DNA from: Escherichia coli
GTDB taxonomy: Bacteria; Pseudomonadota; Gammaproteobacteria; Enterobacterales; Enterobacteriaceae
Reading direction: 5' to 3' (one strand)
Assembly (NCBI RefSeq): GCF_030013595.1
Contig: NZ_CP122768.1
DNA: 64,000 nucleotides
A program made the position numbers and the translations under genes. Below are positions 1 to 64,000 of this stretch, one piece after another (positions within the stretch are counted from its first letter, which is position 1; every line of letters starts with the position of its first letter). The notes beneath the pieces were generated by a model that was given only the letters and a program-made list of their open reading frames with translations, ran no database searches and had not been told where the DNA came from.

Positions 1-678
1 TGAGATTGGATTGCTTTTAGTCAGCCTCTTATAGCCTAAAGTCTTTGAGTGACTAGATGACATATCATGTAAGTTGCTGATAGGTTTCCAGTTTTCCGCT
101 CCTAGGTCTGCATATTGTACTTTTCCTCTTACTCGACTTAACCAGTACCAACCCAGCTTCTCAACGGATTTATACCATGGCACTTTAAAGCCAGCATCAC
201 TGACAATGAGCGGTGTGGTGTTACTCGGTAGAATGCTCGCAAGGTCGGCTAGAAATTGGTCATGAGCTTTCTTTGAACATTGCTCTGAAAGCGGGAACGC
301 TTTCTCATAAAGAGTAACAGAACGACCGTGTAGTGCGACTGAAGCTCGCAATACCATAAGTCGTTTTTGCTCACGAATATCAGACCAGTCAACAAGTACA
401 ATGGGCATCGTATTGCCCGAACAGATAAAGCTAGCATGCCAACGGTATACAGCGAGTCGCTCTTTGTGGAGGTGACGATTACCTAACAATCGGTCGATTC
501 GTTTGATGTTATGTTTTGTTCTCGCTTTGGTTGGCAGGTTACGGCCAAGTTCGGTAAGAGTGAGAGTTTTACAGTCAAGTAATGCGTGGCAAGCCAACGT
601 TAAGCTGTTGAGTCGTTTTAAGTGTAATTCGGGGCAGAATTGGTAAAGAGAGTCGTGTAAAATATCGAGTTCGCACAT
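1..678 (-). CDS. tnp: IS10 transposase, N-terminal ~226 codons (rest lies beyond window start)
   Basis: ATG at 676-678 (minus strand), translation begins MCELDILHDSLYQFCPELHLKRLNSL; frame stays open to position 1; not in the ORF track because it has no in-window stop. Confidence 0.88.
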   Translation of the reverse strand, partial: MCELDILHDSLYQFCPELHLKRLNSLTLACHALLDCKTLTLTELGRNLPTKARTKHNIKRIDRLLGNRHLHKERLAVYRWHASFICSGNTMPIVLVDWSDIREQKRLMVLRASVALHGRSVTLYEKAFPLSEQCSKKAHDQFLADLASILPSNTTPLIVSDAGFKVPWYKSVEKLGWYWLSRVRGKVQYADLGAENWKPISNLHDMSSSHSKTLGYKRLTKSNPIS

Positions 679-739
679 CTTGTTGTCTGATTATTGATTT
701 TTCGCGAAACCATTTGATCATATGACAAGATGTGTATCC
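671..739 (+). ncRNA. IS10 antisense RNA-OUT (placed by offset from the IS10 end)
   Basis: Opposite strand to the tnp start; 9-bp stem ACATCTTGT (675-683) pairs with ACAAGATGT (724-732); corresponds to IS10 bp 115 to 47 from the outside end. Confidence 0.5.
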
Positions 740-745
740 ACCTTA
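711..745 (-). promoter_or_regulatory. IS10 transposase promoter pIN region with Dam methylation site
   Basis: GATC at 716-719 sits at IS10 bp 67-70, where the Dam-regulated -10 of pIN is known to lie; placed by offset, not by promoter scoring. Confidence 0.4.
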
Positions 746-785
746 ACTTAATGATTTTTACCAAAATCATTAGGGGATTCATCAG

Positions 786-1343
786 CGCGCAGTGGGCGCG
801 GAGTTCAACCGTATCGCCGGGGAAAACTGTCTCTACTTCGAAACCGGGCAAGGCTCGGCGCTGTCCGCTGGCGCGAACTTCGGCGCAGACCAGGTGACGA
901 TGGAAGCGCGTAACTATGGGCTGGCGCGTCATTACGATCCGTTTATCGTCAACACCGTGGTCGGTTTTATTGGGCCGGAGTATCTCTACAACGACCGCCA
1001 GATTATCCGTGCGGGCTTAGAAGATCACTTTATGGGCAAGCTGAGCGGCATCTCGATGGGCTGTGACTGCTGCTACACCAACCACGCTGACGCTGATCAG
1101 AACCTCAACGAAAACCTGATGATCCTGCTCGCCATCGCAGGCTGTAACTACATCATGGGGATGCCGCTGGGCGATGACATCATGCTCAACTATCAGACCA
1201 CCGCATTCCACGACACTGCCACTGTGCGTCAGTTACTCAACCTGCGCCCGTCACCGGAGTTTGAACGCTGGCTGGAAAGCATGGGCATTATGGCAAACGG
1301 TCGCCTGACCAAACGGGCGGGCGATCCGTCACTGTTCTTCTGA
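786..1343 (+). pseudogene. eutB: eutB 3' fragment (ethanolamine ammonia-lyase large subunit, C-terminal ~185 codons), truncated by IS10
   Basis: Frame open from 786 immediately after the IS10 end; stop at 1341-1343; C-terminus ...LNLRPSPEFERWLESMGIMANGRLTKRAGDPSLFF; followed by eutC 21 bp downstream. Confidence 0.85.
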
Positions 1344-1363
1344 TGACGCGGAGATAACACATC

Positions 1364-2251
1364 ATGGATCAAAAACAGATTGAAGAAATTGTACGCAGCG
1401 TGATGGCGTCAATGGGACAAGCGGCCCCCGCGCCGTCAGAAGCAAAGTGCGCCACCACCACCTGTGCGGCACCGGTGACCTCTGAAAGCTGTGCGCTGGA
1501 TTTAGGTTCTGCGGAAGCAAAAGCGTGGATTGGTGTTGAAAACCCGCATCGCGCAGACGTATTAACAGAACTGCGTCGCAGCACCGTGGCCCGCGTTTGT
1601 ACCGGTCGTGCCGGTCCGCGTCCGCGCACCCAGGCGTTGCTGCGTTTCCTGGCCGATCACTCTCGTTCGAAAGATACCGTTCTGAAAGAAGTACCGGAAG
1701 AGTGGGTGAAAGCGCAGGGCTTGCTGGAAGTCCGCTCCGAAATCAGCGACAAAAATCTCTACCTGACTCGTCCGGATATGGGCCGCCGCCTGTGTGCAGA
1801 AGCTGTTGAAGCGCTGAAAGCACAGTGTGTTGCTAATCCGGACGTGCAGGTCGTTATTTCTGATGGCCTGTCAACTGATGCGATCACCGTGAACTACGAA
1901 GAGATCCTGCCGCCGCTGATGGCGGGCCTGAAGCAAGCCGGGCTGAAAGTCGGTACGCCATTCTTTGTACGTTATGGTCGCGTGAAGATTGAAGATCAGA
2001 TCGGTGAGATCCTAGGCGCGAAAGTAGTGATCCTGCTGGTGGGCGAACGTCCGGGGTTGGGGCAGTCAGAAAGCCTCTCCTGCTACGCCGTTTACTCGCC
2101 GCGTATGGCGACCACCGTTGAGGCCGATCGCACCTGTATCTCTAACATTCACCAGGGCGGCACGCCGCCGGTTGAAGCCGCAGCCGTCATTGTGGATTTG
2201 GCGAAACGTATGCTGGAGCAGAAAGCATCCGGCATCAACATGACCCGATAA
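1364..2251 (+). CDS. eutC: ethanolamine ammonia-lyase small subunit
   Basis: 295-aa ORF, N-terminus [19 protein letters not shown]; immediately downstream of eutB; operon synteny. Confidence 0.93.
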
Positions 2252-2260
2252 GGAGGCATC

Positions 2261-2920
2261 ATGCCAGCTTTAGATTTGATTCGACCGTCGGTAACCGCCA
2301 TGCGGGTGATTGCCTCCGTTAACGCCGAATTTGCACGTGAACTGAAATTGCCGCCGCATATTCGTAGCCTCGGGCTGATTTCTGCTGATTCAGATGACGT
2401 CACCTACATTGCGGCTGACGAAGCGACCAAGCAGGCGATGGTCGAAGTGGTATATGGTCGCTCGCTGTATGCGGGCGCTGCACACGGCCCGTCACCGACT
2501 GCCGGTGAGGTGCTGATTATGCTTGGTGGACCAAACCCGGCGGAAGTGCGTGCTGGTCTGGATGCGATGGTTGCGAATATTGAAAATGGCGCTGCTTTCC
2601 AGTGGGCAAATGACGCAGAAAACACAGCCTTCCTGGCACATGTAGTTTCGCGTACCGGTTCTTATCTCTCATCAACCGCCGGGATCACGCTTGGCGATCC
2701 GATGGCGTATCTGGTGGCACCGCCGCTGGAAGCGACCTACGGCATTGATGCAGCGTTGAAATCTGCCGACGTGCAGTTGGTGACCTATGTCCCGCCACCG
2801 TCTGAAACCAACTACTCGGCAGCATTTTTAACCGGTAGCCAGGCCGCGTGTAAAGCAGCCTGTAACGCCTTTACCGATGCAGTGCTGGAAATCGCGCGTA
2901 ATCCAATCCAGCGTGCGTAA
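2261..2920 (+). CDS. eutL: bacterial microcompartment shell protein EutL
   Basis: 219-aa ORF with RBS AGGAGG 6 nt upstream; tandem BMC-like fold; eut operon position. Confidence 0.92.
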
Positions 2921-2932
2921 CGGAGGTTGCCG

Positions 2933-3433
2933 ATGATCAATGCACTGGGATTGCTGGAAGTGGACGGCATGGTCGCCGCGATAGATGCAGCTGATGCCAT
3001 GCTCAAAGCAGCTAACGTTCGTCTGCTCAGTCACGAAGTGCTTGACCCTGGTCGCCTAACGCTGGTGGTGGAAGGCGATCTGGCGGCGTGTCGTGCGGCG
3101 CTGGACGCAGGTTGTGCTGCCGCGATGCGTACCGGGCGTGTCATCAGCCGTAAGGAGATCGGTCGGCCAGACGATGACACCCAGTGGCTGGTTACTGGCT
3201 TTAACCGCCAGCCGAAGCAACCCGTAAAGGAACCCGACGCGCCAGTTATCGTCGCGGAATCTGCTGACGAGTTGTTGGCGCTGTTAACATCAGTACGTCA
3301 GGGAATGACGGCAGGAGAAGTGGCTGCCCACTTTGGCTGGCCGCTGGAAAAAGCCAGAAATGCGCTCGAACAGCTCTTTTCTGCCGGGACGTTACGTAAA
3401 CGCAGTAGTCGTTACCGTCTCAAGCCCCATTAA
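2933..3433 (+). CDS. eutK: bacterial microcompartment shell protein EutK
   Basis: 166 aa from ATG 2933 (track ORF starts at an upstream TTG); BMC domain LGLLEVDGMVAAIDAADAMLKAANV; RBS GGAGG upstream. Confidence 0.9.
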   Translation: MINALGLLEVDGMVAAIDAADAMLKAANVRLLSHEVLDPGRLTLVVEGDLAACRAALDAGCAAAMRTGRVISRKEIGRPDDDTQWLVTGFNRQPKQPVKEPDAPVIVAESADELLALLTSVRQGMTAGEVAAHFGWPLEKARNALEQLFSAGTLRKRSSRYRLKPH

Positions 3434-3478
3434 CCTGTCGGAGGTGCCGGGTGTCCTACAACACCCGGCATTAACATC

Positions 3479-4531
3479 ATGAAAAAGACCCGTACAGCCA
3501 ATTTGCACCATCTTTATCATGAACCCTTACCCGAAAACCTGAAGCTCACGCCGAAGGTCGAAGTGGATAATGTTCATCAACGACAGACAACGGACGTCTA
3601 TGAACATGCTTTGACAATTACCGCCTGGCAGCAGATTTACGATCAGCTGCATCCGGGCAAGTTTCATGGTGAATTTACGGAAATTCTACTCGATGATATT
3701 CAGGTTTTTCGTGAATACACTGGTCTGGCGCTGCGTCAGTCGTGCCTGGTCTGGCCGAACTCGTTCTGGTTTGGCATTCCGGCGACGCGCGGTGAGCTGG
3801 GATTTATCGGTTCGCAATGTCTGGGAAGCGCAGAAATTGCGACGCGCCCGGGTGGAACTGAGTTTGAATTAAGTACGCCGGACGATTACACGATCCTTGG
3901 CGTAGTGCTTTCTGAAGATGTCATCACTCGTCAGGCTAACTTTTTGCATAATCCGGATCGGGTATTACATATGCTGCGTAGCCAGTCGGCGCTGGAAGTG
4001 AAAGAGCAGCATAAAGCCGCGCTGTGGGGCTTTGTCCAACAGGCGCTGGCGACGTTTTGCGAGAACCCGGAAAATCTCCATCAGCCTGCAGTGCGAAAAG
4101 TGCTGGGGGATAATTTGCTAATGGCGATGGGGGCGATGCTGGAAGAAGCGCAGCCGATGATGACGGCGGAAAGCATCAGTCATCAGAGTTACCGTCGATT
4201 GCTTTCCCGCGCCCGTGAATATGTGCTGGAAAACATGTCCGAACCGGTGACGGTGCTGGACTTGTGTAATCAACTGCATGTCAGCCGCCGCACGCTACAA
4301 AACGCGTTTCACGCCATTTTGGGCATTGGTCCGAACGCGTGGCTGAAACGTATTCGCCTGAACGCCGTGCGCCGCGAACTCATAAGTCCGTGGTCACAAA
4401 GCACAACGGTAAAAGACGCCGCCATGCAGTGGGGATTCTGGCATCTTGGGCAATTTGCCACGGATTATCAGCAACTGTTTGCCGAGAAGCCGTCACTGAC
4501 GCTGCATCAGCGGATGCGAGAGTGGGGGTGA
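3479..4531 (+). CDS. eutR: AraC-family transcriptional activator of the eut operon
   Basis: 350-aa ORF; C-terminal AraC-type HTH ([42 protein letters not shown]); last gene of eut cluster. Confidence 0.93.
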
Positions 4532-4536
4532 GGGAG

Positions 4537-5439
<903 letters not shown>

Positions 5440-6309
5440 TTACCGCTTTCTCGAGTGTGCTTTCTGGTTGTCAAACCAGTGGAAATAACTGATCACGCCT
5501 TCGGCAATCGCTGTGGCGATTTTCTGGCGAAACGCCGCAGTGCCTAACAGCCGCTCTTCTTCTGGGTTGGTGATAAACGAGGTTTCCACCAGCACCGAAG
5601 GAACCGACGGCGATTTCAACACCACAAACGCGGCTTGTTCGGTGTTGCGGCTGTGCAGTTTATGCACCGGCTTAATCTTTTTCAGAATATGCGAGCCGAG
5701 CGTCAGGCTGTTTTTAATAGTATCGGTTTGCACCAGATCAAACAGCACTTGCTGCAATAGGTGATCCTTGTCAGTCGCCTTTTTACCGGCAACTTCATCG
5801 GCGCGGTTTTCGCGTTCAGACAGGTATTTCGCCATTGCGCTACTTGCCCCACGGTTAGAGAGGGCAAATACCGAAGCACCGGCAGCTTTCGGGTTGGTAA
5901 AGCCGTCGGCATGAATTGACATAAACAGATCTGCGCCATGTTTATGGGCGATTTCAACGCGATCGTATAGTGGGATAAACGTATCGCCAGAACGCGTTAA
6001 ACGCGCATCAATGCCATGATTACGCAAAATGGAACGGACGTTTTTAGCAATCGCCAGCACCACATGTTTTTCTTTCGAACCGTTGCGCCCGATCGCTCCG
6101 GTATCAATCCCGCCGTGGCCTGGATCGAGAACAACGACACGTTTGCCGCCAGATTTTTTGGCTTTCGGCTTGCTGTGTCCGTTGCTGGTTTTTAAAGGTT
6201 CGTCTTTGGCGATGGCTTGCGACATTCCTGACAACGTCAGGGCAGCCAAACCGGCTTTCAGCACCTGGCGGCGCGAAGTGAGTGTTTTTAGTGGTTTAAA
6301 AGTGCTCAT
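5440..6309 (-). CDS. amiA: N-acetylmuramoyl-L-alanine amidase AmiA
   Basis: 289-aa ORF; twin-arginine signal SRRQVLKAGLAALTLSG; amidase domain; stop abuts hemF start. Confidence 0.93.
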   Translation of the reverse strand: MSTFKPLKTLTSRRQVLKAGLAALTLSGMSQAIAKDEPLKTSNGHSKPKAKKSGGKRVVVLDPGHGGIDTGAIGRNGSKEKHVVLAIAKNVRSILRNHGIDARLTRSGDTFIPLYDRVEIAHKHGADLFMSIHADGFTNPKAAGASVFALSNRGASSAMAKYLSERENRADEVAGKKATDKDHLLQQVLFDLVQTDTIKNSLTLGSHILKKIKPVHKLHSRNTEQAAFVVLKSPSVPSVLVETSFITNPEEERLLGTAAFRQKIATAIAEGVISYFHWFDNQKAHSRKR

Positions 6310-6522
6310 ACGGCCTGAGTTGTAATAATAAAGTTCCAGATGTTATATCGTATCGCGTAATCCGTTACGACCGTTTGCTGTTGAGAATTGTTTTACTTTT
6401 CATTTCAATAGTTGACAACTCCCCATTATGCCACTTTTTCAACCGATTTTCGTCAGATATTGGCTAATTCGACCGTTCACGCCATAATCAGCCTTTTAAC
6501 CCGCAAAAAGGTAACGAATACC

Positions 6523-6948
6523 ATGGAGATACGCGTATTTCGCCAGGAAGATTTCGAAGAGGTCATCACCCTTTGGGAGCGTTGCGACTTGCTGCGTCCG
6601 TGGAACGATCCGGAAATGGACATCGAGCGTAAGATGAACCATGACGTCAGTTTGTTTCTGGTCGCTGAGGTAAACGGTGAAGTGGTCGGAACGGTGATGG
6701 GCGGTTATGACGGGCATCGCGGGTCTGCTTATTATCTTGGCGTGCATCCAGAGTTTCGTGGGCGTGGGATTGCTAATGCGTTGCTTAATCGGTTGGAGAA
6801 AAAGCTGATTGCTCGCGGCTGCCCGAAAATTCAGATCAACGTGCCGGAAGATAACGACATGGTGCTCGGAATGTATGAACGCCTGGGATATGAACACGCC
6901 GACGTGCTGAGTCTGGGTAAGCGTTTGATTGAAGATGAAGAGTACTGA
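6523..6948 (+). CDS. ypeA: GNAT-family N-acetyltransferase
   Basis: 141 aa from ATG 6523 ([14 protein letters not shown]...); acetyl-CoA binding motif region VVGTVMGG...[10 protein letters not shown]. Confidence 0.88.
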
Positions 6949-7384
6949 GTTTCATCCTGTCCATTATGATGCACACGGTCGCCTGCGTTTACCCTTGCTC
7001 TTCTGGCTTGTGCTATTGCTTCAGGCGCGAACCTGGGTGCTGTTTGTCATTGCCGGTGCGTCGCGCGAGCAGGGTACTGCGCTGCTAAATCTGTTTTATC
7101 CCGATCACGATAATTTCTGGCTGGGGTTGATTCCCGGCATTCCGGCGGTGCTGGCGTTTTTGCTGAGTGGTCGGCGGGCTTCATTTCCCCGTATCTGGCA
7201 TGTGCTCTATTTTCTGTTGCTGTTGGCGCAGGTGGTTTTACTTTGCTGGCAACCGTGGCTGTGGCTGAACGGTGAATCCGTTAGCGGTATCGGGCTGGCG
7301 CTGGTAGTGGCGGATATTGTGGCGTTAATCTGGCTGCTGACCAATCGACGTTTACGCGCTTGTTTTAATGAAGAAAAAGAATAA
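6935..7384 (+). CDS. yfeZ: inner membrane protein YfeZ
   Basis: 149 aa from ATG 6935 ([12 protein letters not shown]...); several hydrophobic segments; overlaps ypeA 3' end. Confidence 0.85.
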
Positions 7385-7444
7385 CGGCACTTTTTGGTGA
7401 ATTTGCACTCCAAGCAACGTTATTGAATAACCAAAGGAAGTGAC

Positions 7445-8020
7445 ATGAAATCGCTGCGTTTAATGTTATGCGCTATGCCGTTGATGCTGACCGGCTGTTC
7501 CACGATGTCGTCAGTTAACTGGTCTGCCGCTAACCCGTGGAACTGGTTTGGGTCGTCCACCAAAGTGAGCGAGCAGGGCGTTGGTGAATTAACGGCGTCC
7601 ACACCACTGCAAGAACAAGCCATTGCTGATGCGCTTGATGGCGATTATCGCCTGCGCAGCGGAATGAAAACCGCGAACGGCAACGTGGTGCGCTTTTTTG
7701 AAGTGATGAAAGGCGACAACGTGGCGATGGTGATTAACGGTGATCAAGGCACGATCAGCCGCATTGATGTGCTGGATAGCGATATTCCTGCTGACACCGG
7801 TGTTAAAATCGGTACACCGTTTAGCGACCTTTACAGCAAAGCATTTGGCAATTGCCAAAAAGCTGATGGTGATGATAATCGTGCCGTCGAATGTAAAGCC
7901 GAAGGCAGTCAACATATTAGCTACCAGTTCAGCGGGGAATGGAGTGGTCCTGAAGGGTTAATGCCTTCGGACGATACCCTGAAAAACTGGAAAGTCAGTA
8001 AAATTATCTGGCGGCGTTAA
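7445..8020 (+). CDS. yfeY: lipoprotein YfeY
   Basis: 191-aa ORF; signal peptide with lipobox LTGCS. Confidence 0.9.
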   Translation: MKSLRLMLCAMPLMLTGCSTMSSVNWSAANPWNWFGSSTKVSEQGVGELTASTPLQEQAIADALDGDYRLRSGMKTANGNVVRFFEVMKGDNVAMVINGDQGTISRIDVLDSDIPADTGVKIGTPFSDLYSKAFGNCQKADGDDNRAVECKAEGSQHISYQFSGEWSGPEGLMPSDDTLKNWKVSKIIWRR

Positions 8021-8031
8021 TTTGCGTCTGA

Positions 8032-9015
<984 letters not shown>

Positions 9016-9038
9016 TCGTTTCTGATTCGATGATTAAA

Positions 9039-9072
9039 GGCCAGCCAGTATCACAACTGACTGGCCTTTTTA
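9039..9072. terminator. bidirectional intrinsic terminator between convergent yfeX and yfeW
   Basis: GGCCAG(9039-9044)...CTGGCC(9061-9066) stem flanked by A-run and T-run. Confidence 0.6.
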
Positions 9073-10374
9073 TTACTGCTTTAACGCCGCATACACCTGA
9101 TCAACCACCCAACCATAAGTTGCAATCGGCAACTGACCGCTTTCGAACATATTGGGATTCTTTTGTGGATCGGCAACTGGCGAATGTGGCTTGTTGCTTA
9201 ACATCACAATCGCCATATGATTCACCGGATCGATAACGGTCACCGTCCCGGTCCAGCCAGTGTGACCGTAGGTTTGCGGGCTTGCCAGCGTGCCAAACGT
9301 CGGCGTCATGGTGGCATTACCATTCACGCGCCAGCCAAGGCCAAAAGTGGCATCTTCCTTAGAGCTGGTGGTGAACATCTTCACCGTTTCTGCATTGAAC
9401 AGCTGCACATCGCCATAGCCGCCGCCGTTCAGCATCGTTTGCATTAACACCGCAATATCGCCGGTATTGGAAAACAACCCTGCATGCCCGGAAACGCCGC
9501 CCATCGAATAAAAGGCTTTTTCATCGTGCACCTGACCCCAGAGAGTGGAGGTGCGGATATTCGGGAAATGGATCACGCCATCGCGGGTATTGCCGTTGAG
9601 TTCCGTGGCGGCAATTTGTTGCGGTTTAAAGCCTTTCAGTAGCGGATTAAACACCGTATGCGTCAGGCCGAGCGGGCGATAAATCGACTCTTCAACATAG
9701 CGGTCAAGTGGCTGACCGGTAATCGACTCGACGATAAATCCAAGCAGCATATAATCGACATCGCTGTAGATATGCTTGCTGCCGGGCTGATACTCCAGCG
9801 GCGTGCGCTTGATCATCTCCAGCGTCTGGCCTTTATCCTGGGAATATAACGCGCCCGTGACCGCTTTATTCGGGTATTGCGGATCTGCCGGGAAACCGCC
9901 GCTGTGATGCAGCAGGTCAGAAATCCGCAGCGTGTTTTTGCCTTTGATGGTGTCATTTGGACTATCGGCAAATCCCGGAATATATTTCGCAATCCGATCG
10001 TCAGGATGCAGCTTGCCTTCGCTCATCAGCTTTTGCAGCGCGAAGTTAGTGGCGTACATCTTGGTGTTTGAGGCCAGATCATACAGCGTCCCGGTGGTGG
10101 CTTTTACAGGCTGCGCCATTAACGCGCTGCCATCGTACTTTTTCGCCGCGCCCCAGGCTTTGCGATAAACAATCTGATTATCTTTTATAATCAGCAGGTT
10201 TACTCCCGGATAACCGGCATCAACTTGCTGGCTTATCCAGCGATCCATCTGATTAAGCCGTTCGACGTTAAACCCTGCTTTCTCTGGCGAACTTTCTGTC
10301 AGAACAGGGTATTTTGCGGCGCTGACGCTACAACTAACAGCCAGCAGAGAAAGATAGAGCATTGTCCGTTTCAT
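9073..10374 (-). CDS. yfeW: penicillin-binding protein 4B (low-molecular-weight PBP, beta-lactamase fold)
   Basis: About 433 aa from ATG 10372-10374 (MKRTMLYLSLLAVSCSVSA signal); SxxK active-site motif SNTK; directly downstream of murP. Confidence 0.88.
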   Translation of the reverse strand: MKRTMLYLSLLAVSCSVSAAKYPVLTESSPEKAGFNVERLNQMDRWISQQVDAGYPGVNLLIIKDNQIVYRKAWGAAKKYDGSALMAQPVKATTGTLYDLASNTKMYATNFALQKLMSEGKLHPDDRIAKYIPGFADSPNDTIKGKNTLRISDLLHHSGGFPADPQYPNKAVTGALYSQDKGQTLEMIKRTPLEYQPGSKHIYSDVDYMLLGFIVESITGQPLDRYVEESIYRPLGLTHTVFNPLLKGFKPQQIAATELNGNTRDGVIHFPNIRTSTLWGQVHDEKAFYSMGGVSGHAGLFSNTGDIAVLMQTMLNGGGYGDVQLFNAETVKMFTTSSKEDATFGLGWRVNGNATMTPTFGTLASPQTYGHTGWTGTVTVIDPVNHMAIVMLSNKPHSPVADPQKNPNMFESGQLPIATYGWVVDQVYAALKQ

Positions 10375-10378
10375 GATA

Positions 10379-11803
<1,425 letters not shown>

Positions 11804-11806
11804 GGG

Positions 11807-12703
11807 TTATTCCTTGTCTAAAACCTGACGAATAAAGCCGCCGTGTTGATCAAGGCGTTTTTTAGCTTCTGCGGCATCGAGATTTTTCAGCACCATCACA
11901 ATGGCCGTTTTACAGTTGCGCTCGCAGGCAACCAATGCCGCTTCCGCTTGCTCTGCGCTACATCCGGTAGCGTTTTTGACGATATTGACCTGGCGCACAT
12001 GCAATTTTTCGTTGGTGGCGACCACATCGACCATCAGGTTGCCGAACACTTTGCCGGATTTAATCATCAGCCCGGTGGAGAGCATATTGAGCACCAGTTT
12101 CTGCGCCGTACCTGCTTTCATTCGCGAAGAACCTGTGACCACTTCGGCCCCAACAACTGGCGTAATGGCAAACTCAGCGGTGGCTGAAACGGCGCTCCCG
12201 GGATTACAGGAAATTCCCACTGTGCGGCAGCCGAGCTGGCGTGCGTATTCCAGTCCGGCAATTACATACGGCGTGCGACCACTGGCCGCAATGCCAACCA
12301 CCACATCCTGCGCGGTTAAGCCGATGTTTTTCAAATCATTAACACCACCTTCCCGGCTATCTTCAGCGCCTTCCACCGCGTGCTGAATGGCATATTCGCC
12401 TCCAGCAATCAAACCAACCACCAGACCCGGTTTAACGCCGTAGGTGGGCGGACATTCGCTGGCATCCAGAATCCCCAGACGACCGGATGTTCCCGCACCG
12501 AGATAAATCAGACGCCCGCCGCCGCTTACCTGGGCGTGGATAACATCGATCGCCGCGGCGATATCCGGCAGTACGCGCTCAACGGCGAGTGGTACAGTTT
12601 TATCTTCATCGTTGATAATCCGGCACATTTCCAGCGTCGATACGCGGTCAATTTCAGCCGAGGCGGCGTTCGAGCCTTCAGTAATCATCTTTTCAAGTTG
12701 CAT
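11807..12703 (-). CDS. murQ: N-acetylmuramic acid 6-phosphate etherase
   Basis: 298-aa ORF; SIS-domain protein; 3-bp gap to murP start. Confidence 0.93.
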
Positions 12704-12874
12704 CGGTGGTGACCTTACTATTTACGATCAAATAATTGCAGATGTATGGAATCATATATCTCAATTTGCTAGTTTTAAAGGAATCATTGAGTCTGAAATC
12801 ACAGAGTGTGAAGAGCGTCAAAGGGCAAAATCCGTGTGCTATGCTGCGCGCAGGATGTGGTGAGGGAGTGGAAG

Positions 12875-13732
12875 ATGTTGTACCTGACAAAATTACGCAA
12901 TGCAGAAAGTGACTTTACTGAAAATGAGCAAAAGATAGCCGACTTTCTGCAAGCCAGGGTGAGCGAACTGAAATCCGTTTCTTCACGAAATATGGCGAAA
13001 CAGCTCGGTATTAGCCAGTCGAGTATTGTGAAGTTTGCCCAGAAGCTCGGCGCGCAAGGATTTACTGAATTGCGTATGGCGTTAATTGGCGAATACAGTG
13101 CTAGCCGGGAGAAAACGAATGCCACGGCGCTGCACCTGCACAGTTCGATTACCAGTGATGATTCGCTGGAAGTGATTGCCCGCAAATTGAATCGCGAAAA
13201 AGAGCTGGCGCTGGAGCAAACCTGTGCGTTGTTCGACTACGCGCGGTTGCAAAAAATCATTGAGGTCATCAGTAAAGCACCGTTTATCCAGATAACGGGC
13301 CTGGGTGGGTCGGCGCTGGTGGGGCGCGATCTTTCATTCAAACTGATGAAAATTGGTTATCGTGTGGCCTGTGAAGCTGACACGCATGTACAAGCCACCG
13401 TTTCCCAGGCGCTGAAAAAAGGCGATGTACAAATCGCTATCTCTTACAGCGGCAGTAAAAAAGAGATTGTCTTGTGCGCCGAGGCAGCACGAAAGCAGGG
13501 GGCAACGGTGATTGCCATTACCTCGTTAACCGATTCCCCGCTGCGGCGGCTGGCGCATTACACCCTCGATACCGTTTCTGGCGAAACCGAATGGCGCAGC
13601 TCGTCGATGTCCACCCGCACGGCGCAAAATTCTGTTACCGATTTACTGTTTGTTGGCCTTGTGCAACTCAATGATGTGGAGTCATTGAAAATGATTGAGC
13701 GCAGCAGTGAGCTAACGCAACGCCTGAAATGA
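12875..13732 (+). CDS. murR: RpiR-family repressor of murQP
   Basis: 285 aa from ATG 12875 ([14 protein letters not shown]...); N-terminal HTH plus SIS domain; divergent from murQ. Confidence 0.9.
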
Positions 13733-13860
13733 TGCATAAAGCAGCGACTGGATTGAGATTTTCCTGAATTAGTGAGCTGATCCGCAGCAATATTTTGTTT
13801 ATCCTGTATTTTCAGAGGGAATGGAGTGTAACGCTCTGTATTAACAAGGAGAGCATTAAA

Positions 13861-14652
13861 ATGGGTAAACTCACGGGCAAGACAGCACTGATTACGGGCG
13901 CATTGCAGGGAATTGGCGAAGGAATTGCCAGAACTTTTGCGCGTCATGGCGCAAACCTAATCTTGCTGGATATCTCCCCTGAGATCGAAAAGCTGGCGGA
14001 CGAACTGTGTGGTCGTGGTCATCGCTGTACGGCGGTTGTCGCCGATGTGCGTGACCCGGCGTCGGTCGCCGCAGCTATCAAGCGCGCGAAGGAAAAAGAA
14101 GGGCGCATTGATATCCTGGTGAATAACGCAGGCGTTTGTCGTCTGGGCAGTTTCCTCGATATGAGCGATGAAGATCGCGATTTCCATATTGATATCAATA
14201 TTAAAGGCGTATGGAACGTCACGAAGGCGGTGCTGCCGGAGATGATTGCCCGCAAAGATGGTCGCATTGTGATGATGTCTTCAGTCACTGGCGATATGGT
14301 GGCCGATCCGGGTGAAACGGCGTATGCCTTAACGAAAGCGGCGATTGTTGGCCTGACTAAATCGCTGGCGGTGGAGTACGCGCAGTCTGGTATTCGCGTT
14401 AACGCCATCTGCCCGGGATACGTACGCACGCCAATGGCGGAAAGCATTGCCCGCCAGTCGAACCCGGAAGATCCAGAATCGGTGCTGACTGAAATGGCAA
14501 AAGCAATCCCGATGCGTCGCCTCGCCGATCCGCTGGAAGTCGGCGAACTGGCAGCCTTCCTCGCATCGGATGAATCAAGTTATTTAACCGGTACACAGAA
14601 TGTGATTGATGGCGGCAGCACACTGCCGGAGACGGTTAGCGTCGGCATCTGA
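13861..14652 (+). CDS. ucpA: short-chain dehydrogenase/reductase UcpA
   Basis: 263 aa from ATG 13861; SDR cofactor motif TGALQGIG and catalytic YALTKAA. Confidence 0.9.
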   Translation: MGKLTGKTALITGALQGIGEGIARTFARHGANLILLDISPEIEKLADELCGRGHRCTAVVADVRDPASVAAAIKRAKEKEGRIDILVNNAGVCRLGSFLDMSDEDRDFHIDINIKGVWNVTKAVLPEMIARKDGRIVMMSSVTGDMVADPGETAYALTKAAIVGLTKSLAVEYAQSGIRVNAICPGYVRTPMAESIARQSNPEDPESVLTEMAKAIPMRRLADPLEVGELAAFLASDESSYLTGTQNVIDGGSTLPETVSVGI

Positions 14653-14822
14653 TTCACCTCTGTTTCCTCCCTGCATTTGTGGGGAGGATTTCGTCTTGAA
14701 CCCGGTTCTTATTCCCTTTTCAACTTCCAAATCACCAAACGGTATATAAAACCGTTACTCCTTTCACGTCCGTTATAAATATGATGGCTATTAGAAAGTC
14801 ATTAAATTTATAAGGGTGCGCA

Positions 14823-15839
14823 ATGGCCGTTAACTTACTGAAAAAGAACTCACTCGCGCTGGTCGCTTCTCTGCTGCTGGCGGGCCATGTACAGGCAACG
14901 GAACTGCTGAACAGTTCTTATGACGTCTCCCGCGAGCTGTTTGCCGCCCTGAATCCGCCGTTTGAGCAACAATGGGCAAAAGATAACGGCGGCGACAAAC
15001 TGACGATAAAACAATCTCATGCAGGGTCATCAAAACAGGCGCTGGCGATTTTGCAGGGCTTAAAAGCAGACGTTGTCACTTATAACCAGGTGACCGACGT
15101 ACAAATCCTGCACGATAAAGGCAAGCTGATCCCGGCCGACTGGCAGTCGCGCCTGCCGAATAATAGCTCGCCGTTCTACTCCACCATGGGCTTCCTGGTG
15201 CGTAAGGGCAACCCGAAGAATATCCACGACTGGAACGACCTCGTGCGCTCCGACGTGAAGCTGATTTTCCCGAACCCAAAAACCTCCGGTAACGCGCGTT
15301 ATACCTATCTGGCGGCATGGGGCGCAGCGGATAAAGCTGACGGTGGCGACAAAGCCAAAACCGAACAGTTTATGACCCAGTTCCTGAAAAACGTTGAAGT
15401 GTTCGATACTGGCGGTCGTGGCGCGACCACCACTTTTGCCGAGCGCGGCCTGGGCGATGTGCTGATCAGCTTCGAGTCGGAAGTGAACAACATCCGCAAA
15501 CAGTATGAAGCGCAGGGCTTTGAAGTGGTGATTCCGAAAACCAACATTCTGGCGGAATTCCCGGTGGCGTGGGTCGATAAAAACGTGCAGGCCAACGGTA
15601 CGGAAAAAGCAGCAAAAGCCTACCTGAACTGGCTCTACAGCCCGCAGGCGCAGACCATCATCACCGACTATTACTACCGCGTAAATAACCCGGAAGTCAT
15701 GGACAAACTGAAAAACAAATTCCCGCAGACCGAACTGTTCCGCGTGGAAGACAAATTTGGCTCCTGGCCGGAAGTGATGAAAACCCACTTCACCAGCGGC
15801 GGCGAGTTAGACAAGCTGTTAGCGGCGGGGCGTAATTAA
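14823..15839 (+). CDS. cysP: periplasmic thiosulfate-binding protein
   Basis: 338-aa ORF with signal peptide; first gene of cysPUWAM. Confidence 0.93.
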
Positions 15840-16672
15840 TGTTTGCAGTTTCATCAAGACGCGTGCTGCCGGGCTTTACCTTAAGCCTCAGCACCAGTCT
15901 GCTGTTTGTGTGCCTGATTTTGCTGCTGCCGCTCTCCGCGCTGGTGATGCAGCTGGCTCAGATGAGCTGGGCGCAGTACTGGGAGGTGATCACCAACCCG
16001 CAGGTGGTCGCGGCCTACAAAGTGACGCTGCTGTCGGCGTTTGTGGCATCAATTTTTAACGGCGTTTTCGGCCTGCTGATGGCGTGGATTTTAACCCGTT
16101 ATCGCTTTCCGGGCCGCACGCTGCTTGATGCGCTGATGGATTTACCCTTTGCGCTGCCAACGGCAGTCGCCGGTTTAACGCTGGCCTCGCTCTTTTCTGT
16201 AAACGGTTTTTACGGTGAATGGCTGGCGAAGTTTGATATCAAAGTTACCTATACCTGGCTGGGGATTGCGGTGGCGATGGCCTTTACCAGTATTCCATTT
16301 GTGGTGCGTACCGTGCAGCCGGTGCTGGAAGAGTTAGGCCCGGAATATGAAGAAGCGGCAGAAACGCTCGGCGCAACGCGCTGGCAGAGTTTCTGCAAAG
16401 TGGTGCTGCCGGAGCTTTCTCCGGCGCTGGTGGCGGGCGTGGCGCTGTCGTTTACCCGCAGCCTCGGTGAGTTTGGCGCGGTAATTTTTATCGCCGGGAA
16501 CATTGCCTGGAAGACGGAAGTGACGTCGCTGATGATTTTTGTTCGCTTACAGGAGTTTGATTACCCGGCGGCGAGCGCGATTGCTTCGGTGATCCTCGCG
16601 GCATCCCTGCTGCTGCTGTTCTCAATTAACACTCTGCAAAGTCGCTTTGGTCGGCGTGTGGTAGGTCATTAA
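15839..16672 (+). CDS. cysU: sulfate/thiosulfate ABC transporter permease
   Basis: 277-aa polytopic ORF; start ATG overlaps cysP stop by 1 nt (TAATG). Confidence 0.93.
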   Translation: MFAVSSRRVLPGFTLSLSTSLLFVCLILLLPLSALVMQLAQMSWAQYWEVITNPQVVAAYKVTLLSAFVASIFNGVFGLLMAWILTRYRFPGRTLLDALMDLPFALPTAVAGLTLASLFSVNGFYGEWLAKFDIKVTYTWLGIAVAMAFTSIPFVVRTVQPVLEELGPEYEEAAETLGATRWQSFCKVVLPELSPALVAGVALSFTRSLGEFGAVIFIAGNIAWKTEVTSLMIFVRLQEFDYPAASAIASVILAASLLLLFSINTLQSRFGRRVVGH

Positions 16673-17547
16673 TGGCGGAAGTGACACAGTTGAAGCGTTA
16701 TGACGCGCGCCCGATTAACTGGGGCAAATGGTTTCTGATTGGCATCGGGATGCTGGTTTCGGCGTTCATCCTGCTGGTGCCGATGATTTACATCTTCGTG
16801 CAGGCGTTCAGCAAAGGGCTGATGCCGGTTTTACAGAATCTGGCCGATCCGGACATGCTGCACGCCATCTGGCTGACGGTGATGATTGCGCTGATTGCCG
16901 TGCCGGTGAACCTGGTGTTCGGCATTCTGCTGGCCTGGCTGGTGACGCGCTTTAACTTCCCCGGACGCCAGTTGCTGCTGACGCTGCTGGATATTCCGTT
17001 TGCCGTATCGCCGGTGGTTGCCGGTCTGGTGTATCTGCTGTTTTACGGCTCTAACGGCCCGCTCGGTGGCTGGCTGGATGAACATAATCTGCAAATTATG
17101 TTCTCCTGGCCGGGAATGGTGCTGGTCACCATCTTCGTGACGTGTCCGTTTGTGGTGCGTGAGCTGGTGCCGGTGATGTTAAGCCAGGGCAGCCAGGAAG
17201 ACGAAGCGGCAATTTTGCTTGGCGCGTCTGGCTGGCAGATGTTTCGCCGCGTCACGCTGCCGAACATCCGCTGGGCGCTGCTTTATGGCGTGGTGCTGAC
17301 CAACGCCCGCGCGATTGGCGAGTTTGGTGCGGTGTCGGTGGTTTCCGGCTCGATTCGCGGCGAAACACTTTCGCTGCCGTTACAGATTGAATTGCTGGAG
17401 CAGGACTACAACACCGTCGGCTCCTTTACCGCTGCCGCGTTGTTGACGCTGATGGCGATTATCACCCTGTTTTTAAAGAGTATGTTGCAGTGGCGTCTGG
17501 AGAATCAGGAAAAACGCGCGCAGCAGGAGGAACATCATGAGCATTGA
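16672..17547 (+). CDS. cysW: sulfate/thiosulfate ABC transporter permease
   Basis: 291-aa polytopic ORF; start overlaps cysU stop by 1 nt. Confidence 0.93.
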
Positions 17548-18634
17548 GATTGCCAATATTAAGAAGTCTTTTGGTCGCACCCAGGTGCTGAACGATATCT
17601 CACTGGATATTCCTTCTGGTCAGATGGTCGCATTGCTGGGGCCGTCTGGTTCCGGGAAAACCACGCTGCTGCGGATTATCGCCGGGCTGGAGCATCAAAC
17701 CAGCGGGCATATTCGCTTCCACGGCACCGACGTCAGCCGCCTGCATGCGCGCGATCGTAAAGTTGGTTTCGTGTTCCAGCACTATGCGCTGTTCCGCCAT
17801 ATGACGGTGTTCGACAATATCGCTTTCGGCCTGACGGTGCTGCCGCGTCGCGAGCGCCCGAATGCCGCAGCCATCAAAGCGAAAGTGACAAACTTGCTGG
17901 AGATGGTGCAGCTTGCGCATCTGGCGGATCGTTATCCGGCACAGCTTTCCGGCGGGCAGAAACAGCGCGTGGCGCTGGCGCGTGCGCTGGCTGTAGAACC
18001 GCAAATTCTGCTGCTTGATGAACCGTTTGGCGCGCTGGATGCGCAGGTGCGTAAAGAGCTGCGTCGCTGGTTGCGTCAACTGCATGAAGAACTGAAATTT
18101 ACCAGCGTATTCGTGACCCATGACCAGGAAGAAGCGACCGAAGTAGCCGATCGTGTAGTGGTGATGAGCCAGGGCAATATCGAGCAGGCTGATGCGCCGG
18201 ATCAGGTATGGCGCGAACCAGCGACCCGCTTTGTGCTCGAATTTATGGGCGAAGTGAACCGCCTGCAGGGAACCATTCGCGGCGGGCAGTTCCATGTTGG
18301 CGCACATCGCTGGCCGCTGGGCTATACACCTGCGTATCAGGGGCCGGTGGATCTCTTCCTTCGTCCGTGGGAAGTGGATATCAGCCGCCGTACCAGCCTC
18401 GATTCGCCGCTGCCGGTACAGGTACTGGAAGCCAGCCCGAAAGGCCACTACACCCAATTAGTCGTGCAGCCGCTGGGGTGGTACAACGAAGCGCTGACGG
18501 TCGTGATGCACGGCGACGACGCCCCGCAACGTGGCGAGCGTTTATTCGTTGGTCTGCAACATGCGCGGCTGTATAACGGCGACGAGCGTATTGAAACCCG
18601 CGATGAGGAACTTGCTCTCGCACAAAGCGCCTGA
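17537..18634 (+). CDS. cysA: sulfate/thiosulfate ABC transporter ATP-binding protein
   Basis: 365-aa ORF; Walker [13 protein letters not shown] signature [15 protein letters not shown]; overlaps cysW by 11 nt. Confidence 0.95.
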
Positions 18635-18700
18635 TAGGTTGAGTGAATGTTAAACGCCCGGAGGCGCTTCCCGCGATCCGGGCTTTTTAATGGCAAGGTT

Positions 18701-18750
18701 TGTAACCTGTAGGCCTGATAAGACGCGCAAGCGTCGCATCAGGCAACACC
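18701..18750. repeat. REP (repetitive extragenic palindromic) element
   Basis: GCCTGATAAGACGCG...CGTCGCATCAGGC imperfect palindrome between cysA and cysM. Confidence 0.8.
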
Positions 18751-18767
18751 ACGTATGGACAGAGATC

Positions 18768-19679
18768 GTGAGTACATTAGAACAAACAATTGGCAATACG
18801 CCTCTGGTGAAGTTGCAGCGAATGGGGCCGGATAACGGCAGTGAAGTGTGGTTAAAACTGGAAGGCAATAACCCGGCAGGTTCGGTGAAAGATCGTGCGG
18901 CGCTTTCGATGATCGTCGAGGCGGAAAAGCGCGGGGAAATTAAACCGGGTGACGTGCTGATCGAAGCCACCAGTGGTAACACCGGCATTGCGCTGGCAAT
19001 GATTGCCGCGCTTAAAGGCTATCGCATGAAATTGCTGATGCCCGACAACATGAGCCAGGAACGTCGTGCGGCGATGCTGGCATACGGTGCGGAACTGATT
19101 CTTGTCACCAAAGAGCAGGGCATGGAAGGTGCGCGCGATCTGGCGCTGGAGATGGCGAATCGTGGTGAAGGAAAGCTGCTCGATCAGTTCAATAATCCCG
19201 ATAACCCTTACGCCCATTACACCACTACCGGGCCGGAAATCTGGCAGCAAACTGGCGGGCGCATTACCCATTTTGTCTCCAGCATGGGAACAACCGGCAC
19301 CATCACCGGCGTGTCACGCTTTATGCGCGAACAATCCAAACCGGTGACCATTGTCGGCCTGCAACCGGAAGAGGGCAGCAGCATTCCCGGCATTCGCCGC
19401 TGGCCTGCGGAATATCTGCCGGGGATTTTCAACGCTTCGCTGGTGGATGAGGTGCTGGATATTCATCAGCGCGATGCAGAAAACACCATGCGCGAACTGG
19501 CAGTGCGGGAAGGAATATTCTGTGGCGTCAGCTCCGGCGGCGCGGTTGCCGGAGCACTGCGCGTGGCAAAAGCTAACCCCGGCGCGGTGGTTGTGGCGAT
19601 CATCTGCGATCGCGGCGATCGCTACCTCTCCACCGGCGTGTTTGGGGAAGAACACTTTAGCCAGGGGGCGGGGATTTAA
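18768..19679 (+). CDS. cysM: cysteine synthase B (O-acetylserine sulfhydrylase B)
   Basis: 303 aa from GTG 18768 (MSTLEQTIGNTPLV...); PLP-lysine motif GSVKDRAA. Confidence 0.92.
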   Translation: MSTLEQTIGNTPLVKLQRMGPDNGSEVWLKLEGNNPAGSVKDRAALSMIVEAEKRGEIKPGDVLIEATSGNTGIALAMIAALKGYRMKLLMPDNMSQERRAAMLAYGAELILVTKEQGMEGARDLALEMANRGEGKLLDQFNNPDNPYAHYTTTGPEIWQQTGGRITHFVSSMGTTGTITGVSRFMREQSKPVTIVGLQPEEGSSIPGIRRWPAEYLPGIFNASLVDEVLDIHQRDAENTMRELAVREGIFCGVSSGGAVAGALRVAKANPGAVVVAIICDRGDRYLSTGVFGEEHFSQGAGI

Positions 19680-19681
19680 GA

Positions 19682-20141
<460 letters not shown>

Positions 20142-20154
20142 GAGAAAAAATTAA

Positions 20155-21006
20155 ATGAGTAGTTTGTTGTTGTTTAACGATAAGAGCAGGGCGCTGCAGG
20201 CGGATATCGTCGCCGTGCAGTCGCAGGTGGTTTACGGCAGCGTGGGCAACAGCATTGCCGTGCCTGCTATCAAACAGAACGGCCTGAATGTCTTTGCCGT
20301 GCCGACGGTATTGCTGAGCAATACGCCGCATTATGACACTTTCTACGGTGGTGCGATTCCGGACGAATGGTTTAGCGGCTATTTGCGTGCGCTTCAGGAG
20401 CGTGATGCGCTGCGCCAACTTCGTGCTGTAACCACGGGCTATATGGGAACGGCATCGCAAATCAAAATCCTTGCCGAGTGGCTGACTGCGCTACGCAAAG
20501 ACCATCCTGACCTATTGATCATGGTCGATCCGGTGATTGGCGATATTGACAGCGGAATTTATGTCAAACCTGACCTTCCCGAGGCGTATCGACAATATTT
20601 ACTGCCGCTGGCGCAGGGAATTACCCCCAATATCTTTGAGCTGGAAATCCTGACCGGTAAAAATTGCCGCGATCTCGACAGTGCCATTGCTGCCGCAAAA
20701 AGTCTGCTTTCAGACACATTAAAATGGGTGGTGATTACCAGCGCCTCCGGTAATGAAGAAAATCAGGAGATGCAGGTGGTGGTGGTGAGTGCCGACAGCG
20801 TGAATGTCATTTCCCATTCACGGGTAAAAACCGACCTGAAAGGGACTGGCGACCTGTTTTGTGCTCAGCTTATCAGTGGTTTGCTGAAAGGGAAGGCGTT
20901 AAACGATGCGGTGCACCGTGCGGGGTTGCGCGTACTGGAAGTGATGCGCTACACCCAGCAGCATGAGAGCGATGAATTGATTTTGCCGCCGTTGGCGGAA
21001 GCATAA
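20155..21006 (+). CDS. pdxK: pyridoxal/pyridoxine/pyridoxamine kinase
   Basis: 283-aa ORF ([33 protein letters not shown]...); ribokinase-like PdxK family. Confidence 0.92.
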
Positions 21007-21036
21007 AAAATGGCGCCGATGGGCGCCATTTTTCAC
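21005..21036. terminator. bidirectional intrinsic terminator between convergent pdxK and crr
   Basis: AAAAAATGGCGCCGATGGGCGCCATTTTT palindrome with flanking A and T runs. Confidence 0.65.
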
Positions 21037-21047
21037 TGCGGCAAGAA

Positions 21048-21557
21048 TTACTTCTTGATGCGGATAACCGGGGTTTCACCCACGGTTACGCTACCGGACA
21101 GTTTGATCAGTTCTTTGATTTCGTCCATGTTGGAGATAACAACCGGAGTCAGGGTAGACTTGGCTTTCTCTTCCAGCAGCGGCAGATCAAATTCAATGAC
21201 AGTATCGCCAACTTTCACGCGCTGACCTTCTTCAGCAATACGCTTGAAGCCTTCGCCTTTCAGTTCAACGGTGTCGATACCGAAGTGGACGAACAGTTCA
21301 ACGCCGCTATCAGATTCGATAGAGAACGCGTGGTTGGTTTCAAAGATTTTACCAATGGTGCCGTCTACAGGCGCGACCATTTTGTTTCCAGTTGGTTTGA
21401 TAGCAATGCCATCACCAACGATTTTTTCCGCAAAAACGACATCCGGCACGTCTTCGATATTGACGATCTCGCCAGAGAGCGGAGCAATGATCTCAATAGT
21501 TCCGGTATCCTTCTTGTCGTCGGAAACCAGAGATTTCAGTTTATCGAACAAACCCAT
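21048..21557 (-). CDS. crr: PTS glucose-specific EIIA component
   Basis: 169-aa ORF beginning [16 protein letters not shown]; downstream of ptsI. Confidence 0.95.
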
Positions 21558-21597
21558 GATCTTCTCCTAAGCAGTAAATTGGGCCGCATCTCGTGGA

Positions 21598-23325
21598 TTA
21601 GCAGATTGTTTTTTCTTCAATGAACTTGTTAACCAGCGTCATTAACTCGTCCGTTGTCGGTTGAGCAAGAGCCTGCTCTGCTAACACCTTCGCATCTTCG
21701 AAGTTCGTGTTACGGATAATCTTCTTAATGCGCGGGATAGAAATGGCGCTCATAGAGAATTCGTCCAGACCCATCCCCAGCAACAGAAGTGTAGCACGTT
21801 CGTCGCCTGCAAGCTCACCACACATGCCAGTCCATTTGCCTTCAGCATGAGAAGCATCAATAACTTGCTTGATCAAGTTCAGCACGGACGGTGACATTGG
21901 CTGGTAAAGGTGTGAAATCATATCATTACCACGGTCAACTGCCAGAGTGTACTGCGTTAAATCATTGGTGCCGATACTAAAGAAATCAACTTCTTTGGCT
22001 AAATGACGTGCAATTGTTGCGGCAGCCGGTGTTTCCACCATTACGCCGATTTCAATTGACTCGTCAAACGCTTTACCTTCGTCGCGCAGTTCCTGTTTGT
22101 AGATTTCGATCTCTTTGCGCAGTGCACGTACTTCTTCAACAGAGATGATCATCGGGAACATAATGCGCAATTTACCGAAAGCCGAGGCACGCAGGATAGC
22201 GCGGAGCTGATCGCGCAGGATCTCTTTACGATCCATCGCGATACGGATAGCGCGCCAGCCGAGGAACGGGTTCTCTTCTTTCGGGAAGTTCATGTATGGC
22301 AGCTCTTTGTCGCCGCCGATGTCCATGGTACGAACGATAACCGCCTGCGAGCCACACGCTTCAGCCACTGCTTTGTAAGCAGCAAACTGTTCTTCTTCAG
22401 TGGGCAGCGCGTCGCGGTCCATGAACAGAAACTCAGTACGATACAGACCAACGCCTTCAGCGCCGTTACGCTCTGCACCTTCAACGTCACGAACCGTACC
22501 AATGTTAGCGCACACTTCTACCTGGTGACCGTCCAGCGTAATAGCTGGCAGATCTTTCAGTTTAGCAAGCTCTGCTTTTTCAGAAGCCACTTGCTCCTGA
22601 ACAGCGCGCATTTTATCAATAACTTCGTTGGTTGGATTGACGTAAACCTGATTATTTACGGCATCCAGAATCAGATAGTCGTCATTTTTCACCTGAGAGG
22701 TGACGCTACCGGTACCCACGATAGCAGGCAGTTCCAGAGAACGCGCCATGATAGAGGTGTGGGAAGTACGGCCACCCGCGTCGGTGATGAAACCCAGCAC
22801 CTTCTTCAGGTTCAGCTGTGCAGTTTCGGACGGCGTCAGGTCAGCGGCAACCAGAATGACTTCATCCTGAATGGCGCTCAGGTCGATAATCTTCAGGCCC
22901 AGGATGTTGCGCAGCAGGCGCTTACCGATATCACGTACGTCAGCCGCACGTTCTTTCAGGTATTCATCATCCAGCTCTTCCAGGGCAGAAGCCTGACCTT
23001 CGATAACTTCATGAGCAGCTGCGTCCGCTGTCATGTGCTTATCTTTAATCAGGGCTATGATTTCCTGCTCCAGCTCCTCATCTTCGAGCAGCATAATATG
23101 CCCTTCAAAGATGGCTTCTTTTTCTTCACCGAACGTTTCACCAGCTTTCGTTTTGATCGTTTCCAGCTGGGCTGATGCCTTGGCACGACCGCTCAGAAAA
23201 CGTTCAACTTCCTGATCAACCTGGTCGGCAGAAATTTTTTTCCGGTCAATGACAATTTCGTCTTCTTTCAGAAGCAGAGCTTTACCGAAAGCGATACCCG
23301 GGGATGCTAAAATGCCTGAAATCAT
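21598..23325 (-). CDS. ptsI: PTS enzyme I (phosphoenolpyruvate-protein phosphotransferase)
   Basis: 575-aa ORF; active-site His region [21 protein letters not shown]. Confidence 0.95.
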
Positions 23326-23369
23326 AACCCTACCTTACTTGTGACTGATTTTTAAAAGAACCCGGGAAA

Positions 23370-23627
23370 TTACTCGAGTTCCGCCATCAGTTTAACCAGA
23401 TGTTCAACCGCTTTCTGCTCGTCTTCGCCTTCTGCGGAGATAGTCACAACGGTACCTTGAGTCAGGCCCAGAGTCTGCAGTTTAAACAGGCTTTTCGCGC
23501 TGGCGCTTTTGCCGTTGGAAGTCACAGTAATTTCAGAAGTGAAGCCCTTAGCTTCTTTTACAAACTGGGCAGCAGGGCGGGTGTGCAGACCGTTCGGAGC
23601 GGTAATGGTAACTTCTTGCTGGAACAT
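23370..23627 (-). CDS. ptsH: phosphocarrier protein HPr
   Basis: 85-aa ORF; His15 motif [11 protein letters not shown]. Confidence 0.95.
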
Positions 23628-23959
23628 TGTATTTCCCCAACTTATAGGTTTAGTGTTGTGGAACTAAAGTCTAGCCTGGCGGTTCGACTTTAGCCTGTAT
23701 TGTTAGCGCCAGTTTTTAACAGACGCGACGCACGAAGAGCGCAATACAGTCCATTGCTGGCGGGTGTTGACCGCTGACGTTTCGTACGTCATTAAACATT
23801 ATGCCGCTAAAGGAAGAATTGAACCAAATCATAAAATCGATTCAGCTTTGGCTTTTCCTGTAACGATTAATTTCGCGCATCAAAATAATTAGTCTGGTTA
23901 AATACCAGTTCCGACAGGCTGAATCAATGCCAGGAGGAGCGAAAGTTTGAAGCAGGCCA

Positions 23960-23990
23960 CAAAAAAGCACCTGAAAAGGTGCTTTTTTAC
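23960..23990. terminator. intrinsic terminator downstream of cysK (bidirectional hairpin)
   Basis: AGCACCT-GAAA-AGGTGCT stem-loop flanked by A-run and T-run, 20 bp past the cysK stop. Confidence 0.6.
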
Positions 23991-24010
23991 GCATTTTTAA
24001 CAAGCTGGCA

Positions 24011-24982
24011 TTACTGTTGCAATTCTTTCTCAGTGAAGAGATCGGCAAACAATGCGGTGCTTAAATAACGCTCACCCGATGACGGTAGAATAACCACAAT
24101 ATTCTTGTTGGTAAAGCTTTCATCTTCTTGTAGTTTCAACGCCGCGGCAACAGCTGCTCCAGAAGAGATACCTGCAAGAATACCTTCTTCTTCCATCAGA
24201 CGACGGGCGGTAGAAATGGCTTCTTCATTGGTAATGCCAATGACTTTATCGACCAGCTTGAGATCGAGGTTAGCCGGGATAAAACCAGCGCCAATACCCT
24301 GAATTTTATGCGGGCCAGGTTTAATCTCTTCACCTGCCAGCGCCTGGGCGATAACTGGAGAATCGGTTGGCTCAACGGCGACAGAGATAAGATCGGTCTT
24401 GCCTTTGGTGCCTTTAATGTAGCGGCTGACGCCAGTCAGCGTACCGCCAGTCCCAACGCCAGCAATAAATACATCAACCTGACCGTCGGTATCTTCCCAG
24501 ATCTCCGGACCGGTGGTTTTTTCGTGAATTTCAGGGTTTGCCGGATTGCTGAATTGTTGCAGCAGCAGGTATTTCTCTGGATTGCTGGCGACAATTTCTT
24601 CTGCTTTTTGGATTGCGCCTTTCATGCCTTTAGCACCTTCGGTCAGCACCAGGTTTGCACCTAACGCTTTCAGCAGCTTGCGGCGTTCAATACTCATGGT
24701 TTCTGGCATGGTCAGGGTAAGTTTGTAACCGCGAGCGGCAGCGACATAGGCCAGTGCAATCCCGGTATTACCGCTGGTTGGTTCAACCAGTTCAACGCCT
24801 GGTTTCAGCACGCCGCGCTTTTCGGCATCCCAAATCATGTTAGCACCGATACGGCACTTAACGCTGAAGCTGGGGTTACGAGATTCCACCTTCGCCAGAA
24901 TGCGTCCGTTACCGATGCGATTCAGGCGAACCAGCGGCGTGTGACCGATAGTCAGCGAGTTATCTTCAAAAATCTTACTCAT
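24011..24982 (-). CDS. cysK: cysteine synthase A (O-acetylserine sulfhydrylase A)
   Basis: 323-aa ORF; PLP-lysine motif [10 protein letters not shown]. Confidence 0.95.
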
Positions 24983-25166
24983 GGCCTGTCCTTAACTGTA
25001 TGAAATTGGGATACAACAGGTAGCATACCCGCTCAGAGAATATGCGGAAGTAAGGATTTAGCATATCTATATGCAGAAGGGAAATAATGACATGCAAGAT
25101 GGAATAAGGGGCGGCATAAGCCACCCCTGTTTCACACAAACGGTTTACAAAATAACCGGTAGATTG

Positions 25167-25928
25167 TTACCGCCACATCGCGTGTTTATCGCGATAGCAA
25201 TCGACCCACATCGCCGTCGCACCACAAACGGCAACGGGCATGATGAACAGATTAAGCAGAGGGATCATCGTAAACAGGCTGGTTAAAGCACCAAACTGCA
25301 TATTGGTGATTTTGCGTGTGCGCAGGGCGGTGCGCATCTCTTTAAACGGCACTTTGTGGTTATCGAAGGGGTAATCGCAATACTGGATGGCTAACATCCA
25401 GGCGCTAAACAGGAACCACAGTACCGGCGCGACGGTTTGCCCAATACCAGGGATGAAGTAAAGAATTAGCAATACAATTGCGCGCGGCAGATACCAGGCA
25501 AATTTTTGCCATTCGCGTTTCATGATTCGCGGCACATCTTTCATGATACCGAAAATCCCGGTATCTGGCGGTGTAGCGCCAGTCAATCGTGCTTCCAGTT
25601 GTTCAGCCAATAAACCATTGAACGGAGCGGCAATCCAGTTAGCAATCGTTGAGAAGAAATAGCCAAACACTAACAGCACAGAGATGACAGCCAGAGGCCA
25701 CAACAGATAGCTCAGCCATTGTAACCAGTCCGGAACATAACTCATGAGAGTCGGGATCCAGACATCGAGTTGCGTAAAGAGCCACCAGAATGCGCCCCCC
25801 ATCAACAAAATATTGACCAGCAGCGGTAAAATAACGAAACGCCGAATCCCAGGTTGCGAGACGAGCTTCCAGCCTTGCGCAAAATAGTAAAAACCGCTGC
25901 GTGGGGCAGATGTGAATGATGAAACCAT
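25167..25928 (-). CDS. cysZ: sulfate transporter CysZ
   Basis: 253-aa polytopic membrane ORF; position between cysK and zipA. Confidence 0.9.
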
Positions 25929-26157
25929 AATCAGGATGAGCTCCTTTTGACCAATCCCAGGAAAATTCTGCGTATTTTACCGGGTAATTGCGCAATGGAC
26001 AGTTAGGATATGTTCGAAAAAACAGCAAAAAGCACGATTTCATCTATCTTTGTGCTGTGAAAGTTAATAGTGCACTTGCACTTGAGGTAATCGGCAAATA
26101 CTCTTAGTGAGTAAATGTTTGCCGTGGTGGCAAGGTGTTAGAACAACAGAGAATATA

Positions 26158-27144
26158 ATGATGCAGGATTTGCGTCTGATATTAATCATTGTTGGCGCGA
26201 TCGCCATAATCGCTTTACTGGTACATGGTTTCTGGACCAGCCGTAAAGAACGATCTTCTATGTTCCGCGATCGGCCATTAAAACGAATGAAGTCAAAACG
26301 TGACGACGATTCTTATGACGAGGATGTCGAAGATGATGAGGGCGTTGGTGAGGTTCGTGTTCACCGCGTGAATCATGCCCCGGCTAACGCCCAGGAGCAT
26401 GAGGCTGCTCGTCCGTCGCCGCAACACCAGTACCAACCGCCTTATGCGTCTGCGCAGCCGCGTCAACCGGTCCAGCAGCCGCCTGAAGCGCAGGTATCGC
26501 CGCAACATGCTCCGCGTCCAGCGCAGCCGGTGCAGCAGCCTGCCTATCAGCCGCAGCCTGAACAGCCGTTGCAGCAGCCAGTTTCGCCACAAGTCGCGTC
26601 AGCGCCGCAGCCAGTGCATTCAGCACCGCAACAGGCACAACAGGCTTTCCAGCCTGCAGAACCCGTAGCGGCACCACAGCCTGAGCCTGTAGCGGAACCG
26701 GCTCCAGTTATGGATAAACCGAAGCGCAAAGAAGCGGTGATTATCATGAACGTCGCGGCGCATCACGGTAGCGAGCTAAACGGTGAACTGCTTCTTAACA
26801 GCATTCAACAAGCGGGCTTCATTTTTGGCGATATGAATATTTACCATCGTCATCTTAGCCCGGATGGCAGCGGCCCGGCGTTATTTAGCCTGGCGAATAT
26901 GGTGAAACCGGGAACCTTTGATCCTGAAATGAAGGATTTCACTACTCCGGGTGTCACTATCTTTATGCAGGTACCTTCTTACGGTGACGAGCTGCAGAAC
27001 TTCAAGCTGATGCTGCAATCTGCGCAGCATATTGCCGATGAAGTGGGTGGTGTAGTGCTTGACGATCAGCGCCGTATGATGACTCCGCAGAAATTGCGCG
27101 AGTACCAGGACATCATCCGCGAAGTCAAAGACGCCAACGCCTGA
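26158..27144 (+). CDS. zipA: cell division protein ZipA
   Basis: 328 aa from ATG 26158 ([27 protein letters not shown]-terminal TM); long P/Q-rich linker; C-terminal FtsZ-binding domain. Confidence 0.92.
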
Positions 27145-27205
27145 TACACTTAAGGCAAATTAACTCCTCTTCGAACCCCCGCTTGTCGGGGGTTTTTAGC
27201 ATTGA

Positions 27206-29230
<2,025 letters not shown>

Positions 29231-29232
29231 AG

Positions 29233-29451
29233 ATGGAAAAAGAGCAGCTGATTGAAATAGCCAATACGATAATGCCGTTTGGCAAATACAAAGGGCGTCG
29301 CTTAATCGACCTACCGGAGGAGTATCTGCTGTGGTTTGCCCGCAAAGATGAGTTCCCGGCAGGGAAGCTCGGTGAGCTAATGCAAATCACGCTGCTGATT
29401 AAAACCGAGGGGCTGACGCAACTGGTCCAGCCCCTGAAGCGTCCGCTTTAA
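29233..29451 (+). CDS. ypeB: small protein YpeB
   Basis: 72-aa ORF starting 3 bp after ligA stop. Confidence 0.85.
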   Translation: MEKEQLIEIANTIMPFGKYKGRRLIDLPEEYLLWFARKDEFPAGKLGELMQITLLIKTEGLTQLVQPLKRPL

Positions 29452-30446
29452 GCTTTATCGGCGATGCTTTCCTGCTGCGCCTGTAACTGTTCGGTCTGGC
29501 GTTTGTATCGACGCGCCAGCACCGCACAGACCATCAATTGGATCTGATGGAAAATCATCAGAGGCAGCACCATCATACCGATCACCGATGTGGGGAACAG
29601 AATGTTTGCCATCGGGATGCCATTTGCCAGACTCTTTTTCGAACCACAAAAGACGATAGTAATTTCATCTGCTTTATTGAAGCCTAGTCGGCGTGCCATA
29701 AAGACGTTAACTACAATCACGATAGCCAGAAGAACGCAGCTGACCACCACGATAAACAGCAATGATCCCCAGCCAACTTTATGCCAGATACCATTAACAA
29801 CGGCTTCGCTGAACGCTGTATAAACCACCAACAGAATGGACGTCTGGTCAGTTTTCGCAATCCATTTTTTATTGCGCGACACCCAGTCACCAATCCACGG
29901 CCGGGAAAGATGCCCCAACACAAACGGCAGCAGCAGTTGCAGCATAATTTTACCGACCTGCTCAAGGCTGCCCCCTGCACCGTGAACATTCATCACCAGA
30001 CCAACCAGCAATGGTGAAAGGAAAATACCCAGCAGGCTCGATGCTGATGCAGAACAAACCGCCGCCGCAACGTTACCGCCCGCCATTGACGTGAAGGCGA
30101 TTGCAGACTGCACGGTAGCGGGGAGAATGCACAAGTAGAGAAAACCGGAGTAGAGCATCGGGTCGACATTTACCGGTTTCCACCAGGCAAACAGCACGCC
30201 CAGAATCGGAAACAATACGAAGGTGCTGCACATTACCCACAAATGCAGTCGCCAGTGCCCACCGCCAGCAATAATCGCCTCACGCGACAACTTCGCGCCG
30301 TGCATAAAAAACAGCAGGGCAATCGCTGCGGTGGTCAGATTTTCAAAGAAGGGGACGAAATCGCCTCTGGCCGGAAAGAAAGAGGCCAGCAACACCACCG
30401 TGATCAGGGTTAAGGTGAAAGGATCGAGGATACGAAAAAGTTTCAT
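29448..30446 (-). CDS. yfeH: putative membrane transporter YfeH
   Basis: 332-aa polytopic ORF (bile acid:sodium symporter-like by recollection). Confidence 0.85.
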   Translation of the reverse strand: MKLFRILDPFTLTLITVVLLASFFPARGDFVPFFENLTTAAIALLFFMHGAKLSREAIIAGGGHWRLHLWVMCSTFVLFPILGVLFAWWKPVNVDPMLYSGFLYLCILPATVQSAIAFTSMAGGNVAAAVCSASASSLLGIFLSPLLVGLVMNVHGAGGSLEQVGKIMLQLLLPFVLGHLSRPWIGDWVSRNKKWIAKTDQTSILLVVYTAFSEAVVNGIWHKVGWGSLLFIVVVSCVLLAIVIVVNVFMARRLGFNKADEITIVFCGSKKSLANGIPMANILFPTSVIGMMVLPLMIFHQIQLMVCAVLARRYKRQTEQLQAQQESIADKA

Positions 30447-30535
30447 AAAGACTCCAGATGATCGATGGTTCTATTGTGCTTCTTCCAGTTTGAGAAATAA
30501 AATTGATTTATTGCATCCATTCATGAAGAAAACAG

Positions 30536-31462
30536 ATGAATTATTCTTTAAAACAATTAAAGGTTTTCGTCACAGTAGCGCAGGAGAAAAGTTTTAGTCG
30601 TGCAGGAGAGCGTATCGGCCTGAGCCAGTCGGCAGTGAGTCACAGTGTGAAGGAGCTGGAAAATCATACTGGTGTTCGCCTGCTGGACAGAACCACGCGT
30701 GAAGTGGTGCTTACAGATGCAGGGCAGCAGTTGGCTTTGCGTCTTGAGCGACTGCTGGATGAACTTAACAGCACGTTGCGCGATACCGGGCGTATGGGGC
30801 AACAACTGAGCGGAAAAGTTCGGGTCGCTGCCAGCCAGACCATTTCCGCGCATCTTATTCCGCAATGCATTGCTGAAAGCCATCGCCGCTATCCAGATAT
30901 TCAGTTTGTCCTGCACGATCGTCCGCAGCAGTGGGTGATGGAAAGTATTCGCCAGGGAGATGTCGATTTTGGCATCGTCATCGATCCAGGCCCAGTGAGC
31001 GATCTGCAATGTGAAGCGATTCTTTCCGAGCCTTTCTTCTTGCTTTGCCATCGCGATAGCGCTTTGGCCGCGGAAGATTATGTACCCTGGCAGGCATTAC
31101 AGGGAGCGAAATTGGTGTTGCAGGATTACGCGTCAGGCAGCCGACCGCTGATTGACGCAGCGCTGGCGCGCAATGGTATTCAGGCGAATATTGTGCAGGA
31201 GATTGGTCATCCGGCGACGCTGTTCCCGATGGTAGCCGCAGGCATCGGCATCAGTATTCTTCCCGCACTGGCGCTACCATTGCCTGAAGGTAGCCCACTG
31301 GTGGTAAAGCGCATTACGCCGGTGGTGGAACGCCAGTTGATGCTGGTGCGCAGAAAGAACCGTTCACTTTCCACCGCCGCACAAGCGTTATGGGACGTGG
31401 TACGAGGCCAGGGCCGTGCGCTAATGGCTGGGCGGGAAGGGGAGCCGCTGTATCAGATATAG
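30536..31462 (+). CDS. yfeR: LysR-family transcriptional regulator YfeR
   Basis: 308-aa ORF; N-terminal LysR HTH ([38 protein letters not shown]). Confidence 0.9.
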
Positions 31463-31499
31463 AGCTATTCATACTGCCGGGAGCCCCGGCAGTAATCAA

Positions 31500-32264
31500 T
31501 CAGAAATTAAATTTGATGGAGTAGATTATTGCATCCTGGTAAAAATCTTCGCCCAGTTTGTCATCCGCATAACGATACTGAATCCCTGTGGTGATGTGTG
31601 AAGTTGCATTCCACCAAAGTGCGACGGCACCGTTCAGACCTTCTTTGCCGCCATTACCTGCCGCGTAGGTGGCATCACGATCAAACTCGTACTCGTTCCA
31701 GTTGGTGAGGGTGAATTTCTCATTGCCCAGCATAAAGCTGTAACCTGCAACCCAACCGGCTACATAGCCGTTGTCGCCAGTGTAATAGGTTTGATCTGTA
31801 TAACGCTTAGCAAAGAACGGTTTGAACCACCAACCGCTGCCGGTGAAATTGTAGCCGATCCCGTAAAGGAACATATCGTCATGGAAATTCACACGATTCG
31901 CAGAACCGTAGGTGCCATACGCATGCAAGTAGAGATTAAATCCGGTGTCACCCAGGTAAATACGGTTGGTATTTTTAAATGTATAACGCTGCTCGCTACC
32001 CGGTTTATCATGACGATCATTATAAAAGTTTTCCCAGTCGAAGAACCCGTACATTTCTCCCCAACTAAAGTTAGCGCCGCCTTCCAGTTCCAGATATCCA
32101 AAATCATCTTTGTGTGATTTGGTCGACGATTTCTCAGTGGTTCTGCTAGTCCAGTCAAGATAATGAATACCTATATCAGCAAAACCGCCTTTAAATTCTG
32201 CATGGGATACTGCTGGTATCGCCAATACAGAAGAGAGTGTCAGAGTAAAAAGATGTTTTTTCAT
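31500..32264 (-). CDS. yfeN: putative outer membrane protein YfeN
   Basis: 254-aa ORF; signal peptide MKKHLFTLTLSSVLAIPAVSHA; aromatic-rich with C-terminal ...YSIKFNF typical of beta-barrels. Confidence 0.88.
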   Translation of the reverse strand: MKKHLFTLTLSSVLAIPAVSHAEFKGGFADIGIHYLDWTSRTTEKSSTKSHKDDFGYLELEGGANFSWGEMYGFFDWENFYNDRHDKPGSEQRYTFKNTNRIYLGDTGFNLYLHAYGTYGSANRVNFHDDMFLYGIGYNFTGSGWWFKPFFAKRYTDQTYYTGDNGYVAGWVAGYSFMLGNEKFTLTNWNEYEFDRDATYAAGNGGKEGLNGAVALWWNATSHITTGIQYRYADDKLGEDFYQDAIIYSIKFNF

Positions 32265-32512
32265 AGCATAATTCCCTATGCCGATCGTTATTAGTTGATT
32301 GCTTAATAAAAAGGTTGATTAAAAGCGGCATATTGTTAATGCAAGGGAAAGGAGAGTACCAATACAGTTTTTTCAGCCTATTAATAGTGAAAAAATATAA
32401 ATATATCGATATCGAATAACTATCGGATACAAGAAAAAAGTGTATTGGTATGAGGTAGGGCAATCTCGTTATAAAAAGGCGTTAGATTCCACCCTACAAA
32501 AAAAGGATATAT

Positions 32513-33346
32513 ATGTCTCAGGCTCAGTTTTCTCATAACCAACTGTATTGCGTAGATATTATCAAGACTTATAAACCTGATTTCACGCCACGAGTGGCCT
32601 TTATTTTAGGTTCCGGGCTGGGCGCGCTGGCCGATCAGATTGAGAACTCGGTCGCAATTTCCTACGAAAAGCTGCCTGGGTTCCCGGTAAGTACCGTACA
32701 CGGTCATGCGGGTGAGCTGGTGCTGGGTTATCTTCAGGGGGTGCCAGTGGCGTGCATGAAAGGTCGCGGACATTTCTACGAAGGTCGTGGGATGACCATC
32801 ATGATGGATGCAATCCGTACCTTTAAGTTGCTGGGCTGCGAGTTGCTGTTCTGCACCAATGCGGCTGGCTCACTGCGTCCTGAAGTGGGGGCCGGCAGTC
32901 TGGTCGCATTGAAAGATCACATCAACACCATGCCGGGAACGCCGATGGTGGGTCTTAATGATGAACGTTTTGGTGAGCGCTTCTTCTCGCTGGCGAATGC
33001 CTACGATGCGGAATACCGCGCACTGTTACAAAAAGTGGCGAAAGAAGAGGGGTTCCCTCTGACGGAGGGCGTGTTCGTCTCGTATCCGGGTCCGAATTTC
33101 GAGACTGCGGCGGAAATTCGCATGATGCAAATTATTGGTGGGGATGTTGTTGGTATGTCTGTGGTGCCTGAGGTTATTTCTGCTCGCCATTGCGAACTTA
33201 AAGTCGTTGCGGTCTCTGCGATTACCAACATGGCGGAAGGTTTAAGCGATGTGAAATTGTCACATGCGCAAACGCTGGCGGCTGCGGAGCTCTCTAAGCA
33301 GAACTTCATCAACCTTATTTGTGGCTTTCTGCGCAAAATTGCCTGA
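32513..33346 (+). CDS. xapA: xanthosine (purine nucleoside) phosphorylase II
   Basis: 277-aa ORF of PNP family; followed by xapB and xapR. Confidence 0.92.
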   Translation: MSQAQFSHNQLYCVDIIKTYKPDFTPRVAFILGSGLGALADQIENSVAISYEKLPGFPVSTVHGHAGELVLGYLQGVPVACMKGRGHFYEGRGMTIMMDAIRTFKLLGCELLFCTNAAGSLRPEVGAGSLVALKDHINTMPGTPMVGLNDERFGERFFSLANAYDAEYRALLQKVAKEEGFPLTEGVFVSYPGPNFETAAEIRMMQIIGGDVVGMSVVPEVISARHCELKVVAVSAITNMAEGLSDVKLSHAQTLAAAELSKQNFINLICGFLRKIA

Positions 33347-33405
33347 GAAAAACAATAAGAAACGGCCTCGCGGGTGAGGCCAAATGATGCGACAAGGAAA
33401 CGATT

Positions 33406-34662
33406 ATGAGCATCGCTTTGCGCTTAAAGGTAATGTCCTTTTTGCAATATTTTATCTGGGGGAGCTGGCTGGTTACCCTCGGTTCTTACATGATTAATAC
33501 CCTTCATTTCACCGGCGCTAATGTTGGCATGGTTTACAGTTCCAAAGGGATCGCCGCGATTATTATGCCTGGTATAATGGGGATCATCGCAGACAAATGG
33601 CTGCGTGCAGAACGTGCATACATGCTGTGTCACCTGGTGTGTGCAGGCGTACTTTTTTATGCGGCATCCGTAACTGATCCGGATATGATGTTTTGGGTGA
33701 TGTTAGTCAATGCGATGGCGTTTATGCCGACTATTGCGTTATCGAACAGCGTCTCTTATTCCTGTCTTGCCCAGGCAGGGCTTGACTCGGTGACCGCTTT
33801 CCCGCCCATTCGCGTTTTTGGTACGGTGGGGTTCATTGTCGCCATGTGGGCAGTAAGCCTGCTGCATCTGGAATTGAGTAGTCTGCAGCTGTATATCGCG
33901 TCCGGTGCGTCATTGCTGCTGTCGGCTTATGCGCTGACTTTGCCGAAGATTCCGGTTGCGGAGAAAAAAGCGACTACATCGCTTGCCAGCAAGCTGGGTC
34001 TGGATGCCTTCGTGCTGTTTAAAAATCCACGCATGGCTATCTTTTTCCTCTTCGCCATGATGCTGGGCGCGGTGCTGCAAATTACCAACGTTTTTGGCAA
34101 CCCGTTCCTGCATGATTTCGCCCGTAATCCTGAGTTTGCTGATAGCTTCGTGGTGAAATACCCGTCCATTTTACTGTCAGTTTCACAGATGGCTGAAGTC
34201 GGTTTCATTCTGACGATACCGTTCTTTTTGAAGCGTTTCGGTATTAAAACCGTCATGCTGATGAGTATGGTGGCGTGGACGCTGCGCTTTGGCTTCTTCG
34301 CCTATGGCGATCCGTCAACAACCGGATTTATTTTGCTGCTGCTGTCGATGATTGTTTATGGCTGTGCATTCGATTTCTTCAATATTTCTGGTTCGGTATT
34401 TGTCGAACAGGAAGTTGATTCCAGCATTCGTGCCAGCGCGCAGGGCCTTTTTATGACGATGGTAAATGGCGTCGGCGCATGGGTTGGCTCGATTCTGAGC
34501 GGTATGGCAGTGGATTACTTCTCGGTGGATGGCGTAAAAGATTGGCATACCATTTGGCTGATGTTTGCAGGGTATGCTCTTTTCCTCGCAGTGATATTTT
34601 TCTTTGGGTTTAAATATAACCATGACCCTGAAAAGATAACGCATCGTTCAGTTACACATTAA
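33406..34662 (+). CDS. xapB: xanthosine MFS permease
   Basis: 418-aa polytopic ORF (NupG/XapB nucleoside:H+ symporter family). Confidence 0.92.
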   Translation: MSIALRLKVMSFLQYFIWGSWLVTLGSYMINTLHFTGANVGMVYSSKGIAAIIMPGIMGIIADKWLRAERAYMLCHLVCAGVLFYAASVTDPDMMFWVMLVNAMAFMPTIALSNSVSYSCLAQAGLDSVTAFPPIRVFGTVGFIVAMWAVSLLHLELSSLQLYIASGASLLLSAYALTLPKIPVAEKKATTSLASKLGLDAFVLFKNPRMAIFFLFAMMLGAVLQITNVFGNPFLHDFARNPEFADSFVVKYPSILLSVSQMAEVGFILTIPFFLKRFGIKTVMLMSMVAWTLRFGFFAYGDPSTTGFILLLLSMIVYGCAFDFFNISGSVFVEQEVDSSIRASAQGLFMTMVNGVGAWVGSILSGMAVDYFSVDGVKDWHTIWLMFAGYALFLAVIFFFGFKYNHDPEKITHRSVTH

Positions 34663-34714
34663 AAGGATTCGCAGCTCTGTTCCTTGGGGCTGCTTTTATG
34701 ATAAAGGTTAATTA

Positions 34715-34873
34715 GTGAAAGATATTTTATTTTCTTCTGGCGTTGGTTTTGGCATTGGTGCTTTGTTTACAATCGTGCGCTTGCCTATTCCTGTACCAAA
34801 TGTATTACCGGGTATATTATCCATTGTGTTTATGTATGTCGGATATCTGGTGGTGAAATACTTTATGCCATGA
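34715..34873 (+). CDS. candidate small hydrophobic protein (52 aa), XapX-like
   Basis: GTG 34715 preceded by AAGG about 8 nt upstream; MKDILFSSGVGFGIGALFTIVRLPIPVPNVLPGILSIVFMYVGYLVVKYFMP; stop TGA 34871-34873; lies between xapB and xapR; below the 60-aa track cut-off. Confidence 0.5.
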   Translation: MKDILFSSGVGFGIGALFTIVRLPIPVPNVLPGILSIVFMYVGYLVVKYFMP

Positions 34874-34913
34874 TAATTTAATACGATGTATTTATTATAT
34901 GGAGCACTTAATT

Positions 34914-35798
34914 ATGGAACGCGTATACAGAACAGATCTTAAGTTGCTCCGTTATTTTCTTGCCGTAGCGGAAGAGTTGCATTTTGGTCGCGCAGCAGCG
35001 CGTTTAAATATGTCTCAGCCTCCGCTCAGCATTCATATTAAAGAGCTGGAAAATCAACTCGGCACGCAGCTTTTTATTCGCCATTCGCGCAGCGTCGTAC
35101 TGACACACGCGGGCAAAATCTTGATGGAAGAATCGCGTCGATTGCTGGTGAATGCAAATAATGTATTGGCTCGGGTTGAACAAATAGGTCGGGGAGAAGC
35201 AGGGCGGATTGAACTCGGGGTTGTGGGAACGGCAATGTGGGGACGGATGCGCCCGGTTATGCGGCGATTCCTCAGGGAAAATCCTAACGTTGACGTTCTT
35301 TTTCGCGAAAAGATGCCCGCGATGCAAATGGCCCTGCTGGAACGACGTGAACTCGATGCCGGGATCTGGAGAATGGCGACAGAACCACCGGCAGGTTTTA
35401 CCAGCTTACGGTTGCATGAATCGGCGTTTCTGGTGGCGATGCCTGAAGAGCATCATCTCTCATCATTTTCCACCGTTCCGCTGGAAGCGCTACGTGACGA
35501 GTATTTTGTTACAATGCCGCCCGTGTACACTGACTGGGATTTTTTGCAGCGAGTTTGCCAGCAGGTGGGATTTTCACCGGTTGTTATTCGCGAAGTTAAT
35601 GAACCGCAAACGGTACTCGCCATGGTCAGTATGGGCATTGGTATCACATTGATAGCGGACAGCTACGCACAAATGAACTGGCCAGGTGTCATTTTCCGTC
35701 CGCTCAAACAGCGCATCCCTGCAGATTTATATATTGTTTATGAAACACAGCAGGTGACGCCCGCGATGGTTAAGCTGTTGGCTGCATTGACACAGTAG
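34914..35798 (+). CDS. xapR: LysR-family activator of xapAB
   Basis: 294 aa from ATG 34914 (MERVYRTDLKLLRYFLAVAEELHFGRAAARLNMSQPPLS...). Confidence 0.9.
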   Translation: MERVYRTDLKLLRYFLAVAEELHFGRAAARLNMSQPPLSIHIKELENQLGTQLFIRHSRSVVLTHAGKILMEESRRLLVNANNVLARVEQIGRGEAGRIELGVVGTAMWGRMRPVMRRFLRENPNVDVLFREKMPAMQMALLERRELDAGIWRMATEPPAGFTSLRLHESAFLVAMPEEHHLSSFSTVPLEALRDEYFVTMPPVYTDWDFLQRVCQQVGFSPVVIREVNEPQTVLAMVSMGIGITLIADSYAQMNWPGVIFRPLKQRIPADLYIVYETQQVTPAMVKLLAALTQ

Positions 35799-35875
35799 GT
35801 GAGGAGACAGGAATTGCCGGAAATAGTAGTCTGCTAAGTGAAGCGCATCAGGCAATTTCGCAAATCGCAGATAGC

Positions 35876-35902
35876 AAAAAAGCGCCTTTAGGGCGCTTTT
35901 TT
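35876..35902. terminator. bidirectional intrinsic terminator (xapR / tRNA operon)
   Basis: AAAAAAGCGCC-TTTAG-GGCGCTTTTTT hairpin with A and T runs. Confidence 0.65.
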
Positions 35903-35906
35903 ACAT

Positions 35907-35982
35907 TGGTGGGTCGTGCAGGATTCGAACCTGCGACCAATTGATTAAAAGTCAACTGCTCTACCAACTGAGCTAACGACCC
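35907..35982 (-). tRNA. lysV: tRNA-Lys (anticodon UUU)
   Basis: Reverse complement reads GGGTCGTTAGCTCAGTTGGTAGAGCAGTTGACTTTTAATCAATTGGTCGCAGGTTCGAATCCTGCACGACCCACCA, 76 nt with encoded CCA. Confidence 0.95.
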
Positions 35983-35986
35983 GAAG

Positions 35987-36062
35987 TGGTGGGTGATGAC
36001 GGGATCGAACCGCCGACCCCCTCCTTGTAAGGGAGGTGCTCTCCCAGCTGAGCTAATCACCC
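35987..36062 (-). tRNA. tRNA-Val (anticodon UAC)
   Basis: Reverse complement reads GGGTGATTAGCTCAGCTGGGAGAGCACCTCCCTTACAAGGAGGGGGTCGGCGGTTCGATCCCGTCATCACCCACCA, 76 nt. Confidence 0.95.
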
Positions 36063-36108
36063 ACTTCGGTACTTCACATTTTTACAAGAAATTTAGCTGG
36101 CGAGAAAG

Positions 36109-36184
36109 TGGTGGGTGATGACGGGATCGAACCGCCGACCCCCTCCTTGTAAGGGAGGTGCTCTCCCAGCTGAGCTAATCACCC
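36109..36184 (-). tRNA. tRNA-Val (anticodon UAC), second identical copy
   Basis: Identical 76-nt sequence to 35987-36062, separated by a 46-bp spacer. Confidence 0.95.
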
Positions 36185-36442
36185 CCGCTGTGTGGAGTCG
36201 CATTATAGGGAGAGTTCAAAATGAGTCAACGCATTTTCTAAAGAAATTGTTCGTTCGTCGTAAATTTAAGCAAGATGATCGCAAAACAGACCGTTTTGCG
36301 CAATTTGTCAACGAAAACAATAATGCGTAAGGTTGCAACCCGAACTACATTGAGGAATCAGGCGGGAGTGATAGAATATCGCCCACTCAATTTTTCCAGG
36401 ATTTGCCGGTTGTCGGCATCTTTCTAAACGTAAGGCCATTTC

Positions 36443-37858
36443 ATGAAAATCAAAACTCGCTTCGCGCCAAGCCCAACAGGCTATCTGCACGTTGGCGGCG
36501 CGCGTACTGCTCTTTACTCCTGGCTTTTTGCACGTAACCACGGCGGTGAGTTCGTGCTGCGTATTGAAGACACCGATCTTGAGCGTTCCACGCCGGAAGC
36601 TATCGAAGCCATTATGGATGGCATGAACTGGCTGAGCCTGGAGTGGGATGAAGGTCCGTACTACCAGACCAAACGTTTTGATCGCTACAACGCGGTGATC
36701 GATCAGATGCTGGAAGAGGGCACAGCTTATAAATGTTATTGCTCTAAAGAGCGCCTGGAAGCGCTGCGCGAAGAGCAAATGGCGAAAGGTGAGAAGCCGC
36801 GTTATGACGGTCGCTGCCGCCACAGCCATGAGCATCATGCTGATGATGAACCGTGCGTTGTACGTTTTGCTAACCCGCAGGAAGGTTCTGTTGTTTTTGA
36901 CGATCAGATCCGTGGCCCGATTGAGTTCAGCAACCAGGAGCTGGATGATCTGATTATCCGTCGTACCGATGGTTCTCCAACCTATAACTTCTGTGTGGTG
37001 GTTGACGACTGGGATATGGAAATCACCCACGTTATCCGTGGCGAAGACCATATCAACAACACGCCACGCCAGATCAACATTCTTAAAGCACTGAAAGCGC
37101 CGGTACCGGTTTACGCGCACGTTTCTATGATCAACGGCGATGACGGCAAAAAACTGTCCAAACGTCACGGGGCGGTCAGCGTAATGCAGTATCGTGATGA
37201 CGGTTATTTGCCAGAAGCACTGCTGAACTATCTGGTGCGTCTGGGCTGGTCCCACGGCGATCAGGAAATCTTCACTCGTGAAGAGATGATCAAATACTTC
37301 ACCCTGAATGCCGTCAGCAAATCTGCCAGTGCGTTCAACACCGACAAGCTGCTGTGGCTGAACCATCACTACATTAACGCGCTGCCGCCGGAGTATGTTG
37401 CTACTCACTTACAGTGGCACATTGAGCAGGAAAATATCGATACCCGTAACGGCCCGCAGCTGGCTGATCTGGTGAAACTGCTGGGCGAACGCTGCAAGAC
37501 GCTGAAAGAGATGGCACAGAGCTGCCGTTATTTCTACGAAGATTTTGCTGAGTTCGATGCCGACGCCGCGAAAAAACATCTGCGTCCGGTAGCGCGTCAG
37601 CCGCTGGAAGTAGTTCGTGACAAACTGGCCGCGATTACTGACTGGACCGCTGAAAACGTTCATCACGCTATTCAGGCGACGGCGGATGAGCTGGAAGTGG
37701 GCATGGGTAAAGTTGGTATGCCGCTGCGTGTCGCCGTAACCGGTGCGGGGCAGTCTCCGGCGCTGGATGTTACCGTTCACGCAATCGGTAAGACCCGCAG
37801 TATCGAGCGTATCAACAAAGCGCTGGCTTTTATTGCTGAACGCGAAAATCAGCAGTAA
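36443..37858 (+). CDS. gltX: glutamyl-tRNA synthetase
   Basis: 471-aa ORF; class I motifs [12 protein letters not shown] (HIGH-type) and KLSKR (KMSKS-type). Confidence 0.95.
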
Positions 37859-37876
37859 TTAGCGCATAAAAGATAA

Positions 37877-37908
37877 ACGGCAGGAGAGATACCCCTGCCG
37901 TTTTTTAT
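37877..37908. terminator. intrinsic terminator after gltX (bidirectional with yfeD)
   Basis: ACGGCAGG...CCTGCCGT stem followed by TTTTTTATTT. Confidence 0.7.
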
Positions 37909-38301
37909 TTATTCTGATTCATCTATGTCGAGACGAGCAAGGAAATGACGAATTCCTTCGCGTGACAAAAATTGCGCAACTTTTTCCTGCTCACTGTGAG
38001 TCATATTGTCTATTGCGCTGATGATTTGCCGATAAGCAGGGGTGCGAATACCCGGTGCGTATTCGGCAAGGGGTTCTTCGGCTTCCAGAAGCATCGGTGT
38101 GTTATGGAAGGCTGGCGTGTTCTGAATAAACTCGCAAACTTGCGTATCGACCAGAATAAGTCTGGCACGACCGCCTTTCACGCCGGGAAATTTTTCCGTT
38201 TTCCAGCCTTTTTCTCTGATCCAACGGTTAACAGTTTGTTTAGCCACACCGAGGCATTCAGCCAGTTCTTCGGTGGTCATTTTATTGCGTAATCTTTTCA
38301 T
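37909..38301 (-). CDS. yfeD: putative DNA-binding protein YfeD
   Basis: 130-aa ORF (MKRLRNKMTTEELAECLGVAKQTVNRWIREKGW...); paralog of adjacent yfeC. Confidence 0.88.
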   Translation of the reverse strand: MKRLRNKMTTEELAECLGVAKQTVNRWIREKGWKTEKFPGVKGGRARLILVDTQVCEFIQNTPAFHNTPMLLEAEEPLAEYAPGIRTPAYRQIISAIDNMTHSEQEKVAQFLSREGIRHFLARLDIDESE

Positions 38302-38302
38302 A

Positions 38303-38647
38303 TTATTTGCTATCGCGAATCCCTAAGCGTTGTAACAATCCGATAATCCCTTCCCGCAGAAGCAAGGATGTAAACTGTTTTTGTTCAACTGGCGTCATCT
38401 CTTTCGCCAGTGTCACCAGCAATACTTCAAGCGGCGCATCACCAGAAAGGGCAGGCGCTTCTCCCTGACCTTCTGGACGTTCAGCATTGCGAATATATTC
38501 ACGAACCTGTTCATTGACGTGAACCAGTCGGGCTTTGCCACCCTGGACGCCAGGTTTTGGTGACGTTGTCCAGCCTTCCTTGCGTACCCATTTATTAATG
38601 GTCTGGCGGCTATAGCCGGTCAGTCTGGCAAGTTCATCTGGCGTCAT
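38303..38647 (-). CDS. yfeC: putative DNA-binding protein YfeC
   Basis: 114 aa from ATG 38645-38647 (MTPDELARLTGYSRQTINKWVRKEGW...); track ORF extends 5 codons further to 38662. Confidence 0.85.
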   Translation of the reverse strand: MTPDELARLTGYSRQTINKWVRKEGWTTSPKPGVQGGKARLVHVNEQVREYIRNAERPEGQGEAPALSGDAPLEVLLVTLAKEMTPVEQKQFTSLLLREGIIGLLQRLGIRDSK

Positions 38648-38882
38648 CCTCTCCTTGAACATAACAATTCCCTGAATGTATGTGGGTCTATTAGTAGTTC
38701 ATTTTATAACACCACTTTACAGGAAACCGTGACATGAATAACTACTGAATGCGAGCGGTTTTCCAAAATTGTTCATTTGCCTGATTTTTCAGCGATTGAA
38801 ACTACACGTTGCAATTTGCCGTTGACACATTCGGGCGGAATTCATATGATGCCGCCCGTCAACTCGACAAGCTTTACGTGAC

Positions 38883-38958
<76 letters not shown>

Positions 38959-38997
38959 AATTTTGCACCCAACAAATTTGGTACGTAAACGCATCGT

Positions 38998-39073
<76 letters not shown>

Positions 39074-39079
39074 AATTTC

Positions 39080-39110
39080 AAACCCTCGCTGTAAAGCGGG
39101 GGTTTTTTGT
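39080..39110 (+). terminator. intrinsic terminator after tRNA-Ala pair
   Basis: CCCTCGCTGTAAAGCGGGGG hairpin followed by TTTTTTG. Confidence 0.65.
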
Positions 39111-39280
39111 CTCTGCTTTTTGCCGCTTTTGTAATACAGTCTACGTCCGGGTTAGCGCCGCCTGGTGAAAACATCATTGGATGAAAAATCGGCAACAGGC
39201 TGGCCTCTGTTTGCTTCGCGATGCGAATAAACTTATTATTTGTGTGCCTGAAAACCCCGATCAGTGAGAGTAGTGTACTC

Positions 39281-41470
39281 ATGTTTGTGGAGCATAACCT
39301 GATAAAAAATATCAAGATATTCACACTAGCGTTTACGCTCACCGTGGTACTTATTCAGCTATCCCGTTTTATTTCGCCACTTGCCATTATCCATTCCAGT
39401 TATATCTTTCTGGCGTGGATGCCACTGTGCGTAATGCTGTCAATCTTGTTTATCTTTGGCTGGCGCGGTGTCGTTCCCGTTTTATGCGGGATGTTTTGCA
39501 CCAATCTGTGGAACTTTCATCTCTCTTTTTTACAGACTGCGGTCATGCTCGGCAGCCAGACGTTTGTCGTGTTGTGTGCCTGCGCAATATTACGCTGGCA
39601 GCTGGGGACGCGTTGGCGTTATGGATTGACCAGCCGATATGTCTGGCAACGTCTTTTCTGGCTTGGTTTGGTGACGCCTATCGGCATCAAATGCAGCATG
39701 TATCTTGTGGGGAGCTTTTTTGATTTCCCGCTAAAGATATCCACCTTTTTCGGCGATGCGGATGCCATTTTCACAGTCGTTGATTTACTAAGCCTTTTCA
39801 CCGCTGTGCTGATTTACAACATGCTTTTCTACTATCTCACTCGCATGATTGTAAGTCCCCACTTTGCGCAGATATTGTGGCGCAGGGATATCGCTCCGTC
39901 GTTGGGCAAAGAGAAACGCGCATTTACCTTAAGCTGGCTGGCAGCGTTAAGCGTGCTGCTACTTCTGCTGTGCACACCGTATGAAAATGACTTTATTGCC
40001 GGTTACCTGGTGCCCGTTTTCTTCATTATCTTCACCCTCGGGGTCGGTAAGCTCCGCTATCCGTTTTTAAATCTCACCTGGGCTGTTTCAACGCTTTGCC
40101 TTCTGAATTACAACCAGAACTTTTTGCAAGGGGTGGAAACCGAATATTCGCTGGCATTTATTCTCGCGGTGCTAATTTCCTTTAGCGTTTGCCTGCTCTA
40201 TATGGTGCGCATTTATCATCGCAGTGAATGGCTTAATCGCCGCTGGCATTTGCAGGCGCTGACCGATCCGTTAACGCTCCTACCCAACTTTCGTGCGTTA
40301 GAACAAGCGCCGGAGCAAGAGGCGGGCAAGAGTTTTTGCTGCCTGCGCATTGATAATCTTGAGTTTATGAGTCGTCATTACGGCTTAATGATGCGCGTTC
40401 ACTGTATCCGATCAATTTACCGTACGCTGCTGCCGTTGATGCAGGAAAACGAAAAGTTGTATCAATTGCCGGGTAGTGAACTGCTGTTAGTGCTGAGTGG
40501 ACCGGAAACGGAAGGGCGACTCCAGCATATGGTTAACATCCTGAATAGTCGGCAAATTCACTGGAACAATACCGGGCTGGATATGGGCTATGGTGCTGCC
40601 TGGGGGCGTTTTGATGGAAATCAGGAAACCCTGCAACCCTTGTTGGGGCAGTTAAGCTGGCTGGCGGAGCAATCCTGCGCACATCATCATGTGCTGGCGC
40701 TGGATAGCAGAGAGGAGATGGTTTCCGGGCAGACCACTAAACAGGTGCTATTGCTGAATACCATTCGCACGGCGTTAGATCAGGGGGATTTGCTGCTCTA
40801 CGCCCAGCCAATTCGCAACAAAGAGGGTGAAGGTTATGATGAGATCCTCGCGCGACTGAAATATGACGGCGGCATTATGACCCCGGATAAGTTTCTGCCC
40901 CTTATTGCTCAGTTTAACCTTAGCGCGCGTTTTGATTTGCAAGTGCTGGAATCCTTGTTGAAGTGGCTGACAACACACCCTTGCGACAAAAAAGGTCCGC
41001 GCTTTTCAGTCAATTTAATGCCGCTCACGCTGCTGCAAAAGAATATTGCCGGGCGGATTATTCGTCTGTTTAAGCGTTATCACATCTCCCCGCAGGCGGT
41101 CATTCTTGAGATCACCGAGGAGCAGGCGTTTTCTAACGCAGAAAGCAGCATGTACAACATCGAGCAACTGCATAAGTTTGGTTTCCGGATTGCGATTGAT
41201 GACTTTGGCACCGGCTATGCCAACTACGAACGGTTAAAGCGTTTGCAGGCTGATATCATCAAAATTGATGGCGTCTTTGTGAAAGATATTGTCACGAATA
41301 CGCTGGATGCGATGATTGTGAGATCAATTACCGATCTGGCGAAAGCGAAGTCATTGAGTGTGGTCGCGGAGTTTGTCGAGACGCAACAGCAGCAGGCGCT
41401 ATTGCATAAGCTCGGGGTGCAATATCTGCAAGGGTATTTGATTGGTCGCCCGCAGCCATTAGCTGATTAA
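39281..41470 (+). CDS. pdeA: c-di-GMP phosphodiesterase (membrane sensor domain plus degenerate GGDEF plus EAL)
   Basis: 729 aa from ATG 39281 (MFVEHNLIKNIK...); multi-TM N-terminus; EAL-domain segment ...VILEITEEQAFS... Confidence 0.88.
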   Translation: MFVEHNLIKNIKIFTLAFTLTVVLIQLSRFISPLAIIHSSYIFLAWMPLCVMLSILFIFGWRGVVPVLCGMFCTNLWNFHLSFLQTAVMLGSQTFVVLCACAILRWQLGTRWRYGLTSRYVWQRLFWLGLVTPIGIKCSMYLVGSFFDFPLKISTFFGDADAIFTVVDLLSLFTAVLIYNMLFYYLTRMIVSPHFAQILWRRDIAPSLGKEKRAFTLSWLAALSVLLLLLCTPYENDFIAGYLVPVFFIIFTLGVGKLRYPFLNLTWAVSTLCLLNYNQNFLQGVETEYSLAFILAVLISFSVCLLYMVRIYHRSEWLNRRWHLQALTDPLTLLPNFRALEQAPEQEAGKSFCCLRIDNLEFMSRHYGLMMRVHCIRSIYRTLLPLMQENEKLYQLPGSELLLVLSGPETEGRLQHMVNILNSRQIHWNNTGLDMGYGAAWGRFDGNQETLQPLLGQLSWLAEQSCAHHHVLALDSREEMVSGQTTKQVLLLNTIRTALDQGDLLLYAQPIRNKEGEGYDEILARLKYDGGIMTPDKFLPLIAQFNLSARFDLQVLESLLKWLTTHPCDKKGPRFSVNLMPLTLLQKNIAGRIIRLFKRYHISPQAVILEITEEQAFSNAESSMYNIEQLHKFGFRIAIDDFGTGYANYERLKRLQADIIKIDGVFVKDIVTNTLDAMIVRSITDLAKAKSLSVVAEFVETQQQQALLHKLGVQYLQGYLIGRPQPLAD

Positions 41471-41480
41471 CAGGCGTAAA

Positions 41481-41512
41481 AAAACCGGGGAATTATCCCC
41501 GGCTTTTTTATG
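41481..41512. terminator. bidirectional intrinsic terminator between convergent pdeA and nupC
   Basis: AAAAAAACCGGGGAATTATCCCCGGCTTTTTT. Confidence 0.7.
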
Positions 41513-41519
41513 TATGGTC

Positions 41520-42722
41520 TTACAGCACCAGTGCTGCGATTGACGCAGACAGCACACTCACCAGGGTAGAGCCGTAAACCAGTTTCAGACCGAAGCGAGA
41601 AACCACGTTACCTTGCTCTTCATTCAGGCCTTTAACTGCACCTGCGATAATCCCGATTGAAGAGAAGTTAGCGAAGGAAACCAGGAACACAGAGATGATG
41701 CCTTCAGCACGCGGAGAAAGTGTAGAGGCAATTTTCTGCAGATCCATCATCGCAACGAACTCGTTGGAAACCAGTTTGGTCGCCATGATACTGCCCACTT
41801 GCAGTGCTTCACTGGAAGGAACACCCATCACCCATGCAATCGGATAGAAGATGTAGCCCAGGATGCCCTGGAAGGAGATGCTGTAGCCAAACCAGCCAGT
41901 CACGGTGGCAAACAGTGCGTTCAGCGCGGCGATCAGGGCGATAAAGCCGATCAGCATCGCGGCAACGATAATGGCGACTTTGAAACCTGCCAGAATGTAT
42001 TCACCCAGCATTTCGAAGAAGCTCTGACCTTCGTGTAGGTTGGACATCTGAATGTTTTCTTCACTGGCATCAACACGGTAAGGGTTGATCAGCGACAGCA
42101 CGATAAAGGTGCTGAACATGTTCAGTACCAGTGCCGCAACGACGTATTTCGGTTCCAGCATGGTCATGTATGCACCAACGATGGACATCGACACGGTGGA
42201 CATCGCCGTGGCAGCCATGGTGTACATGCGATTGCGGGAGATTTTGCCGAGGATATCTTTATAGGCAATAAAGTTTTCAGACTGACCCAGAATCAGGGAG
42301 CTGACGGCGTTAAAGGATTCCAGTTTGCCCATGCCGTTGACTTTGGAGAGCAGGAAACCAATTGCGCGGATAATCACCGGCAACACGCGAATGTGCTGGA
42401 GAATACCGATCAGTGCAGAGATAAAGACAATTGGGCACAGCACTTTCAGGAAGAAGAATGCCAGGCCTTGATCATTCATGCTACCAAAGACGAAGTTAGT
42501 CCCTTCGTTGGCAAATCCGAGCAGTTTTTCGAACATTTCGGAGAAGCCTTTCACGAAGCCTAAACCAACGTCGGAGTTCAGGAAGAACCACGCCAGTAAC
42601 ACTTCGATAACAAGCAGTTGAATAACATAACGGATACGAATTTTTTTGCGGTCGCTGCTTACCAGCAGTGCGAGAATCGCAACAACGGCAAGTGCCAGTA
42701 CAAAATGAAGGACGCGGTCCAT
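41520..42722 (-). CDS. nupC: concentrative nucleoside:H+ symporter NupC
   Basis: 400 aa from ATG 42720-42722 ([20 protein letters not shown]...); polytopic CNT family. Confidence 0.92.
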
Positions 42723-42987
42723 ATTTGCTCCAAATATGAGGCAGGTTAAATTTCCGTGCACATTCTATGTAACATGGTTAAGGAAAACGAGATCTGACAC
42801 ACACTATAATGACGTCCTGTGACAAGCTTCAAAAATAGTGAGCTGTCATACATTTCTGCTATGTTGTGTATGGAAGCTGAAAGTTATGTAAATGTGCTAA
42901 CATTAAACATAACCATAACATTCAAGTCATCAATCTTTTCGTAGTCATAATCCTGGTCTATCAGAGAAATCACCACAATCCATTTAA

Positions 42988-43046
42988 ATGAATTTGATAA
43001 TCATTCTCGTTTGGCATAGCATGAAACATAGCAAAGGCTATGTTTT
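42988..43046 (+). promoter_or_regulatory. mntH operator region: Fur-box-like and MntR-box-like sites
   Basis: AATGAATTTGATAATCATTCTC (Fur-like, about 42988-43009) and palindrome AAACATAGCAAAGGCTATGTTT (43024-43045) just upstream of mntH ATG 43058. Confidence 0.55.
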
Positions 43047-43048
43047 AG

Positions 43049-44296
<1,248 letters not shown>

Positions 44297-44323
44297 TTGA
44301 ATGAGCGTCGCATCTGGCACTAT

Positions 44324-44412
<89 letters not shown>

Positions 44413-44436
44413 ATTGTGCTCCATTGGCAAATGTGT

Positions 44437-44763
44437 TTAATGGCGGTGTCCATGTCCGCGGCCTTTTCCGCGATGATCGTCACGATCGCGCCAGCCTTCA
44501 CGATAGCCACGCTCATACGCTTTACGCTTATCCCAGCCACGATGGTAGCCATTATCATGACGCCACCAGCGGTTCTTACGCCATTCATAATTGCGATGCC
44601 AGTAGTCACGGTCGCGCCAGTGACCACCGTCCCAGTAATTACCGTAATGATCGCGATCGCCAATTTGTAATTTGATTGATGGCAGTAGGGTGATTTCACC
44701 TGCGTTTGCCGCAAGCGGGGTAAATGCCATCAGGGCGGCCGCCAGAAACAGTGACCTGAACAT
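44437..44763 (-). CDS. ypeC: secreted low-complexity protein YpeC
   Basis: 108-aa ORF; signal peptide [21 protein letters not shown]; mature part rich in R/D/H/W/Y repeats ending [10 protein letters not shown]. Confidence 0.85.
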
Positions 44764-44877
44764 TGTTATTCTCCTTCACGATCGAAGCCGTCAGCGGCCT
44801 GTTAACGCAATATTACGGGGAGGTAAAGCCCCGTATCATCGCCATAACTCTTAAATCATAAAGGAGAGCATTTTTTG

Positions 44878-46134
44878 CTAAACGTTATCGTGGGGTGGCT
44901 GTTGCTTCGGACGATTGACCATCATCATCGGCTTACCTGCTAATAACAGCCATGCCGGAAGCATGACGATACAGAGCAGCGGTAGCAATGTGGTATTGGG
45001 TACAACGACTGCCGCCATAAAAAGACTTAACCAGCCATCGCGTGTTACCACCAGCACGATGCCGAGAATAGCGCAGGAAACGGTTATTGCCGCTGGAACG
45101 GCGGGAACGTGCTCATGCAGCATCAACCCTAATGCCACGCCGACAAACACTGCCGGGAAGATTCGCCCACCGCGAAAGCCACTGGCGGCAGCAACGACCA
45201 GGGCGGCAAGTTTAATTACCGCCAGCAAAAAGTAATCGCTGGTGCTGAAAGCCTGATTTGCCACCATCTGCTGCATCTCATCCAGCCCTTTAAACAGCGA
45301 AACTGGTCCACCAATAACCCCCAGAATACCGAGAATAAATCCGCCAATACCCAGCACGAGCACCGGATTTTTCATTTGATGCATCATCGCGTGCAACCGT
45401 GGTAAGCACCATACGGCGACCATCCCTGCTGCGATGGCAATCGCCGCGACAATTGCACCGCTGAGAATATCGGTCATTTCCATTTGTCCGTAATGCGCAA
45501 TGGGCAGTGAAAAATGGGGATGGAAAAATAATCCGGTAGTAAGTGCACCAGCTGCTGCCGCCATTAACGGCGCAAAAAGACGATCCCATAGCGGAACTTC
45601 ACTACTACCATTTAAGGTTTGCGAAAATATCAACGCCGCCGCAACAGGTGTGCCAAACAGCGCGCCGATGGTTCCGGCAGAGGCTAAAATAGTCCACTCC
45701 ATTCGGTTGACGCGCGGTAACAGACGAGCGCCAATGGCAACCGCAAGGGCGATATTGACGGTCATGATCGGATGTTCTGGCCCCAGGCTGACGCCACCAG
45801 CAAGACCAAGAATTAATGCTACGATAAGTCCTGGTAGCGCAGAGGGCGGAACTGGTGCGCCGATCAGCGGTTCACAGGCGGGGTCTGGTCCGGCATGACC
45901 CTGGCTGAAACGGATAACCAACCCCACCGCAATACCTGTTAGCGTTAATATGGCGATGATCCAGAAAGGTGAATCCTGAGCTATCCCCAGAGTTCCCGGC
46001 AGTCGTTGCCAGAGCAAATTCTGTAATACCGAGGCGATTTTCATCACCACAATCAGAATAAGACTGGACGCAATCCCAATTGCCACGGCGGGGAGCGATA
46101 ATAACAACATGGTTCTGGCTCGCGGATGGAGCAT
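44878..46134 (-). CDS. yfeO: putative ion channel/transporter YfeO (ClC-like)
   Basis: 418-aa polytopic ORF. Confidence 0.85.
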
Positions 46135-46337
46135 GTTCTATTCCTTATGCGGGGTCAGATACTTAGTTTGCCCAGCTTGCAAAAAGGCATCGCTGCAATT
46201 GGTGCTGAAACGATAAAGTAATTGTGTGACCCAGATCGATATTTACAGGGAGCCTGCCTTTCCGGCGTTGTTGTTATGCCCCCAGGTATTTACAGTGTGA
46301 GAAAGAATTATTTTGACTTTAGCGGAGCAGTTGAAGA

Positions 46338-47303
46338 ATGACAAAGTATGCATTAGTCGGTGATGTGGGCGGCACCAACGCACGTCTTGCTCTGTGTGAT
46401 ATTGCCAGTGGTGAAATCTCGCAGGCTAAGACCTATTCAGGGCTTGATTACCCCAGCCTCGAAGCGGTCATTCGCGTTTATCTTGAAGAACATAAGGTCG
46501 AGGTGAAAGACGGCTGTATTGCCATCGCTTGCCCAATTACCGGTGACTGGGTGGCAATGACCAACCATACCTGGGCGTTCTCAATTGCCGAAATGAAAAA
46601 GAATCTCGGTTTTAGCCATCTGGAAATTATTAACGATTTTACCGCTGTATCGATGGCGATCCCGATGCTGAAAAAAGAGCATCTGATTCAGTTTGGTGGC
46701 GCAGAACCGGTCGAAGGTAAGCCTATTGCGGTTTACGGTGCCGGAACGGGGCTTGGGGTTGCGCATCTGGTCCATGTCGATAAGCGTTGGGTAAGCTTGC
46801 CAGGCGAAGGCGGTCACGTTGATTTTGCGCCGAATAGTGAAGAAGAGGCCATTATCCTCGAAATACTGCGTGCAGAAATTGGTCATGTTTCGGCAGAGCG
46901 CGTGCTTTCTGGTCCTGGGCTGGTGAATTTGTATCGCGCGATTGTGAAAGCCGACAACCGCCTGCCAGAAAATCTCAAGCCAAAAGATATTACCGAACGT
47001 GCGCTGGCTGACAGCTGCACCGATTGCCGCCGCGCGTTGTCGCTGTTTTGCGTCATTATGGGCCGTTTTGGCGGCAATCTGGCGCTCAATCTCGGGACAT
47101 TTGGCGGCGTGTTTATTGCGGGTGGTATCGTGCCGCGCTTCCTTGAGTTCTTCAAAGCCTCTGGTTTCCGTGCCGCATTTGAAGATAAAGGGCGCTTTAA
47201 AGAATATGTCCATGATATTCCGGTGTATCTCATCGTCCATGACAATCCGGGCCTTCTTGGTTCCGGTGCACATTTACGCCAGACCTTAGGTCACATTCTG
47301 TAA
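46338..47303 (+). CDS. glk: glucokinase
   Basis: 321-aa ORF; N-terminal ATP-binding [14 protein letters not shown]. Confidence 0.95.
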
Positions 47304-47521
47304 CTCCTTCCTGTTATATCGGGAGGTAACTCTCCCGATAATCTTTTAAATCATACAGTTAATTCAATTTTTCTTTGTGTCCCCTCACAAGGCCGACCTG
47401 CGTCACACTTCCGTACAGCGGGATTAATTCTCCAGTAAATGCATTATTTGTCTGGTAACGGCGATTTGTTTTGCACGTTCATAATTTCACTCGTCAACTA
47501 TCACTGAATGAGGAATTAACG

Positions 47522-47848
47522 ATGAGTAAGAAACTGATTGCCTTATGTGCCTGCCCGATGGGCCTGGCTCACACCTTTATGGCCGCTCAGGCGCTGGAAG
47601 AAGCGGCGGTAGAAGCCGGTTATGAAGTGAAAATTGAAACCCAGGGCGCGGACGGCATCCAGAATCGTCTGACCGCGCAGGATATCGCCGAAGCGACCAT
47701 CATCATCCACTCCGTGGCGGTTACCCCGGAAGATAACGAACGTTTCGAATCACGCGACGTTTATGAAATCACTTTGCAGGATGCAATTAAAAACGCTGCG
47801 GGCATCATCAAAGAAATCGAAGAGATGATTGCCTCTGAACAACAGTAA
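47522..47848 (+). CDS. fryB: PTS fructose-like EIIB component
   Basis: 108 aa from ATG 47522; active-site Cys in LIALCACPMGLAHTFMAA. Confidence 0.88.
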   Translation: MSKKLIALCACPMGLAHTFMAAQALEEAAVEAGYEVKIETQGADGIQNRLTAQDIAEATIIIHSVAVTPEDNERFESRDVYEITLQDAIKNAAGIIKEIEEMIASEQQ

Positions 47849-47869
47849 TATTCGACAGGGATAATTGTT

Positions 47870-49117
47870 ATGGCCATTAAAAAACGCAGTGCAACCGTTG
47901 TGCCTGGCGCATCCGGTGCGGCAGCGGCAGTTAAGAATCCGCAGGCCTCTAAAAGCAGCTTCTGGGGTGAACTCCCGCAGCATGTGATGTCAGGGATTTC
48001 ACGCATGGTGTCGACCTTAATTATGGGCGGTGTGATCCTCGCTTTCAGCCAGCTTATTGCTTATAGCTGGCTTAAAATTCCTGCTGATATCGGCATCATG
48101 GATGCTCTTAATAGCGGGAAATTCTCCGGTTTCGACCTTTCCTTACTGAAATTTGCCTGGCTGTCGCAGTCCTTCGGCGGCGTGTTGTTTGGTTTCGCCA
48201 TTCCGATGTTTGCCGCTTTTGTGGCGAACTCTATCGGCGGCAAACTGGCGTTCCCGGCTGGTTTTATTGGCGGCTTGATGTCTACCCAGCCGACGCAACT
48301 GCTGAACTTCGATCCCAGCACTATGCAATGGGCGACCTCTTCGCCGGTGCCGTCCACCTTCATTGGTGCGCTGATTATTTCTATCGTTGCTGGTTACCTT
48401 GTGAAATGGATGAACCAGAAAATCCAGTTACCGGATTTCCTGTTAGCGTTCAAAACCACTTTTTTGCTACCGATTCTTTCCGCCATTTTTGTCATGCTGG
48501 CGATGTACTACGTCATCACCCCCTTTGGCGGCTGGATCAACGGCGGTATTCGTGCCGTGCTGACTGCCGCAGGTGAGAAGGGCGCGCTAATGTATGCGAT
48601 GGGGATCGCCGCGGCGACAGCAATCGACCTTGGTGGCCCGATCAACAAAGCAGCTGGTTTCGTTGCCTTCAGCTTTACCACGGACCACGTATTACCGGTC
48701 ACCGCACGTTCTATCGCTATCGTTATTCCGCCGATTGGTCTGGGTCTGGCGACCATTATTGACCGTCGTTTAACCGGCAAACGCCTGTTCAACGCTCAAC
48801 TTTATCCGCAGGGTAAGACCGCGATGTTCCTGGCCTTTATGGGGATTAGTGAGGGTGCGATTCCGTTTGCGCTGGAAAGCCCCATCACCGCCATCCCGTC
48901 GTATATGGTCGGCGCGATTGTCGGCTCAACTGCAGCTGTCTGGCTGGGCGCAGTGCAATGGTTCCCGGAATCCGCTATCTGGGCATGGCCGCTGGTCACT
49001 AACCTGGGCGTCTATATGGCGGGGATCGCGCTGGGGGCAGTCATTACTGCGCTGATGGTGGTGTTCCTGCGTCTGATGATGTTCCGTAAAGGCAAATTGT
49101 TAATCGATAGCCTGTAA
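47870..49117 (+). CDS. fryC: PTS fructose-like EIIC component
   Basis: 415-aa polytopic ORF downstream of fryB. Confidence 0.88.
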
Positions 49118-49131
49118 GAAGGAAAATCCAG

Positions 49132-50217
49132 ATGACATTACTCGCTTCGCTGCGTGACTGGCTTAAGGCGCAACAACTGGATGCGGTGCTTCTCTCCTCA
49201 CGGCAGAACAAACAGCCGCATCTGGGGATCTCCACCGGATCAGGCTATGTGGTGATTAGCCGTGAAAGTGCGCACATTCTGGTGGACTCGCGCTATTACG
49301 CGGATGTCGAAGCCCGCACGCAAGGTTACCAGCTACATTTGCTTGACGCGACGCACACGCTTGCAACCATCGTCAATAAAATCATTGCCGATGAGCAGTT
49401 GCAAACGCTCGGTTTTGAAGGCCAGCAGGTAAATTGGGAAACCGCGCACCGCTGGCAGTCTGAACTCAATGCGAAACTGGTAAGCGCCACGCCGGATGTG
49501 CTGCGGCAAATCAAAACGCCAGAGGAGGTGGAGAAAATCCGCCTCGCCTGTGGGATTGCCGATCGCGGAGCGGAGCATATTCGCCGCTTTATTCAGGCGG
49601 GGATGAGCGAATGCGAGATTGCTGCTGAACTGGAGTGGTTTATGCGCCAGCAGGGCGCAGAAAAAGCCTCTTTCGATACCATTGTCGCCAGTGGCTGGCG
49701 TGGGGCGCTGCCGCACGGCAAAGCCAGCGACAAGATTGTTGCAGCGGGCGAGTTTGTCACTCTCGATTTCGGTGCGCTGTATCAGGGTTACTGCTCTGAT
49801 ATGACGCGTACCTTGCTTGTGAATGGCGAAGGGGTGAGCGCCGAATTTCACCCGCTGTTTGACGTCTATCAGATTGTTTTGCAGGCACAGCTCGCAGCAA
49901 TCTCCGCGATTCGCCCCGGCGTGCGCTGCCAGCAGGTTGACGACGCCGCGCGCCGGGTGATTACCGAGGCTGGATTTGGCGACTATTTCGGTCATAACAC
50001 CGGTCATGCTATCGGTATTGAAGTCCATGAAGATCCGCGTTTTTCACCGCGGGACACCACGACGCTACAGCCAGGCATGTTACTGACCGTGGAGCCGGGG
50101 ATTTATTTGCCAGGGCAAGGGGGCGTGCGCATCGAAGATGTTGTGCTGGTCACCCCGCAAGGCGCAGAAGTGCTCTACGCCATGCCGAAAACAGTGTTGC
50201 TCACGGGAGAGGCATAA
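49132..50217 (+). CDS. ypdF: Xaa-Pro aminopeptidase (M24 family)
   Basis: 361-aa ORF; creatinase/prolidase N-terminal part plus M24 catalytic domain with metal ligands (…[16 protein letters not shown]…[13 protein letters not shown]…). Confidence 0.88.
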
Positions 50218-51254
50218 TGGATTTATCGTTATTAAAAGCGTTGAGCGAGGCAGATGCGATCGCCTCCTCGGAACAGGAAGTACGGCAGATCCTGCTGGAA
50301 GAAGCGGATCGCCTGCAAAAAGAAGTGCGATTTGATGGGCTGGGATCGGTGCTGATCCGACTCAATGAGTCGACAGGTCCGAAGGTGATGATCTGTGCGC
50401 ATATGGACGAAGTGGGATTTATGGTGCGCAGCATCTCCCGCGAAGGGGCGATTGATGTGCTGCCAGTTGGCAACGTGCGCATGGCTGCCCGACAGCTTCA
50501 GCCGGTGCGGATCACCACCCGTGAAGAGTGCAAAATACCTGGCCTGCTTGACGGCGACCGGCAGGGGAATGATGTCAGCGCCATGCGCGTGGACATTGGT
50601 GCGCGCTCGTATGACGAAGTGATGCAGGCGGGAATTCGTCCAGGCGATCGCGTCACCTTCGATACCACTTTTCAGGTTCTACCCCACCAGCGAGTGATGG
50701 GGAAAGCCTTTGATGACCGCCTCGGTTGCTACCTGCTGGTGACGTTACTGCGCGAACTACACAGCGCCGAACTGCCTGCGGAAGTGTGGCTGGTGGCCAG
50801 TTCCAGCGAAGAGGTGGGATTACGCGGCGGGCAAACCGCTACCCGTGCGGTTTCACCGGACGTTGCGATTGTGCTGGATACCGCCTGCTGGGCGAAAAAC
50901 TTTGATTATGGCGCGGCTAACCATCGTCAGATTGGTAACGGGCCGATGCTGGTGTTAAGCGACAAGTCGCTGATTGCGCCGCCAAAACTTACCGCGTGGA
51001 TTGAAACCGTGGCGGCAGAAATTGGCGTACCGTTGCAGGCGGATATGTTCAGCAACGGTGGCACGGACGGTGGGGCGGTGCACTTAACCGGCACTGGCGT
51101 ACCCACAGTGGTGATGGGGCCTGCCACCCGCCACGGACATTGCGCCGCATCGATTGCCGATTGCCGCGACATTTTGCAGATGCAGCAACTTTTATCTGCC
51201 CTTATTCAACGTCTTACCCGTGAGACGGTTGTTCAACTGACGGATTTCAGATGA
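50217..51254 (+). CDS. ypdE: M42-family aminopeptidase
   Basis: 345-aa ORF; start overlaps ypdF stop by 1 nt (TAATG). Confidence 0.88.
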
Positions 51255-51278
51255 TCTCCTGATTAACCCGGAGCGGTT

Positions 51279-53774
51279 ATGTTAACGATTCAATTTCTCT
51301 GTCCTTTGCCTAACGGTATTCATGCTCGTCCGGCGTGGGAACTTAAAGAACAGTGCAGCCAGTGGCAAAGCGAAATCACTTTTATTAACCATCGCCAGAA
51401 CGCAAAGGCCGATGCGAAAAGTTCGCTGGCGCTGATTGGCACCGGCACTTTATTTAATGACAGTTGCAGCCTGAACATTAGCGGCAGCGATGAAGAGCAG
51501 GCGCGGCGCGTGCTGGAAGAGTACATCCAGGTGCGCTTTATCGACAGCGACAGCATCCAGCCAACACAGGCAGAACTGACGGCGCATCCGCTGCCGCGTT
51601 CATTAAGCCGTCTGAATCCTGATTTACTGTACGGCAATGTGCTGGCAAGCGGCGTCGGCGTGGGTACGCTGACCCTGTTACAGAGCGACAGCCTCGATAG
51701 TTATCGGGTAATCCCTGCCAGTGCGCAAGACTCCACCCGGCTGGAGCACAGCCTGGCAACGCTTGCCGAGCAACTGAACCAGCAACTGCGCGAGCGTGAC
51801 GGCGAAAGCAAAACTATCCTCAGCGCCCATTTGTCGCTGATCCAGGATGATGAATTTGCAGGCAATATCCGTCACCTGATGGCAGAACAGCATCAGGGGC
51901 TGGGGGCGGCGGTCATCAGCAATATGGAGCAGGTTTGTGCCAAACTTTCTGCTTCTGCCAGCGATTATCTGCGCGAGCGGGTCAGCGACATTCGCGATAT
52001 CAGCGAACAGCTGCTGCATATCACCTGGCCGGAACTGAAGCCGCGCAACAATCTGGTGCTGGAAAAACCGACTATTCTGGTGGCCGAGGATTTAACCCCA
52101 AGCCAGTTTTTGAGCCTCGATCTAAAAAATCTTGCGGGCATGATTCTGGAGAAAACCGGGCGCACCTCGCATACACTGATTCTGGCCCGCGCCTCGGCGA
52201 TCCCGGTTCTTAGCGGCCTGCCGCTGGATGCGATTGCCCGTTATGCCGGGCAACCGGCGGTGCTTGACGCCCAGTGCGGCGTGCTGGCGATTAACCCGAA
52301 TGACGCGGTGAGCGGTTATTATCAGGTCGCGCAGACGCTGGCGGATAAACGCCAAAAACAACAGGCGCAGGCTGCCGCGCAGCTGGCCTATTCCCGTGAT
52401 AACAAGCGTATTGATATTGCGGCGAATATCGGCACCGCTCTGGAAGCGCCAGGCGCGTTTGCCAACGGCGCGGAAGGCGTTGGGCTGTTTCGTACCGAAA
52501 TGCTCTATATGGATCGCGACAGCGCGCCGGACGAGCAGGAGCAATTTGAAGCCTACCAGCAGGTGCTACTGGCAGCGGGCGACAAGCCGATTATCTTCCG
52601 CACGATGGACATCGGCGGCGATAAAAGCATTCCTTATCTGAATATTCCCCAGGAAGAGAACCCGTTCCTCGGCTATCGCGCGGTACGTATTTACCCGGAA
52701 TTTGCTGGCCTGTTCCGCACTCAACTGCGGGCCATTTTGCGCGCCGCCAGTTTCGGCAACGCCCAGTTGATGATCCCAATGGTTCACAGCCTCGATCAGA
52801 TCTTATGGGTGAAGGGCGAGATCCAAAAAGCGATCGTTGAGCTTAAGCGCGATGGCCTGCGTCATGCAGAGACGATTACGCTGGGTATCATGGTGGAAGT
52901 GCCGTCGGTGTGCTACATCATCGACCACTTCTGCGATGAGGTCGATTTCTTCAGTATCGGTTCTAACGATATGACCCAGTATCTGTATGCGGTCGATCGT
53001 AATAACCCGCGCGTATCGCCGCTGTATAACCCGATTACGCCATCGTTCCTGCGCATGTTGCAGCAGATTGTTACCACTGCGCATCAGCGCGGCAAATGGG
53101 TAGGTATTTGCGGTGAACTGGGCGGTGAAAGTCGTTATCTGCCTCTACTGCTTGGGCTGGGCCTGGACGAGTTAAGCATGAGTAGCCCGCGCATTCCGGC
53201 GGTGAAAAGCCAGCTTCGTCAACTGGATAGCGAGGCGTGTCGGGAACTGGCGCGTCAGGCGTGCGAGTGCCGCAGTGCGCAGGAAATTGAAGCGTTACTC
53301 ACCGCCTTTACGCCGGAAGAAGACGTTCGCCCACTGCTGGCGCTGGAGAATATCTTTGTTGATCAGTACTTTAGTAATAAAGAGCAGGCGATCCAGTTCC
53401 TGTGCGGCAACCTTGGTGTTAACGGGCGTACTGAACATCCGTTTGAGCTGGAAGAAGATGTCTGGCAGCGGGAAGAGATTGTTACTACTGGCGTTGGTTT
53501 TGGCGTGGCGATCCCGCACACCAAATCTCAGTGGATCCGTCATTCCAGTATCAGCATTGCCCGGCTGGTGAAACCGGTTGACTGGCAGTCAGAGATGGGC
53601 GAAGTCGAACTGGTGATCATGCTGACGTTGGGTGCTAACGAAGGGATGAACCATGTGAAAGTCTTCTCGCAGCTGGCGCGCAAATTGGTGAATAAAAACT
53701 TCCGCCAGTCGTTGTTTGCCGCGCAAGATGCGCAAAGCATCCTGACGCTGCTGGAAACGGAATTAACCTTCTGA
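51279..53774 (+). CDS. fryA: PTS multiphosphoryl transfer protein (HPr-like, enzyme I-like and EIIA domains fused)
   Basis: 831-aa ORF; N-terminal HPr-like PNGIHARPAWELKE, EI-like active site GRTSHTLILARASAIPVLSG, C-terminal EIIA-like region. Confidence 0.9.
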   Translation: MLTIQFLCPLPNGIHARPAWELKEQCSQWQSEITFINHRQNAKADAKSSLALIGTGTLFNDSCSLNISGSDEEQARRVLEEYIQVRFIDSDSIQPTQAELTAHPLPRSLSRLNPDLLYGNVLASGVGVGTLTLLQSDSLDSYRVIPASAQDSTRLEHSLATLAEQLNQQLRERDGESKTILSAHLSLIQDDEFAGNIRHLMAEQHQGLGAAVISNMEQVCAKLSASASDYLRERVSDIRDISEQLLHITWPELKPRNNLVLEKPTILVAEDLTPSQFLSLDLKNLAGMILEKTGRTSHTLILARASAIPVLSGLPLDAIARYAGQPAVLDAQCGVLAINPNDAVSGYYQVAQTLADKRQKQQAQAAAQLAYSRDNKRIDIAANIGTALEAPGAFANGAEGVGLFRTEMLYMDRDSAPDEQEQFEAYQQVLLAAGDKPIIFRTMDIGGDKSIPYLNIPQEENPFLGYRAVRIYPEFAGLFRTQLRAILRAASFGNAQLMIPMVHSLDQILWVKGEIQKAIVELKRDGLRHAETITLGIMVEVPSVCYIIDHFCDEVDFFSIGSNDMTQYLYAVDRNNPRVSPLYNPITPSFLRMLQQIVTTAHQRGKWVGICGELGGESRYLPLLLGLGLDELSMSSPRIPAVKSQLRQLDSEACRELARQACECRSAQEIEALLTAFTPEEDVRPLLALENIFVDQYFSNKEQAIQFLCGNLGVNGRTEHPFELEEDVWQREEIVTTGVGFGVAIPHTKSQWIRHSSISIARLVKPVDWQSEMGEVELVIMLTLGANEGMNHVKVFSQLARKLVNKNFRQSLFAAQDAQSILTLLETELTF

Positions 53775-53776
53775 CG

Positions 53777-54634
53777 TTAGCCCTGAAAACGGGCGCTGTA
53801 CTCTCCCGGCGTCAGGCCAAACTGACGCCGGAAGACGCGACAAAAATAGTCGCTGTCCGGAAAGCCGCAACGCTGCGCCACTTCATGAATCGACAGATGA
53901 TATTTCTGCAAAATCATCCTCGCCTTCGCCATTCGCACCCAACGCACATATTCGATAAAACGCATTGTTCCATGCTGCGCAAACAGTTTTGACAGATGAT
54001 TGGGCGTGATATTAAAAAACAGCGCCACGCTCTCACGGGTGAGCGGCTGGGCATAATTATCCTGAACCCAGTTACAAATGCTGTGATAAAGAAAATCGCC
54101 GCGCGGCTGCGAATTGCCCGGCGGCATATTCACCACGTTGCGGCAAAGATGCAGCAAACTTAACACCAGCGGCTGAATGATATTCTGCTCCAGCGGCGAA
54201 CGGCTAAGATGGGTGAGGGCAGTAAGCATTGCTTCACCTTCGCCGCGTTGCAGGCTGGGAAGTTGGATCTGGCGAGCAGGATGCAACAACGACGTGGTGC
54301 GGCTATCGTAAAACGATAACCCAAGCCAGGTCGGCGCGAATACCAGGCTTAACAGCATTACCGGTTTGTTGTTGACCGGTAAATTAGCCGCGCGTGCCGG
54401 AATAAACAGCATTTCTCCTTCCACCATACGTTGCTGCTTTGCTTCCAGCAGATTGCCGTATTCGCCGCGTAGCACGATATCCAGACGGGGAAAATCAATA
54501 CATAAACTGCCCACTGGCAATGAGGCAGGCTGGCTGGCAAACCAGACGCGCCCCAGTAGTTGCGGGTTAAGCACCAGGCCGCTGAACAGATCGGCGAAAA
54601 ATTGTTGATCGGCGGGCAAGCCTGGTGCTTTCAT
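53777..54634 (-). CDS. ypdC: AraC-family transcriptional regulator
   Basis: 285-aa ORF; C-terminal AraC HTH (...IHEVAQRCGFPDSDYFCRVFRRQFGLTPGEY). Confidence 0.88.
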   Translation of the reverse strand: MKAPGLPADQQFFADLFSGLVLNPQLLGRVWFASQPASLPVGSLCIDFPRLDIVLRGEYGNLLEAKQQRMVEGEMLFIPARAANLPVNNKPVMLLSLVFAPTWLGLSFYDSRTTSLLHPARQIQLPSLQRGEGEAMLTALTHLSRSPLEQNIIQPLVLSLLHLCRNVVNMPPGNSQPRGDFLYHSICNWVQDNYAQPLTRESVALFFNITPNHLSKLFAQHGTMRFIEYVRWVRMAKARMILQKYHLSIHEVAQRCGFPDSDYFCRVFRRQFGLTPGEYSARFQG

Positions 54635-54646
54635 GAAAGTTCCCGA

Positions 54647-55381
54647 TTAAAGATGCATTAACTGGCGGAATTCTTTAACTTTGCTGCGGCTGACCGGCAC
54701 TTCAAAATCCAGATCTTTCAGCCGCAGAATATAGGTGTTATTAAACCACGGTTCGATCTCGCGGATTTTGTTCAGATTGACACAAAATGAGCGATGGCAG
54801 CGGAAAAAATGCGACGGCGGCAGCTTGCTGCAAAACTCGGTAATGTTCATCGGCATTACGTAGGATTCACGCCGCGTATAGACAAAGGTCATTTTCTCGT
54901 GCGCTTCGGCGTAATAGATATCGTTAATTGGCGTGACAATGATTCGCTCATCTTTCACCAGATTAATGGTGTCATTCTCACGCGTTACCGTCGCGGCAGG
55001 CGTACTGCTGGTCTGCTGTTGTTGCCAGGCTGCTTCCAGTTTTTGCAGCATCCCGGTAATGCGTGACTCCTGATACGGTTTGAGAATGTAGTCAAACGCC
55101 TCCAGTTCAAACGCTTCTACCGCATGTTCTTTCCACGCGGTGATAAACACAATAAATGGTTTATGGGCGAACTGGCTGATGTTTTGTGCCAGCAACACAC
55201 CATCCAGCGACGGAATATTGATATCCAGAAAAATGGCGTCGACGCGGTTATGCTGCAAAAACTTCAACACGTCCAGACCGTCGTCAAAGGTGCCGACAAT
55301 CTCCATCTGGCTGTGCTCTTTAATTAGCCAGCTCAGTTCCTGTTGTGCCAGGAATTCGTCTTCAACAATGATGACTTTCAC
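54647..55381 (-). CDS. ypdB: LytTR-family response regulator
   Basis: 244 aa from GTG 55379-55381 (MKVIIVEDEFLAQQ...); receiver domain with D at FLDINIP; C-terminal LytTR DNA-binding domain. Confidence 0.88.
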   Translation of the reverse strand: MKVIIVEDEFLAQQELSWLIKEHSQMEIVGTFDDGLDVLKFLQHNRVDAIFLDINIPSLDGVLLAQNISQFAHKPFIVFITAWKEHAVEAFELEAFDYILKPYQESRITGMLQKLEAAWQQQQTSSTPAATVTRENDTINLVKDERIIVTPINDIYYAEAHEKMTFVYTRRESYVMPMNITEFCSKLPPSHFFRCHRSFCVNLNKIREIEPWFNNTYILRLKDLDFEVPVSRSKVKEFRQLMHL

Positions 55382-55395
55382 AATATCACTCCGGC

Positions 55396-57093
55396 TCAAA
55401 GCAATAATGTAGCCTGTGAGGCGACTGGGGTGCGTTGGTTAGGAATGTAAAACGCAATTTCCGTTCCTGGTTCCAGGCGGCGGATATGCAGCCCCTCGCC
55501 ATACAATAACTTCACACGATGATGGACATTCAGCAGGCCAATTTTATTGCCCGGCATTTCATTCGCTTCGACCCGCTCAATCACCTTTGGATCGATGCCG
55601 TGCCCGGTATCTCGCACCGCAATACGTACCCGATTACCGCACTCTGCAACGCTGATGGTGACAACGCCTTTACCTTTGCAAGGCTGGATACCGTGGACAA
55701 TGGCGTTTTCCACCAACGGCTGGATCAGCAGGCTGGGAATGCAGCAATTCACCTCTTCATCAATATCATAGATAACCGTCAGCTTGTCGCCAAAGCGGGC
55801 CTGCTCAATGGCAATATAGTCTTTAATTTGATACAGCTCTTTTTTGATATCGATTTGCTCATCGTCTTTTAATTCAATGTTATAGCGCAGATAACGCGAC
55901 AGATTAAAGATCAGCTGGCGAGCGGTATCCGGATTCAGACGGATTGACGATGAAATAGCGTTCAAAGCGTTAAACAGGAAATGGGGATTAATTTTGCTTT
56001 GCAGGGCGCGAAGCTCTGCCTTATTTGCCATTTCACGTAGCTGCTCGGCGCGTGAAACCTCCAGTTGCGTGGAGATGATTTGCGACAGACCGACCGCCAT
56101 TTCCTGTAATGATGACGTAATCTGATGCGCGTGGCAGTAGTAAATTTTCAGTGTTCCGGTCACAACGCCTTTCTCCCACAATGGGATCACCAGCATGGAA
56201 TGAATCTCTGGTGTGCGGTGGGCTTCATCATTGTTTTTAATGATGATTTTTCCGTAATTCATCGCCTGTCGGGTAGTCGGGCTAATGAAGTCATCGCCAT
56301 TCTGATAGTTGTGTTCACCCACGCCAACATAGGCCAGCACATGATCGGTATTGGTAATCGCCACCGCATCGGCATGAATATCATCGCGGATAATTTCACA
56401 AACTTTGCGTAATGACTCGCTATTGACATGGCGAAACAGCGGCAGCGTTTTGTTGGCGATATCCAGCGCCAGCTTGGCCTGCCGCGCGGCGCTGGCCTCT
56501 TTTTCGCCCTCAACGCTTTGCACCAGCAGCACAATAAAGCCGATACAGACGCTACCGAGGATCATCGGAATCCCGATTTTAGAGACGATATCGATCCCCA
56601 ACGCGGTAGTTGGTGCCCAGACAATCACCAGAATCATGGTCAACGTTTCACATAACATGCCGCCGAGAATACCGACGCGCCAGCGCTGTGCTTTGGGGAT
56701 TTTCAGGTTGATCCAGCCCGATATACAACCCGCCAGAATGCTGGTGATAAAGCAGGGGATCGCCGTCACGCCGCCGATATCAATTAAATACCGGTGAATA
56801 CCCGCAATCACGCCGGTAATGATGCCTACCCACGGGCCAAACAGAATCCCGCCTGACATCACCGCGATAATACGAACGTTCACTAGCGAGCCTTCTACGG
56901 GAACGCCGGACCAGGTGCTGAACAGGGCAAACAGCGAGAAAATGGCGGTAACAGCGAGCAACTCTTTTGGGGAGTGCGCCGACTTGTGCAACAGTTCGCG
57001 AAACAGGCGGATACGGATGAGAAAGAACAGGCAGATAAGCATTAACGCTGCCCGATCGAAGACCGCCAGCAGCATGTTGAATATTTCGTGCAC
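55396..57093 (-). CDS. ypdA: LytS-type sensor histidine kinase
   Basis: 565-aa ORF from GTG; multi-TM N-terminus, GAF-like middle, His-kinase H-box region [18 protein letters not shown] and ATPase domain. Confidence 0.88.
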
Positions 57094-57469
57094 GGGTGAC
57101 TCTGAATAAGGATTAAACCTCTATGATAGGTAACCTGAAGGCTGATGACCAGCAGGCCGTTTTTGAGGAAAAACCACAATTTTAAAAGGGGATTGAAAGA
57201 TAAATGGTGTATTAGCAATGCATCTCTTGATAATGCACATCTGCTTGGTAAATTTATTGAAATTATAATGTTAATAAAATGAGTGGTAATTTTCTTGTTA
57301 GCGCAGATAAATTTCCTGTTTTTGAAGTGGAGTTCCTCATTTAAAGCCATTGATAAAAATGTTCTAAAACGCTGGACAGACAGAAATTAATCAGGCTATT
57401 TTCAAAACAGCCACCATCGTGGCAGCGTCGCTCGGACGGTCCGGGCGCTAACGTTAATCTGAGGAAATT

Positions 57470-58708
57470 ATGGCTGACACTCGCCCTGAACGTCGCTTTA
57501 CGCGCATTGATCGTCTCCCGCCCTACGTTTTTAATATTACCGCTGAACTGAAAATGGCTGCGCGTCGGCGCGGCGAAGATATTATCGATTTCAGTATGGG
57601 TAACCCGGACGGTGCGACTCCGCCGCATATCGTCGAAAAATTATGTACGGTGGCCCAGCGCCCGGACACGCATGGTTACTCCACGTCACGCGGCATTCCG
57701 CGGCTACGTCGCGCCATTTCCCGCTGGTATCAGGATCGCTACGACGTCGAGATCGACCCGGAATCAGAAGCCATCGTCACCATTGGTTCGAAAGAGGGAC
57801 TGGCGCATCTGATGCTGGCGACGCTGGATCATGGTGACACTGTACTAGTGCCTAATCCAAGCTACCCGATTCATATTTACGGCGCGGTGATTGCCGGGGC
57901 GCAGGTACGCTCAGTGCCGCTGGTGGAAGGTGTCGATTTCTTCAACGAACTGGAACGCGCCATTCGCGAAAGTTATCCGAAACCGAAGATGATGATCCTC
58001 GGCTTCCCGTCGAACCCAACCGCGCAATGCGTGGAACTGGAATTCTTTGAGAAGGTTGTGGCGCTGGCAAAACGCTACGATGTGCTGGTGGTCCATGACC
58101 TGGCCTATGCCGATATCGTCTACGATGGCTGGAAAGCGCCGTCAATCATGCAGGTGCCGGGCGCACGCGACGTGGCGGTCGAGTTCTTTACCCTGTCGAA
58201 AAGTTACAACATGGCGGGCTGGCGTATCGGCTTTATGGTTGGCAACAAAACGCTGGTCAGCGCGTTGGCACGTATTAAAAGCTATCACGATTACGGCACC
58301 TTTACGCCGTTGCAGGTGGCAGCGATTGCGGCGCTGGAGGGCGATCAACAGTGCGTGCGCGACATTGCTGAACAGTACAAACGCCGCCGTGATGTACTGG
58401 TAAAAGGGCTGCATGAAGCGGGCTGGATGGTCGAAATGCCGAAGGCTTCGATGTATGTCTGGGCGAAAATCCCGGAACCGTATGCTGCCATGGGCTCGCT
58501 GGAATTTGCCAAGAAGCTGCTGAACGAAGCGAAGGTCTGTGTCTCTCCGGGGATTGGCTTTGGCGACTACGGCGACACGCATGTTCGCTTTGCACTGATT
58601 GAAAACCGCGACCGTATTCGTCAGGCGATTCGTGGGATTAAAGCGATGTTCCGTGCCGATGGTTTACTACCCGCCAGCAGCAAACATATTCACGAAAACG
58701 CGGAATAA
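57470..58708 (+). CDS. alaC: glutamate-pyruvate aminotransferase
   Basis: 412-aa ORF; fold-type I aminotransferase with PLP-lysine in [14 protein letters not shown]. Confidence 0.9.
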
Positions 58709-58726
58709 ACACCGACCTCAAAAATG

Positions 58727-58756
58727 CAAACAGGAGCCTGATGGCTCCTGTTTTTC
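58727..58756 (+). terminator. intrinsic terminator after alaC
   Basis: CAGGAGCC-TGAT-GGCTCCTG hairpin followed by TTTTTCATT. Confidence 0.7.
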
Positions 58757-58772
58757 ATTGCACAGTTTGCTT

Positions 58773-58844
58773 TTAGATCATCAGGGCAAAAGTACCGGCC
58801 CAAACGATGACCATAAAAGAAATGCCCATAAAGAAATATTTCAC
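58773..58844 (-). CDS. ypdK: 23-aa small membrane protein YpdK
   Basis: GTG 58842-58844 with GGAGAG RBS upstream; translation MKYFFMGISFMVIVWAGTFALMI; stop TAA 58773-58775; below the 60-aa track cut-off. Confidence 0.65.
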   Translation of the reverse strand: MKYFFMGISFMVIVWAGTFALMI

Positions 58845-59129
58845 TTTACATCTCTCCGCGTAATTACTGTTACGCCTGAATGACTTCATTACACCTGATA
58901 CAGTGAGTTGACACCGGGCAAAACGACCTTAAAAGTCCTGTATTTTACCGTGGGCATCACCCCAGAATTCTGAGCTAAACTGCTCCAGACGGCGCTAATG
59001 TACGCCTAAAACTGAAACGAGACAAGAGGCATTTTCTTATTTACTTTTAGTAACTTACAGGTGTCTCATATCGGCGACAGTTTAATTTCTGACGGTAATA
59101 ATTAGAGATTCAGCGAAGGAAAAAACCTT

Positions 59130-59167
59130 AAGAAAAAAGCCATAAAAACCATGAGGTTATTATGGCT
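59130..59167 (-). terminator. intrinsic terminator after lpxP
   Basis: 8-bp stem AGCCATAA (59138-59145) / TTATGGCT (59158-59165), followed on the minus strand by a U-run (plus-strand A-run 59132-59137). Confidence 0.55.
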
Positions 59168-59199
59168 GATTTGAGGAGGGAAAGAGTAAGAGCAGTTTG

Positions 59200-60120
59200 T
59201 TAAATGTATAGCGACGATTCTCCCACCGGGCGCGTTTTAAAGCGACGGTGGATCCAGAGGTACTGCTCCGGTGCGCGCATGATCTCTTTTTCGATAATCT
59301 TGTTCATATAGGCAGCGGCTTGATTTTCATCTGCCGGGTAGCCTTCCATCTCTGGGGTGATGTACAAACGATATCCGCTGTAATCCGCTTTTCTTACCAT
59401 CGTTACGGTTAACATGGCTGCGCCAGAGAGACGTGAAAGGACATACGTACCATTGGTTGTGGCGACATTTTCCACCGCAAAGAACGGCGCGAAGGAGCTG
59501 CCTTTACGACCATAATCCTGATCGGGAGCAAACCATACCGCTTCACCTTTCTTCAGTGCACCAACAATGCCGCGCAGATTATTTCTGCCGATCATCGCTT
59601 TGTTAGAGCGCATGCGCCCACGGGTCTGCACCCATTCCATCAGCTGATTATTATGTGGACGATAGGTAGCCATCATTGGTTGACACAGTCCCATCACGCG
59701 GCCGCCCAGTTCCAGCGACATAAAATGGACGCCGACAACCATTACGCCGCGATTTTGCATTTGTGCGTGTTTAAGGTTATCCAGCCCTTCAACATCAAAC
59801 CATTTGCGTACGCGACTGTCGGGCCAGAACCACGCCATGCCGGTTTCTACCAGCGCCATGCCGAGTGAACGAAAGTTTTCGGCGATCATCTTCTCGCGCT
59901 CTTCAGCAGAATGCTGCGGGAAACAAAGTTCCAGGTTTTTACGGGCGATAGATTCACGCCGTTTCAGGAATGGTCGCGCCATTGCGCCAATACGCGTGCC
60001 GAGAAAGCAGAGAACAGGATAAGGAAGCTGTACCCAAAGCCAGAGTACACCAAGCCCAAACCATGTGAGCCAGTAGCGAGGATGCAGAAACTCGCGGGAA
60101 AATTTGCATTTTGGAAACAT
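59200..60120 (-). CDS. lpxP: lipid A palmitoleoyl-ACP acyltransferase (cold-induced)
   Basis: 306 aa from ATG 60118-60120 (MFPKCKFSREFLHPRYWLTWFGLGVLWLW...); LpxL/LpxP late acyltransferase family. Confidence 0.9.
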   Translation of the reverse strand: MFPKCKFSREFLHPRYWLTWFGLGVLWLWVQLPYPVLCFLGTRIGAMARPFLKRRESIARKNLELCFPQHSAEEREKMIAENFRSLGMALVETGMAWFWPDSRVRKWFDVEGLDNLKHAQMQNRGVMVVGVHFMSLELGGRVMGLCQPMMATYRPHNNQLMEWVQTRGRMRSNKAMIGRNNLRGIVGALKKGEAVWFAPDQDYGRKGSSFAPFFAVENVATTNGTYVLSRLSGAAMLTVTMVRKADYSGYRLYITPEMEGYPADENQAAAYMNKIIEKEIMRAPEQYLWIHRRFKTRPVGESSLYI

Positions 60121-60472
60121 AGTTACCTTCTGTAGATACGAATTGTTGTATCGCAGAAGATTCCATGTCGACAGCGGTACACTCAATTGGTTGGGCCATC
60201 ATGTACGACAATGGTTCCTGTAAAGAGTGTAAAGACTAGTCAGGACATAACCACGAGGAGCATGAATGCGGTATCTGTACTTTATCACTGGCTGACTGCT
60301 TTCAGCTACTGATTATTAATCGTGCAAAGTAAATATTTTTCCGTACGCAACAGTCTTGCATTTAACATGCTGTTTTCATTGATGCTTAGCAAAAATTGCC
60401 AGAGGTTAAGGATTGTCTTACTATTAAAGTGACTGAAGTTACAGGTTTTTTAGCGCGGCAGGAGGTTGAGCT

Positions 60473-60715
60473 ATGATTTATTTATGGATGTTTCTCGCCC
60501 TGTGTATTGTCTGCGTAAGCGGATACATCGGTCAGGTACTGAACGTGGTCTCGGCGGTCTCTTCTTTCTTCGGCATGGTGATCCTCGCTGCACTCATTTA
60601 CTACTTCACCATGTGGTTAACAGGCGGTAATGAACTAGTGACGGGGATATTTATGTTTCTTGCCCCGGCTTGTGGCTTGATGATTCGCTTTATGGTGGGG
60701 TATGGCAGGCGGTAG
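60473..60715 (+). CDS. yfdY: small inner membrane protein YfdY
   Basis: 80-aa ORF with RBS GGAGG upstream; predicted TM helices. Confidence 0.85.
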   Translation: MIYLWMFLALCIVCVSGYIGQVLNVVSAVSSFFGMVILAALIYYFTMWLTGGNELVTGIFMFLAPACGLMIRFMVGYGRR

Positions 60716-60791
60716 TAGTTCAGGATGGATCATTTGGGCAGGTGCTCACATCATCAACAGATATGATTGTTCACCTGCCATGTGACAGACG

Positions 60792-61067
60792 CTATCGCAC
60801 AGGATGAATAAGATAATTCGCCTTTGTCGGAAAAGGGGGCGTGATGTCTTCTGTGAGATTTAATGGTGGCGCATCTTCTCTCATCTTAAACAAAATCGCC
60901 TGTGATGGCTGAAGTTTTGTAGAATGAGTTGTCGTCATCACTGACGTTTTTTCTGTCTCTTTATAGCTCGTCTCACTTCCACCACCAGAAATGGAAAATG
61001 CAAAAACATTGCATGCCATAATAGAGACCAATAAAAATAAGCTAAAAAGCATTAAGTTTACTTTCAT
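60792..61067 (-). CDS. ypdI: putative lipoprotein YpdI
   Basis: 91-aa ORF; signal peptide with lipobox-like IMACN. Confidence 0.85.
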   Translation of the reverse strand: MKVNLMLFSLFLLVSIMACNVFAFSISGGGSETSYKETEKTSVMTTTHSTKLQPSQAILFKMREDAPPLNLTEDITPPFPTKANYLIHPVR

Positions 61068-61209
61068 AGAAAGTTATCCTGAGAATGGCTCACTGAGAAC
61101 CTACGATGTTATGGCTGTATTTACATTTAATTAATCAGTATTTACATCGATATAATAAATGACATCTCTTTGTGGTATATAAGAATAGTTCTCTGCGACA
61201 GGAAGCATA

Positions 61210-61227
61210 TTCCTACAATTGTAAGAC
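61210..61227 (+). promoter_or_regulatory. EvgA-box-like inverted repeat upstream of yfdX
   Basis: TTCCTACAATTGTAAGAC fits the remembered EvgA consensus TTCYTACA-NN-TGTARGAA at 16 of 18 positions; a second partial copy CTACAACTGTAAGAT lies about 61253-61267. Confidence 0.5.
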
Positions 61228-61362
61228 TAAAATACTTCTTGCGATAATAACTACAACTGTAAGATAACCCTTTCAAAATGACCGTTGCTCTCTGATTTCT
61301 CATTTCATGCTCACCCAATATGATGGCGGCGTTTTCTAAAACTGTTAAAGAATGAGGTAAGT

Positions 61363-61995
61363 ATGAAACGTTTAATTATGGCTACGATGGTCACAGCAAT
61401 TCTGGCATCTTCAACTGTATGGGCGGCTGATAATGCACCGGTAGCGGCACAACAGCAAACTCAGCAAGTTCAGCAAACCCAGAAAACGGCAGCAGCAGAG
61501 CGTATCTCTGAACAAGGTTTATATGCGATGCGTGACGTGCAGGTAGCGCGCCTGGCTCTGTTTCATGGCGATCCGGAAAAGGCAAAAGAACTGACCAATG
61601 AAGCTTCAGCTTTGTTGTCAGATGACAGTACCGAATGGGCAAAGTTCGCTAAGCCAGGTAAAAAAACCAATGTCAATGATGACCAATATATTGTCATTAA
61701 TGCATCTATCGGAATTTCTGAGAGTTATGTAGCGACACCCGAAAAAGAAGCCGCGATAAAAATTGCCAACGAAAAAATGGCGAAAGGGGATAAAAAGGGC
61801 GCAATGGAAGAGCTTCGCCTGGCCGGTGTTGGCGTAATGGAAAACCAATATCTGATGCCGCTCAAACAGACTCGTAATGCACTTGCTGATGCGCAGAAAC
61901 TGCTTGATAAAAAGCAATACTACGAGGCAAACCTGGCGCTTAAAGGTGCGGAAGATGGAATCATCGTCGATAGCGAAGCACTGTTTGTGAACTAA
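61363..61995 (+). CDS. yfdX: periplasmic protein YfdX
   Basis: 210-aa ORF; signal peptide [21 protein letters not shown]. Confidence 0.9.
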
Positions 61996-62238
61996 TGCTG
62001 ACAGGCAGTATATTGAGGTAAAGGATTTAACTCCCTCCAGCCGACAATTTTTTATGACCACAATACGACAGATTGTGGTCATAAAATTATTTGGCGCTCG
62101 CGGTTCTATAAACTCGCATTTTATCTTCCTCAAAGTAAACCGCAATAATCCCGTGTCATCACAAATCATTTATTATGTTATGTTTTATGGTACGCTTTAA
62201 AAAGCGTAATCATACCCTTACTTGTAAATCACCGGCGC

Positions 62239-62256
62239 TTCTTACAGTTGTAAGAA
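62239..62256 (+). promoter_or_regulatory. EvgA-box-like inverted repeat upstream of frc
   Basis: TTCTTACAGTTGTAAGAA is a perfect 8-NN-8 inverted repeat matching the remembered consensus TTCYTACA-NN-TGTARGAA. Confidence 0.5.
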
Positions 62257-62507
62257 TAACATCACAAATGTCGCGGCTCTCTCTGATTACCGCGAACCAA
62301 TATTTATCATATTCTTCTTTTCGTCCTCACTACTTACCATGCAGAAAGGAATTGGAAGTGGCGATGAAATAATTTTCAGCACTTGATACAGGAATTTAAA
62401 AATATCGAGTGCAGCTACGACGATATTTTGCGGATTATTTATAGAGGGCGTTATGCCTTAAATAAACGCTAAATTAACATATATTTAATTAACTAATAGG
62501 TATTGCT

Positions 62508-63758
62508 ATGTCAACTCCACTTCAAGGAATTAAAGTTCTCGATTTCACCGGTGTGCAATCTGGCCCATCTTGTACTCAAATGCTGGCCTGGTTTGGCGCT
62601 GACGTCATTAAAATTGAACGTCCCGGCGTTGGTGACGTAACGCGTCACCAGCTGCGAGATATTCCTGATATCGATGCGCTTTACTTCACCATGCTTAACA
62701 GTAACAAACGTTCTATTGAATTAAATACCAAAACAGCGGAAGGCAAAGAGGTAATGGAAAAGCTGATCCGCGAAGCTGATATCTTAGTCGAGAACTTTCA
62801 TCCTGGGGCCATTGATCACATGGGCTTCACCTGGGAGCATATTCAAGAAATCAATCCACGTCTGATTTTTGGTTCGATCAAAGGGTTTGATGAGTGTTCG
62901 CCTTATGTGAATGTAAAAGCCTATGAAAACGTTGCTCAGGCAGCGGGTGGCGCGGCATCCACTACGGGTTTTTGGGACGGTCCGCCGCTGGTAAGCGCTG
63001 CAGCGTTGGGTGACAGCAACACCGGAATGCATTTACTGATCGGTTTACTTGCTGCTTTGCTGCATCGCGAAAAAACGGGGCGTGGGCAACGAGTCACCAT
63101 GTCAATGCAGGATGCCGTATTGAACCTTTGCCGCGTGAAATTACGCGACCAGCAGCGTCTCGATAAATTGGGTTATCTGGAAGAATACCCGCAGTATCCG
63201 AATGGCACATTTGGTGATGCAGTTCCCCGCGGAGGTAATGCGGGTGGTGGCGGTCAGCCTGGCTGGATCCTGAAATGTAAAGGCTGGGAAACCGATCCTA
63301 ACGCCTATATTTATTTCACTATTCAGGAGCAAAACTGGGAAAACACCTGTAAAGCCATCGGCAAACCAGATTGGATTACCGATCCGGCATACAGTACAGC
63401 CCATGCCCGACAGCCACATATTTTCGATATTTTTGCTGAAATCGAAAAATACACTGTCACTATTGATAAACATGAAGCGGTGGCCTATTTGACTCAGTTT
63501 GATATTCCTTGTGCACCGGTTTTAAGTATGAAAGAAATTTCACTTGATCCCTCTTTGCGCCAAAGTGGCAGTGTTGTTGAAGTGGAACAACCGTTGCGTG
63601 GAAAATATCTGACAGTTGGTTGTCCAATGAAATTCTCTGCCTTTACGCCGGATATTAAAGCTGCGCCGCTATTAGGTGAACATACCGCTGCTGTATTGCA
63701 GGCGCTGGGTTATAGCGACGATGAAATTGCTGCAATGAAGCAAAACCACGCCATCTGA
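62508..63758 (+). CDS. frc: formyl-CoA:oxalate CoA-transferase
   Basis: 416-aa ORF ([40 protein letters not shown]...), family III CoA-transferase. Confidence 0.92.
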
Positions 63759-63811
63759 TATTAACGGGGGCTTCTGGCTCCCAATTTATAAAAATTTCGA
63801 GGTTATTAATC

Positions 63812-64000
63812 ATGTCAGATCAACTTCAAATGACAGATGGTATGCATATCATCGTTGAAGCATTAAAACAGAATGATATTGACACTATTTATGGTGTTGT
63901 AGGTATTCCTGTGACGGATATGGCACGCCATGCCCAGGCGGAAGGCATTCGTTATATTGGTTTTCGTCATGAGCAGTCGGCAGGCTATGCCGCTGCGGCA
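63812..64000 (+). CDS. oxc: oxalyl-CoA decarboxylase, 5' end only (continues beyond window end)
   Basis: ATG 63812; [62 protein letters not shown], the N-terminal domain of a ThDP-dependent enzyme; downstream of frc. Confidence 0.85.

What the first reader, a model, noticed from the sequence alone, without database searches (positions are those of the whole stretch)
671..800. Outward-facing IS10 pOUT / RNA-OUT points into the remaining eut genes
The RNA-OUT stem (675-683 pairing with 724-732) is visible on the plus strand, so the IS10 outward promoter pOUT is oriented toward eutB'-eutC-eutL-eutK-eutR. Read-through from pOUT could express the shell genes and the activator EutR independently of the native eut promoter. 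That would partly uncouple eutR from normal ethanolamine/B12 control.
Basis: inference. Interest (0 to 1): 0.3.

Follow-up and report, generated by a model that had tools for sequence, protein, structure and literature searches.

The report
IS10 antisense RNA facing eut genes
The flagged stretch is the textbook outward promoter and antisense RNA (pOUT/RNA-OUT) at the end of an ordinary IS10 insertion sequence that has split the E. coli eutB gene; it does point at the remaining eut genes, but whether it drives them is an untested and already well-known possibility.

Summary
Window 1-785 is IS10-Right: it has 1 mismatch in 785 nt against IS10R of Tn10 on plasmid R100, and 630-785 is 100% identical. 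The outside end is at 785 and the transposase lies on the minus strand. Rfam places RNA-OUT at 671-740 on the plus strand (98.8 bits, E=2e-19).

The IS sits exactly after codon 268 of eutB. eutB' (codons 269-453), eutC, eutL, eutK and eutR follow on the plus strand and are intact.

Published work shows that pOUT transcripts can run out of IS10 and switch on adjacent genes, and no intrinsic terminator is predicted before eutC. Three points weaken it:
- About 580 nt of probably untranslated eutB', with C-rich, G-poor stretches, invites Rho-dependent termination.
- eutR already has its own constitutive promoter, P2.
- Losing eutB abolishes ethanolamine catabolism regardless.

None of 5,426 complete E. 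coli genomes has this junction, but at least 12 draft contigs do. The left junction is off-window and was not found.

Verdict: ordinary, already known, low interest.

The parts
1..785 (-). Partial IS10-Right-type element (IS10 nt 785 down to nt 1; IS10 nt n = window 786-n). The rest of the 1329-bp element lies off the window start.
   Evidence: 1 mismatch in 785 nt against R100 Tn10 IS10R and 9 against IS10L. Thousands of copies at >=99% identity in E. coli genomes and plasmids.
1..678 (-). IS10 transposase, N-terminal 226 codons (ATG at 678-676). The frame is open to the window edge.
   Evidence: Translation is uninterrupted. NCBIfam NF033591 IS4 family transposase, 216 bits.
658..663 (+). 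pOUT -10 hexamer TAAAAT, 7 nt upstream of the RNA-OUT start. No consensus-like -35 hexamer is visible.
   Evidence: Read directly from the sequence. The consensus scan does not flag it. The promoter assignment rests on 100% identity to the experimentally characterised IS10R and on the literature.
671..740 (+). RNA-OUT, the 69-70 nt antisense RNA of IS10 (IS10 nt 115 to 47).
   Evidence: Rfam RF00240, 98.8 bits, E=2e-19. Stable hairpin with z=-5.1. The 3' end at nt 47 is from PMC5006887.
671..705 (.). [quoted passage not shown] It contains the transposase start codon at 676-678.
   Evidence: Coordinates derived from PMC5006887 and the sequence.
716..719 (.). GATC Dam site, which overlaps the -10 region of pIN.
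   Evidence: Sequence. Role taken from PMC5006887.
749..772 (.). Perfect 10-bp A/T-only inverted repeat (TAATGATTTT / AAAATCATTA) just inside the outside end. It forms a second hairpin in read-through RNA and is not followed by a U-tract.
   Evidence: Not called as a terminator.
763..785 (-). IS10 outside-end terminal inverted repeat (CTGATGAATCCCCTAATGATTTT).
   Evidence: Single exact match in the window, 0 expected by chance.
786..794 (+). First 9 bp of flanking eutB (CGCGCAGTG), the presumed target site. It matches 4 of the 6 specified positions of the IS10 target consensus NGCTNAGCN.
   Evidence: Sequence. Consensus as cited in PMC2744996. The duplication cannot be checked because the other IS end is off-window.
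786..1343 (+). eutB' remnant: codons 269-453 plus the stop codon. The first in-frame start is GTG at 792 (183 aa).
   Evidence: Alignment to intact eutB in L001. NCBIfam EutB profile positions 272-451 of 461, below the cut-off because the protein is truncated.
1364..2251 (+). eutC, intact (295 aa).
2261..2920 (+). eutL, intact (219 aa).
2933..3433 (+). eutK, intact (166 aa).
3479..4531 (+). eutR, intact (350 aa), the AraC-type activator of the eut operon.

Best explanation
The flagged stretch is the standard regulatory end of an IS10-Right insertion sequence that has inserted into eutB of an E. coli chromosome, immediately after codon 268.

The primary product of pOUT (-10 hexamer at 658-663, start at 671) is RNA-OUT (671-740). 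This stable 69-nt hairpin RNA pairs with the first 35 nt of the transposase mRNA made from the opposite strand and blocks its translation. Its job is control of IS10 transposition, not eut regulation.

The IS is oriented with its outside end toward the distal eut genes, and neither the RNA-OUT hairpin nor the A/U hairpin that follows has a U-tract. A minority of pOUT transcripts is therefore expected (inferred, not shown) to run across 785/786 into eutB'. This would add at most a low, constitutive, ethanolamine-independent trickle of eutC-eutL-eutK-eutR transcription. That trickle is probably cut down further by Rho-dependent termination in the roughly 580 nt of poorly translatable eutB'.

The dominant consequences of the insertion are loss of ethanolamine ammonia-lyase (Eut-) and polarity on the distal genes from the main promoter P1. 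eutR keeps its own constitutive promoter P2.
For: Identity of the element:
- Rfam RNA-OUT at 98.8 bits.
- 100% identity of 630-785 to R100 Tn10, and 1 mismatch in 785 nt against IS10R.
- Outside-end repeat at 763-785.
- Transposase N-terminus open on the minus strand.

Insertion site and downstream genes:
- Insertion after eutB codon 268, by comparison with an intact relative.
- The distal eut genes are intact.

Possibility of read-out:
- No terminator-like site on the + strand between 400 and 1312.
- The hairpins lack U-tracts.
- pOUT transcripts extend into neighbouring genes at about 10% of lacUV5 (PMC9330008 citing Simons 1983).
- IS10 inserted with pOUT facing otsB activates otsBA (PMC2744996).

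Limits on the effect:
- RNA-OUT ends at nt 47 (PMC5006887).
- C/G ratios of 1.8-2.3 at about 1051-1150 and 1171-1270 exceed the 90th percentile of eutC-eutR.
- The in-frame starts in eutB' lack well-spaced Shine-Dalgarno sequences.
- eutR has a constitutive P2 promoter.
Against: No expression data exist for this locus. The consensus promoter scan recognises neither pOUT nor pIN, so promoter activity is inferred only from sequence identity to the characterised element. Rho-dependent termination is inferred from base composition alone. The left side of the IS is off-window and could not be recovered. It is therefore not shown whether this is a simple IS10 insertion, the right arm of a Tn10, or the edge of a rearrangement.
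Confidence: 0.8

Rival explanations
1. pOUT read-through gives physiologically meaningful, ethanolamine/B12-independent expression of the shell genes and EutR, which changes eut regulation or EutR-dependent signalling in this lineage.
For: The orientation is correct and no intrinsic terminator lies in the path. pOUT can drive selectable expression of adjacent genes elsewhere. The distal eut genes are all intact. The allele is present in at least 12 public contigs.
Against: eutR already has a constitutive P2. About 580 nt of poorly translatable, partly C-rich eutB' must be crossed first. In the documented activations the IS sits close to the start of the activated gene (otsB +12/+13), not 580 nt to 2.7 kb upstream. 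The intact distal genes are equally well explained by a recent insertion, since the nearest relative with an intact eutB is about 99.96% identical. EutR still needs ethanolamine and AdoCbl to act, unless it is overexpressed.
Confidence: 0.1
2. There is no effective read-out. Essentially all pOUT transcripts end as 69-nt RNA-OUT or are stopped by Rho within eutB'. In that case eutC, eutL and eutK are silent and eutR is expressed from P2 only.
For: RNA-OUT is described as terminating at nt 47. eutB' contains C-rich, G-poor windows and lacks convincing ribosome-binding sites on its in-frame starts. A weak terminator-like site lies at 1313-1330.
Against: The RNA-OUT hairpin has no U-tract and is not called as a terminator. 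The literature reports that pOUT transcripts extend beyond the IS end. The 1313-1330 site is native to every eutB and does not stop normal operon transcription.
Confidence: 0.3
3. Residual distal eut expression comes mainly from the native P1 promoter reading through the whole IS10 (antisense to the transposase) rather than from pOUT. It would therefore still be inducible by ethanolamine and B12.
For: No + strand terminator-like site is predicted anywhere in a full IS10R in this orientation.
Against: 1.3 kb of untranslated antisense IS RNA plus eutB' is a long target for Rho (inference). It is not even shown that the proximal eut genes and P1 lie to the left of this IS, because the left junction was not found.
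Confidence: 0.15

Closest known systems
IS10-Right of Tn10 (plasmid R100): pIN/pOUT and the RNA-IN/RNA-OUT antisense system (Rfam RF00240)
   Same: Essentially the same sequence: 630-785 is 100% identical and 1-785 has 1 synonymous mismatch. The RNA-OUT coordinates are the same (IS10 nt 115-47), as are the hairpin, the 35-nt overlap with the transposase translation start, the Dam site and the outside-end repeat.
   Different: Nothing in the element itself differs. Only the chromosomal location is particular (eutB codon 268/269).
IS10/Tn10 'turn-on' of adjacent genes by pOUT (Ciampi, Schmid & Roth 1982; Simons et al. 1983; the otsBA::IS10 alleles of Stoebel et al. 2009)
   Same: The same promoter, in the same orientation relative to the downstream genes.
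   Different: In the otsBA case the IS lies at +12/+13 of the transcript, directly upstream of the activated gene, and the allele was selected for expression. Here the IS is inside a gene. It lies 578 nt before the next start codon and 2.7 kb before eutR, and there is no evidence of selection or of expression.
Native eutR regulation in Salmonella and E. coli (P1 autoinduction plus constitutive internal P2)
   Same: pOUT read-through would mimic what P2 already does, namely low constitutive eutR transcription independent of P1.
   Different: P2 is a native promoter immediately upstream of eutR, whereas pOUT is foreign and distant. The insertion also breaks the P1-to-eutR positive-feedback loop.

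Membership tests
RNA-OUT (Rfam RF00240) | Covariance-model score at or above the curated gathering score, over the full-length model | tested here: met
   98.8 bits against 41; model positions 1-70 of 70; E=2e-19.
RNA-OUT (Rfam RF00240) | Long imperfect hairpin whose 5' 35 nt are antisense to the transposase translation-initiation region | tested here: met
   MFE hairpin of -23.9 kcal/mol, z=-5.1. The transposase ATG at 676-678 (minus strand) lies within 671-705. The definition is from PMC5006887.
RNA-OUT (Rfam RF00240) | Transcribed from pOUT and accumulates as a stable RNA of about 69 nt | not testable with these tools
   No expression data. The promoter region is 100% identical to the characterised IS10R.
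IS10 (IS4 family insertion sequence) | Outside-end terminal inverted repeat | tested here: met
   Exact 23-bp outside-end repeat at 763-785.
IS10 (IS4 family insertion sequence) | IS4-family DDE transposase gene | tested here: met
   226 N-terminal codons are open; NF033591 scores 216 bits against a cut-off of 152. The C-terminal part is off-window.
IS10 (IS4 family insertion sequence) | Inside end and 9-bp target-site duplication (a simple insertion, as opposed to a Tn10 arm or a rearrangement) | tested here: inconclusive
   The left end is off-window. Exact look-ups of three predicted EutB(1-271)-IS fusion products found nothing. The metagenome scan found 0 matches and the homology search timed out.
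IS-promoted activation of adjacent genes by an outward promoter | Outward promoter oriented toward the adjacent genes, with no intrinsic terminator in between | tested here: met
   RNA-OUT is on the + strand. No terminator-like site on the + strand from 400 to 1312. The hairpins lack U-tracts.
IS-promoted activation of adjacent genes by an outward promoter | Transcripts starting in the IS cross the junction and raise expression of the downstream genes | not testable with these tools
   Needs RNA-seq, 5'-RACE or reporter fusions.
IS-promoted activation of adjacent genes by an outward promoter | Read-through escapes Rho-dependent polarity before the next translated gene | tested here: inconclusive
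   C/G ratios up to 2.3 in eutB' (1051-1270) and weak ribosome-binding context for the in-frame starts suggest vulnerability to Rho, on compositional grounds only.

The most novel reading that the evidence does not exclude
In this lineage the insertion has converted the distal eut locus into a sensor-only module. eutB is dead, so ethanolamine is not consumed and EutBC no longer competes with EutR for AdoCbl. pOUT plus P2 supply EutR constitutively. The result would be stronger or more persistent ethanolamine/B12 signalling by EutR to non-eut targets (such as colonisation or virulence genes), and the allele would have been retained for that reason.
Probability: 0.04. Interest if true: 0.4.

Novelty: already known. 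Interest (0 to 1): 0.08.

Why it matters
It matters little. IS10's pOUT/RNA-OUT and its ability to read into flanking genes have been textbook knowledge since 1982-83.

The only locus-specific information is that a natural E. coli lineage carries eutB::IS10. It is closely related to a pig faecal isolate, is represented by at least 12 draft contigs, and is absent from 5,426 complete RefSeq genomes. The IS is oriented so that pOUT faces eutC-eutR.

For annotation, this means the strain should be scored as negative for ethanolamine utilisation. The small ORF at 792-1343 should be called a eutB remnant, and 671-740 should be annotated as RNA-OUT.

Tried and rejected
- **Consensus sigma-70 scan**. 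It found no promoter in 400-1500, in 1300-4700 or across a whole IS10R. It therefore misses the experimentally known pIN, pOUT and pIII, and it cannot locate eutR P2. It is uninformative rather than negative evidence.
- **Junction in complete E. coli genomes**. No genome covers at least 80% of window 1-1400, so the source genome and the left flank could not be taken from that collection.
- **Left junction.** Exact look-ups of EutB(1-271) fused to the IS10 inside-end tail, the IS10R outside-end tail or the IS10L outside-end tail were all not on record. The scan of JGI metagenomes for the right junction found 0 matches. The homology search with a junction peptide timed out.
- **OUTIIp and pIII as alternative outward promoters.** Rejected for this junction, because they lie at the inside end (IS10 nt 1000-1230), which is off-window and faces the other way.
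- **ORF 730-897, which crosses the junction, as a translated leader that might protect read-through RNA from Rho.** Rejected as unlikely. Its ATG lies in the 3' arm of the RNA-OUT stem and has no Shine-Dalgarno sequence (sequence).
- **Primary papers.** Ciampi 1982, Martinez-Garcia 2003 and Olliver 2005 are not held. The statement that Rho limits Tn10 read-out therefore rests on my own recollection of Ciampi et al. 1982.

Full report
**What is at 671-800**

Window 1-785 is the outer 785 bp of an IS10 element, read from inside to outside on the + strand (IS10 nt n = window 786-n).
- The 23-bp outside-end repeat CTGATGAATCCCCTAATGATTTT sits at 763-785 on the minus strand. It occurs once in the window, against none expected by chance.
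- The transposase starts at ATG 678-676 on the minus strand and stays open for 226 codons to the window edge. It matches the NCBIfam IS4-family transposase model at 216 bits, against a cut-off of 152.
- Against Tn10 on plasmid R100, window 630-785 is 100% identical. Window 1-785 differs from IS10-Right at one synonymous base (window 583) and from IS10-Left at nine. This is therefore an ordinary IS10-Right-type copy, which PGAP labels 'ISVsa5 family'.

**The observation**

Rfam's RNA-OUT model (RF00240) matches 671-740 on the + strand over its full length at 98.8 bits (gathering score 41, E=2e-19). Window 671-739 folds into the expected long hairpin at -23.9 kcal/mol, with z=-5.1 and 0 of 200 shuffles folding as well.

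675-683 pairs with 725-733, and the whole lower stem is 673-686 with 722-735.

Published coordinates fit exactly. RNA-OUT is a 69-nt RNA ending at IS10 nt 47, which is window 739. Its first 35 nt are complementary to the translation-initiation region of the transposase mRNA (PMC5006887). That places the RNA-OUT start at nt 115 (window 671) and the RNA-IN start at nt 81 (window 705, minus strand).

A TAAAAT hexamer lies at 658-663, correctly placed for a -10 element. No consensus-like -35 is evident, and the simple sigma-70 scan does not flag pOUT or pIN. The same scan finds no promoter in a full IS10R either. Promoter activity is therefore inferred from sequence identity to the characterised element, not from the scan.

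**The junction and what lies downstream**

Homology to E. coli eutB begins at 786. In the intact relative NZ_CM149870.1, that base is nt 805 of the 1362-nt eutB, so IS10 sits exactly between codons 268 and 269.
- The eutB frame is closed by a TAG at 771-773 inside the IS. Its first possible start is GTG at 792, giving 183 aa. This remnant matches EutB profile positions 272-451 of 461 and falls below the family cut-off because it is truncated.
- eutC (1364-2251), eutL (2261-2920), eutK (2933-3433) and eutR (3479-4531) are full length and score above their cut-offs.
- The flanking 9 bp, CGCGCAGTG, match 4 of the 6 specified positions of the IS10 target consensus (consensus as quoted in PMC2744996).

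**Source and age of the allele**

None of the 5,426 complete RefSeq E. coli genomes carries this junction. The exact 183-aa remnant is on record from NCBI and Logan assemblies. The cluster look-up lists 7 contigs and the contig look-up read 12. The one contig shown, from GCA_021649405.1, begins inside IS10.

Downstream of 786 the window is collinear with, and about 99.96% identical to, the pig faecal isolate HCP5S3_I2, whose eutB is intact. The insertion is therefore recent and lineage-specific, and the intact distal eut genes need no special explanation.

**Can pOUT read into the eut genes?**

Points in favour:
- The orientation is right.
- No intrinsic terminator is predicted on the + strand between 400 and 1312.
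- In a fold of 671-830, the RNA-OUT hairpin is followed by an A/U-only hairpin at 747-772. Neither has a U-tract after it.
- The literature states that some pOUT transcripts extend into neighbouring genes, at roughly 10% of lacUV5 (PMC9330008 citing Simons et al. 1983).
- IS10 inserted with pOUT facing otsB activates otsBA (PMC2744996).

Points against a large effect:
- The main pOUT product is the 69-nt RNA-OUT.
- Read-through RNA must cross 578 nt of eutB' before eutC, and 2.7 kb before eutR.
- The in-frame starts in eutB' have poor ribosome-binding context. The junction-spanning ORF 730-897 starts inside the RNA-OUT stem.
- Windows at about 1051-1150 and 1171-1270 have C/G ratios of 1.8-2.3, above the 90th percentile for eutC-eutR.
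- From my recollection of Ciampi, Schmid & Roth 1982 (not readable here), Tn10 read-out into the his operon was limited by Rho in just such untranslated stretches.

**The regulatory claim**

eutR is already transcribed constitutively at a low level from an internal promoter P2. It is boosted by read-through from the EutR-activated promoter P1 (PMC5821096; PMC8565329). pOUT could only add to P2.

What the insertion clearly does is remove ethanolamine ammonia-lyase and interrupt the P1-to-eutR feedback loop. EutR also still needs ethanolamine and AdoCbl to act, unless it is overexpressed.

**What remains unknown**

The left end of the IS is off-window. Three predicted EutB(1-271)-IS fusion products were not on record. 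A metagenome scan for the right junction found nothing, and a homology search timed out. I therefore cannot say whether this is a lone IS10, the right arm of a Tn10, or the edge of a rearrangement. I also cannot say whether P1 and the proximal eut genes lie immediately to the left.

The other outward IS10 promoters, pIII and OUTIIp, are at the inside end and are irrelevant to this junction.

**Verdict**

The feature is an exact copy of a textbook system, so it is already known and of low interest.

Noticed in passing
window 1135: The eutB' remnant carries a nonsynonymous change relative to the nearest intact relative (C to T, Thr385 to Ile: LLATAG becomes LLAIAG). Every contig that carries the exact 183-aa ORF shares it. 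This fits relaxed constraint on a dead gene, but it is a single change.
   Followed up: partly
window 679, compared with L002 position 76: The draft contig from GCA_021649405.1 that carries the same junction has T instead of C here. That is the IS10-Left-type base. It lies in the RNA-OUT stem (C-G becomes U-G) and at position -1 of the transposase ATG. All other IS10L-specific sites in that contig are IS10R-type. It could be a real polymorphism, gene conversion, or assembly collapse of several IS10 copies.
   Followed up: partly
window 583: This is the only difference from R100 IS10-Right across 785 nt (T instead of G; IS10 nt 203). It is synonymous, in transposase codon 32.
   Followed up: yes
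window 730-902: A 55-codon ORF starts at an ATG inside the RNA-OUT stem, crosses the IS/eutB junction out of frame, and stops at 895-897. That is 2 nt before an in-frame eutB ATG at 900, which is preceded by AGGTGA. The layout resembles a translational restart, but the upstream ATG has no ribosome-binding site and is buried in the hairpin.
   Followed up: partly
window 26158-27144 (zipA), indel near 26460-26514: ZipA is 328 aa here and 306 aa in the close relative HCP5S3_I2. This is a 22-residue length difference in the Pro/Gln-rich linker.
   Followed up: yes
window ~8100, between yfeY and yfeX: The close relative HCP5S3_I2 has an IS200/IS605 tnpA insertion here (about 700 bp) that the window lacks. 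yfeR (starting at window 30536) is intact here but has an internal stop in that relative.
   Followed up: yes
window 38883-39073: Two tandem tRNA-Ala(GGC) genes are present, where the relative's aligned region has one. tRNA-Lys and two tRNA-Val genes lie at 35907-36184 on the minus strand.
   Followed up: partly
window 1313-1330: A weak terminator-like hairpin with a T-rich tail lies on the + strand just before the eutB stop codon. It is native to eutB in other E. coli, so it is probably not a functional barrier.
   Followed up: no

Follow-up and report, generated by a model that had tools for sequence, protein, structure and literature searches.

A covarying hairpin at the eutK-eutR junction of Escherichia coli as the possible looped-out middle of a split ribosome-binding site

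Described systems and the eutK-eutR junction

In bacteriophage T4 genes 25 and 38, a stable hairpin stands between the Shine-Dalgarno (SD) sequence and the start codon at an intercistronic junction, and mutagenesis and probing have established that it shortens the spacing from 27 to 11 nt in gene 25 and from 22 to 5 nt in gene 38 (Nivinskas et al. 1999; Malys & Nivinskas 2009; reviewed in PMC3014915). Non-contiguous translation initiation regions are also described, as rare cases, for E. coli thrS and rpmE (PMC3936740, PMC7297116), and the initiation region of thrS mRNA contains a long folded hairpin that the ribosome accommodates (PMC3936740). We found no SD-hairpin-AUG arrangement beyond T4 in the literature searched.

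Ethanolamine use is turned on by EutR, which also has a part in the control of virulence genes in EHEC and Salmonella. The level of EutR must track that of EutBC, as both compete for adenosylcobalamin (PMC5821096). Known control comprises promoters P1 and P2 and CsrA acting on the eutS leader (PMC10433801, PMC5821096), together with the sRNA MavR, which targets the eutR coding sequence in its 3′ part. Neither control at the eutR initiation region nor a stem-loop there is described in the literature searched; Kofoid et al. 1999, on the sequence of the eut operon, lies outside that search.

We analysed a 64,000-nt stretch of E. coli DNA (contig NZ_CP122768.1; hereafter the window), in which the features of the eutK-eutR junction lie on the + strand. 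The coordinates of eutK and eutR are taken from an annotated E. coli genome whose sequence matches the window at 100% identity over 3000-4000. The eutK stop codon TAA (3431-3433) and the eutR start codon ATG (3479-3481; CDS 3479-4531) are separated by a spacer of 45 nt in E. coli, which houses the hairpin. The N-terminus of EutR, MKK, is aligned in all orthologues, and reading of the sequence reveals no in-frame alternative start between the eutK stop and ATG 3479. From 5′ to 3′, the spacer contains a CCTGTC block (3434-3439), nearly invariant in alignment A1 described below; a GGAGG (3440-3444), the sole SD-like element 5′ of eutR; the 5′ arm of the hairpin, T plus GCCGGGTGT (3445-3454); a hexaloop, CCTACA (3455-3460), with substitutions at 3456 and 3459 in E. 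coli and close Escherichia; the 3′ arm, ACACCCGGC plus A (3461-3470); and an A/U-rich stretch, TTAACATC (3471-3478), which leads from the hairpin foot to the ATG and contains no SD. Both arms are defined by sequence, folding and covariation.

The sequence confirms the perfect 9-bp stem with a 6-nt loop put forward in the original prediction. Specifically, GCCGGGTGT (3446-3454) and ACACCCGGC (3461-3469) are exact reverse complements, pairing of T3445 with A3470 lengthens the stem from 9 to 10 bp, and the MFE fold adds two optional G·U pairs, G3444·U3471 and G3443·U3472. The hairpin foot lies 11-12 nt 3′ of the eutK TAA, and nine bases (3470-3478) separate the 9-bp stem from the ATG. The calculated stability of the 10-bp hairpin (3445-3470) is −19.2 kcal/mol, while the 81-nt region around it folds at −26.3 kcal/mol versus −17.0 ± 3.2 kcal/mol in shuffles (z −2.95; matched by 0 of 200 shuffles). 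A search of the window for perfect stems that have 9 bp or more and loops of 3-8 nt gives 24 matches, representing 13 distinct hairpins, versus a mean of 2.2 in dinucleotide shuffles (n = 30); with so many comparable stems, a single such hairpin is not compelling by itself, and it is the conservation and covariation across orthologous junctions that mark this one as no chance feature.

The hairpin directly abuts the GGAGG, which lies at a linear distance of 34 nt from ATG 3479, beyond the roughly 15 nt above which an SD is too distant for linear use. When the hairpin is folded, only 8-10 unpaired nt remain between the SD and the ATG; with 8 nt free, the spacing falls within the workable range of about 5-13 nt. 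The duplex of the distal GGAGG with the 3′ tail of 16S rRNA is calculated at −10.8 kcal/mol, and a set of 47 neighbouring genes contains no stronger distal value, while the best duplex within −18 to −1 of eutR reaches −1.7 kcal/mol, the second weakest of the 47 (median −5.8 kcal/mol); this calibration uses the annotated E. coli genome's own sequence, whose collinearity with the window ends at about 8 kb. eutR thus has no usable SD at the canonical distance, and the 8-10 nt beside the ATG contain none. Since the only SD lies just outside the 5′ foot, the hairpin looks placed for a shorter SD-ATG distance and not for hiding the SD.

The junction shares with T4 genes 25 and 38 the order of SD, stable hairpin, short spacer and AUG, a spacing that is cut by the fold (34 to 8-10 nt in eutR), and the retention of the structure in close relatives with an ordinary site in distant ones. 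It differs in that eutR is a chromosomal gene of Enterobacteriaceae, analysed here by sequence and folding, in that its hairpin persists beside a second, proximal SD in some lineages, and in that a second helix may pair its start codon. Like thrS and rpmE, eutR would require that a still-folded, stable hairpin be tolerated within the ribosome-binding region of a cellular mRNA; in thrS and rpmE, however, it is an upstream A/U-rich enhancer that the hairpin keeps apart from the SD, and the hairpin is the operator of an autogenous repressor protein, whereas the eutR hairpin separates the SD from the start codon and has no known binding protein.

Other classes of stem-loop fit less well. Intrinsic terminators likewise have a GC-rich stem-loop 3′ of a stop codon, but here the stem is followed by AUUAACAUC, no lineage has a U-tract after the stem, the next gene begins 9 nt later, and no terminator-like site is found in 2900-3700, all of which bears out the original prediction that this is not a classical intrinsic terminator. 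The hairpin resembles the structures that occlude the SD or AUG, such as those of T4 gene e and RNA thermometers, in being a stable structure in the region covered by the 30S subunit. The conserved pairs, however, span 3446-3469 and contain neither element: the SD is found on the 5′ side of the stem and the AUG 9 nt beyond its 3′ end, and the two optional G·U pairs touch the SD in some lineages only. Of the proposal that the stem modulates translation by occluding the ribosome-binding region, the part that stands is an RNA-level element in the eutR initiation region; occlusion, which would place the SD or AUG inside the conserved stem, is not supported.

REP elements offer a further comparison. 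The hairpin forms a stem-loop from a short (24-26 nt), GC-rich extragenic palindrome within an operon, with a GCCGG foot fewer than 16 nt (11-12 nt) past the stop codon, and so has the REP form (criterion in PMC12306157). Unlike REPs, it is single-copy (across 5,389 E. coli genomes, the median number of places is 1), occupies one orthologous site across genera, and carries compensatory changes instead of a shared repeat sequence. REP/BIME membership is rejected, as the full GCCGGATGCGGCG...CGCCTTATCCGGC pattern has 0 matches and, with up to 3 of 13 mismatches allowed, the arm consensus is not found in the hairpin, whereas it is found in the true REPs of the window (18713-18744 and 44306-44412). 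An Rfam 15 scan of 2900-4000 at a permissive threshold returned three chance-level matches (15-16 bits versus gathering thresholds of 37-39; E 2.5-4.8), and a promoter scan of 2900-3700 returned no match and did not locate P2.

Conservation and covariation across orthologous junctions

To place the hairpin in its phylogenetic context, we compared about 80 orthologous eutK-eutR junctions. The crown group comprises 25 distinct SD-to-ATG segments from 33 genomic loci, or 32 distinct segments when 37 metagenome loci, retrieved via anchors that ignore the spacer, are added. The stem is conserved with compensatory changes in Escherichia, Salmonella, Citrobacter, Klebsiella, Phytobacter and others, so that the loss of conservation that the original prediction had named as its refutation is not seen. 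GGAGG is present in 69 of 70 crown-group loci, the exception being the metagenome locus L075 (GGAGA). Across the 25 distinct segments, the linear SD-AUG distance is 34-38 nt, the hairpin begins 0-2 nt 3′ of GGAGG, its stem has 8-12 bp with a ΔG of −16.7 to −23.6 kcal/mol, and 8-13 nt, mostly 8-11, are free between foot and ATG. The proximal duplex is −0.9 to −3.4 kcal/mol in nearly all crown-group lineages, except for a weak AAGGA at L110 (−5.5 kcal/mol). The distance from the eutK stop to the hairpin foot is 11-13 nt in most hairpin lineages and is shorter or unclear in L108 and L104.

In the MAFFT alignment A1 and the covariance-model alignment A2, the variable upper stems are out of register, and pairing is underestimated. 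We therefore scored stem-register alignments (A3 and A5), in which the 5′ arm is left-justified, the 3′ arm right-justified and the loop centre removed; as these favour a structure by construction, slid controls are given alongside. Among 28 distinct hairpins, 93.2% of cells are paired, versus 79% in shuffles and 33-48% in slid controls, and the L102 row of A5, which is one base short, loses one true pair and thus errs on the conservative side. Two-sided changes occur at 7 of the 10 pairs, and the covariation score, 0.472 versus 0.195, is reached by 0 of 500 shuffles. In a further covariation comparison, 21 of 242 cells are G·U; such frequent G·U pairs would be A·C mismatches on the other strand, placing the structure in the sense RNA. 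The operator of a dimeric DNA-binding protein is rejected, as the arms covary and keep no fixed sequence, the distance from one invariant foot to the other varies and the 21 G·U cells would be mismatches in DNA or antisense RNA. Judged by these patterns of substitution, the hairpin is an RNA structure under selection in the sense strand.

Particular lineages illustrate how much the hairpin can change. In Intestinirhabdus (L028), it extends to 77 nt and −50 kcal/mol, with GGAGG still abutting the foot and the AUG 9 nt past the hairpin. The otherwise invariant foot is altered with compensation in Phytobacter (GUCGG/CCGAC) and L111 (GCCGA/UCGGC). Buttiauxella-type junctions have a spacer of 18-21 nt with a normal proximal AAGGAG and no hairpin, and Pectobacterium, Dickeya, Lonsdalea and Morganella likewise have proximal SDs without a hairpin. 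An SD is present on both sides of the hairpin in Yokenella, L105 and L112, as exact direct repeats in L105 and Yokenella (AGGAG...AGGAG, GGAGG...GGAGG) and in degenerate form in L112. L105, L112 and L108 retain the hairpin, with compensatory differences, despite a good proximal SD. Every lineage that lacks a proximal SD keeps an SD at the 5′ foot of the hairpin, and none among the lineages compared is without both, a pattern that, given the shared descent of the lineages, reflects few independent evolutionary events. Decay of the structure is seen only in L107, a locus with no upstream eut gene called within 1.2 kb. In L102, a gene caller placed the start at a TTG within the hairpin loop, a call that we attribute to the distal SD. 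The intermediates with an SD on both sides of the hairpin suggest that the element probably arose by insertion of a palindrome into an ancestral SD-AUG spacer.

Among E. coli records, identity over the 45-nt spacer reaches 99% or more in 5365 of 5390, versus 1098 of 5421 for the surrounding 1 kb. The sampled variants affect the loop, one compensatory pair, one position of the CCTGTC block or, in L075, the SD itself. On this comparison of identities, the spacer is under purifying selection within E. coli.

A possible split ribosome-binding site and its rivals

We propose, at about even chances, that the hairpin is the looped-out middle of a split (non-contiguous) eutR ribosome-binding site of the type found in T4 genes 25 and 38. 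According to this scheme, the anti-SD tail of the 30S subunit would pair with GGAGG (3440-3444) on the eut mRNA, while the hairpin (3445-3470; about −19 kcal/mol) would stay folded, outside the mRNA track. The SD-to-AUG distance would thereby be cut from a non-functional 34 nt to a functional 8-10 unpaired nt, and initiation would become possible at AUG 3479 without an adjacent SD. We infer that ribosomes use the distal SD and require the folded hairpin to do so. What is observed is that the geometry of SD, helix foot, 8-11 nt and AUG is conserved whatever the sequence or size of the hairpin. The 8-13 free nt together with the width of the helix foot would lie at the long end of workable SD spacing. 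The CCTGTC block is as conserved as GGAGG, yet it is no SD, so that conservation of GGAGG does not by itself prove SD function.

Published data on Salmonella are consistent with a split site, though indirectly. A translational fusion of the form P2-eutR′-′lacZ, which by primer position includes the junction, is expressed, and its expression falls when CsrA, a protein that binds GGA motifs at SDs, is over-produced (PMC10433801). The CsrA class of sites is marked by at least two GGA motifs bound by CsrA, one of which overlaps the SD; one GGA is located in the distal SD of eutR.

The persistence of the hairpin where a proximal SD exists suggests that bridging is probably not its only role, and it may also retain an older, SD-independent role in mRNA stability or processing. 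Taken as its sole function, with the position of the SD incidental, an intercistronic stability or processing element is unlikely, while keeping a real chance. In one version, the hairpin would block 3′-to-5′ exonucleases after an RNase E cut in the A/U-rich spacer or the eutR body, so that the eutS-K message outlives the eutR cistron; in another, it would shield an eutR mRNA, processed or derived from P2, at its 5′ end. A stable, GC-rich stem right after a stop codon in an operon, followed by an A/U-rich single strand, suits this role, as does covariation of the hairpin even beside the proximal SDs of L105, L112 and L108. In addition, the eutR mRNA of EHEC is a substrate of RNase E and has very low stability (PMC8565329), and REP-like hairpins are described as exoribonuclease barriers (PMC12306157). 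Such a role, however, leaves unexplained the near-invariant GGAGG exactly at the 5′ foot, the loss of the proximal SD throughout the crown group, and the constant 8-11 nt from foot to AUG in spite of a hairpin that has tripled in size.

Folding of the segment from −48 to +60 points to a more elaborate arrangement. MFE and ensemble folds predict a three-way junction in E. coli, Citrobacter, Salmonella, K. grimontii and Phytobacter, in which the AUG is about 100% paired. The junction would combine the hairpin with a tentative second hairpin (3477-3522) and a closing helix (3438-3441/3531-3534). In the former, UCAUGA.AAAGA (3477-3488) would pair with UCUUU.UCAUGA (3511-3522; codons 11-15) at −9.7 kcal/mol (z −4.1); in the latter, pairing with codons 17-20 is predicted, and the CCTGTC block may provide the 5′ strand of this long-range helix. 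The mean unpaired probability of the SD in E. coli is 0.23 by partition-function folding, and pairing of its last two Gs with the UU past the stem is predicted in some lineages only. With the SD partly paired and the AUG paired in the predicted folds, the site may be closed and not optimised.

Such folds widen the occlusion idea, in that the hairpin could belong to a larger, closed fold that keeps eutR translation repressed and is opened when ribosomes terminate on eutK or when CsrA or some other factor acts. We regard this as improbable. The recurrence of the junction in the five lineages, the absence of synonymous variation in codons 11-15 and its near-absence in codons 17-21 (31 CDS), the conservation of the CCTGTC block and the response of the Salmonella fusion to CsrA all favour it. 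Against it, changes in the 5′ strand of the closing helix are uncompensated in Pseudocitrobacter, L103, L110 and L111, and no compensatory support for 3438-3441/3531-3534 was found among the orthologues; the start-codon helix is invariant, shows no compensatory changes and is lost in L102 and L110; and the conserved stem itself contains neither SD nor AUG. Spelled out in full, the model would make the hairpin one arm of a translational operator of about 100 nt (3434-3534), opened by eutK-terminating ribosomes or a trans factor such as CsrA. This operator, taken jointly with its predicted parts, namely a closing helix that includes the first SD bases, the hairpin, and a helix between the start codon and codons 11-15, is likewise improbable.

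EutK is a minor shell protein, a point in favour of the idea that a stop-proximal hairpin lowers EutK synthesis by stalling the terminating ribosome and provoking trans-translation. By analogy, REP hairpins fewer than 16 nt after a stop codon are reported to act in this way and to lower upstream translation (Liang et al. 2015, as cited in PMC12306157), and the distance of the foot from the eutK TAA, in E. coli and in most hairpin lineages, is of this order. The same distance is equally explained by the sum of stop, 6 nt and SD; moreover, the element is single-copy without a match to the REP consensus, and the missing proximal SD of eutR would go unexplained. We consider damping of EutK an improbable account as well.

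A neutral relic of a REP-like palindromic insertion, with eutR simply translated poorly for want of an SD, is very improbable. The SD direct repeats around the hairpin in L105 and Yokenella, degenerate in L112, do look like a target-site duplication, and the foot of L103, GCCGGAT, resembles a REP arm. A relic, however, would not be expected to covary strongly over several genera, to lie in a spacer that scarcely differs among 5,389 E. coli genomes despite diverging flanks, or to decay only where no eut gene is called within 1.2 kb upstream, as at L107.

Finally, it is barely credible that GGAGG serves a mini-ORF whose translation melts the hairpin and hands ribosomes to eutR: E. coli does have a GTG (3451) at an ideal SD spacing, 6 nt past GGAGG, which opens 7 codons ending at TAA 3472-3474, 4 nt before the eutR ATG, and mgtC-mgtB has a documented small ORF of a comparable kind between its genes (PMC8092293), but in 12 of 30 lineages, among them Salmonella, the Klebsiella oxytoca group, Phytobacter and Intestinirhabdus, the SD is not followed at 3-14 nt by any ATG, GTG or TTG, and the remainder carry unrelated ORFs, so that a conserved mini-ORF of the mgtQ type is rejected.

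Implications for EutR control in Enterobacteriaceae

Natural variants make the split-site model directly testable, as they include a hairpin three times the size, intermediates that carry two SDs and ancestors that carry one. Standard calculators of ribosome-binding-site strength would mis-score eutR, and gene callers are misled by its distal SD. If the operator model were true, opening by ribosomes would amount to true translational coupling across 45 nt, and the EutR autoinduction loop, which competes with EutBC for adenosylcobalamin, would gain a post-transcriptional gate. If the split site is true, eutR would provide a clear chromosomal example of an SD-hairpin-AUG arrangement, so far proven mainly in phage T4, and one that is conserved across medically important Enterobacteriaceae.

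Anatomy of the eutK–eutR junction

The window is E. coli chromosome; its positions 3000–4000 carry annotated eutK and eutR and have a match in 5,420 of the 5,426 complete E. coli genomes. In the annotation of a genome 100% identical over this interval, eutK occupies 2933–3433 and eutR 3479–4531, both on the plus strand. RefSeq has no annotated feature under the spacer between them. On this strand, the eutK stop codon TAA (3431–3433) is followed by a CCTGTC block (3434–3439), GGAGG (3440–3444), the hairpin 5′ arm T-GCCGGGTGT (3445–3454), the loop CCTACA (3455–3460), the 3′ arm ACACCCGGC-A (3461–3470), the spacer TTAACATC (3471–3478) and the eutR start codon ATG at 3479. The perfect 9-bp stem of the original prediction is exact in the sequence; it is lengthened by the pair T3445–A3470, and the minimum-free-energy fold gives two more, optional, G·U pairs. 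The sequence between the eutK stop and this ATG offers no alternative in-frame eutR start, and the EutR N-terminus MKK aligns across all orthologues.

The stem was said not to be a classical intrinsic terminator, and this holds: no U-run follows it, and a scan of 2900–3700 found no terminator- or promoter-like sites, so that a terminator at the hairpin was rejected. A REP or BIME copy was likewise rejected, as the hairpin is single-copy in E. coli and lacks a consensus match; true REP-consensus arms at 18713–18744 and 44306–44412 (0–1 mismatch) served as positive controls. The hairpin matches no Rfam family.

The window holds 13 perfect short-loop stems of 9 bp or more, counted as 24 overlapping hits where dinucleotide shuffles average 2.2 hits, so one such stem is only mildly unusual. 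The 12 others include 749–772, 8074–8096, 21007–21032, 23962–23987, 35877–35901 and 58728–58753; several have A-runs 5′ and T-runs 3′ of the stem, as bidirectional intrinsic terminators typically do. The local fold at the eutR hairpin beats 200 of 200 shuffles (z −2.95). The decisive evidence that the hairpin exceeds chance is comparative.

Selection on the hairpin as RNA

Orthologous eutR loci were collected by an EutR scan with one genome per species (63 loci), a metagenome scan (37 further loci) whose anchors lay only in eutK and eutR coding sequence and which was thus blind to the spacer, and one-by-one retrieval of 12 more lineages with 63–88% EutR identity. The hairpin always lies at the same place in Escherichia, Salmonella, Citrobacter, the Klebsiella oxytoca group, Pseudocitrobacter, Phytobacter and others, while its upper stem differs genus by genus. 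The conservation across Enterobacteriaceae junctions on which the original prediction depended is therefore present, with one position kept in several genera and upper stems that covary.

For 28 distinct hairpins aligned by stem register, standard pairs fill 93.2% of cells, against 79.0 ± 1.5% in shuffles and 33–48% when partners are slid by 1–3 columns; the alignment is built from structure and leans towards it, making the slid controls the fair comparison. Two-sided changes affect 7 of 10 pairs (matched by 2 of 500 shuffles), there are 21 additional pair types (matched by none of 500), and the covariation score is 0.472 against 0.195 (none of 500 as high). The outcome was the same for an earlier set of 22 hairpins, in which 21 of 242 cells are G·U or U·G. 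Such pairs become A·C mismatches in duplex DNA or on the complementary strand, indicating that the selected structure is sense-strand RNA. Furthermore, the otherwise invariant foot is altered with compensation to GUCGG/CCGAC in Phytobacter and GCCGA/UCGGC in one further lineage (L111).

The 45-nt spacer is single-copy in E. coli; 5365 of 5390 records share at least 99% identity over it, whereas only 1098 of 5421 do so over the surrounding kilobase. Substitutions in Escherichia fall mostly in the loop, at 3456 and 3459, and E. whittamii carries one compensatory pair, 3452/3463. The CCTGTC block just 5′ of GGAGG is nearly invariant across genera; its base 3434 is changed in two sequences of the Escherichia set.

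Shine–Dalgarno position and natural variants

The original prediction overlooked where the Shine–Dalgarno sequence (SD) lies relative to the hairpin. The 18 nt 5′ of the eutR ATG form a duplex of only −1.7 kcal/mol with the 16S tail, the second weakest proximal value among 47 neighbouring E. coli genes (median −5.8), while GGAGG at −39 reaches −10.8 kcal/mol, the strongest distal value among the 47. In Escherichia, Salmonella, Citrobacter and relatives, 69 of 70 loci have GGAGG and one metagenome locus (L075) has GGAGA. There, GGAGG always lies 0–2 nt from the 5′ foot, and the linear SD–AUG distance of 34–38 nt becomes 8–13 nt, mostly 8–11, with the hairpin folded. The earlier interpretation is thus partly supported: the stem is not a terminator, whereas occlusion of the ribosome-binding site finds no support, since GGAGG lies outside the conserved stem, at its 5′ foot.

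In Intestinirhabdus alba (L028, 1404–1500), the 97-nt spacer forms a single extended hairpin of ~77 nt (about −50 kcal/mol) with a foot homologous to that of E. coli; GGAGG still adjoins this foot, with the AUG 9 nt beyond the hairpin. Junctions of the Buttiauxella type, at 64% EutR identity, lack the hairpin; their spacer is 18–21 nt and places AAGGAG 7 nt before the ATG. A canonical proximal SD is also found in the more distant Pectobacterium, Dickeya, Lonsdalea, Brenneria, Morganella and Hafnia. SDs on both sides accompany a stable hairpin in L105 and L112 (72–74% identity) and a weak one (z −0.34) in Yokenella (71%); L108 (78%) has the hairpin and a proximal SD only. The flanking SDs are exact direct repeats in L105 (AGGAG...AGGAG, 1156–1200) and Yokenella (L030; GGAGG...GGAGG, 1455–1500) and degenerate in L112 (1153–1200); to judge from these sequences, they look like a target-site duplication from insertion of a palindrome into an ancestral SD–AUG spacer. 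Among all lineages compared, none lacks both SDs, and all those without a proximal SD retain one at the hairpin 5′ foot.

In Klebsiella sp. S69 (L107, 1140–1200), the spacer has GGAGA, the hairpin is reduced to a 5-bp foot and no gene is called within 1.2 kb upstream of eutR, which looks like a decaying eut locus with the structure decaying along with it. In L102 (1201–1222), the public EutR call (357 aa, in a cluster of 2,937 sequences) begins at a hairpin-loop TTG, 7 codons ahead of the conserved ATG, probably a mis-annotation, as the gene caller likely rewards the distal SD. Finally, eutR sequence 94–99% identical to that of E. coli on contigs labelled Citrobacter MAG, Bacillus hominis and Prolixibacteraceae (L001 and L057–L059, the latter three only 411–457 bp) is probably mis-binned or contaminant.

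A proposed split ribosome-binding site and its rivals

Bacteriophage T4 genes 38 and 25 have split ribosome-binding sites, in which a hairpin shortens the spacing to 5 nt instead of 22 in gene 38 and to 11 nt instead of 27 in gene 25; hairpin-destabilising mutations reduce their translation, and the arrangement occurs only in close T-even relatives (PMC3014915). The eutR junction has the same order of SD, hairpin and short spacing to the AUG. In addition, the ribosome accommodates a long hairpin of thrS mRNA, which stays folded (PMC3936740); cellular mRNAs with non-contiguous initiation regions are described as rare (PMC7297116). On the strength of both parallels, we propose a looped-out hairpin for eutR: the 30S subunit would pair with GGAGG (3440–3444), the hairpin (3445–3470) would remain folded and looped out, and the AUG at 3479 would then be presented at 8–10 nt. 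The sequences show the anatomy, the selection on structure and the constant geometry; that the ribosome uses this SD and needs the folded hairpin is what we infer.

The rival functions do not exclude one another. A barrier to mRNA decay or processing is plausible, given that RNase E targets the short-lived eutR mRNA (PMC8565329) and that the spacer 3′ of the stem is A/U-rich, but it leaves the SD geometry unexplained. As an explanation on its own, a stop-proximal hairpin that lowers EutK synthesis is unlikely; the foot, 11–12 nt after the TAA, does fall within the '<16 nt' rule reported for REPs (PMC12306157).

Membership of a larger closed structure is also improbable. A second helix pairs UCAUGA.AAAGA at the start codon (3477–3488) with UCUUU.UCAUGA (3511–3522; −9.7 kcal/mol, z −4.1); codons 11–15 (CAT CTT TAT CAT GAA), which hold the latter strand, and codons 2, 3 and 5 have zero synonymous variation in 31 distinct eutR coding sequences, where invariant codons make up only 8%. 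Compensatory changes are absent from this helix, which L102 and L110 have lost. A predicted closing helix, UCGG (3438–3441) with CCGA (3531–3534, codons 18–19), would close a three-way junction; covariation does not support it, and lineages with an altered 5′ strand show no compensation. Coupling of eutR to a mini-ORF (GTG TCC TAC AAC ACC CGG CAT TAA, 3451–3474), present in Escherichia, starting 6 nt after GGAGG and stopping 4 nt before the eutR ATG, is very improbable, as it is absent in 12 of 30 lineages and has no conserved counterpart in other genera. The covariation, together with the spacer's conservation in E. coli, contradicts the idea of a neutral relic.

The best explanation is thus that the hairpin is the looped-out spacer of a split eutR ribosome-binding site, a reading to which we give only about even credence for the following reasons. 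L105, L112 and L108 keep the hairpin, with compensatory differences, despite a good proximal SD, so bridging cannot be all that it does or did. Partition-function folding predicts the SD partly paired in some lineages (its last two G with UU 3′ of the stem in E. coli and Citrobacter, its first two with CC of codon 18) and the AUG almost fully paired in the second helix. The CCTGTC block is conserved as strongly as GGAGG, and independent evolutionary events are few.

Known eut control acts via P1 and P2, CsrA on eutS and MavR on the eutR 3′ coding region; the hairpin is not described in the eut literature covered, Kofoid et al. 1999 lying outside that coverage. The stem-loop is confirmed and extended. 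We class the arrangement as one of a rare kind that is already known, and a further SD-independent role, in mRNA stability or eutK tuning, is likely.

What the first reader, a model, noticed from the sequence alone, without database searches (positions are those of the whole stretch)
18701..18750. REP elements at cysA/cysM and mntH/ypeC junctions
Canonical REP palindromes (GCCTGATAAGACGCG...CGTCGCATCAGGC type) occur at 18701-18750 and as a two-unit array at 44325-44412. They are ordinary for E. coli but explain several spurious ORFs in the track, such as 44355-44714.
Basis: partly seen in the sequence, partly recalled or inferred. Interest (0 to 1): 0.1.

Follow-up and report, generated by a model that had tools for sequence, protein, structure and literature searches.

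The report
Ordinary E. coli REP elements, confirmed

Summary
Observation confirmed. The window is E. coli chromosome. It holds exactly three GTAG-headed REP palindromes.

- A solitary z2-type REP lies at 18709-18745, between cysA and cysM. It corresponds to K-12 REP175.
- A head-to-head pair lies between the convergent genes mntH and ypeC: a y-type REP at 44324-44358 and a z2-type REP at 44377-44413, joined by an 18-nt linker. This is a BIME-2-type unit.
- A half-REP remnant at 44304-44319 makes the array about 1.5 units with a 94-nt period.

None of these is expected by chance. Both sites are nearly fixed among 5,426 complete E. coli genomes, but 17 genomes have lost exactly one 94-nt unit at mntH/ypeC.

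The likely role is inferred from the literature and was not tested here: RNA hairpins in 3' UTRs or inside an operon that block 3'-exonucleases and partly attenuate read-through, and DNA substrates of the TnpA-REP (RAYT) enzyme.

The claim about spurious ORFs is mostly wrong. ORF 44355-44714 lies 77% inside ypeC, out of frame, and it persists (121 aa) in a strain that lacks the REPs. A genuine REP artefact is the 26-codon upstream extension of the mechanical cysM ORF.

Novelty: already known. Interest is very low.

The parts
18709..18745 (+). Solitary z2-type REP, 37 nt. Layout: GTAG head 18709-18712; stem arms 18713-18726 and 18731-18744 with the AA/GC bulge; loop GCAA. It lies 74 nt after the cysA stop and 22 nt before the cysM GTG start.
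   Evidence: Sequence. 0 mismatches to the z2 pattern, none expected by chance. Inverted repeat I2. RNA hairpin -22.5 kcal/mol, z -4.56. Coincides within 1 nt with K-12 REP175 at 2539608-2539643.
18656..18688 (+). Terminator-like G+C-rich hairpin (18656-18683) followed by T5 (18684-18688), just downstream of the cysA stop and upstream of the REP. It is part of the same intergenic architecture but is not a REP.
   Evidence: Inverted repeat I3. Fold -20.4 kcal/mol, z -2.56. Not reported by the simple terminator scan (0 terminator-like sites), probably because the 14-nt gap between the outer arms exceeds its 3-8 nt loop limit.
44304..44319 (.). Half-REP remnant (AGCGTCGCATCTGGCA). It is a direct repeat, with 1 mismatch, of the 3' arm of the z2 REP at 44398-44413, 94 nt away. 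It marks the array as about 1.5 BIME-2 units.
   Evidence: blastn-short hit to z2 positions 5-15. Alignment A1 shows the deletion allele joining exactly these two repeats.
44324..44358 (-). y-type REP, 35 nt. Its GTAG head is on the minus strand, so CTAC sits at 44355-44358 on the plus strand. It carries a compensatory C-G to G-C flip relative to the consensus.
   Evidence: Pattern match with 2 mismatches, none expected by chance. Inverted repeat I2. Hairpin -21.3 kcal/mol, z -3.56. GTAG-anchored scan.
44359..44376 (.). 18-nt head-to-head linker GCGTTAAAGAGCCGGTTT between the two REP heads (short S-type position). It is too short to be the BIME-1 L linker that carries the IHF site.
   Evidence: Sequence. 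The 42-nt head-linker-head stretch is single copy per genome and present in 5372 of 5426 genomes. For comparison, the K-12 BIME-1 L linkers are about 35 nt.
44377..44413 (+). z2-type REP, 37 nt, with its GTAG head at 44377-44380. One difference from K-12 (GTAGGTCTG instead of GTAGGCCTG) gives a G-U pair on the plus-strand RNA. It lies 23 nt from the ypeC stop codon (44437-44439).
   Evidence: Pattern match with 1 mismatch. Comparison with K-12. Hairpins -18.4 kcal/mol on the plus strand and -16.1 on the minus strand, z about -4.7.

Best explanation
These are three copies of the E. coli REP (repetitive extragenic palindrome, or palindromic unit) family. One is a solitary z2 REP inside the cysPUWAM operon, between cysA and cysM. 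The other two form a y-z2 head-to-head pair of BIME-2 type, plus a half unit, between the convergent genes mntH and ypeC.

Shown here: sequence identity to the family, the GTAG head, the bulged imperfect palindrome, extragenic position, stable hairpins on both strands, copies elsewhere in E. coli genomes, near-fixation at both sites, and gain or loss of whole units between strains.

Inferred from published work on other REPs and not tested here:
- When transcribed, the hairpins sit in the 3' UTRs of mntH and ypeC and in the cysA-cysM spacer.
- There they would act as barriers to 3'-to-5' exonucleases, stabilising the upstream message.
- They would also act as partial, partly Rho-dependent attenuators of read-through. 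At cysA/cysM this would lower cysM relative to cysPUWA, working together with the hairpin plus U5 just upstream. At mntH/ypeC it would act in both directions.
- As single-stranded DNA they are substrates of the domesticated Y1 transposase TnpA-REP (RAYT), which recognises GTAG plus the bulged stem. Unit-number changes arise through that enzyme or through slippage or recombination between the repeated arms.
For: Identity:
- z2 matches with 0 and 1 mismatches, and a y match with 2 mismatches that compensate each other. None is expected in shuffles.
- A consensus-free GTAG-plus-palindrome scan finds only these three elements.
- The AA/GC bulge and GTAG head fit the published definition, and the lengths of 37, 35 and 37 nt fit the published z2 (37 nt) and y (35 nt) sizes (PMC8266576; PMC3333891).

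Hairpins: -16 to -22.5 kcal/mol, z -3.6 to -4.7.

Extragenic position between annotated genes.

Dispersed copies: a 281-nt query gives a median of 6 and up to 21 places per genome. The extra places cover only the REP, for example H70 on a plasmid. H110 is a 38-nt exact copy of the y REP elsewhere in a chromosome.

Already catalogued: REP175 'Tandem cysA cysM'. K-12 has the same mntH/ypeC pair.

BIME-2 behaviour:
- y plus z2 with a short linker (definition).
- 17 genomes lack exactly one 94-nt unit.

Function, by analogy: REP325 acts as both terminator and stabiliser. REPs in tandem gene pairs bias expression upstream, and REPs between convergent genes go with higher expression of both (bioRxiv 10.64898/2026.03.23.713779).

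No promoter-like site lies in the cysA-cysM spacer, so cysM depends on read-through.
Against: - No expression, 3'-end or half-life data for these two loci were examined, so the local function is entirely by analogy.
- The cited study stresses that REP effects depend on context and that terminal REPs do not lengthen half-lives in general.
- None of the REPs is followed by a U-run, so they are not classical intrinsic terminators.
- Near-fixation may simply reflect common descent rather than selection.
- BIME-2 elements are described as multi-copy tandem arrays, whereas this one has only about 1.5 units.
- The head-linker-head unit is single copy per genome, so nothing suggests it has recently moved as a unit.
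- The RAYT gene is not in the window, and the source genome as a whole was not available.
Confidence: 0.88

Rival explanations
1. The elements are REPs but have no local function. On this view they are neutral or selfish remnants of non-autonomous mobile DNA (REP/REPIN populations maintained by RAYT) that persist in intergenic DNA because they do no harm.
For: REP sites in this same 64-kb region come and go between strains. K-12's REP174 and REP176 are absent from the window. The K-12-type filled junction at yfeX/yfeW is found in only 1403 of 5426 genomes. 17 genomes have lost the mntH/ypeC unit and still have intact flanking genes. The literature treats REPs as possible mobile elements.
Against: The two flagged sites are nearly fixed: 5420 and 5372 of 5426 genomes. 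The stems keep pairing through a compensatory change and a G-U change. Published genome-wide data link REPs to expression bias. None of this is decisive, and the two views do not exclude each other.
Confidence: 0.3
2. The palindromes are ordinary Rho-independent transcription terminators of cysA, mntH and ypeC rather than members of a repeat family.
For: They are stable G+C-rich hairpins placed just after stop codons. About 40% of REPs between convergent genes fall inside predicted bidirectional terminators.
Against: No U-run follows any of the three REP hairpins, and the terminator scan finds none. cysM has no promoter-like site of its own, so transcription must pass the REP. The sequences match a dispersed repeat family rather than being locus-specific. 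The terminator-like hairpin with T5 at 18656-18688 is a separate element.
Confidence: 0.05
3. The ORFs that cross the REPs encode real small proteins, and the palindromes are coding sequence. The ORFs in question are 44355-44714, 18687-18752, and the 5' extension of cysM from 18690.
For: The REPs are open in two of three frames on the GTAG strand. TAG, TGA and TAA all fall in one frame, so ORFs run through them.
Against: ORF 44355-44714 lies mostly inside ypeC out of frame, and its tail changes completely in the REP-less allele. RefSeq annotates none of these ORFs and starts cysM at the GTG equal to 18768. The same peptide-like translation (PDATL.RLIRPT) appears at both unrelated loci, as expected from a DNA repeat.
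Confidence: 0.01

Closest known systems
E. coli K-12 REP175 (cysA/cysM), a solitary z2 REP / palindromic unit
   Same: Same locus. The intergenic length is the same at 133 nt. The position is the same to within 1 nt: 2539608-2539643 maps to window 18708-18743. Type and orientation are the same, and the element is listed as 'Tandem cysA cysM'.
   Different: Nothing of substance. The surrounding 281 nt is 98.6% identical to K-12.
BIME-2 family (y + z2 REPs, short S linker; Bachellier/Gilson classification as summarised in PMC3333891)
   Same: A y iREP and a z2 REP lie head-to-head with a short 18-nt linker. The tail-to-tail side continues into a further (half) z2. The number of units differs between strains by exactly one 94-nt unit.
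   Different: There are only about 1.5 units rather than a multi-copy tandem array. The linker sequence is unique to this locus. Gyrase binding, reported for BIME-2, was not tested.
REP325 (yjdM-yjdN) and other functionally studied REPs (malE-malF and hisJ-hisQ, from my own knowledge)
   Same: Hairpins of the same family sit in a tandem operon spacer or a 3' UTR, so the same dual role as attenuator and mRNA stabiliser is expected.
   Different: REP325 has 12 hairpins, whereas these sites have 1 and 2.5. No experiment addresses these two sites.
BIME-1 (y + z1 with long L linker carrying an IHF site), e.g. K-12 REP174 and REP176
   Same: Same REP superfamily and the same head-to-head geometry.
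   Different: The window's pair uses z2 rather than z1, and its linker is 18 nt rather than about 35 nt. The two K-12 BIME-1 elements of this region are absent from the window.
REPIN (two inverted REPs that replicate as one unit; Bertels and Rainey)
   Same: Two REPs in inverted orientation are separated by a short spacer (concept).
   Different: The doublet with its spacer occurs once per genome, so there is no sign that it replicates as a unit.

Membership tests
E. coli REP / palindromic unit (y, z1, z2) | Imperfect palindrome of 30-40 nt able to form a stem-loop | tested here: met
   Arms of 14 nt at 86% complementarity at all three sites. Hairpins of -16 to -22.5 kcal/mol, z -3.6 to -4.7. 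Lengths 37, 35 and 37 nt.
E. coli REP / palindromic unit (y, z1, z2) | Conserved GTAG tetranucleotide directly 5' of the stem foot | tested here: met
   GTAG at 18709-18712 (+), at 44377-44380 (+), and as CTAC at 44355-44358, which is GTAG on the minus strand. Definition in PMC8266576 and PMC3333891.
E. coli REP / palindromic unit (y, z1, z2) | Stem interrupted by the conserved AA/GC mismatch (bulge) | tested here: met
   GAT-AA-GACGC...GCGTC-GC-ATC in both z2 copies and GAT-AA-GGCG...CGCC-GC-ATC in the y copy. These positions are unpaired in the folds. Feature as described.
E. coli REP / palindromic unit (y, z1, z2) | Sequence match to a family consensus | tested here: met
   z2: 0 and 1 mismatches. 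y: 2 mismatches forming a compensatory pair. 0.00 matches expected by chance. blastn-short E-values of 9e-14, 6e-9 and 5e-9. The consensus strings were written from memory but agree with K-12 REPs read.
E. coli REP / palindromic unit (y, z1, z2) | Extragenic location, at 3' ends of genes or within operons | tested here: met
   Between the cysA stop at 18634 and the cysM start at 18768, and between the mntH stop at 44296 and the ypeC stop at 44437.
E. coli REP / palindromic unit (y, z1, z2) | Many dispersed copies in the same genome | tested here: met
   Tested in related complete genomes, not in the source genome. Even with 28-nt exact seeds there is a median of 6 and up to 21 places per genome, and the extra places cover the REP only. 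The literature gives about 600 copies in K-12.
E. coli REP / palindromic unit (y, z1, z2) | Cognate TnpA-REP (RAYT) gene in the genome, and cleavage by it | not testable with these tools
   The gene map of the matching region shows no RAYT, and the rest of the source genome is not available. The TGCC|TGAT and CC|TAC cleavage motifs described are present in the sequence.
BIME-2 | Composed of y and z2 REPs in inverse orientation | tested here: met
   y at 44324-44358 (minus-strand head) and z2 at 44377-44413 (plus-strand head), head-to-head. Definition.
BIME-2 | Short head-to-head linker (S), not the long L linker with an IHF site | tested here: met
   The linker is 18 nt, against about 35 nt for L in K-12 REP174 and REP176. 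Whether it matches a named S variant was not tested; BIME-2 linkers are said to vary in length and sequence.
BIME-2 | Multiple tandem copies, with copy number varying between strains | tested here: inconclusive
   Only about 1.5 units are present (remnant at 44304-44319). However, 17 of 5426 genomes differ by exactly one 94-nt unit. No expanded allele appeared among the sampled rows.
BIME-2 | Binding and cleavage by DNA gyrase | not testable with these tools
   Published for BIME-2 in general (papers listed). Not examined for this locus.
BIME-1 | y plus z1 separated by the conserved long L linker | tested here: not met
   The partner is z2 (36 of 36 aligned against only 14 nt for z1) and the linker is 18 nt.
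Rho-independent terminator | G+C-rich hairpin immediately followed by a U-run | tested here: not met
   No terminator-like site was found at either locus, and no T-run follows any REP. The separate hairpin at 18656-18683 does have a T5.
REPIN | The inverted REP doublet with its spacer is itself the repeated unit | tested here: not met
   The 42-nt head-linker-head stretch has a median of 1 and a maximum of 2 places per genome.

The most novel reading that the evidence does not exclude
The unit-sized indels bounded by direct repeats may be footprints of the still-unresolved mechanism by which REP/BIME units are gained and lost: TnpA-REP strand transfer versus slippage at hairpins. Two cases were seen. 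One is the 94-nt loss at mntH/ypeC between two copies of AGCGTCGCATC(T/A)GGCA. The other, in K-12, is a BIME-1 at yfeX/yfeW flanked by a duplication of about 27-35 nt of the resident terminator hairpin, which is single-copy in the window. The natural REP-plus and REP-minus alleles would also allow a clean test of what a REP does to convergent gene expression.
Probability: 0.1. Interest if true: 0.35.

Novelty: already known. Interest (0 to 1): 0.05.

Why it matters
It matters little beyond annotation hygiene.

- REPs should be masked before ORF calling. They are open in two of three frames on the GTAG strand, and here they lengthen the mechanical cysM ORF by 26 codons and supply tails to antisense or out-of-frame ORFs.
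- They also mark likely points of differential expression: cysPUWA versus cysM, and the 3' ends of mntH and ypeC.
- The strain-to-strain presence or absence of REP units in this region fits the published view that REPs are a source of regulatory and structural polymorphism. It adds nothing new in kind.

Tried and rejected
- A fuzzy-regex REP scan timed out. It was replaced by blastn-short and a GTAG-anchored palindrome scan.
- The served copy of NC_000913.3 shows no repeat_region features in these gaps, so REP names could not be read from the record. REP175 came from a paper supplement instead.
- The K-12 name of the mntH/ypeC element was not found. REP172 and REP173 are absent from the stored, truncated supplement.
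- Rfam at gathering thresholds gives only RNA-OUT and tRNAs, with nothing on the REPs.
- The promoter and terminator scans found nothing at either locus.
- A 110-nt junction query could not count REP-less alleles, because the tool joins split pieces. A 42-nt junction query at E <= 1e-8 did count them.
- A search for the 2015 paper on REPs within 15 nt of stop codons (ribosome stalling and tmRNA) did not retrieve it. From memory of that work, the mechanism is unlikely here: the full REP stems begin 78 nt (cysA), 28 nt (mntH) and 24 nt (ypeC) from the stop codons.
- The chance-palindrome, intrinsic-terminator, coding-sequence, BIME-1 and REPIN readings were considered and rejected (see rival explanations and the membership table).

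Full report
**Where the window comes from.** The stretches 18001-19500 and 43800-45000 match essentially all 5,426 complete E. coli genomes at 95-100% identity. The annotated features under them are cysA/cysM and mntH/ypeC/yfeO. The gene map of a near-identical genome (NZ_CM149870.1) runs eutBCLKR, hemF, amiA... cysPTWAM, yfeK, pdxK, crr-ptsIH, cysK ... mntH, ypeC, yfeO, glk.

- At 18709-18745 the plus strand reads GTAG-GCCTGAT-AA-GACGC-GCAA-GCGTC-GC-ATCAGGC-A.
- At 44324-44358 it reads T-GGCGGAT-GC-GGCG-TAAA-CGCC-TT-ATCCGCC-CTAC. After an 18-nt linker (GCGTTAAAGAGCCGGTTT), positions 44377-44413 read GTAG-GTCTGAT-AA-GACGC-ACTA-GCGTC-GC-ATCAGGC-A.
- Pattern searches give 0 and 1 mismatches to a z2-type REP and 2 mismatches to a y-type REP. 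There were 0.00 matches in 100 dinucleotide-preserving shuffles.
- The two y mismatches are the two sides of one base pair, C-G flipped to G-C, so the palindrome is kept.
- blastn-short with the y, z1 and z2 consensus sequences finds only these three full-length hits in the 64 kb.
- A search that uses no consensus at all (GTAG followed within 0-2 nt by an imperfect palindrome of at least 9 pairs) returns exactly the same three elements.
- Each folds into a stable hairpin on either strand: -16.1 to -22.5 kcal/mol, z -3.6 to -4.7.

**Membership in the REP family.** Published descriptions define E. coli REPs as follows. They are imperfect palindromes of 30-40 nt preceded by GTAG. There are three types: y (35 nt), z1 (29 nt) and z2 (37 nt). 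The stem is interrupted by a conserved AA/GC mismatch. K-12 has about 600 copies, mostly intergenic, of which 84 are solitary and the rest are paired as BIMEs (PMC8266576; PMC3333891). All sequence-level features are met here; the membership table gives the details. Copies elsewhere are visible even with megablast. A 281-nt query around the cysA/cysM REP gives a median of 6 and up to 21 places per genome, and the extra places cover only the REP, for example a plasmid hit to query positions 149-183. A 38-nt exact copy of the y REP lies elsewhere in another chromosome (H110).

**Already catalogued.**
- K-12 carries the same mntH/ypeC pair, differing by one base in the z2 stem.
- The supplement of a 2026 REP study lists 'REP175, Tandem, 2539643-2539608, cysA, cysM'. 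This maps to window 18708-18743 using the K-12 cysM coordinates.

**Anatomy of the cysA/cysM site.**
- cysA ends at 18634.
- A G+C-rich hairpin at 18656-18683 is followed by T5 at 18684-18688 (-20.4 kcal/mol, z -2.56).
- The solitary z2 REP follows at 18709-18745.
- cysM starts at the GTG at 18768, as RefSeq annotates in a genome whose 281 nt here are identical.
- No sigma-70-like promoter is found in the spacer. cysM expression therefore presumably depends on read-through of both hairpins. This is an inference.

**Anatomy of the mntH/ypeC site.**
- mntH ends at 44296 and ypeC (minus strand) ends at 44437.
- The two REPs face each other head-to-head. With y plus z2 and a short linker, this is the BIME-2 composition (definition). 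It is not BIME-1, which has z1 and a long L linker, as seen in K-12 REP174 and REP176.
- Upstream, 44304-44319 (AGCGTCGCATCTGGCA) repeats the 3' arm of the z2 REP (44398-44413) with one mismatch, 94 nt away.
- In the mntH mRNA the remnant can pair with the 5' arm of the y REP as an alternative hairpin starting 8 nt after the stop codon (minimum-energy fold).

**Population picture.**
- The cysA/cysM spacer is covered at 80% or more in 5420 of 5426 genomes.
- The 42-nt head-linker-head stretch of the mntH/ypeC pair is present in 5372 of 5426 genomes and is single copy per genome. The pair is old and is not replicating as a REPIN-like unit.
- Strain 64 has a 46-nt spacer instead of 140 nt. The alignment shows a precise loss of the 94 nt between the two direct repeats.
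- A junction-specific query finds this allele in 17 genomes.
- This is the unit-number variation described for BIME-2. From my own memory, Bachellier et al. 1997 in Genetics describes the same.
- The junction keeps the right-hand copy's base at the one position where the two repeats differ. Taking the window or K-12 allele as parent, the crossover therefore lies within AGCGTCGCATC, to the left of that position. This is compatible with slippage or recombination. It does not point specifically to the TGCC|TGAT TnpA-REP cleavage site.

**How it most likely works.**
- *Shown:* these are REPs that form strong hairpins on both strands at the 3' ends of genes and inside an operon.
- *Inferred from published work:* REP hairpins protect upstream mRNA from 3' exonucleases and cause partial, partly Rho-dependent attenuation. 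REP325 does both. REP-containing tandem gene pairs show upstream-biased expression, and convergent pairs with REPs show higher expression of both genes. All of this comes with large context dependence and no general effect on half-life (bioRxiv 10.64898/2026.03.23.713779).
- The two flagged sites are one example of each configuration.
- As DNA they carry everything TnpA-REP is reported to need: the GTAG head, the bulge and the CT cleavage motifs.
- None of the REPs has a U-run, so they are not classical intrinsic terminators.

**The spurious-ORF claim.**
- ORF 44355-44714 is on the minus strand (119 aa, TTG start). 278 of its 360 nt lie inside ypeC in another frame.
- Only its last 59 nt cross the z2 REP and the linker. 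This stretch translates to MPDATLVRLIRPT, which is the REP read as protein. The ORF stops at the TAG of the y-REP GTAG head.
- In REP-less strain 64 the same ORF persists at 121 aa and simply runs on into the mntH 3' end. The REPs do not explain it; the composition of ypeC does, since ypeC carries four overlapping ORFs of at least 83 aa.
- REP-related artefacts do exist at the other site. The mechanical cysM ORF starts at the ATG at 18690 and reads through the REP (MARFVTCRPDKTRKRRIRQHHVWTEIV...), adding 26 codons. A 21-aa ORF (MVLPDATLARLIRPT...) and the tail of a 112-aa antisense ORF also cross the REP.
- The reason can be read from the sequence: the TAG, TGA and TAA of GTAGGCCTGATAAG all fall in one frame, which leaves two frames open.

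**Other REP sites in the region.** For K-12 the same supplement lists REP174 (cysM/yfeS), REP176 (yfeW/yfeX) and REP177 (eutK/eutR).
- The window keeps the REP177 equivalent, a short non-canonical palindrome at 3444-3469 that is identical to K-12.
- It lacks REP174 together with yfeS. The cysM and yfeK stop codons are 2 nt apart.
- It lacks REP176. A single terminator hairpin fills the yfeX/pbp4b gap.
- The K-12-type filled junction at yfeX/yfeW occurs in 1403 of 5426 genomes. The window-type empty gap occurs in at least 600.

**Verdict.** The side claim about ORF 44355-44714 is not supported. The elements are known and catalogued, so interest is very low.

Noticed in passing
window 1-785: The window begins inside an IS10 copy. 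The exact 39-nt IS10 outside end lies at 747-785 on the minus strand, and Rfam RNA-OUT lies at 671-740 (98.8 bits). The eutB reading frame resumes only at 792, so eutB appears to be interrupted by the insertion. The closest genome has an intact eutB here.
   Followed up: partly
window 18656-18688: A terminator-like hairpin (7+3 G+C-rich pairs) followed by T5 sits between the cysA stop and the REP, inside what is regarded as the cysPUWAM operon. The simple terminator scan reported no site here, probably because the 14-nt gap between the outer arms exceeds its 3-8 nt loop limit.
   Followed up: partly
window 44304-44319, and locus L004/L011 (strain 64): A half-REP remnant forms a 94-nt-period direct repeat with the z2 3' arm. 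17 of 5426 genomes have a precise 94-nt deletion between the two copies, which removes both full REPs.
   Followed up: yes
window 44305-44338: In the minimum-energy fold of the mntH 3' UTR, the half-REP remnant pairs with the 5' arm of the y REP. This gives an alternative hairpin that starts 8 nt after the mntH stop codon and competes with the y-REP hairpin.
   Followed up: no
window 3444-3469: A short perfect palindrome, TGCCGGGTGT-CCTACA-ACACCCGGCA, lies between eutK and eutR, 10 nt before the eutR ATG (3480). It is identical in K-12, where it is listed as REP177. It has no GTAG at its foot (CTAC is in the loop) and does not match y, z1 or z2.
   Followed up: partly
window 19677-19684: The cysM stop and the convergent yfeK stop are only 2 nt apart. 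K-12 has yfeS plus a z1-L-y BIME-1 (REP174) after cysM, and both are absent from the window.
   Followed up: partly
window 9016-9075; L012 95-360 (K-12): The yfeX/pbp4b gap is 57 nt and holds one bidirectional terminator hairpin. K-12 has 239 nt with a y-L-z1 BIME-1 (REP176) flanked by two copies of that hairpin (a direct duplication of about 27-35 nt). The K-12-type junction is in 1403 of 5426 genomes and the window-type empty gap in at least 600.
   Followed up: partly
window 44416-44763: The ypeC gene (108 aa, rich in R/D/H/W/G repeats) is overlapped by three other ORFs of 83-119 aa in other frames on both strands. This is the real source of the spurious ORFs at this site.
   Followed up: partly
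window 35907-36184 and 38883-39073: The tRNA gene copy number differs between strains. The window has Lys-Val-Val and two tRNA-Ala(GGC) genes, while the near-identical genome NZ_CM149870.1 is annotated with only one tRNA-Ala here. This fits the 186-nt offset between the two alignments.
   Followed up: no
L010 7729-8187 (NZ_CM149870.1), equivalent to the window's yfeY-yfeX gap around 8020-8090: The closest relative carries an IS200/IS605-family tnpA between yfeY and yfeX. The window does not.
   Followed up: no

What the first reader, a model, noticed from the sequence alone, without database searches (positions are those of the whole stretch)
34715..34873. Candidate 52-aa hydrophobic protein between xapB and xapR (XapX-like)
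A GTG-initiated ORF with an AAGG Shine-Dalgarno about 8 nt upstream encodes MKDILFSSGVGFGIGALFTIVRLPIPVPNVLPGILSIVFMYVGYLVVKYFMP. It has Gly-rich and hydrophobic segments consistent with one or two TM helices, and its position matches the small 'XapX domain' proteins I recall being described next to xanthosine-utilisation genes. It falls below the ORF-track size cut-off, and its function is unknown; it might be an accessory subunit or regulator of the XapB permease.
Basis: partly seen in the sequence, partly recalled or inferred. Interest (0 to 1): 0.4.

Follow-up and report, generated by a model that had tools for sequence, protein, structure and literature searches.

The report
xapX: small membrane protein gene
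The 52-codon reading frame between xapB and xapR is a real, strongly conserved gene for a tiny two-helix membrane protein of the already catalogued 'XapX domain' family; its function is untested, and its relatives often sit beside nucleoside-degrading enzymes in distant microbes.

Summary
Observation confirmed. A GTG-initiated 52-codon ORF lies at 34715-34873 (+), with AAGG 7 nt upstream, between xapB and xapR. An ORF this long arises in about 12% of shuffles of the spacer, so the case rests on other evidence:
- It scores 64.2 bits against NCBIfam TIGR03510 (XapX domain; cut-off 27.8).
- dN/dS is 0.04-0.15 among eight enterobacterial orthologues, all 52 codons and all directly after xapB. Off-frames give values above 1.
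- The protein is identical in the five diverse E. coli alleles compared.

RefSeq already annotates it as 'DUF1427 family protein' under the match in every listed E. coli genome that carries the region. The K-12 MG1655 record has no CDS there, although the ORF is intact. AlphaFold2 predicts a helix-loop-helix hairpin with conserved glycines and an LPxPxP loop.

In Pragia a deoC-like gene separates xapX from xapR, so xapX belongs with xapAB and is not a xapR leader. Single-copy relatives lie next to nucleoside phosphorylases, a nucleoside hydrolase or an adenosine deaminase in five independent lineages, often with no XapB-type permease. Tandem pairs lie next to acetamidase/formamidase genes. A XapB-specific accessory role is therefore not the best fit; an autonomous membrane role is my leading, unproven, guess. 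The family is known, the function is unknown, and the interest is modest.

The parts
34715..34873 (+). xapX coding sequence (GTG start, TGA stop at 34871-34873), 52 aa
   Evidence: ORF list and sequence. TIGR03510 at 64.2 bits. dN/dS 0.04-0.15 in this frame only. RefSeq CDS WP_000651752.1 at the same place in other E. coli.
34704..34707 (+). Shine-Dalgarno-like AAGG, 7 nt before the GTG
   Evidence: Read from the sequence. SD-like purine runs (aagg, aaggag, ggag, aggg) lie at the same distance in the orthologues.
34671..34699 (+). Stem-loop (34671-34693, 9 pairs) followed by TTTTAT, between the xapB stop and xapX: a weak intrinsic terminator or attenuator, or an mRNA 3' stabiliser
   Evidence: Terminator scan. 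Fold of -13 to -14 kcal/mol, not better than shuffles of the 76-nt stretch (z = -0.5). A hairpin at the same position but with a different sequence in 7 of 8 orthologues; a T-tract follows only in Escherichia, Pseudocitrobacter and Phytobacter.
34718..34774 (+). Codons for predicted helix 1 (residues 2-20; Gly-rich GVGFGIGALF; G11 and G15 conserved in at least 90% of the family)
   Evidence: AlphaFold2 secondary structure. Family alignment A4.
34775..34804 (+). Codons for the proline-rich loop (residues 21-30, V-RLPIPVPNV; P24, P26 and P28 nearly invariant)
34805..34864 (+). Codons for predicted helix 2 (residues 31-50; G33 nearly invariant, G43 invariant; family consensus GxxGIVGxYxGY)
32513..33346 (+). 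xapA (xanthosine phosphorylase), first gene of the operon
   Evidence: ORF list. RefSeq annotation of the identical region.
33406..34662 (+). xapB (xanthosine/proton symporter), immediately upstream of xapX
34914..35798 (+). xapR (LysR-type activator), 40 nt downstream of the xapX stop
34870..34898 (+). Sigma-70 promoter-like match (ATGATA-17-TATTAT) overlapping the xapX stop. It is a possible xapR promoter element, but its predicted start would fall after the xapR SD (GGAG at 34901-34904), so it is doubtful.
   Evidence: Consensus scan, 9 of 12 matches; only 2 sites were found in the scanned region against 6.0 expected from shuffles, so it is weak evidence. Sequence reading.

Best explanation
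SHOWN. xapX is a genuine protein-coding gene. It encodes a 52-aa, very hydrophobic helix-loop-helix (two-TM hairpin) protein of the XapX-domain family (TIGR03510). It is conserved at the same place, directly after xapB, across Enterobacterales.

INFERRED, about 0.8. It is the third cistron of the xanthosine-inducible xapA-xapB operon, reached by read-through of a weak hairpin/TTTTAT element. It is not a leader for xapR.

INFERRED, about 0.6. Its function belongs to purine-nucleoside catabolism in general, because single-copy homologues recur next to nucleoside phosphorylases, hydrolases and deaminases in unrelated lineages.

MECHANISM I COMMIT TO (inference only, about 0.35). The hairpins self-associate through their conserved small-residue (Gly) faces into an autonomous oligomeric membrane conduit for a small uncharged catabolite. 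In the xap operon, where XapB already imports xanthosine, this would most plausibly ease the exit of the released base (xanthine). In the acetamidase/formamidase loci the paired homologues would carry the amide or its products.
For: Coding:
- TIGR03510 scores 64.2 bits against a cut-off of 27.8, and 50 of 50 aligned relatives match it.
- dN/dS is 0.04-0.15 with saturated dS, while the two off-frames give 1.4-4.8.
- There are 8 synonymous and 0 non-synonymous differences between the window and Escherichia sp. MOD1, and 9 and 0 between two Chimaeribacter species.
- All eight orthologues are exactly 52 codons, with ATG or GTG at the same position.
- Five E. coli alleles, spanning 95.6-100% identity over the 361-nt query region, encode the same protein; all 7 variable sites are synonymous.

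Fold: two helices, mean pLDDT 87.8. G43 is invariant, and G11, G15, P24, P26, P28 and G33 are conserved in at least 90% of 50 sequences.

Operon membership:
- The gene order xapA-xapB-xapX is kept in all orthologues.
- In Pragia fontium a 268-aa ORF, deoC-like by my own reading of its sequence, lies between xapX and xapR and overlaps the xapX stop.
- Entomohabitans has no hairpin between xapB and xapX.

Link to nucleoside catabolism, independent of XapB:
- A Crp-like regulator, then a PNP 47% identical to XapA, then a XapX-like gene in a MAG.
- PfkB, PNP_UDP_1, adenosine deaminase, a XapX-like gene, then a Metalloenzyme-family protein.
- A XapX-like gene followed by deoD in Salinivibrio.
- An ECF transporter, a nucleoside hydrolase, then a XapX-like gene in the archaeon Halomarina.

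Autonomous role:
- In those MAG and Salinivibrio loci, and in the acetamidase loci examined, the XapX-domain proteins are the only membrane proteins seen in the cluster.
- Nineteen of the 20 loci with a complete tandem XapX-domain pair have an FmdA_AmdA gene adjacent on the same strand, across Proteobacteria, Actinomycetota, Bacillota and Syntrophorhabdaceae.
- The transporters that do co-occur are of three unrelated kinds: the XapB-type nucleoside permease, another MFS transporter, and an ECF transporter. This argues against one conserved transporter partner.
Against: - There is no expression evidence. The ORF is absent from the K-12 MG1655 RefSeq annotation and from the one Ribo-seq supplement I could search. 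The xap operon would be off in standard media anyway (established knowledge of XapR induction).
- A terminator-like hairpin with TTTTAT lies between xapB and xapX, so expression may be low.
- No conserved polar or charged residue lies inside either helix. That is unusual for a transporter and typical of packing subunits.
- Most characterised bacterial proteins of this size act as accessory subunits (my own knowledge).
- A linker-fused homodimer gave a poor AlphaFold2 model (pLDDT 59, pTM 0.39).
- About 10 of roughly 18 sampled single-copy contexts have nothing to do with nucleosides.
- No single substrate or product is common to all contexts.
Confidence: 0.4

Rival explanations
1. XapX is a dedicated accessory subunit or modulator of the XapB permease. 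Like AcrZ with AcrB, KdpF with KdpABC or MgtS with MgtA, it would pack against the transporter through its glycine-rich helices to stabilise it or tune its activity.
For: - The gene lies 52 nt after xapB in every enterobacterial orthologue.
- A XapX-domain gene follows an MFS transporter gene by 2 nt on a Yersinia frederiksenii plasmid.
- One shares an operon with an ECF transporter in Halomarina.
- The helices are glycine-rich and have no conserved polar residues.
- Most characterised small membrane proteins work this way (my own knowledge).
Against: - The family is conserved from bacteria to archaea, with a nearly invariant loop, yet the neighbouring transporters are unrelated to each other. 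The Yersinia MFS shows no similarity to XapB.
- Several nucleoside clusters, and the acetamidase clusters whose neighbours I examined, contain no transporter at all.
Confidence: 0.25
2. XapX has another membrane role that is neither a conduit nor transporter-specific. Examples would be an adaptor to a housekeeping membrane machine (protease, insertase) or a signal-relaying peptide.
For: Roughly half of the sampled single-copy contexts are unrelated to nucleosides: FMN reductase, CsoR/RlmH, argS-rpoE-pyrG, thioredoxin, and a phage-like region. Strict conservation of the LPxPAP loop suggests a conserved partner.
Against: No specific partner or signal is indicated by any result here. Adjacency to nucleoside enzymes in 5 of about 18 sampled contexts is unlikely to be chance, in my judgement and without a computed background.
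Confidence: 0.2
3. The ORF acts mainly as an upstream ORF or leader whose translation controls xapR, 40 nt downstream. The peptide itself would be irrelevant.
For: The stop codon is only 40 nt from the xapR ATG. xapR is reported to be constitutive and not autoregulated, so its promoter must lie nearby (PMC7205307). A promoter-like match overlaps the ORF's 3' end, and an RpoN-holoenzyme SELEX peak maps to the xapB-xapR spacer (PMC8743547).
Against: - The amino-acid sequence is under strong purifying selection and belongs to a family found far from any xapR.
- The xapX-xapR distance ranges from 40 to about 900 nt, and in Pragia another ORF lies in between.
Confidence: 0.04
4. It is a chance ORF in an AT-rich spacer, or a decaying pseudogene that is not expressed.
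For: An ORF of at least 52 codons appears in 11.6% of shuffles of the spacer. There is no CDS in the K-12 MG1655 record. No literature or Ribo-seq hit was found. Truncated variants exist in some assemblies.
Against: The HMM match is far above threshold. dN/dS is 0.04-0.15 while off-frames exceed 1. Length and start are invariant in eight genera or species. The protein is identical in five diverse E. coli alleles.
Confidence: 0.02

Closest known systems
NCBIfam TIGR03510 'XapX domain' (PGAP product names 'XapX domain-containing protein' and 'DUF1427 family protein')
   Same: The window protein matches 48 of the model's 49 positions (2-48) at 64.2 bits. It has the same length, the same two hydrophobic helices and Pro-rich loop, and the eponymous xapB-xapR position. 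RefSeq annotates the identical protein, WP_000651752.1, in other E. coli.
   Different: Nothing differs structurally; this is the family's name-giving member. The family has no assigned function, and I found no paper on it in the searchable library.
Pfam PF07235 DUF1427
   Same: Relatives of the window protein match the first ~50 positions of this 84-position model, and 33 of 50 aligned family members hit it at E <= 0.01.
   Different: The window protein gives no Pfam hit even at E <= 1. The relatives tested score 13-27 bits, all below the gathering score of 27.1. The C-terminal ~35 positions of the model have no counterpart in the 52-aa protein.
Small accessory membrane proteins of transporters (AcrZ-AcrB, KdpF-KdpABC, MgtS-MgtA, SgrT-PtsG); comparison from my own knowledge
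   Same: It has about 50 residues or fewer, is hydrophobic, is encoded in or beside the transporter operon, and is missed by standard annotation of K-12.
   Different: There is no sequence relationship (no Pfam hit). Those proteins have one TM helix or none, whereas XapX has two. They are narrowly distributed with one partner, whereas the XapX domain spans bacteria and archaea with varied neighbours.
AmiS/UreI putative amide/urea channels in amidase and urease operons (from my own knowledge)
   Same: Both are membrane proteins encoded as the sole membrane component beside an amide-hydrolysing enzyme. This parallels the tandem XapX-domain pairs beside FmdA_AmdA genes.
   Different: AmiS/UreI are six-TM proteins of about 170-200 aa. 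No sequence similarity was detected (no Pfam hit for the window protein). The analogy concerns the paired subfamily, not the xap gene itself.

Membership tests
NCBIfam TIGR03510 XapX domain | HMM score at or above the curated cut-off (27.8 bits) | tested here: met
   64.2 bits, E = 5.8e-18, protein residues 4-50 on profile positions 2-48 of 49.
NCBIfam TIGR03510 XapX domain | A hydrophobic unit of about 50 residues: two helices joined by a proline-rich loop, with conserved glycines | tested here: met
   AlphaFold2 helices 2-20 and 31-50, mean pLDDT 87.8. G43 is invariant, and G11, G15, P24, P26, P28 and G33 are conserved in at least 90% of 50 sequences.
NCBIfam TIGR03510 XapX domain | For the name-giving member: encoded between xapB and xapR | tested here: met
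   Window gene order. The same order holds in seven other Enterobacterales loci and on a Salmonella record.
Pfam PF07235 DUF1427 | Score at or above the gathering threshold (27.1 bits) over the 84-position model | tested here: not met
   No hit at E <= 1. Relatives reach at most 27.0 bits and cover only about positions 1-50.
Transporter accessory small proteins (AcrZ/KdpF/MgtS type) | Physical, specific association with the cognate transporter | not testable with these tools
   This needs co-purification, two-hybrid assays or a multimer prediction with interface scores; the structure tool returns no inter-chain confidence.
Transporter accessory small proteins (AcrZ/KdpF/MgtS type) | Co-occurrence restricted to one transporter family | tested here: not met
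   Homologues occur with a XapB-type permease, an unrelated MFS, an ECF transporter, or no transporter.
Regulatory leader peptide / uORF of xapR | Fixed juxtaposition to the regulated gene, with little constraint on most of the peptide sequence | tested here: not met
   dN/dS is 0.04-0.15. The spacer to xapR ranges from 40 to about 900 nt, with a deoC-like ORF inserted in Pragia.
Phage holins (Pfam Phage_holin_3_3, PHROGs) | Significant match to a holin family model | tested here: not met
   No PHROGs hit and no Pfam hit for the window protein. Only 4 of 50 relatives give matches to Phage_holin_3_3, with a best E-value of 2.6e-4.
Anti-phage defence components (PADLOC) | Match to a PADLOC model | tested here: not met
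   No hit at E <= 1.

The most novel reading that the evidence does not exclude
XapX-domain proteins would be a previously unrecognised class of minimal solute conduits: hairpins of about 50 residues and two TM helices that oligomerise (homo-oligomers for single genes, hetero-oligomers for the tandem pairs). They would serve as the membrane component of nucleoside and small-amide catabolic clusters from enterobacteria to haloarchaea. In E. coli, xapX would handle the purine base released from xanthosine.
Probability: 0.3. Interest if true: 0.7.

Novelty: already known. Interest (0 to 1): 0.3.

Why it matters
The gene and its family are already in the databases, so the finding itself is not new. 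Three things still matter. First, the reference annotation of E. coli K-12 MG1655 lacks a gene that is intact there and clearly under selection, inside a textbook operon (xapABR). Second, nobody appears to have tested what it does. Third, the gene-neighbourhood survey here gives a concrete, testable lead: a recurring link between single-copy XapX-domain genes and purine-nucleoside-cleaving enzymes, and between paired ones and acetamidase/formamidase genes. If the protein proves to be an autonomous conduit, it would be among the smallest known. If it is a transporter accessory, it would add a widely conserved example to a class that is mostly lineage-specific.

Tried and rejected
- Literature. 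Searches for XapX, TIGR03510, DUF1427, the peptide string, and xapR/xapB with 'small protein' found nothing about this gene. The only DUF1427 paper merely lists the domain as plant-associated. The two original xap papers (PMID 7559336 and 10400599) are not held, so mapped xapR or xapB transcript ends could not be checked.\n- Ribo-seq small-ORF papers. There is no mention of xap in the main texts or in the one held supplement. The other paper has no supplement held. This is uninformative, because the operon is uninduced in standard media.\n- RNA alternative. An Rfam scan of 34500-35100 gave only a chance-level hit (18.7 bits against a gathering score of 55.8). The hairpin's stability is not unusual against shuffles.\n- Solved structures. 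A profile search of PDB sequences gave only generic TM matches (E >= 0.25), and Foldseek against PDB gave no matches.\n- Linked homodimer. An AlphaFold2 run with a GS linker and 35 paired rows gave pLDDT 59 and pTM 0.39. This is inconclusive and is not evidence against oligomers.\n- K/R topology count. The termini-minus-loop bias is only +1 for the window protein and averages 1.7 across the family. The longer members of the acetamidase-linked kind have positive residues only at the termini, which suggests N-in/C-in with the loop outside; the single-gene forms are ambiguous.\n- First attempt at a genome scan. The 50-sequence alignment failed for lack of a conserved stretch, and a narrower alignment was used instead. 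This biases the recovered distant loci towards the LP[IV]P[AV]PNVL subfamily.\n- PHROGs and PADLOC gave no hits.

Full report
**1. What is in the sequence**

Positions 34715-34873 (+) hold a GTG-initiated ORF of 52 codons ending in TGA. AAGG lies at 34704-34707, 7 nt before the GTG. An in-frame TAA at 34709-34711 rules out a longer N-terminus.

The flanking genes are xapA (32513-33346), xapB (33406-34662) and xapR (34914-35798), with yfeN on the other strand upstream. The window here is 100% identical to E. coli strain 104 over the 361 bases compared.

The ORF alone is not remarkable. An ORF of at least 52 codons appears on some strand in 11.6% of shuffles of the 251-nt xapB-xapR spacer.

**2. 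Why it is nevertheless a real gene**

- **Family match.** The protein matches NCBIfam TIGR03510 (XapX domain) at 64.2 bits, against a curated cut-off of 27.8.
- **Conserved position.** A scan of one genome per species found orthologues directly after xapB in Escherichia sp., Pseudocitrobacter, Entomohabitans, Phytobacter, two Chimaeribacter species and Pragia. The same order occurs on a Salmonella record.
- **Conserved form.** All eight are exactly 52 codons. They start with ATG or GTG at the same position and have an SD-like purine run upstream.
- **Conservation level.** Their identity to the window protein (71-98%) is similar to that of XapB (77-99%) and XapR (63-96%).
- **Purifying selection.** Pairwise Nei-Gojobori dN/dS is 0.04-0.15 where dS is not saturated. 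The same DNA read in the two other frames gives 1.4-4.8. The closest pairs differ by 8 and 9 synonymous changes and no non-synonymous ones.
- **Within E. coli.** Five alleles, spanning 95.6-100% identity over the 361-nt query region, all encode the identical protein WP_000651752.1, although XapB and XapR have allelic protein variants. All 7 variable sites in the ORF are synonymous.

This pattern cannot come from an overlapping promoter or RNA element. An Rfam scan found nothing credible.

**3. Annotation status**

RefSeq/PGAP already calls this CDS 'DUF1427 family protein' in the E. coli genomes that carry the region. 4061 of 5426 complete genomes have a match covering at least 80% of the query, and the feature is listed under every near-full-length match shown.

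The K-12 MG1655 record NC_000913.3 has no CDS between xapR and xapB. The ORF is nonetheless intact there and encodes the identical protein, differing from the window by two synonymous changes.

I found no paper on XapX, TIGR03510 or this peptide. The only DUF1427 paper lists the domain without a function. Two E. coli small-ORF Ribo-seq preprints do not mention it. That means little, because the operon needs xanthosine for induction.

**4. The protein**

It is very hydrophobic (GRAVY 1.31). AlphaFold2, run with a 50-sequence family alignment, predicts helix 2-20, loop 21-30 and helix 31-50, with mean pLDDT 87.8.

A HMMER scan of 1.84 billion cluster representatives found 77 related clusters, about 21-106 aa long including fragments. 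In an alignment of 50 of these and closer relatives, G43 is invariant. G11, G15, P24, P26, P28 and G33 are at least 90% conserved. The consensus is GxxxG...F..L.LPIPAP..L.G..GIVG.Y.GY. No conserved charged or polar residue lies within the helices.

All 50 match TIGR03510. Thirty-three match Pfam DUF1427 (PF07235) at E <= 0.01; in the ten rescanned individually, the matches covered only positions 1-50 of 84 and stayed below the gathering score. The window protein itself has no Pfam hit. It is therefore a member of TIGR03510 but not, by Pfam's own threshold, of PF07235.

Further comparisons:
- PDB sequence and fold searches found no relatives.
- PHROGs and PADLOC gave nothing.
- K/R counts give only a weak bias (+1) towards both termini being cytoplasmic.
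- A linker-fused homodimer model was poor, which is inconclusive.

**5. Which transcript carries it**

A nine-pair hairpin (34671-34693) followed by TTTTAT lies between the xapB stop and the xapX SD. A hairpin of different sequence occupies the same place in 7 of 8 orthologues. A T-tract follows it only in Escherichia, Pseudocitrobacter and Phytobacter, and Entomohabitans has no hairpin. I read this as a weak terminator, attenuator or 3' stabiliser that allows read-through; that is an inference.

The decisive comparative point is Pragia fontium. There xapX stays attached to xapB, and a 268-aa ORF overlaps the xapX stop and precedes xapR. By my own reading, its sequence resembles E. coli DeoC. 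Across orthologues the xapX-xapR gap ranges from 40 to about 900 nt. So xapX travels with xapAB and not with xapR, and the leader-peptide idea is rejected.

The xapR promoter is not located by anything I could access. xapR is reported to be constitutive (PMC7205307). A weak sigma-70-like match overlaps the xapX stop. An RpoN-holoenzyme SELEX peak was reported in the xapB-xapR spacer (PMC8743547).

**6. What the relatives' neighbourhoods say**

*(a) Tandem pairs.* Distant members recovered by the genome scan are mostly tandem pairs of two XapX-domain genes, about 70-90 aa and 64 aa. Nineteen of the 20 loci with a complete pair have an acetamidase/formamidase-family gene (Pfam FmdA_AmdA) directly adjacent on the same strand. 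These span Pandoraea, Oxalicibacterium, Afipia, Ancylobacter, Actinomycetota, Sulfobacillus and other Bacillota, and Syntrophorhabdaceae. The regulators nearby are GntR- or AraC-type, and no other transporter is present in three of the four loci whose neighbours I examined; the Sulfobacillus locus also carries an ABC permease gene about 4 kb away.

*(b) Single-copy genes.* I sampled about 18 independent contexts. Five place the gene directly beside nucleoside-cleaving or nucleoside-deaminating enzymes:
- the enterobacterial xapA-xapB-xapX;
- a MAG with a Crp-like regulator, a PNP 47% identical to XapA, then the XapX-like gene;
- a metagenomic operon ADP_ribosyl_GH, PfkB, PNP_UDP_1, A_deaminase, XapX-like gene, then a 393-aa Metalloenzyme-family protein;
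- Salinivibrio, where the XapX-like gene is followed 22 nt later by deoD;
- the haloarchaeon Halomarina, with ECF S/T/A components, a nucleoside hydrolase, then the XapX-like gene overlapping it by 4 nt.

Weaker cases are:
- Natrinema, convergent with a 5'-deoxyadenosine deaminase;
- a Yersinia plasmid with a KdgM-type porin, an MFS transporter unrelated to XapB, then the XapX-like gene, near an ADP-ribosylglycohydrolase;
- an enterobacterial MAG with DeoD 2.5 kb away.

The rest are unrelated: FMN reductase, CsoR/RlmH, a sugar-type operon, argS-rpoE-pyrG in Firmicutes, RadC, Crp alone, thioredoxin, and a phage-like region. Direct adjacency to such enzymes in 5 of about 18 contexts is far more than I would expect by chance. 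I did not compute a formal background.

**7. Mechanism**

*Shown:* a conserved coding gene, a two-helix hydrophobic product, and linkage to xapAB.

*Inferred:* co-transcription with xapAB, and a role tied to nucleoside catabolism.

It fits poorly with a family conserved from bacteria to archaea whose neighbouring transporters are of three unrelated kinds or absent. In several clusters the XapX-domain protein or proteins are the only membrane component.

I therefore rank an autonomous, oligomeric membrane function first, at about 0.35. In this view it is a conduit for a small uncharged catabolite, and in xap most plausibly for the released base. A transporter accessory comes second, at about 0.25, and another membrane role third, at about 0.2. 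All three are inference, and none is supported by a direct test here.

**8. Verdict**

This is the name-giving member of a catalogued family, already annotated in the other E. coli genomes examined, so the novelty is 'already known'. What remains open is the function, together with the gene's absence from the K-12 reference annotation. Interest is modest (0.3).

Noticed in passing
L010, L012-L016, L018-L029, L031, L032 (e.g. L024 5959-7448; L027 5643-7209): Two adjacent XapX-domain genes (a longer first one with a conserved YVGRxE N-terminus and FGRP tail, and a 64-aa second one) form a conserved cassette. In 19 of the 20 complete-pair loci it lies next to an acetamidase/formamidase-family gene on the same strand, across at least four phyla. 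In three of the four loci whose neighbours I examined there is no other transporter.
   Followed up: partly
window 31400-35800 (yfeN-xapA-xapB-xapX-xapR block): About a quarter of complete E. coli genomes (4045 of 5426 cover at least 80% of the query) lack the whole block. Among the genomes listed with only the neighbouring tRNA-Val/Lys cluster are O157:H7 and O55:H7 strains. The xap locus is therefore an accessory segment beside a tRNA cluster.
   Followed up: partly
window 34500-34715 versus 34715-35060: There is a sharp change in divergence from K-12. The last 163 nt of xapB plus the spacer differ at 24 of 215 sites (about 11%), while xapX and the xapR 5' end differ at 3 of 346. Strain UM146 shows the opposite pattern. 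This suggests a recombination breakpoint at the xapB/xapX junction.
   Followed up: no
L009 6144-6950 (Pragia fontium): A 268-aa ORF is inserted between xapX and xapR and overlaps the xapX stop, extending the xanthosine operon in this genus. By my own reading its sequence resembles E. coli DeoC (deoxyribose-phosphate aldolase); I did not test this.
   Followed up: partly
K-12 coordinate 2,520,564 (older MG1655 numbering), i.e. the xapB-xapR spacer, window ~34800-34900: A published genomic SELEX study lists an RpoN-holoenzyme binding peak in this spacer (PMC8743547). By eye I saw no good TGGCAC-N5-TTGC match there.
   Followed up: no
window 35848-36330: A cluster of tRNA genes lies on the minus strand between xapR and gltX: three tRNA-Val and one tRNA-Lys, plus an element annotated as 'RtT sRNA' in the identical strain-104 record.
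   Followed up: no
L066 (metagenome contig, 3065-3220): One XapX-domain gene sits in a run of very short back-to-back ORFs together with RecA-like and MazG-like genes. This looks phage- or mobile-element-like.
   Followed up: no

What the first reader, a model, noticed from the sequence alone, without database searches (positions are those of the whole stretch)
35907..36184. tRNA cluster carries two tRNA-Val copies rather than the three I recall for K-12
The minus-strand cluster upstream of gltX contains tRNA-Lys plus two identical tRNA-Val(UAC) genes. As I recall, the K-12 reference has three Val copies (valU, valX, valY) before lysV. A change in tandem copy number would be a simple unequal-recombination event, but it alters tRNA gene dosage.
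Basis: partly seen in the sequence, partly recalled or inferred. Interest (0 to 1): 0.25.

Follow-up and report, generated by a model that had tools for sequence, protein, structure and literature searches.

The report
Two-copy valU tRNA operon variant
This E. coli-like genome carries two instead of the usual three tandem valine-tRNA genes next to gltX, a small copy-number variant that also occurs in about 5% of finished E. coli genomes (including the common lab strain BW25113), so it is real but ordinary.

Summary
On the minus strand lie tRNA-Lys(UUU) 35907-35982 and two identical tRNA-Val(UAC) genes, 35987-36062 and 36109-36184. They sit between xapR and gltX. K-12 MG1655 has valU-valX-valY-lysV at this locus. 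Compared with MG1655, the window lacks exactly 120 bp: one 76-bp Val gene plus the 44-bp valU-valX spacer. It keeps the 46-bp valX-valY spacer. The promoter, the CTTC Val-Lys junction, lysV and the terminator are unchanged, so this is an intact operon with one gene fewer. The pattern fits recombination or slippage between identical 76-bp direct repeats.

I surveyed 5,426 complete E. coli genomes:
- 4,984 have the standard three-copy start.
- 95 have the window's arrangement; these include BW25113, J53, ABU 83972 and an ST131 strain.
- 201 have the reciprocal two-copy form, which keeps the 44-bp spacer.
- 26 have one copy.
- Four-copy arrays also exist.

Published work already notes that BW25113 lacks valX. 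The whole valUXY-lysV unit is not among the ten tRNA units found essential in MG1655. The window also lacks the 157-bp RtT repeat unit that K-12 has after lysV, and 821 genomes share that state. Assembly collapse cannot be tested without reads. Verdict: a known, probably near-neutral polymorphism of low interest.

The parts
35907..35982 (-). tRNA-Lys(UUU), the lysV equivalent and last gene of the operon
   Evidence: ARAGORN; Rfam tRNA 79.2 bits; exact match to the K-12 lysV sequence, (window map).
35983..35986 (-). 4-nt Val-Lys spacer (CTTC on the transcribed strand), as between valY and lysV in K-12
   Evidence: Alignment A1; sequences; PMC4176162 describes the CUUC spacer.
35987..36062 (-). 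tRNA-Val(UAC), the copy next to Lys (valY equivalent)
   Evidence: ARAGORN; Rfam; exact match to the K-12 Val gene.
36063..36108 (-). 46-nt inter-Val spacer, identical to the K-12 valX-valY spacer ('sp2'); the 44-nt valU-valX spacer ('sp1') is absent
   Evidence: Alignment A1; exact-match map.
36109..36184 (-). tRNA-Val(UAC), promoter-proximal copy. It corresponds to a valU/valX fusion: the 120-bp deletion junction lies somewhere inside these 76 identical bases
   Evidence: ARAGORN; alignment A1 (120-nt gap against MG1655).
36202..36229 (-). valU operon promoter, TTGACT-16 nt-TATAAT, identical to K-12, followed by a 17-nt stretch up to the first Val gene
   Evidence: Promoter scan, 11/12 match; exact match to the K-12 promoter string; the transcription start was mapped 9 nt upstream of valU in PMC4176162.
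35876..35902 (-). Rho-independent terminator of the operon (AAAAAAGCGCCCTAAAGGCGCTTTTTT), present once here and twice in K-12
   Evidence: RNA fold -19.1 kcal/mol, z -4.2; exact-match maps.
35864..35924 (-). Single copy of the 61-nt segment (lysV 3' end + terminator + CTATCTGCGAT). In K-12 it is duplicated and flanks an RtT element. The window therefore lacks that 157-nt repeat unit
   Evidence: Alignment A1; Rfam RtT RF00391 hit in K-12 L001:2860-2985 and L002 but none in the window; 821/5426 genomes share the RtT-less junction.
34899..35798 (+). xapR (LysR-type regulator), flanking gene convergent with the tRNA operon
   Evidence: Pfam HTH_1 + LysR_substrate; annotated xapR in matching genomes.
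36443..37858 (+). gltX (glutamate-tRNA ligase), flanking gene divergent from the tRNA operon
   Evidence: Pfam tRNA-synt_1c + Anticodon_2; annotation.

Best explanation
The region is the normal E. coli valU tRNA operon in a two-Val-copy allele: promoter, Val, 46-nt spacer, Val, CTTC, Lys, terminator. It is most likely derived from the ancestral three-copy array (Val, 44-nt spacer, Val, 46-nt spacer, Val). The event would be homologous recombination or replication slippage between the identical 76-bp first and second Val genes, removing 120 bp. The operon should still be transcribed as one polycistronic RNA from the unchanged promoter. It should be cut by RNase P from the 3' end as described for K-12, yielding two tRNA-Val(UAC) and one tRNA-Lys per transcript instead of three and one. 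The expected effect is a modest drop in tRNA-Val(UAC) gene dosage, from five to four genes if the lysT operon is standard, with little or no fitness cost. Shown here: the anatomy, the exact 120-bp difference, the intact signals and the population frequencies. Inferred: the direction of the change, the recombination mechanism, expression and near-neutrality.
For: Anatomy:
- Two identical Val genes plus Lys.
- MG1655 has three Val genes.
- The alignment shows one clean 120-nt gap, with the retained spacer equal to the valX-valY spacer.
- Promoter intact and terminator intact.

Direction of the change:
- The two K-12 spacers are unrelated sequences.
- The two-spacer array is the start of the locus in 4,984 of 5,426 genomes.
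- Duplicating a two-copy array would give identical spacers, as in E. coli C, not spacer 1 followed by spacer 2.

Recurrence:
- 95 genomes carry the window's allele. They include the K-12 derivatives BW25113 and J53, ABU 83972, ST131 strain 751 and STEC 2013C-4538.
- 201 carry the reciprocal 122-bp deletion.
- 26 have one copy (TG1).
- 70 hold Val-sp2-Val-sp2-Val, and four-copy arrays are confirmed.

Literature:
- BW25113 lacks valX (PMC5053530).
- The valU operon is a single transcript processed 3' to 5' by RNase P (PMC4176162).
- valUXY-lysV is not among the 10 essential tRNA units in MG1655 (PMC11480407).
- tRNA genes commonly vary by plus or minus one copy among E. coli strains (PMC4539685).
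- A spontaneous metT/metU recombination deleted the intervening tRNA genes on a plasmid (PMC5400242).
Against: - No reads are available, so a collapsed third copy in this assembly cannot be excluded.
- The source genome is not in the collection. The best 20-kb match is 98.3%, so the state of its closest relatives is unknown.
- The nearest relatives at this locus carry different two-copy forms: 98198 keeps spacer 2, while 13P477T and MS1679 keep spacer 1. Inheritance versus a fresh event is therefore unresolved.
- Expression, tRNA levels and fitness were not measured.
- The rest of the genome's Val(UAC) genes (the lysT operon) lie outside the window.
Confidence: 0.9

Rival explanations
1. Assembly artefact: the real genome has three Val copies and the assembler collapsed one 120-bp repeat unit.
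For: - The Val genes are 76-bp perfect repeats, a situation in which short-read assemblers can drop a unit.
- No reads are available to check.
- Some of the copy-number calls in public assemblies may themselves include such errors.
Against: - The repeat is only 76 bp and the two spacers are distinct sequences. Ordinary 150-nt reads span each junction.
- The identical allele appears in 95 finished genomes, including more than 20 BW25113-family assemblies and two separate ABU 83972 assemblies.
- The allele is reported in the literature for BW25113 (PMC5053530).
- The junctions in the window are clean and match those genomes base for base.
Confidence: 0.07
2. The two-copy state is ancestral in this lineage, and the three-copy array of K-12 arose by duplication.
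For: - Expansion does happen at this locus. E. coli C has Val-sp2-Val-sp2-Val and four-copy arrays exist.
- The closest relatives over 20 kb all have two copies.
Against: - A duplication of a two-copy array produces identical spacers. The standard array has two unrelated spacers.
- The standard array is found in 92% of genomes.
- Both single-spacer two-copy forms exist, which is what two alternative deletions from a spacer-1/spacer-2 array predict.
- Within K-12, MG1655 has three copies, BW25113 two and TG1 one. Changes therefore occur on laboratory timescales.
Confidence: 0.02
3. Adaptive dosage tuning: the loss of a Val gene (and of the RtT unit) was selected to adjust the tRNA pool or operon output in this lineage, rather than being neutral repeat turnover.
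For: - Recurrent independent changes at the locus.
- One experimental-evolution study lists the valY/lysV region among those with biased mutation histories, though not significant after correction (adjusted P 0.21) (PMC10195153).
- tRNA gene copy number can respond to selection in Pseudomonas fluorescens (PMC7661048 and PMC10954465, titles and abstracts only).
Against: - Copy number goes both up and down, and all variants are rare, as expected from mutation-drift at a repeat.
- BW25113 is used as a wild type.
- The whole unit is not among the essential tRNA units in MG1655 (PMC11480407).
- No association with lineage or habitat is visible in the sampled rows.
Confidence: 0.03

Closest known systems
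valU-valX-valY-lysV operon of E. coli K-12 MG1655 (b2401-b2404)
   Same: Same chromosomal position between gltX and xapR. Identical promoter, Val gene sequence, 46-nt spacer, CTTC junction, lysV and terminator.
   Different: One Val gene plus the 44-nt spacer (120 bp) is missing. The 157-nt RtT unit with the second terminator copy downstream of lysV is also missing.
E. coli BW25113 / Keio parent allele ('lacks valX')
   Same: Identical promoter-Val-46 nt-Val-CTTC-Lys arrangement. 100% identity over window:35907-36244 and confirmed by annotation and mapping. Documented in PMC5053530.
   Different: BW25113 keeps the RtT element and the duplicated terminator after lysV. The surrounding K-12 sequence differs from the window: MG1655 differs from the window at four positions in the gltX-valU intergenic region, and no record matched the 20-kb query at more than 98.3% among the best 25 listed.
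E. coli O25b:H4-ST131 strain 751 and ABU 83972 locus
   Same: Strain 751 has the same full architecture as the window: xapR, about 110 nt, Lys, Val, 46 nt, Val, gltX, with no RtT. ABU 83972 carries the two-copy allele and aligns colinearly over 20 kb; its RtT state was not checked directly.
   Different: About 97.5% identity over 20 kb. In strain 751, two mismatches in the spacer and one in the terminator.
Other tandem tRNA arrays with copy-number variation (for example glyV-glyX-glyY; metT/metU recombination on a plasmid)
   Same: Identical tandem tRNA genes serve as substrates for homologous recombination, giving gain or loss of single copies (PMC4539685; PMC5400242).
   Different: Different genes and loci. 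Those cases were not analysed here.

Membership tests
E. coli valU tRNA operon (valU-valX-valY-lysV transcription unit) | Located between gltX and xapR, divergent from gltX | tested here: met
   gltX at 36443-37858 (+), xapR at 34899-35798 (+), tRNAs on the minus strand between them. Same order as in K-12.
E. coli valU tRNA operon (valU-valX-valY-lysV transcription unit) | Sigma-70 promoter TTGACT-16-TATAAT and short leader directly upstream of the first Val gene | tested here: met
   Scan hit 36229..36202 with 11/12 matches. Exact match to the K-12 promoter string. Promoter activity itself was not tested.
E. coli valU tRNA operon (valU-valX-valY-lysV transcription unit) | tRNA-Val(UAC) and tRNA-Lys(UUU) genes identical to K-12, joined by CTTC | tested here: met
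   Exact matches; alignment.
E. coli valU tRNA operon (valU-valX-valY-lysV transcription unit) | Three tandem Val genes separated by a 44-nt and then a 46-nt spacer | tested here: not met
   Only two Val genes and only the 46-nt spacer. This is a copy-number allele of the operon, not the reference form.
E. coli valU tRNA operon (valU-valX-valY-lysV transcription unit) | Rho-independent terminator immediately after lysV | tested here: met
   Hairpin of -19.1 kcal/mol followed by U6. Identical to the K-12 terminator string.
E. coli valU tRNA operon (valU-valX-valY-lysV transcription unit) | Single polycistronic transcript processed 3' to 5' by RNase P | not testable with these tools
   Known for K-12 from PMC4176162. 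Inferred here from identical signals.
BW25113-type two-copy allele (120-bp loss, 46-nt spacer kept) | Contiguous leader-Val-46 nt spacer-Val-CTTC-Lys | tested here: met
   Full-length single HSP at 100% identity to BW25113-family and other genomes. 95 of 5,426 genomes.
tRNA (Rfam RF00005) | Covariance-model score above the gathering threshold; cloverleaf with anticodon | tested here: met
   79.2 and 65.9 bits against a threshold of 29. ARAGORN anticodons ttt and tac.
RtT element (Rfam RF00391) downstream of lysV | Match to the RtT model between lysV and xapR | tested here: not met
   No RtT hit in the window. K-12 and 2013C-4538 score 47.3 and 52.2 bits against a threshold of 45.
Assembly-collapsed tandem repeat | Excess read depth over the repeat, or reads containing the missing 44-nt spacer | not testable with these tools

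The most novel reading that the evidence does not exclude
The valU array may be a fast-switching, selectable dosage locus. Copy number from one to four Val genes, together with presence or absence of the RtT unit, would then be tuned by selection on the tRNA-Val/tRNA-Lys supply in particular lineages. On this reading the window's doubly contracted 'minimal' form reflects such tuning rather than neutral repeat turnover.
Probability: 0.04. Interest if true: 0.3.

Novelty: already known. Interest (0 to 1): 0.06.

Why it matters
It matters little biologically. One of about five tRNA-Val(UAC) genes is missing from an otherwise intact operon. The same allele sits in the widely used wild-type strain BW25113. 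The practical value is for annotation and comparison. A count of two Val genes here should not be flagged as an error or as a special trait, because copy number at this locus ranges from one to four among finished E. coli genomes. The survey made here (about 92% standard, 5.5% two-copy, 0.5% one-copy, and a few four-copy) gives a baseline for judging such calls. It also shows that short tandem tRNA arrays turn over even among K-12 laboratory descendants.

Tried and rejected
1. Counting alleles by '80% query coverage' with short spacer-junction queries failed. The tool joins separate pieces, and megablast aligns straight through the unrelated 44/46-nt spacers, so both queries gave 5,399 genomes. 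For the same reason the '95% identity, Val x2' rows are ordinary three-copy genomes, not two-copy ones. I switched to queries whose full-length contiguous HSP alone passes a very strict E-value. I checked examples by annotation and by exact-string mapping.

2. The terminator scan did not flag the lysV terminator. Folding and exact match to the K-12 terminator show it is there.

3. I tried to find the source genome. No complete E. coli genome matches 26-46 kb better than 98.3%, and none shares the IS10-eutB junction. The strain stays unidentified, and its close relatives could not be examined.

4. A first Pfam call failed on a wrong frame and was repeated.

5. I considered scanning the species-representative genomes for outgroup arrays. 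I judged it unnecessary because the unrelated spacers and the 92% frequency already indicate the likely direction. No protein-homology, structure or metagenome searches were relevant to a tRNA copy-number question.

6. After the classified classes, 83 of the 5,426 genomes remain unclassified. They could be, for example, spacer-1/spacer-1 arrays, divergent spacers or rearranged loci.

Full report
**Observation.** ARAGORN finds five tRNA genes in the window. Three lie on the minus strand at exactly the finding's coordinates:
- tRNA-Lys(UUU) at 35907-35982
- tRNA-Val(UAC) at 35987-36062
- tRNA-Val(UAC) at 36109-36184

Rfam's tRNA model confirms all three well above threshold. The two Val genes are identical. 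The flanking genes are a LysR-type regulator ending at 35798 (xapR) and glutamate-tRNA ligase starting at 36443 (gltX).

**What differs.** I aligned the window with MG1655 and with the best-matching genome, 2013C-4538. I also mapped features by exact string matching.
- MG1655 reads: promoter, Val, 44-nt spacer (sp1), Val, 46-nt spacer (sp2), Val, CTTC, Lys, terminator, RtT element, second terminator copy.
- The window reads: promoter, Val, sp2, Val, CTTC, Lys, terminator.

Two repeat units are therefore missing.
- The first is 120 bp: one Val gene plus sp1. Its junction lies somewhere inside the 76 identical bases of the promoter-proximal Val gene.
- The second is 157 bp downstream of lysV. 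In K-12 it consists of an RtT-family element (Rfam RF00391, 47.3 bits) followed by a duplicate of the last 18 nt of lysV and the terminator. The window has no RtT match.

Everything else is base-for-base the K-12 operon:
- the TTGACT-16-TATAAT promoter at 36229-36202
- the CTTC Val-Lys junction
- the terminator hairpin at 35876-35902, which folds at -19.1 kcal/mol (z -4.2)

**How common it is.** Simple coverage counts were misleading. The search tool joins pieces, and megablast runs through the unrelated spacers. I therefore designed queries for which only a full-length contiguous match passes a very strict E-value.

| Arrangement | Genomes (of 5,426) | Calls |
|---|---|---|
| Standard start: promoter-Val-sp1-Val-sp2-Val | 4,984 (91.9%) | 25 |
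| Window's allele: promoter-Val-sp2-Val-CTTC-Lys | 95 (1.75%) | 20 |
| Reciprocal two-copy allele keeping sp1 | 201 (3.7%) | 26 |
| Single Val gene | 26 (0.5%) | 27; TG1 verified in 44 |
| Starts promoter-Val-sp2-Val, not followed by Lys | 37 | 10 minus 20 |
| Unclassified | 83 | — |

One of the 37 was checked, and E. coli C is Val-sp2-Val-sp2-Val-Lys. Val-sp2-Val-sp2-Val occurs in 70 genomes in all. Four-copy arrays are confirmed in an O145 strain and in a record labelled DH5alpha.

The window's allele is found in several unrelated backgrounds:
- the K-12 derivatives BW25113, Keio strains and J53
- ABU 83972
- ST131 strain 751, whose full architecture equals the window's, including the absence of RtT
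- the STEC strain 2013C-4538

The RtT-less lysV-xapR junction is shared by 821 genomes.

These counts are of assemblies, not independent lineages. Laboratory strains are over-represented, and some records may carry assembly errors.

**Direction and mechanism.** sp1 and sp2 are unrelated sequences, and the sp1/sp2 array dominates. Duplicating a two-copy array would give two identical spacers, as in E. coli C, not sp1 followed by sp2. The simplest reading is that three copies are ancestral. The window's form then arose by recombination or slippage between the first and second Val genes, losing 120 bp. The 201 sp1-keeping genomes would have recombined between the second and third Val genes, losing 122 bp. 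This is inference from pattern; no experiment was possible. Within K-12 descendants alone, three copies (MG1655), two (BW25113, J53) and one (TG1) occur. Changes therefore happen on laboratory timescales. An analogous spontaneous recombination between metT and metU, deleting the tRNA genes between them, is reported on a plasmid (PMC5400242).

**Function.** In K-12 the operon is one transcript of about 438 nt that starts 9 nt upstream of valU. [quoted passage not shown] All signals are identical in the window. I therefore infer the same pathway, yielding two Val and one Lys per transcript. K-12 has five tRNA-Val(UAC) genes (PMC4176162), so the loss is about one fifth of gene dosage if the lysT operon, which lies outside the window, is standard. 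In MG1655, 33 of 43 tRNA transcription units could be deleted, and valUXY-lysV is not among the ten essential ones. Most non-essential deletions showed minimal growth effects (PMC11480407). BW25113, which 'lacks valX' (PMC5053530), serves as a standard wild type. A near-neutral effect is therefore the best expectation, though it was not measured.

**Rivals.**
- *Assembly collapse* cannot be excluded without reads. It is unlikely, because the repeat is only 76 bp with distinct spacers and the identical allele recurs in many finished genomes.
- *Two-copy ancestral state* is contradicted by the spacer logic above.
- *Adaptive dosage tuning* is not excluded, but there is no positive evidence for it. 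Copy number moves both up and down, and every variant is rare.

**Comparison with what is known.** This is the E. coli valU operon, and it meets every tested defining feature except the number of Val genes. It matches the already documented BW25113-type allele. Variation of plus or minus one copy among E. coli strains is described in general terms (PMC4539685). I rate it 'already known'.

**Source strain.** No complete E. coli genome matches 26-46 kb better than 98.3%. The eut region is 99.0-99.9% identical to several strains, among them ATCC 11775 and NU14. The closest relatives at the locus all have two Val copies but of both kinds: 98198 keeps sp2, while 13P477T and MS1679 keep sp1. Whether the window's state was inherited or arose independently is open.

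**Verdict.** This is an ordinary, already known copy-number polymorphism of low interest.

Noticed in passing
window 1-785 and 786-1343: The left edge of the window is one end of an IS10-type element. RNA-OUT (RF00240) lies at 671-740, the terminal repeat ends at 785, and the transposase N-terminus is on the minus strand at 678..1. The element abuts a eutB fragment that begins at position 264 of the 435-position Pfam EutB profile, so eutB (ethanolamine ammonia-lyase large subunit) is interrupted. None of the 5,426 complete E. coli genomes shares this junction.
   Followed up: partly
window 35864-35924 (compare L001:2830-3016): The window lacks the 157-nt unit that K-12 has after lysV: an RtT-family element plus a second copy of the lysV 3' end and terminator. 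This is a second repeat contraction in the same operon. The RtT-less junction is shared by 821 of 5,426 genomes.
   Followed up: yes
L003, L009, L010, L011 (valU locus in other genomes): Copy number of the Val array in finished E. coli genomes ranges from one (TG1) to four (O145 RM9873-C1, and a record labelled DH5alpha). E. coli C has three copies with the 46-nt spacer twice. The 'DH5alpha' record (CP026085, 4.83 Mb) has an FlxA-like gene where K-12 has xapR, so it may not be a true K-12 derivative.
   Followed up: partly
window 38883-39073: Two tandem tRNA-Ala(GGC) genes lie on the plus strand downstream of gltX, where I recall K-12's alaX-alaW pair to be. I did not compare this pair with K-12 or with other genomes.
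   Followed up: no
window about 36288 (alignment A1 column 163): There is a single-base difference (A instead of C) in the gltX-valU intergenic region. It is not seen in K-12 or 2013C-4538. No complete genome is 100% identical over window:35963-36330 (best 99.7%).
   Followed up: no
window 26000-46000 versus 786-2400: Similarity to known genomes is uneven. The eut segment is 99.9% identical to two pig isolates, but the xap-gltX-ligA 20 kb reaches only 98.3% to any complete genome. This suggests a mosaic or poorly sampled lineage.
   Followed up: no
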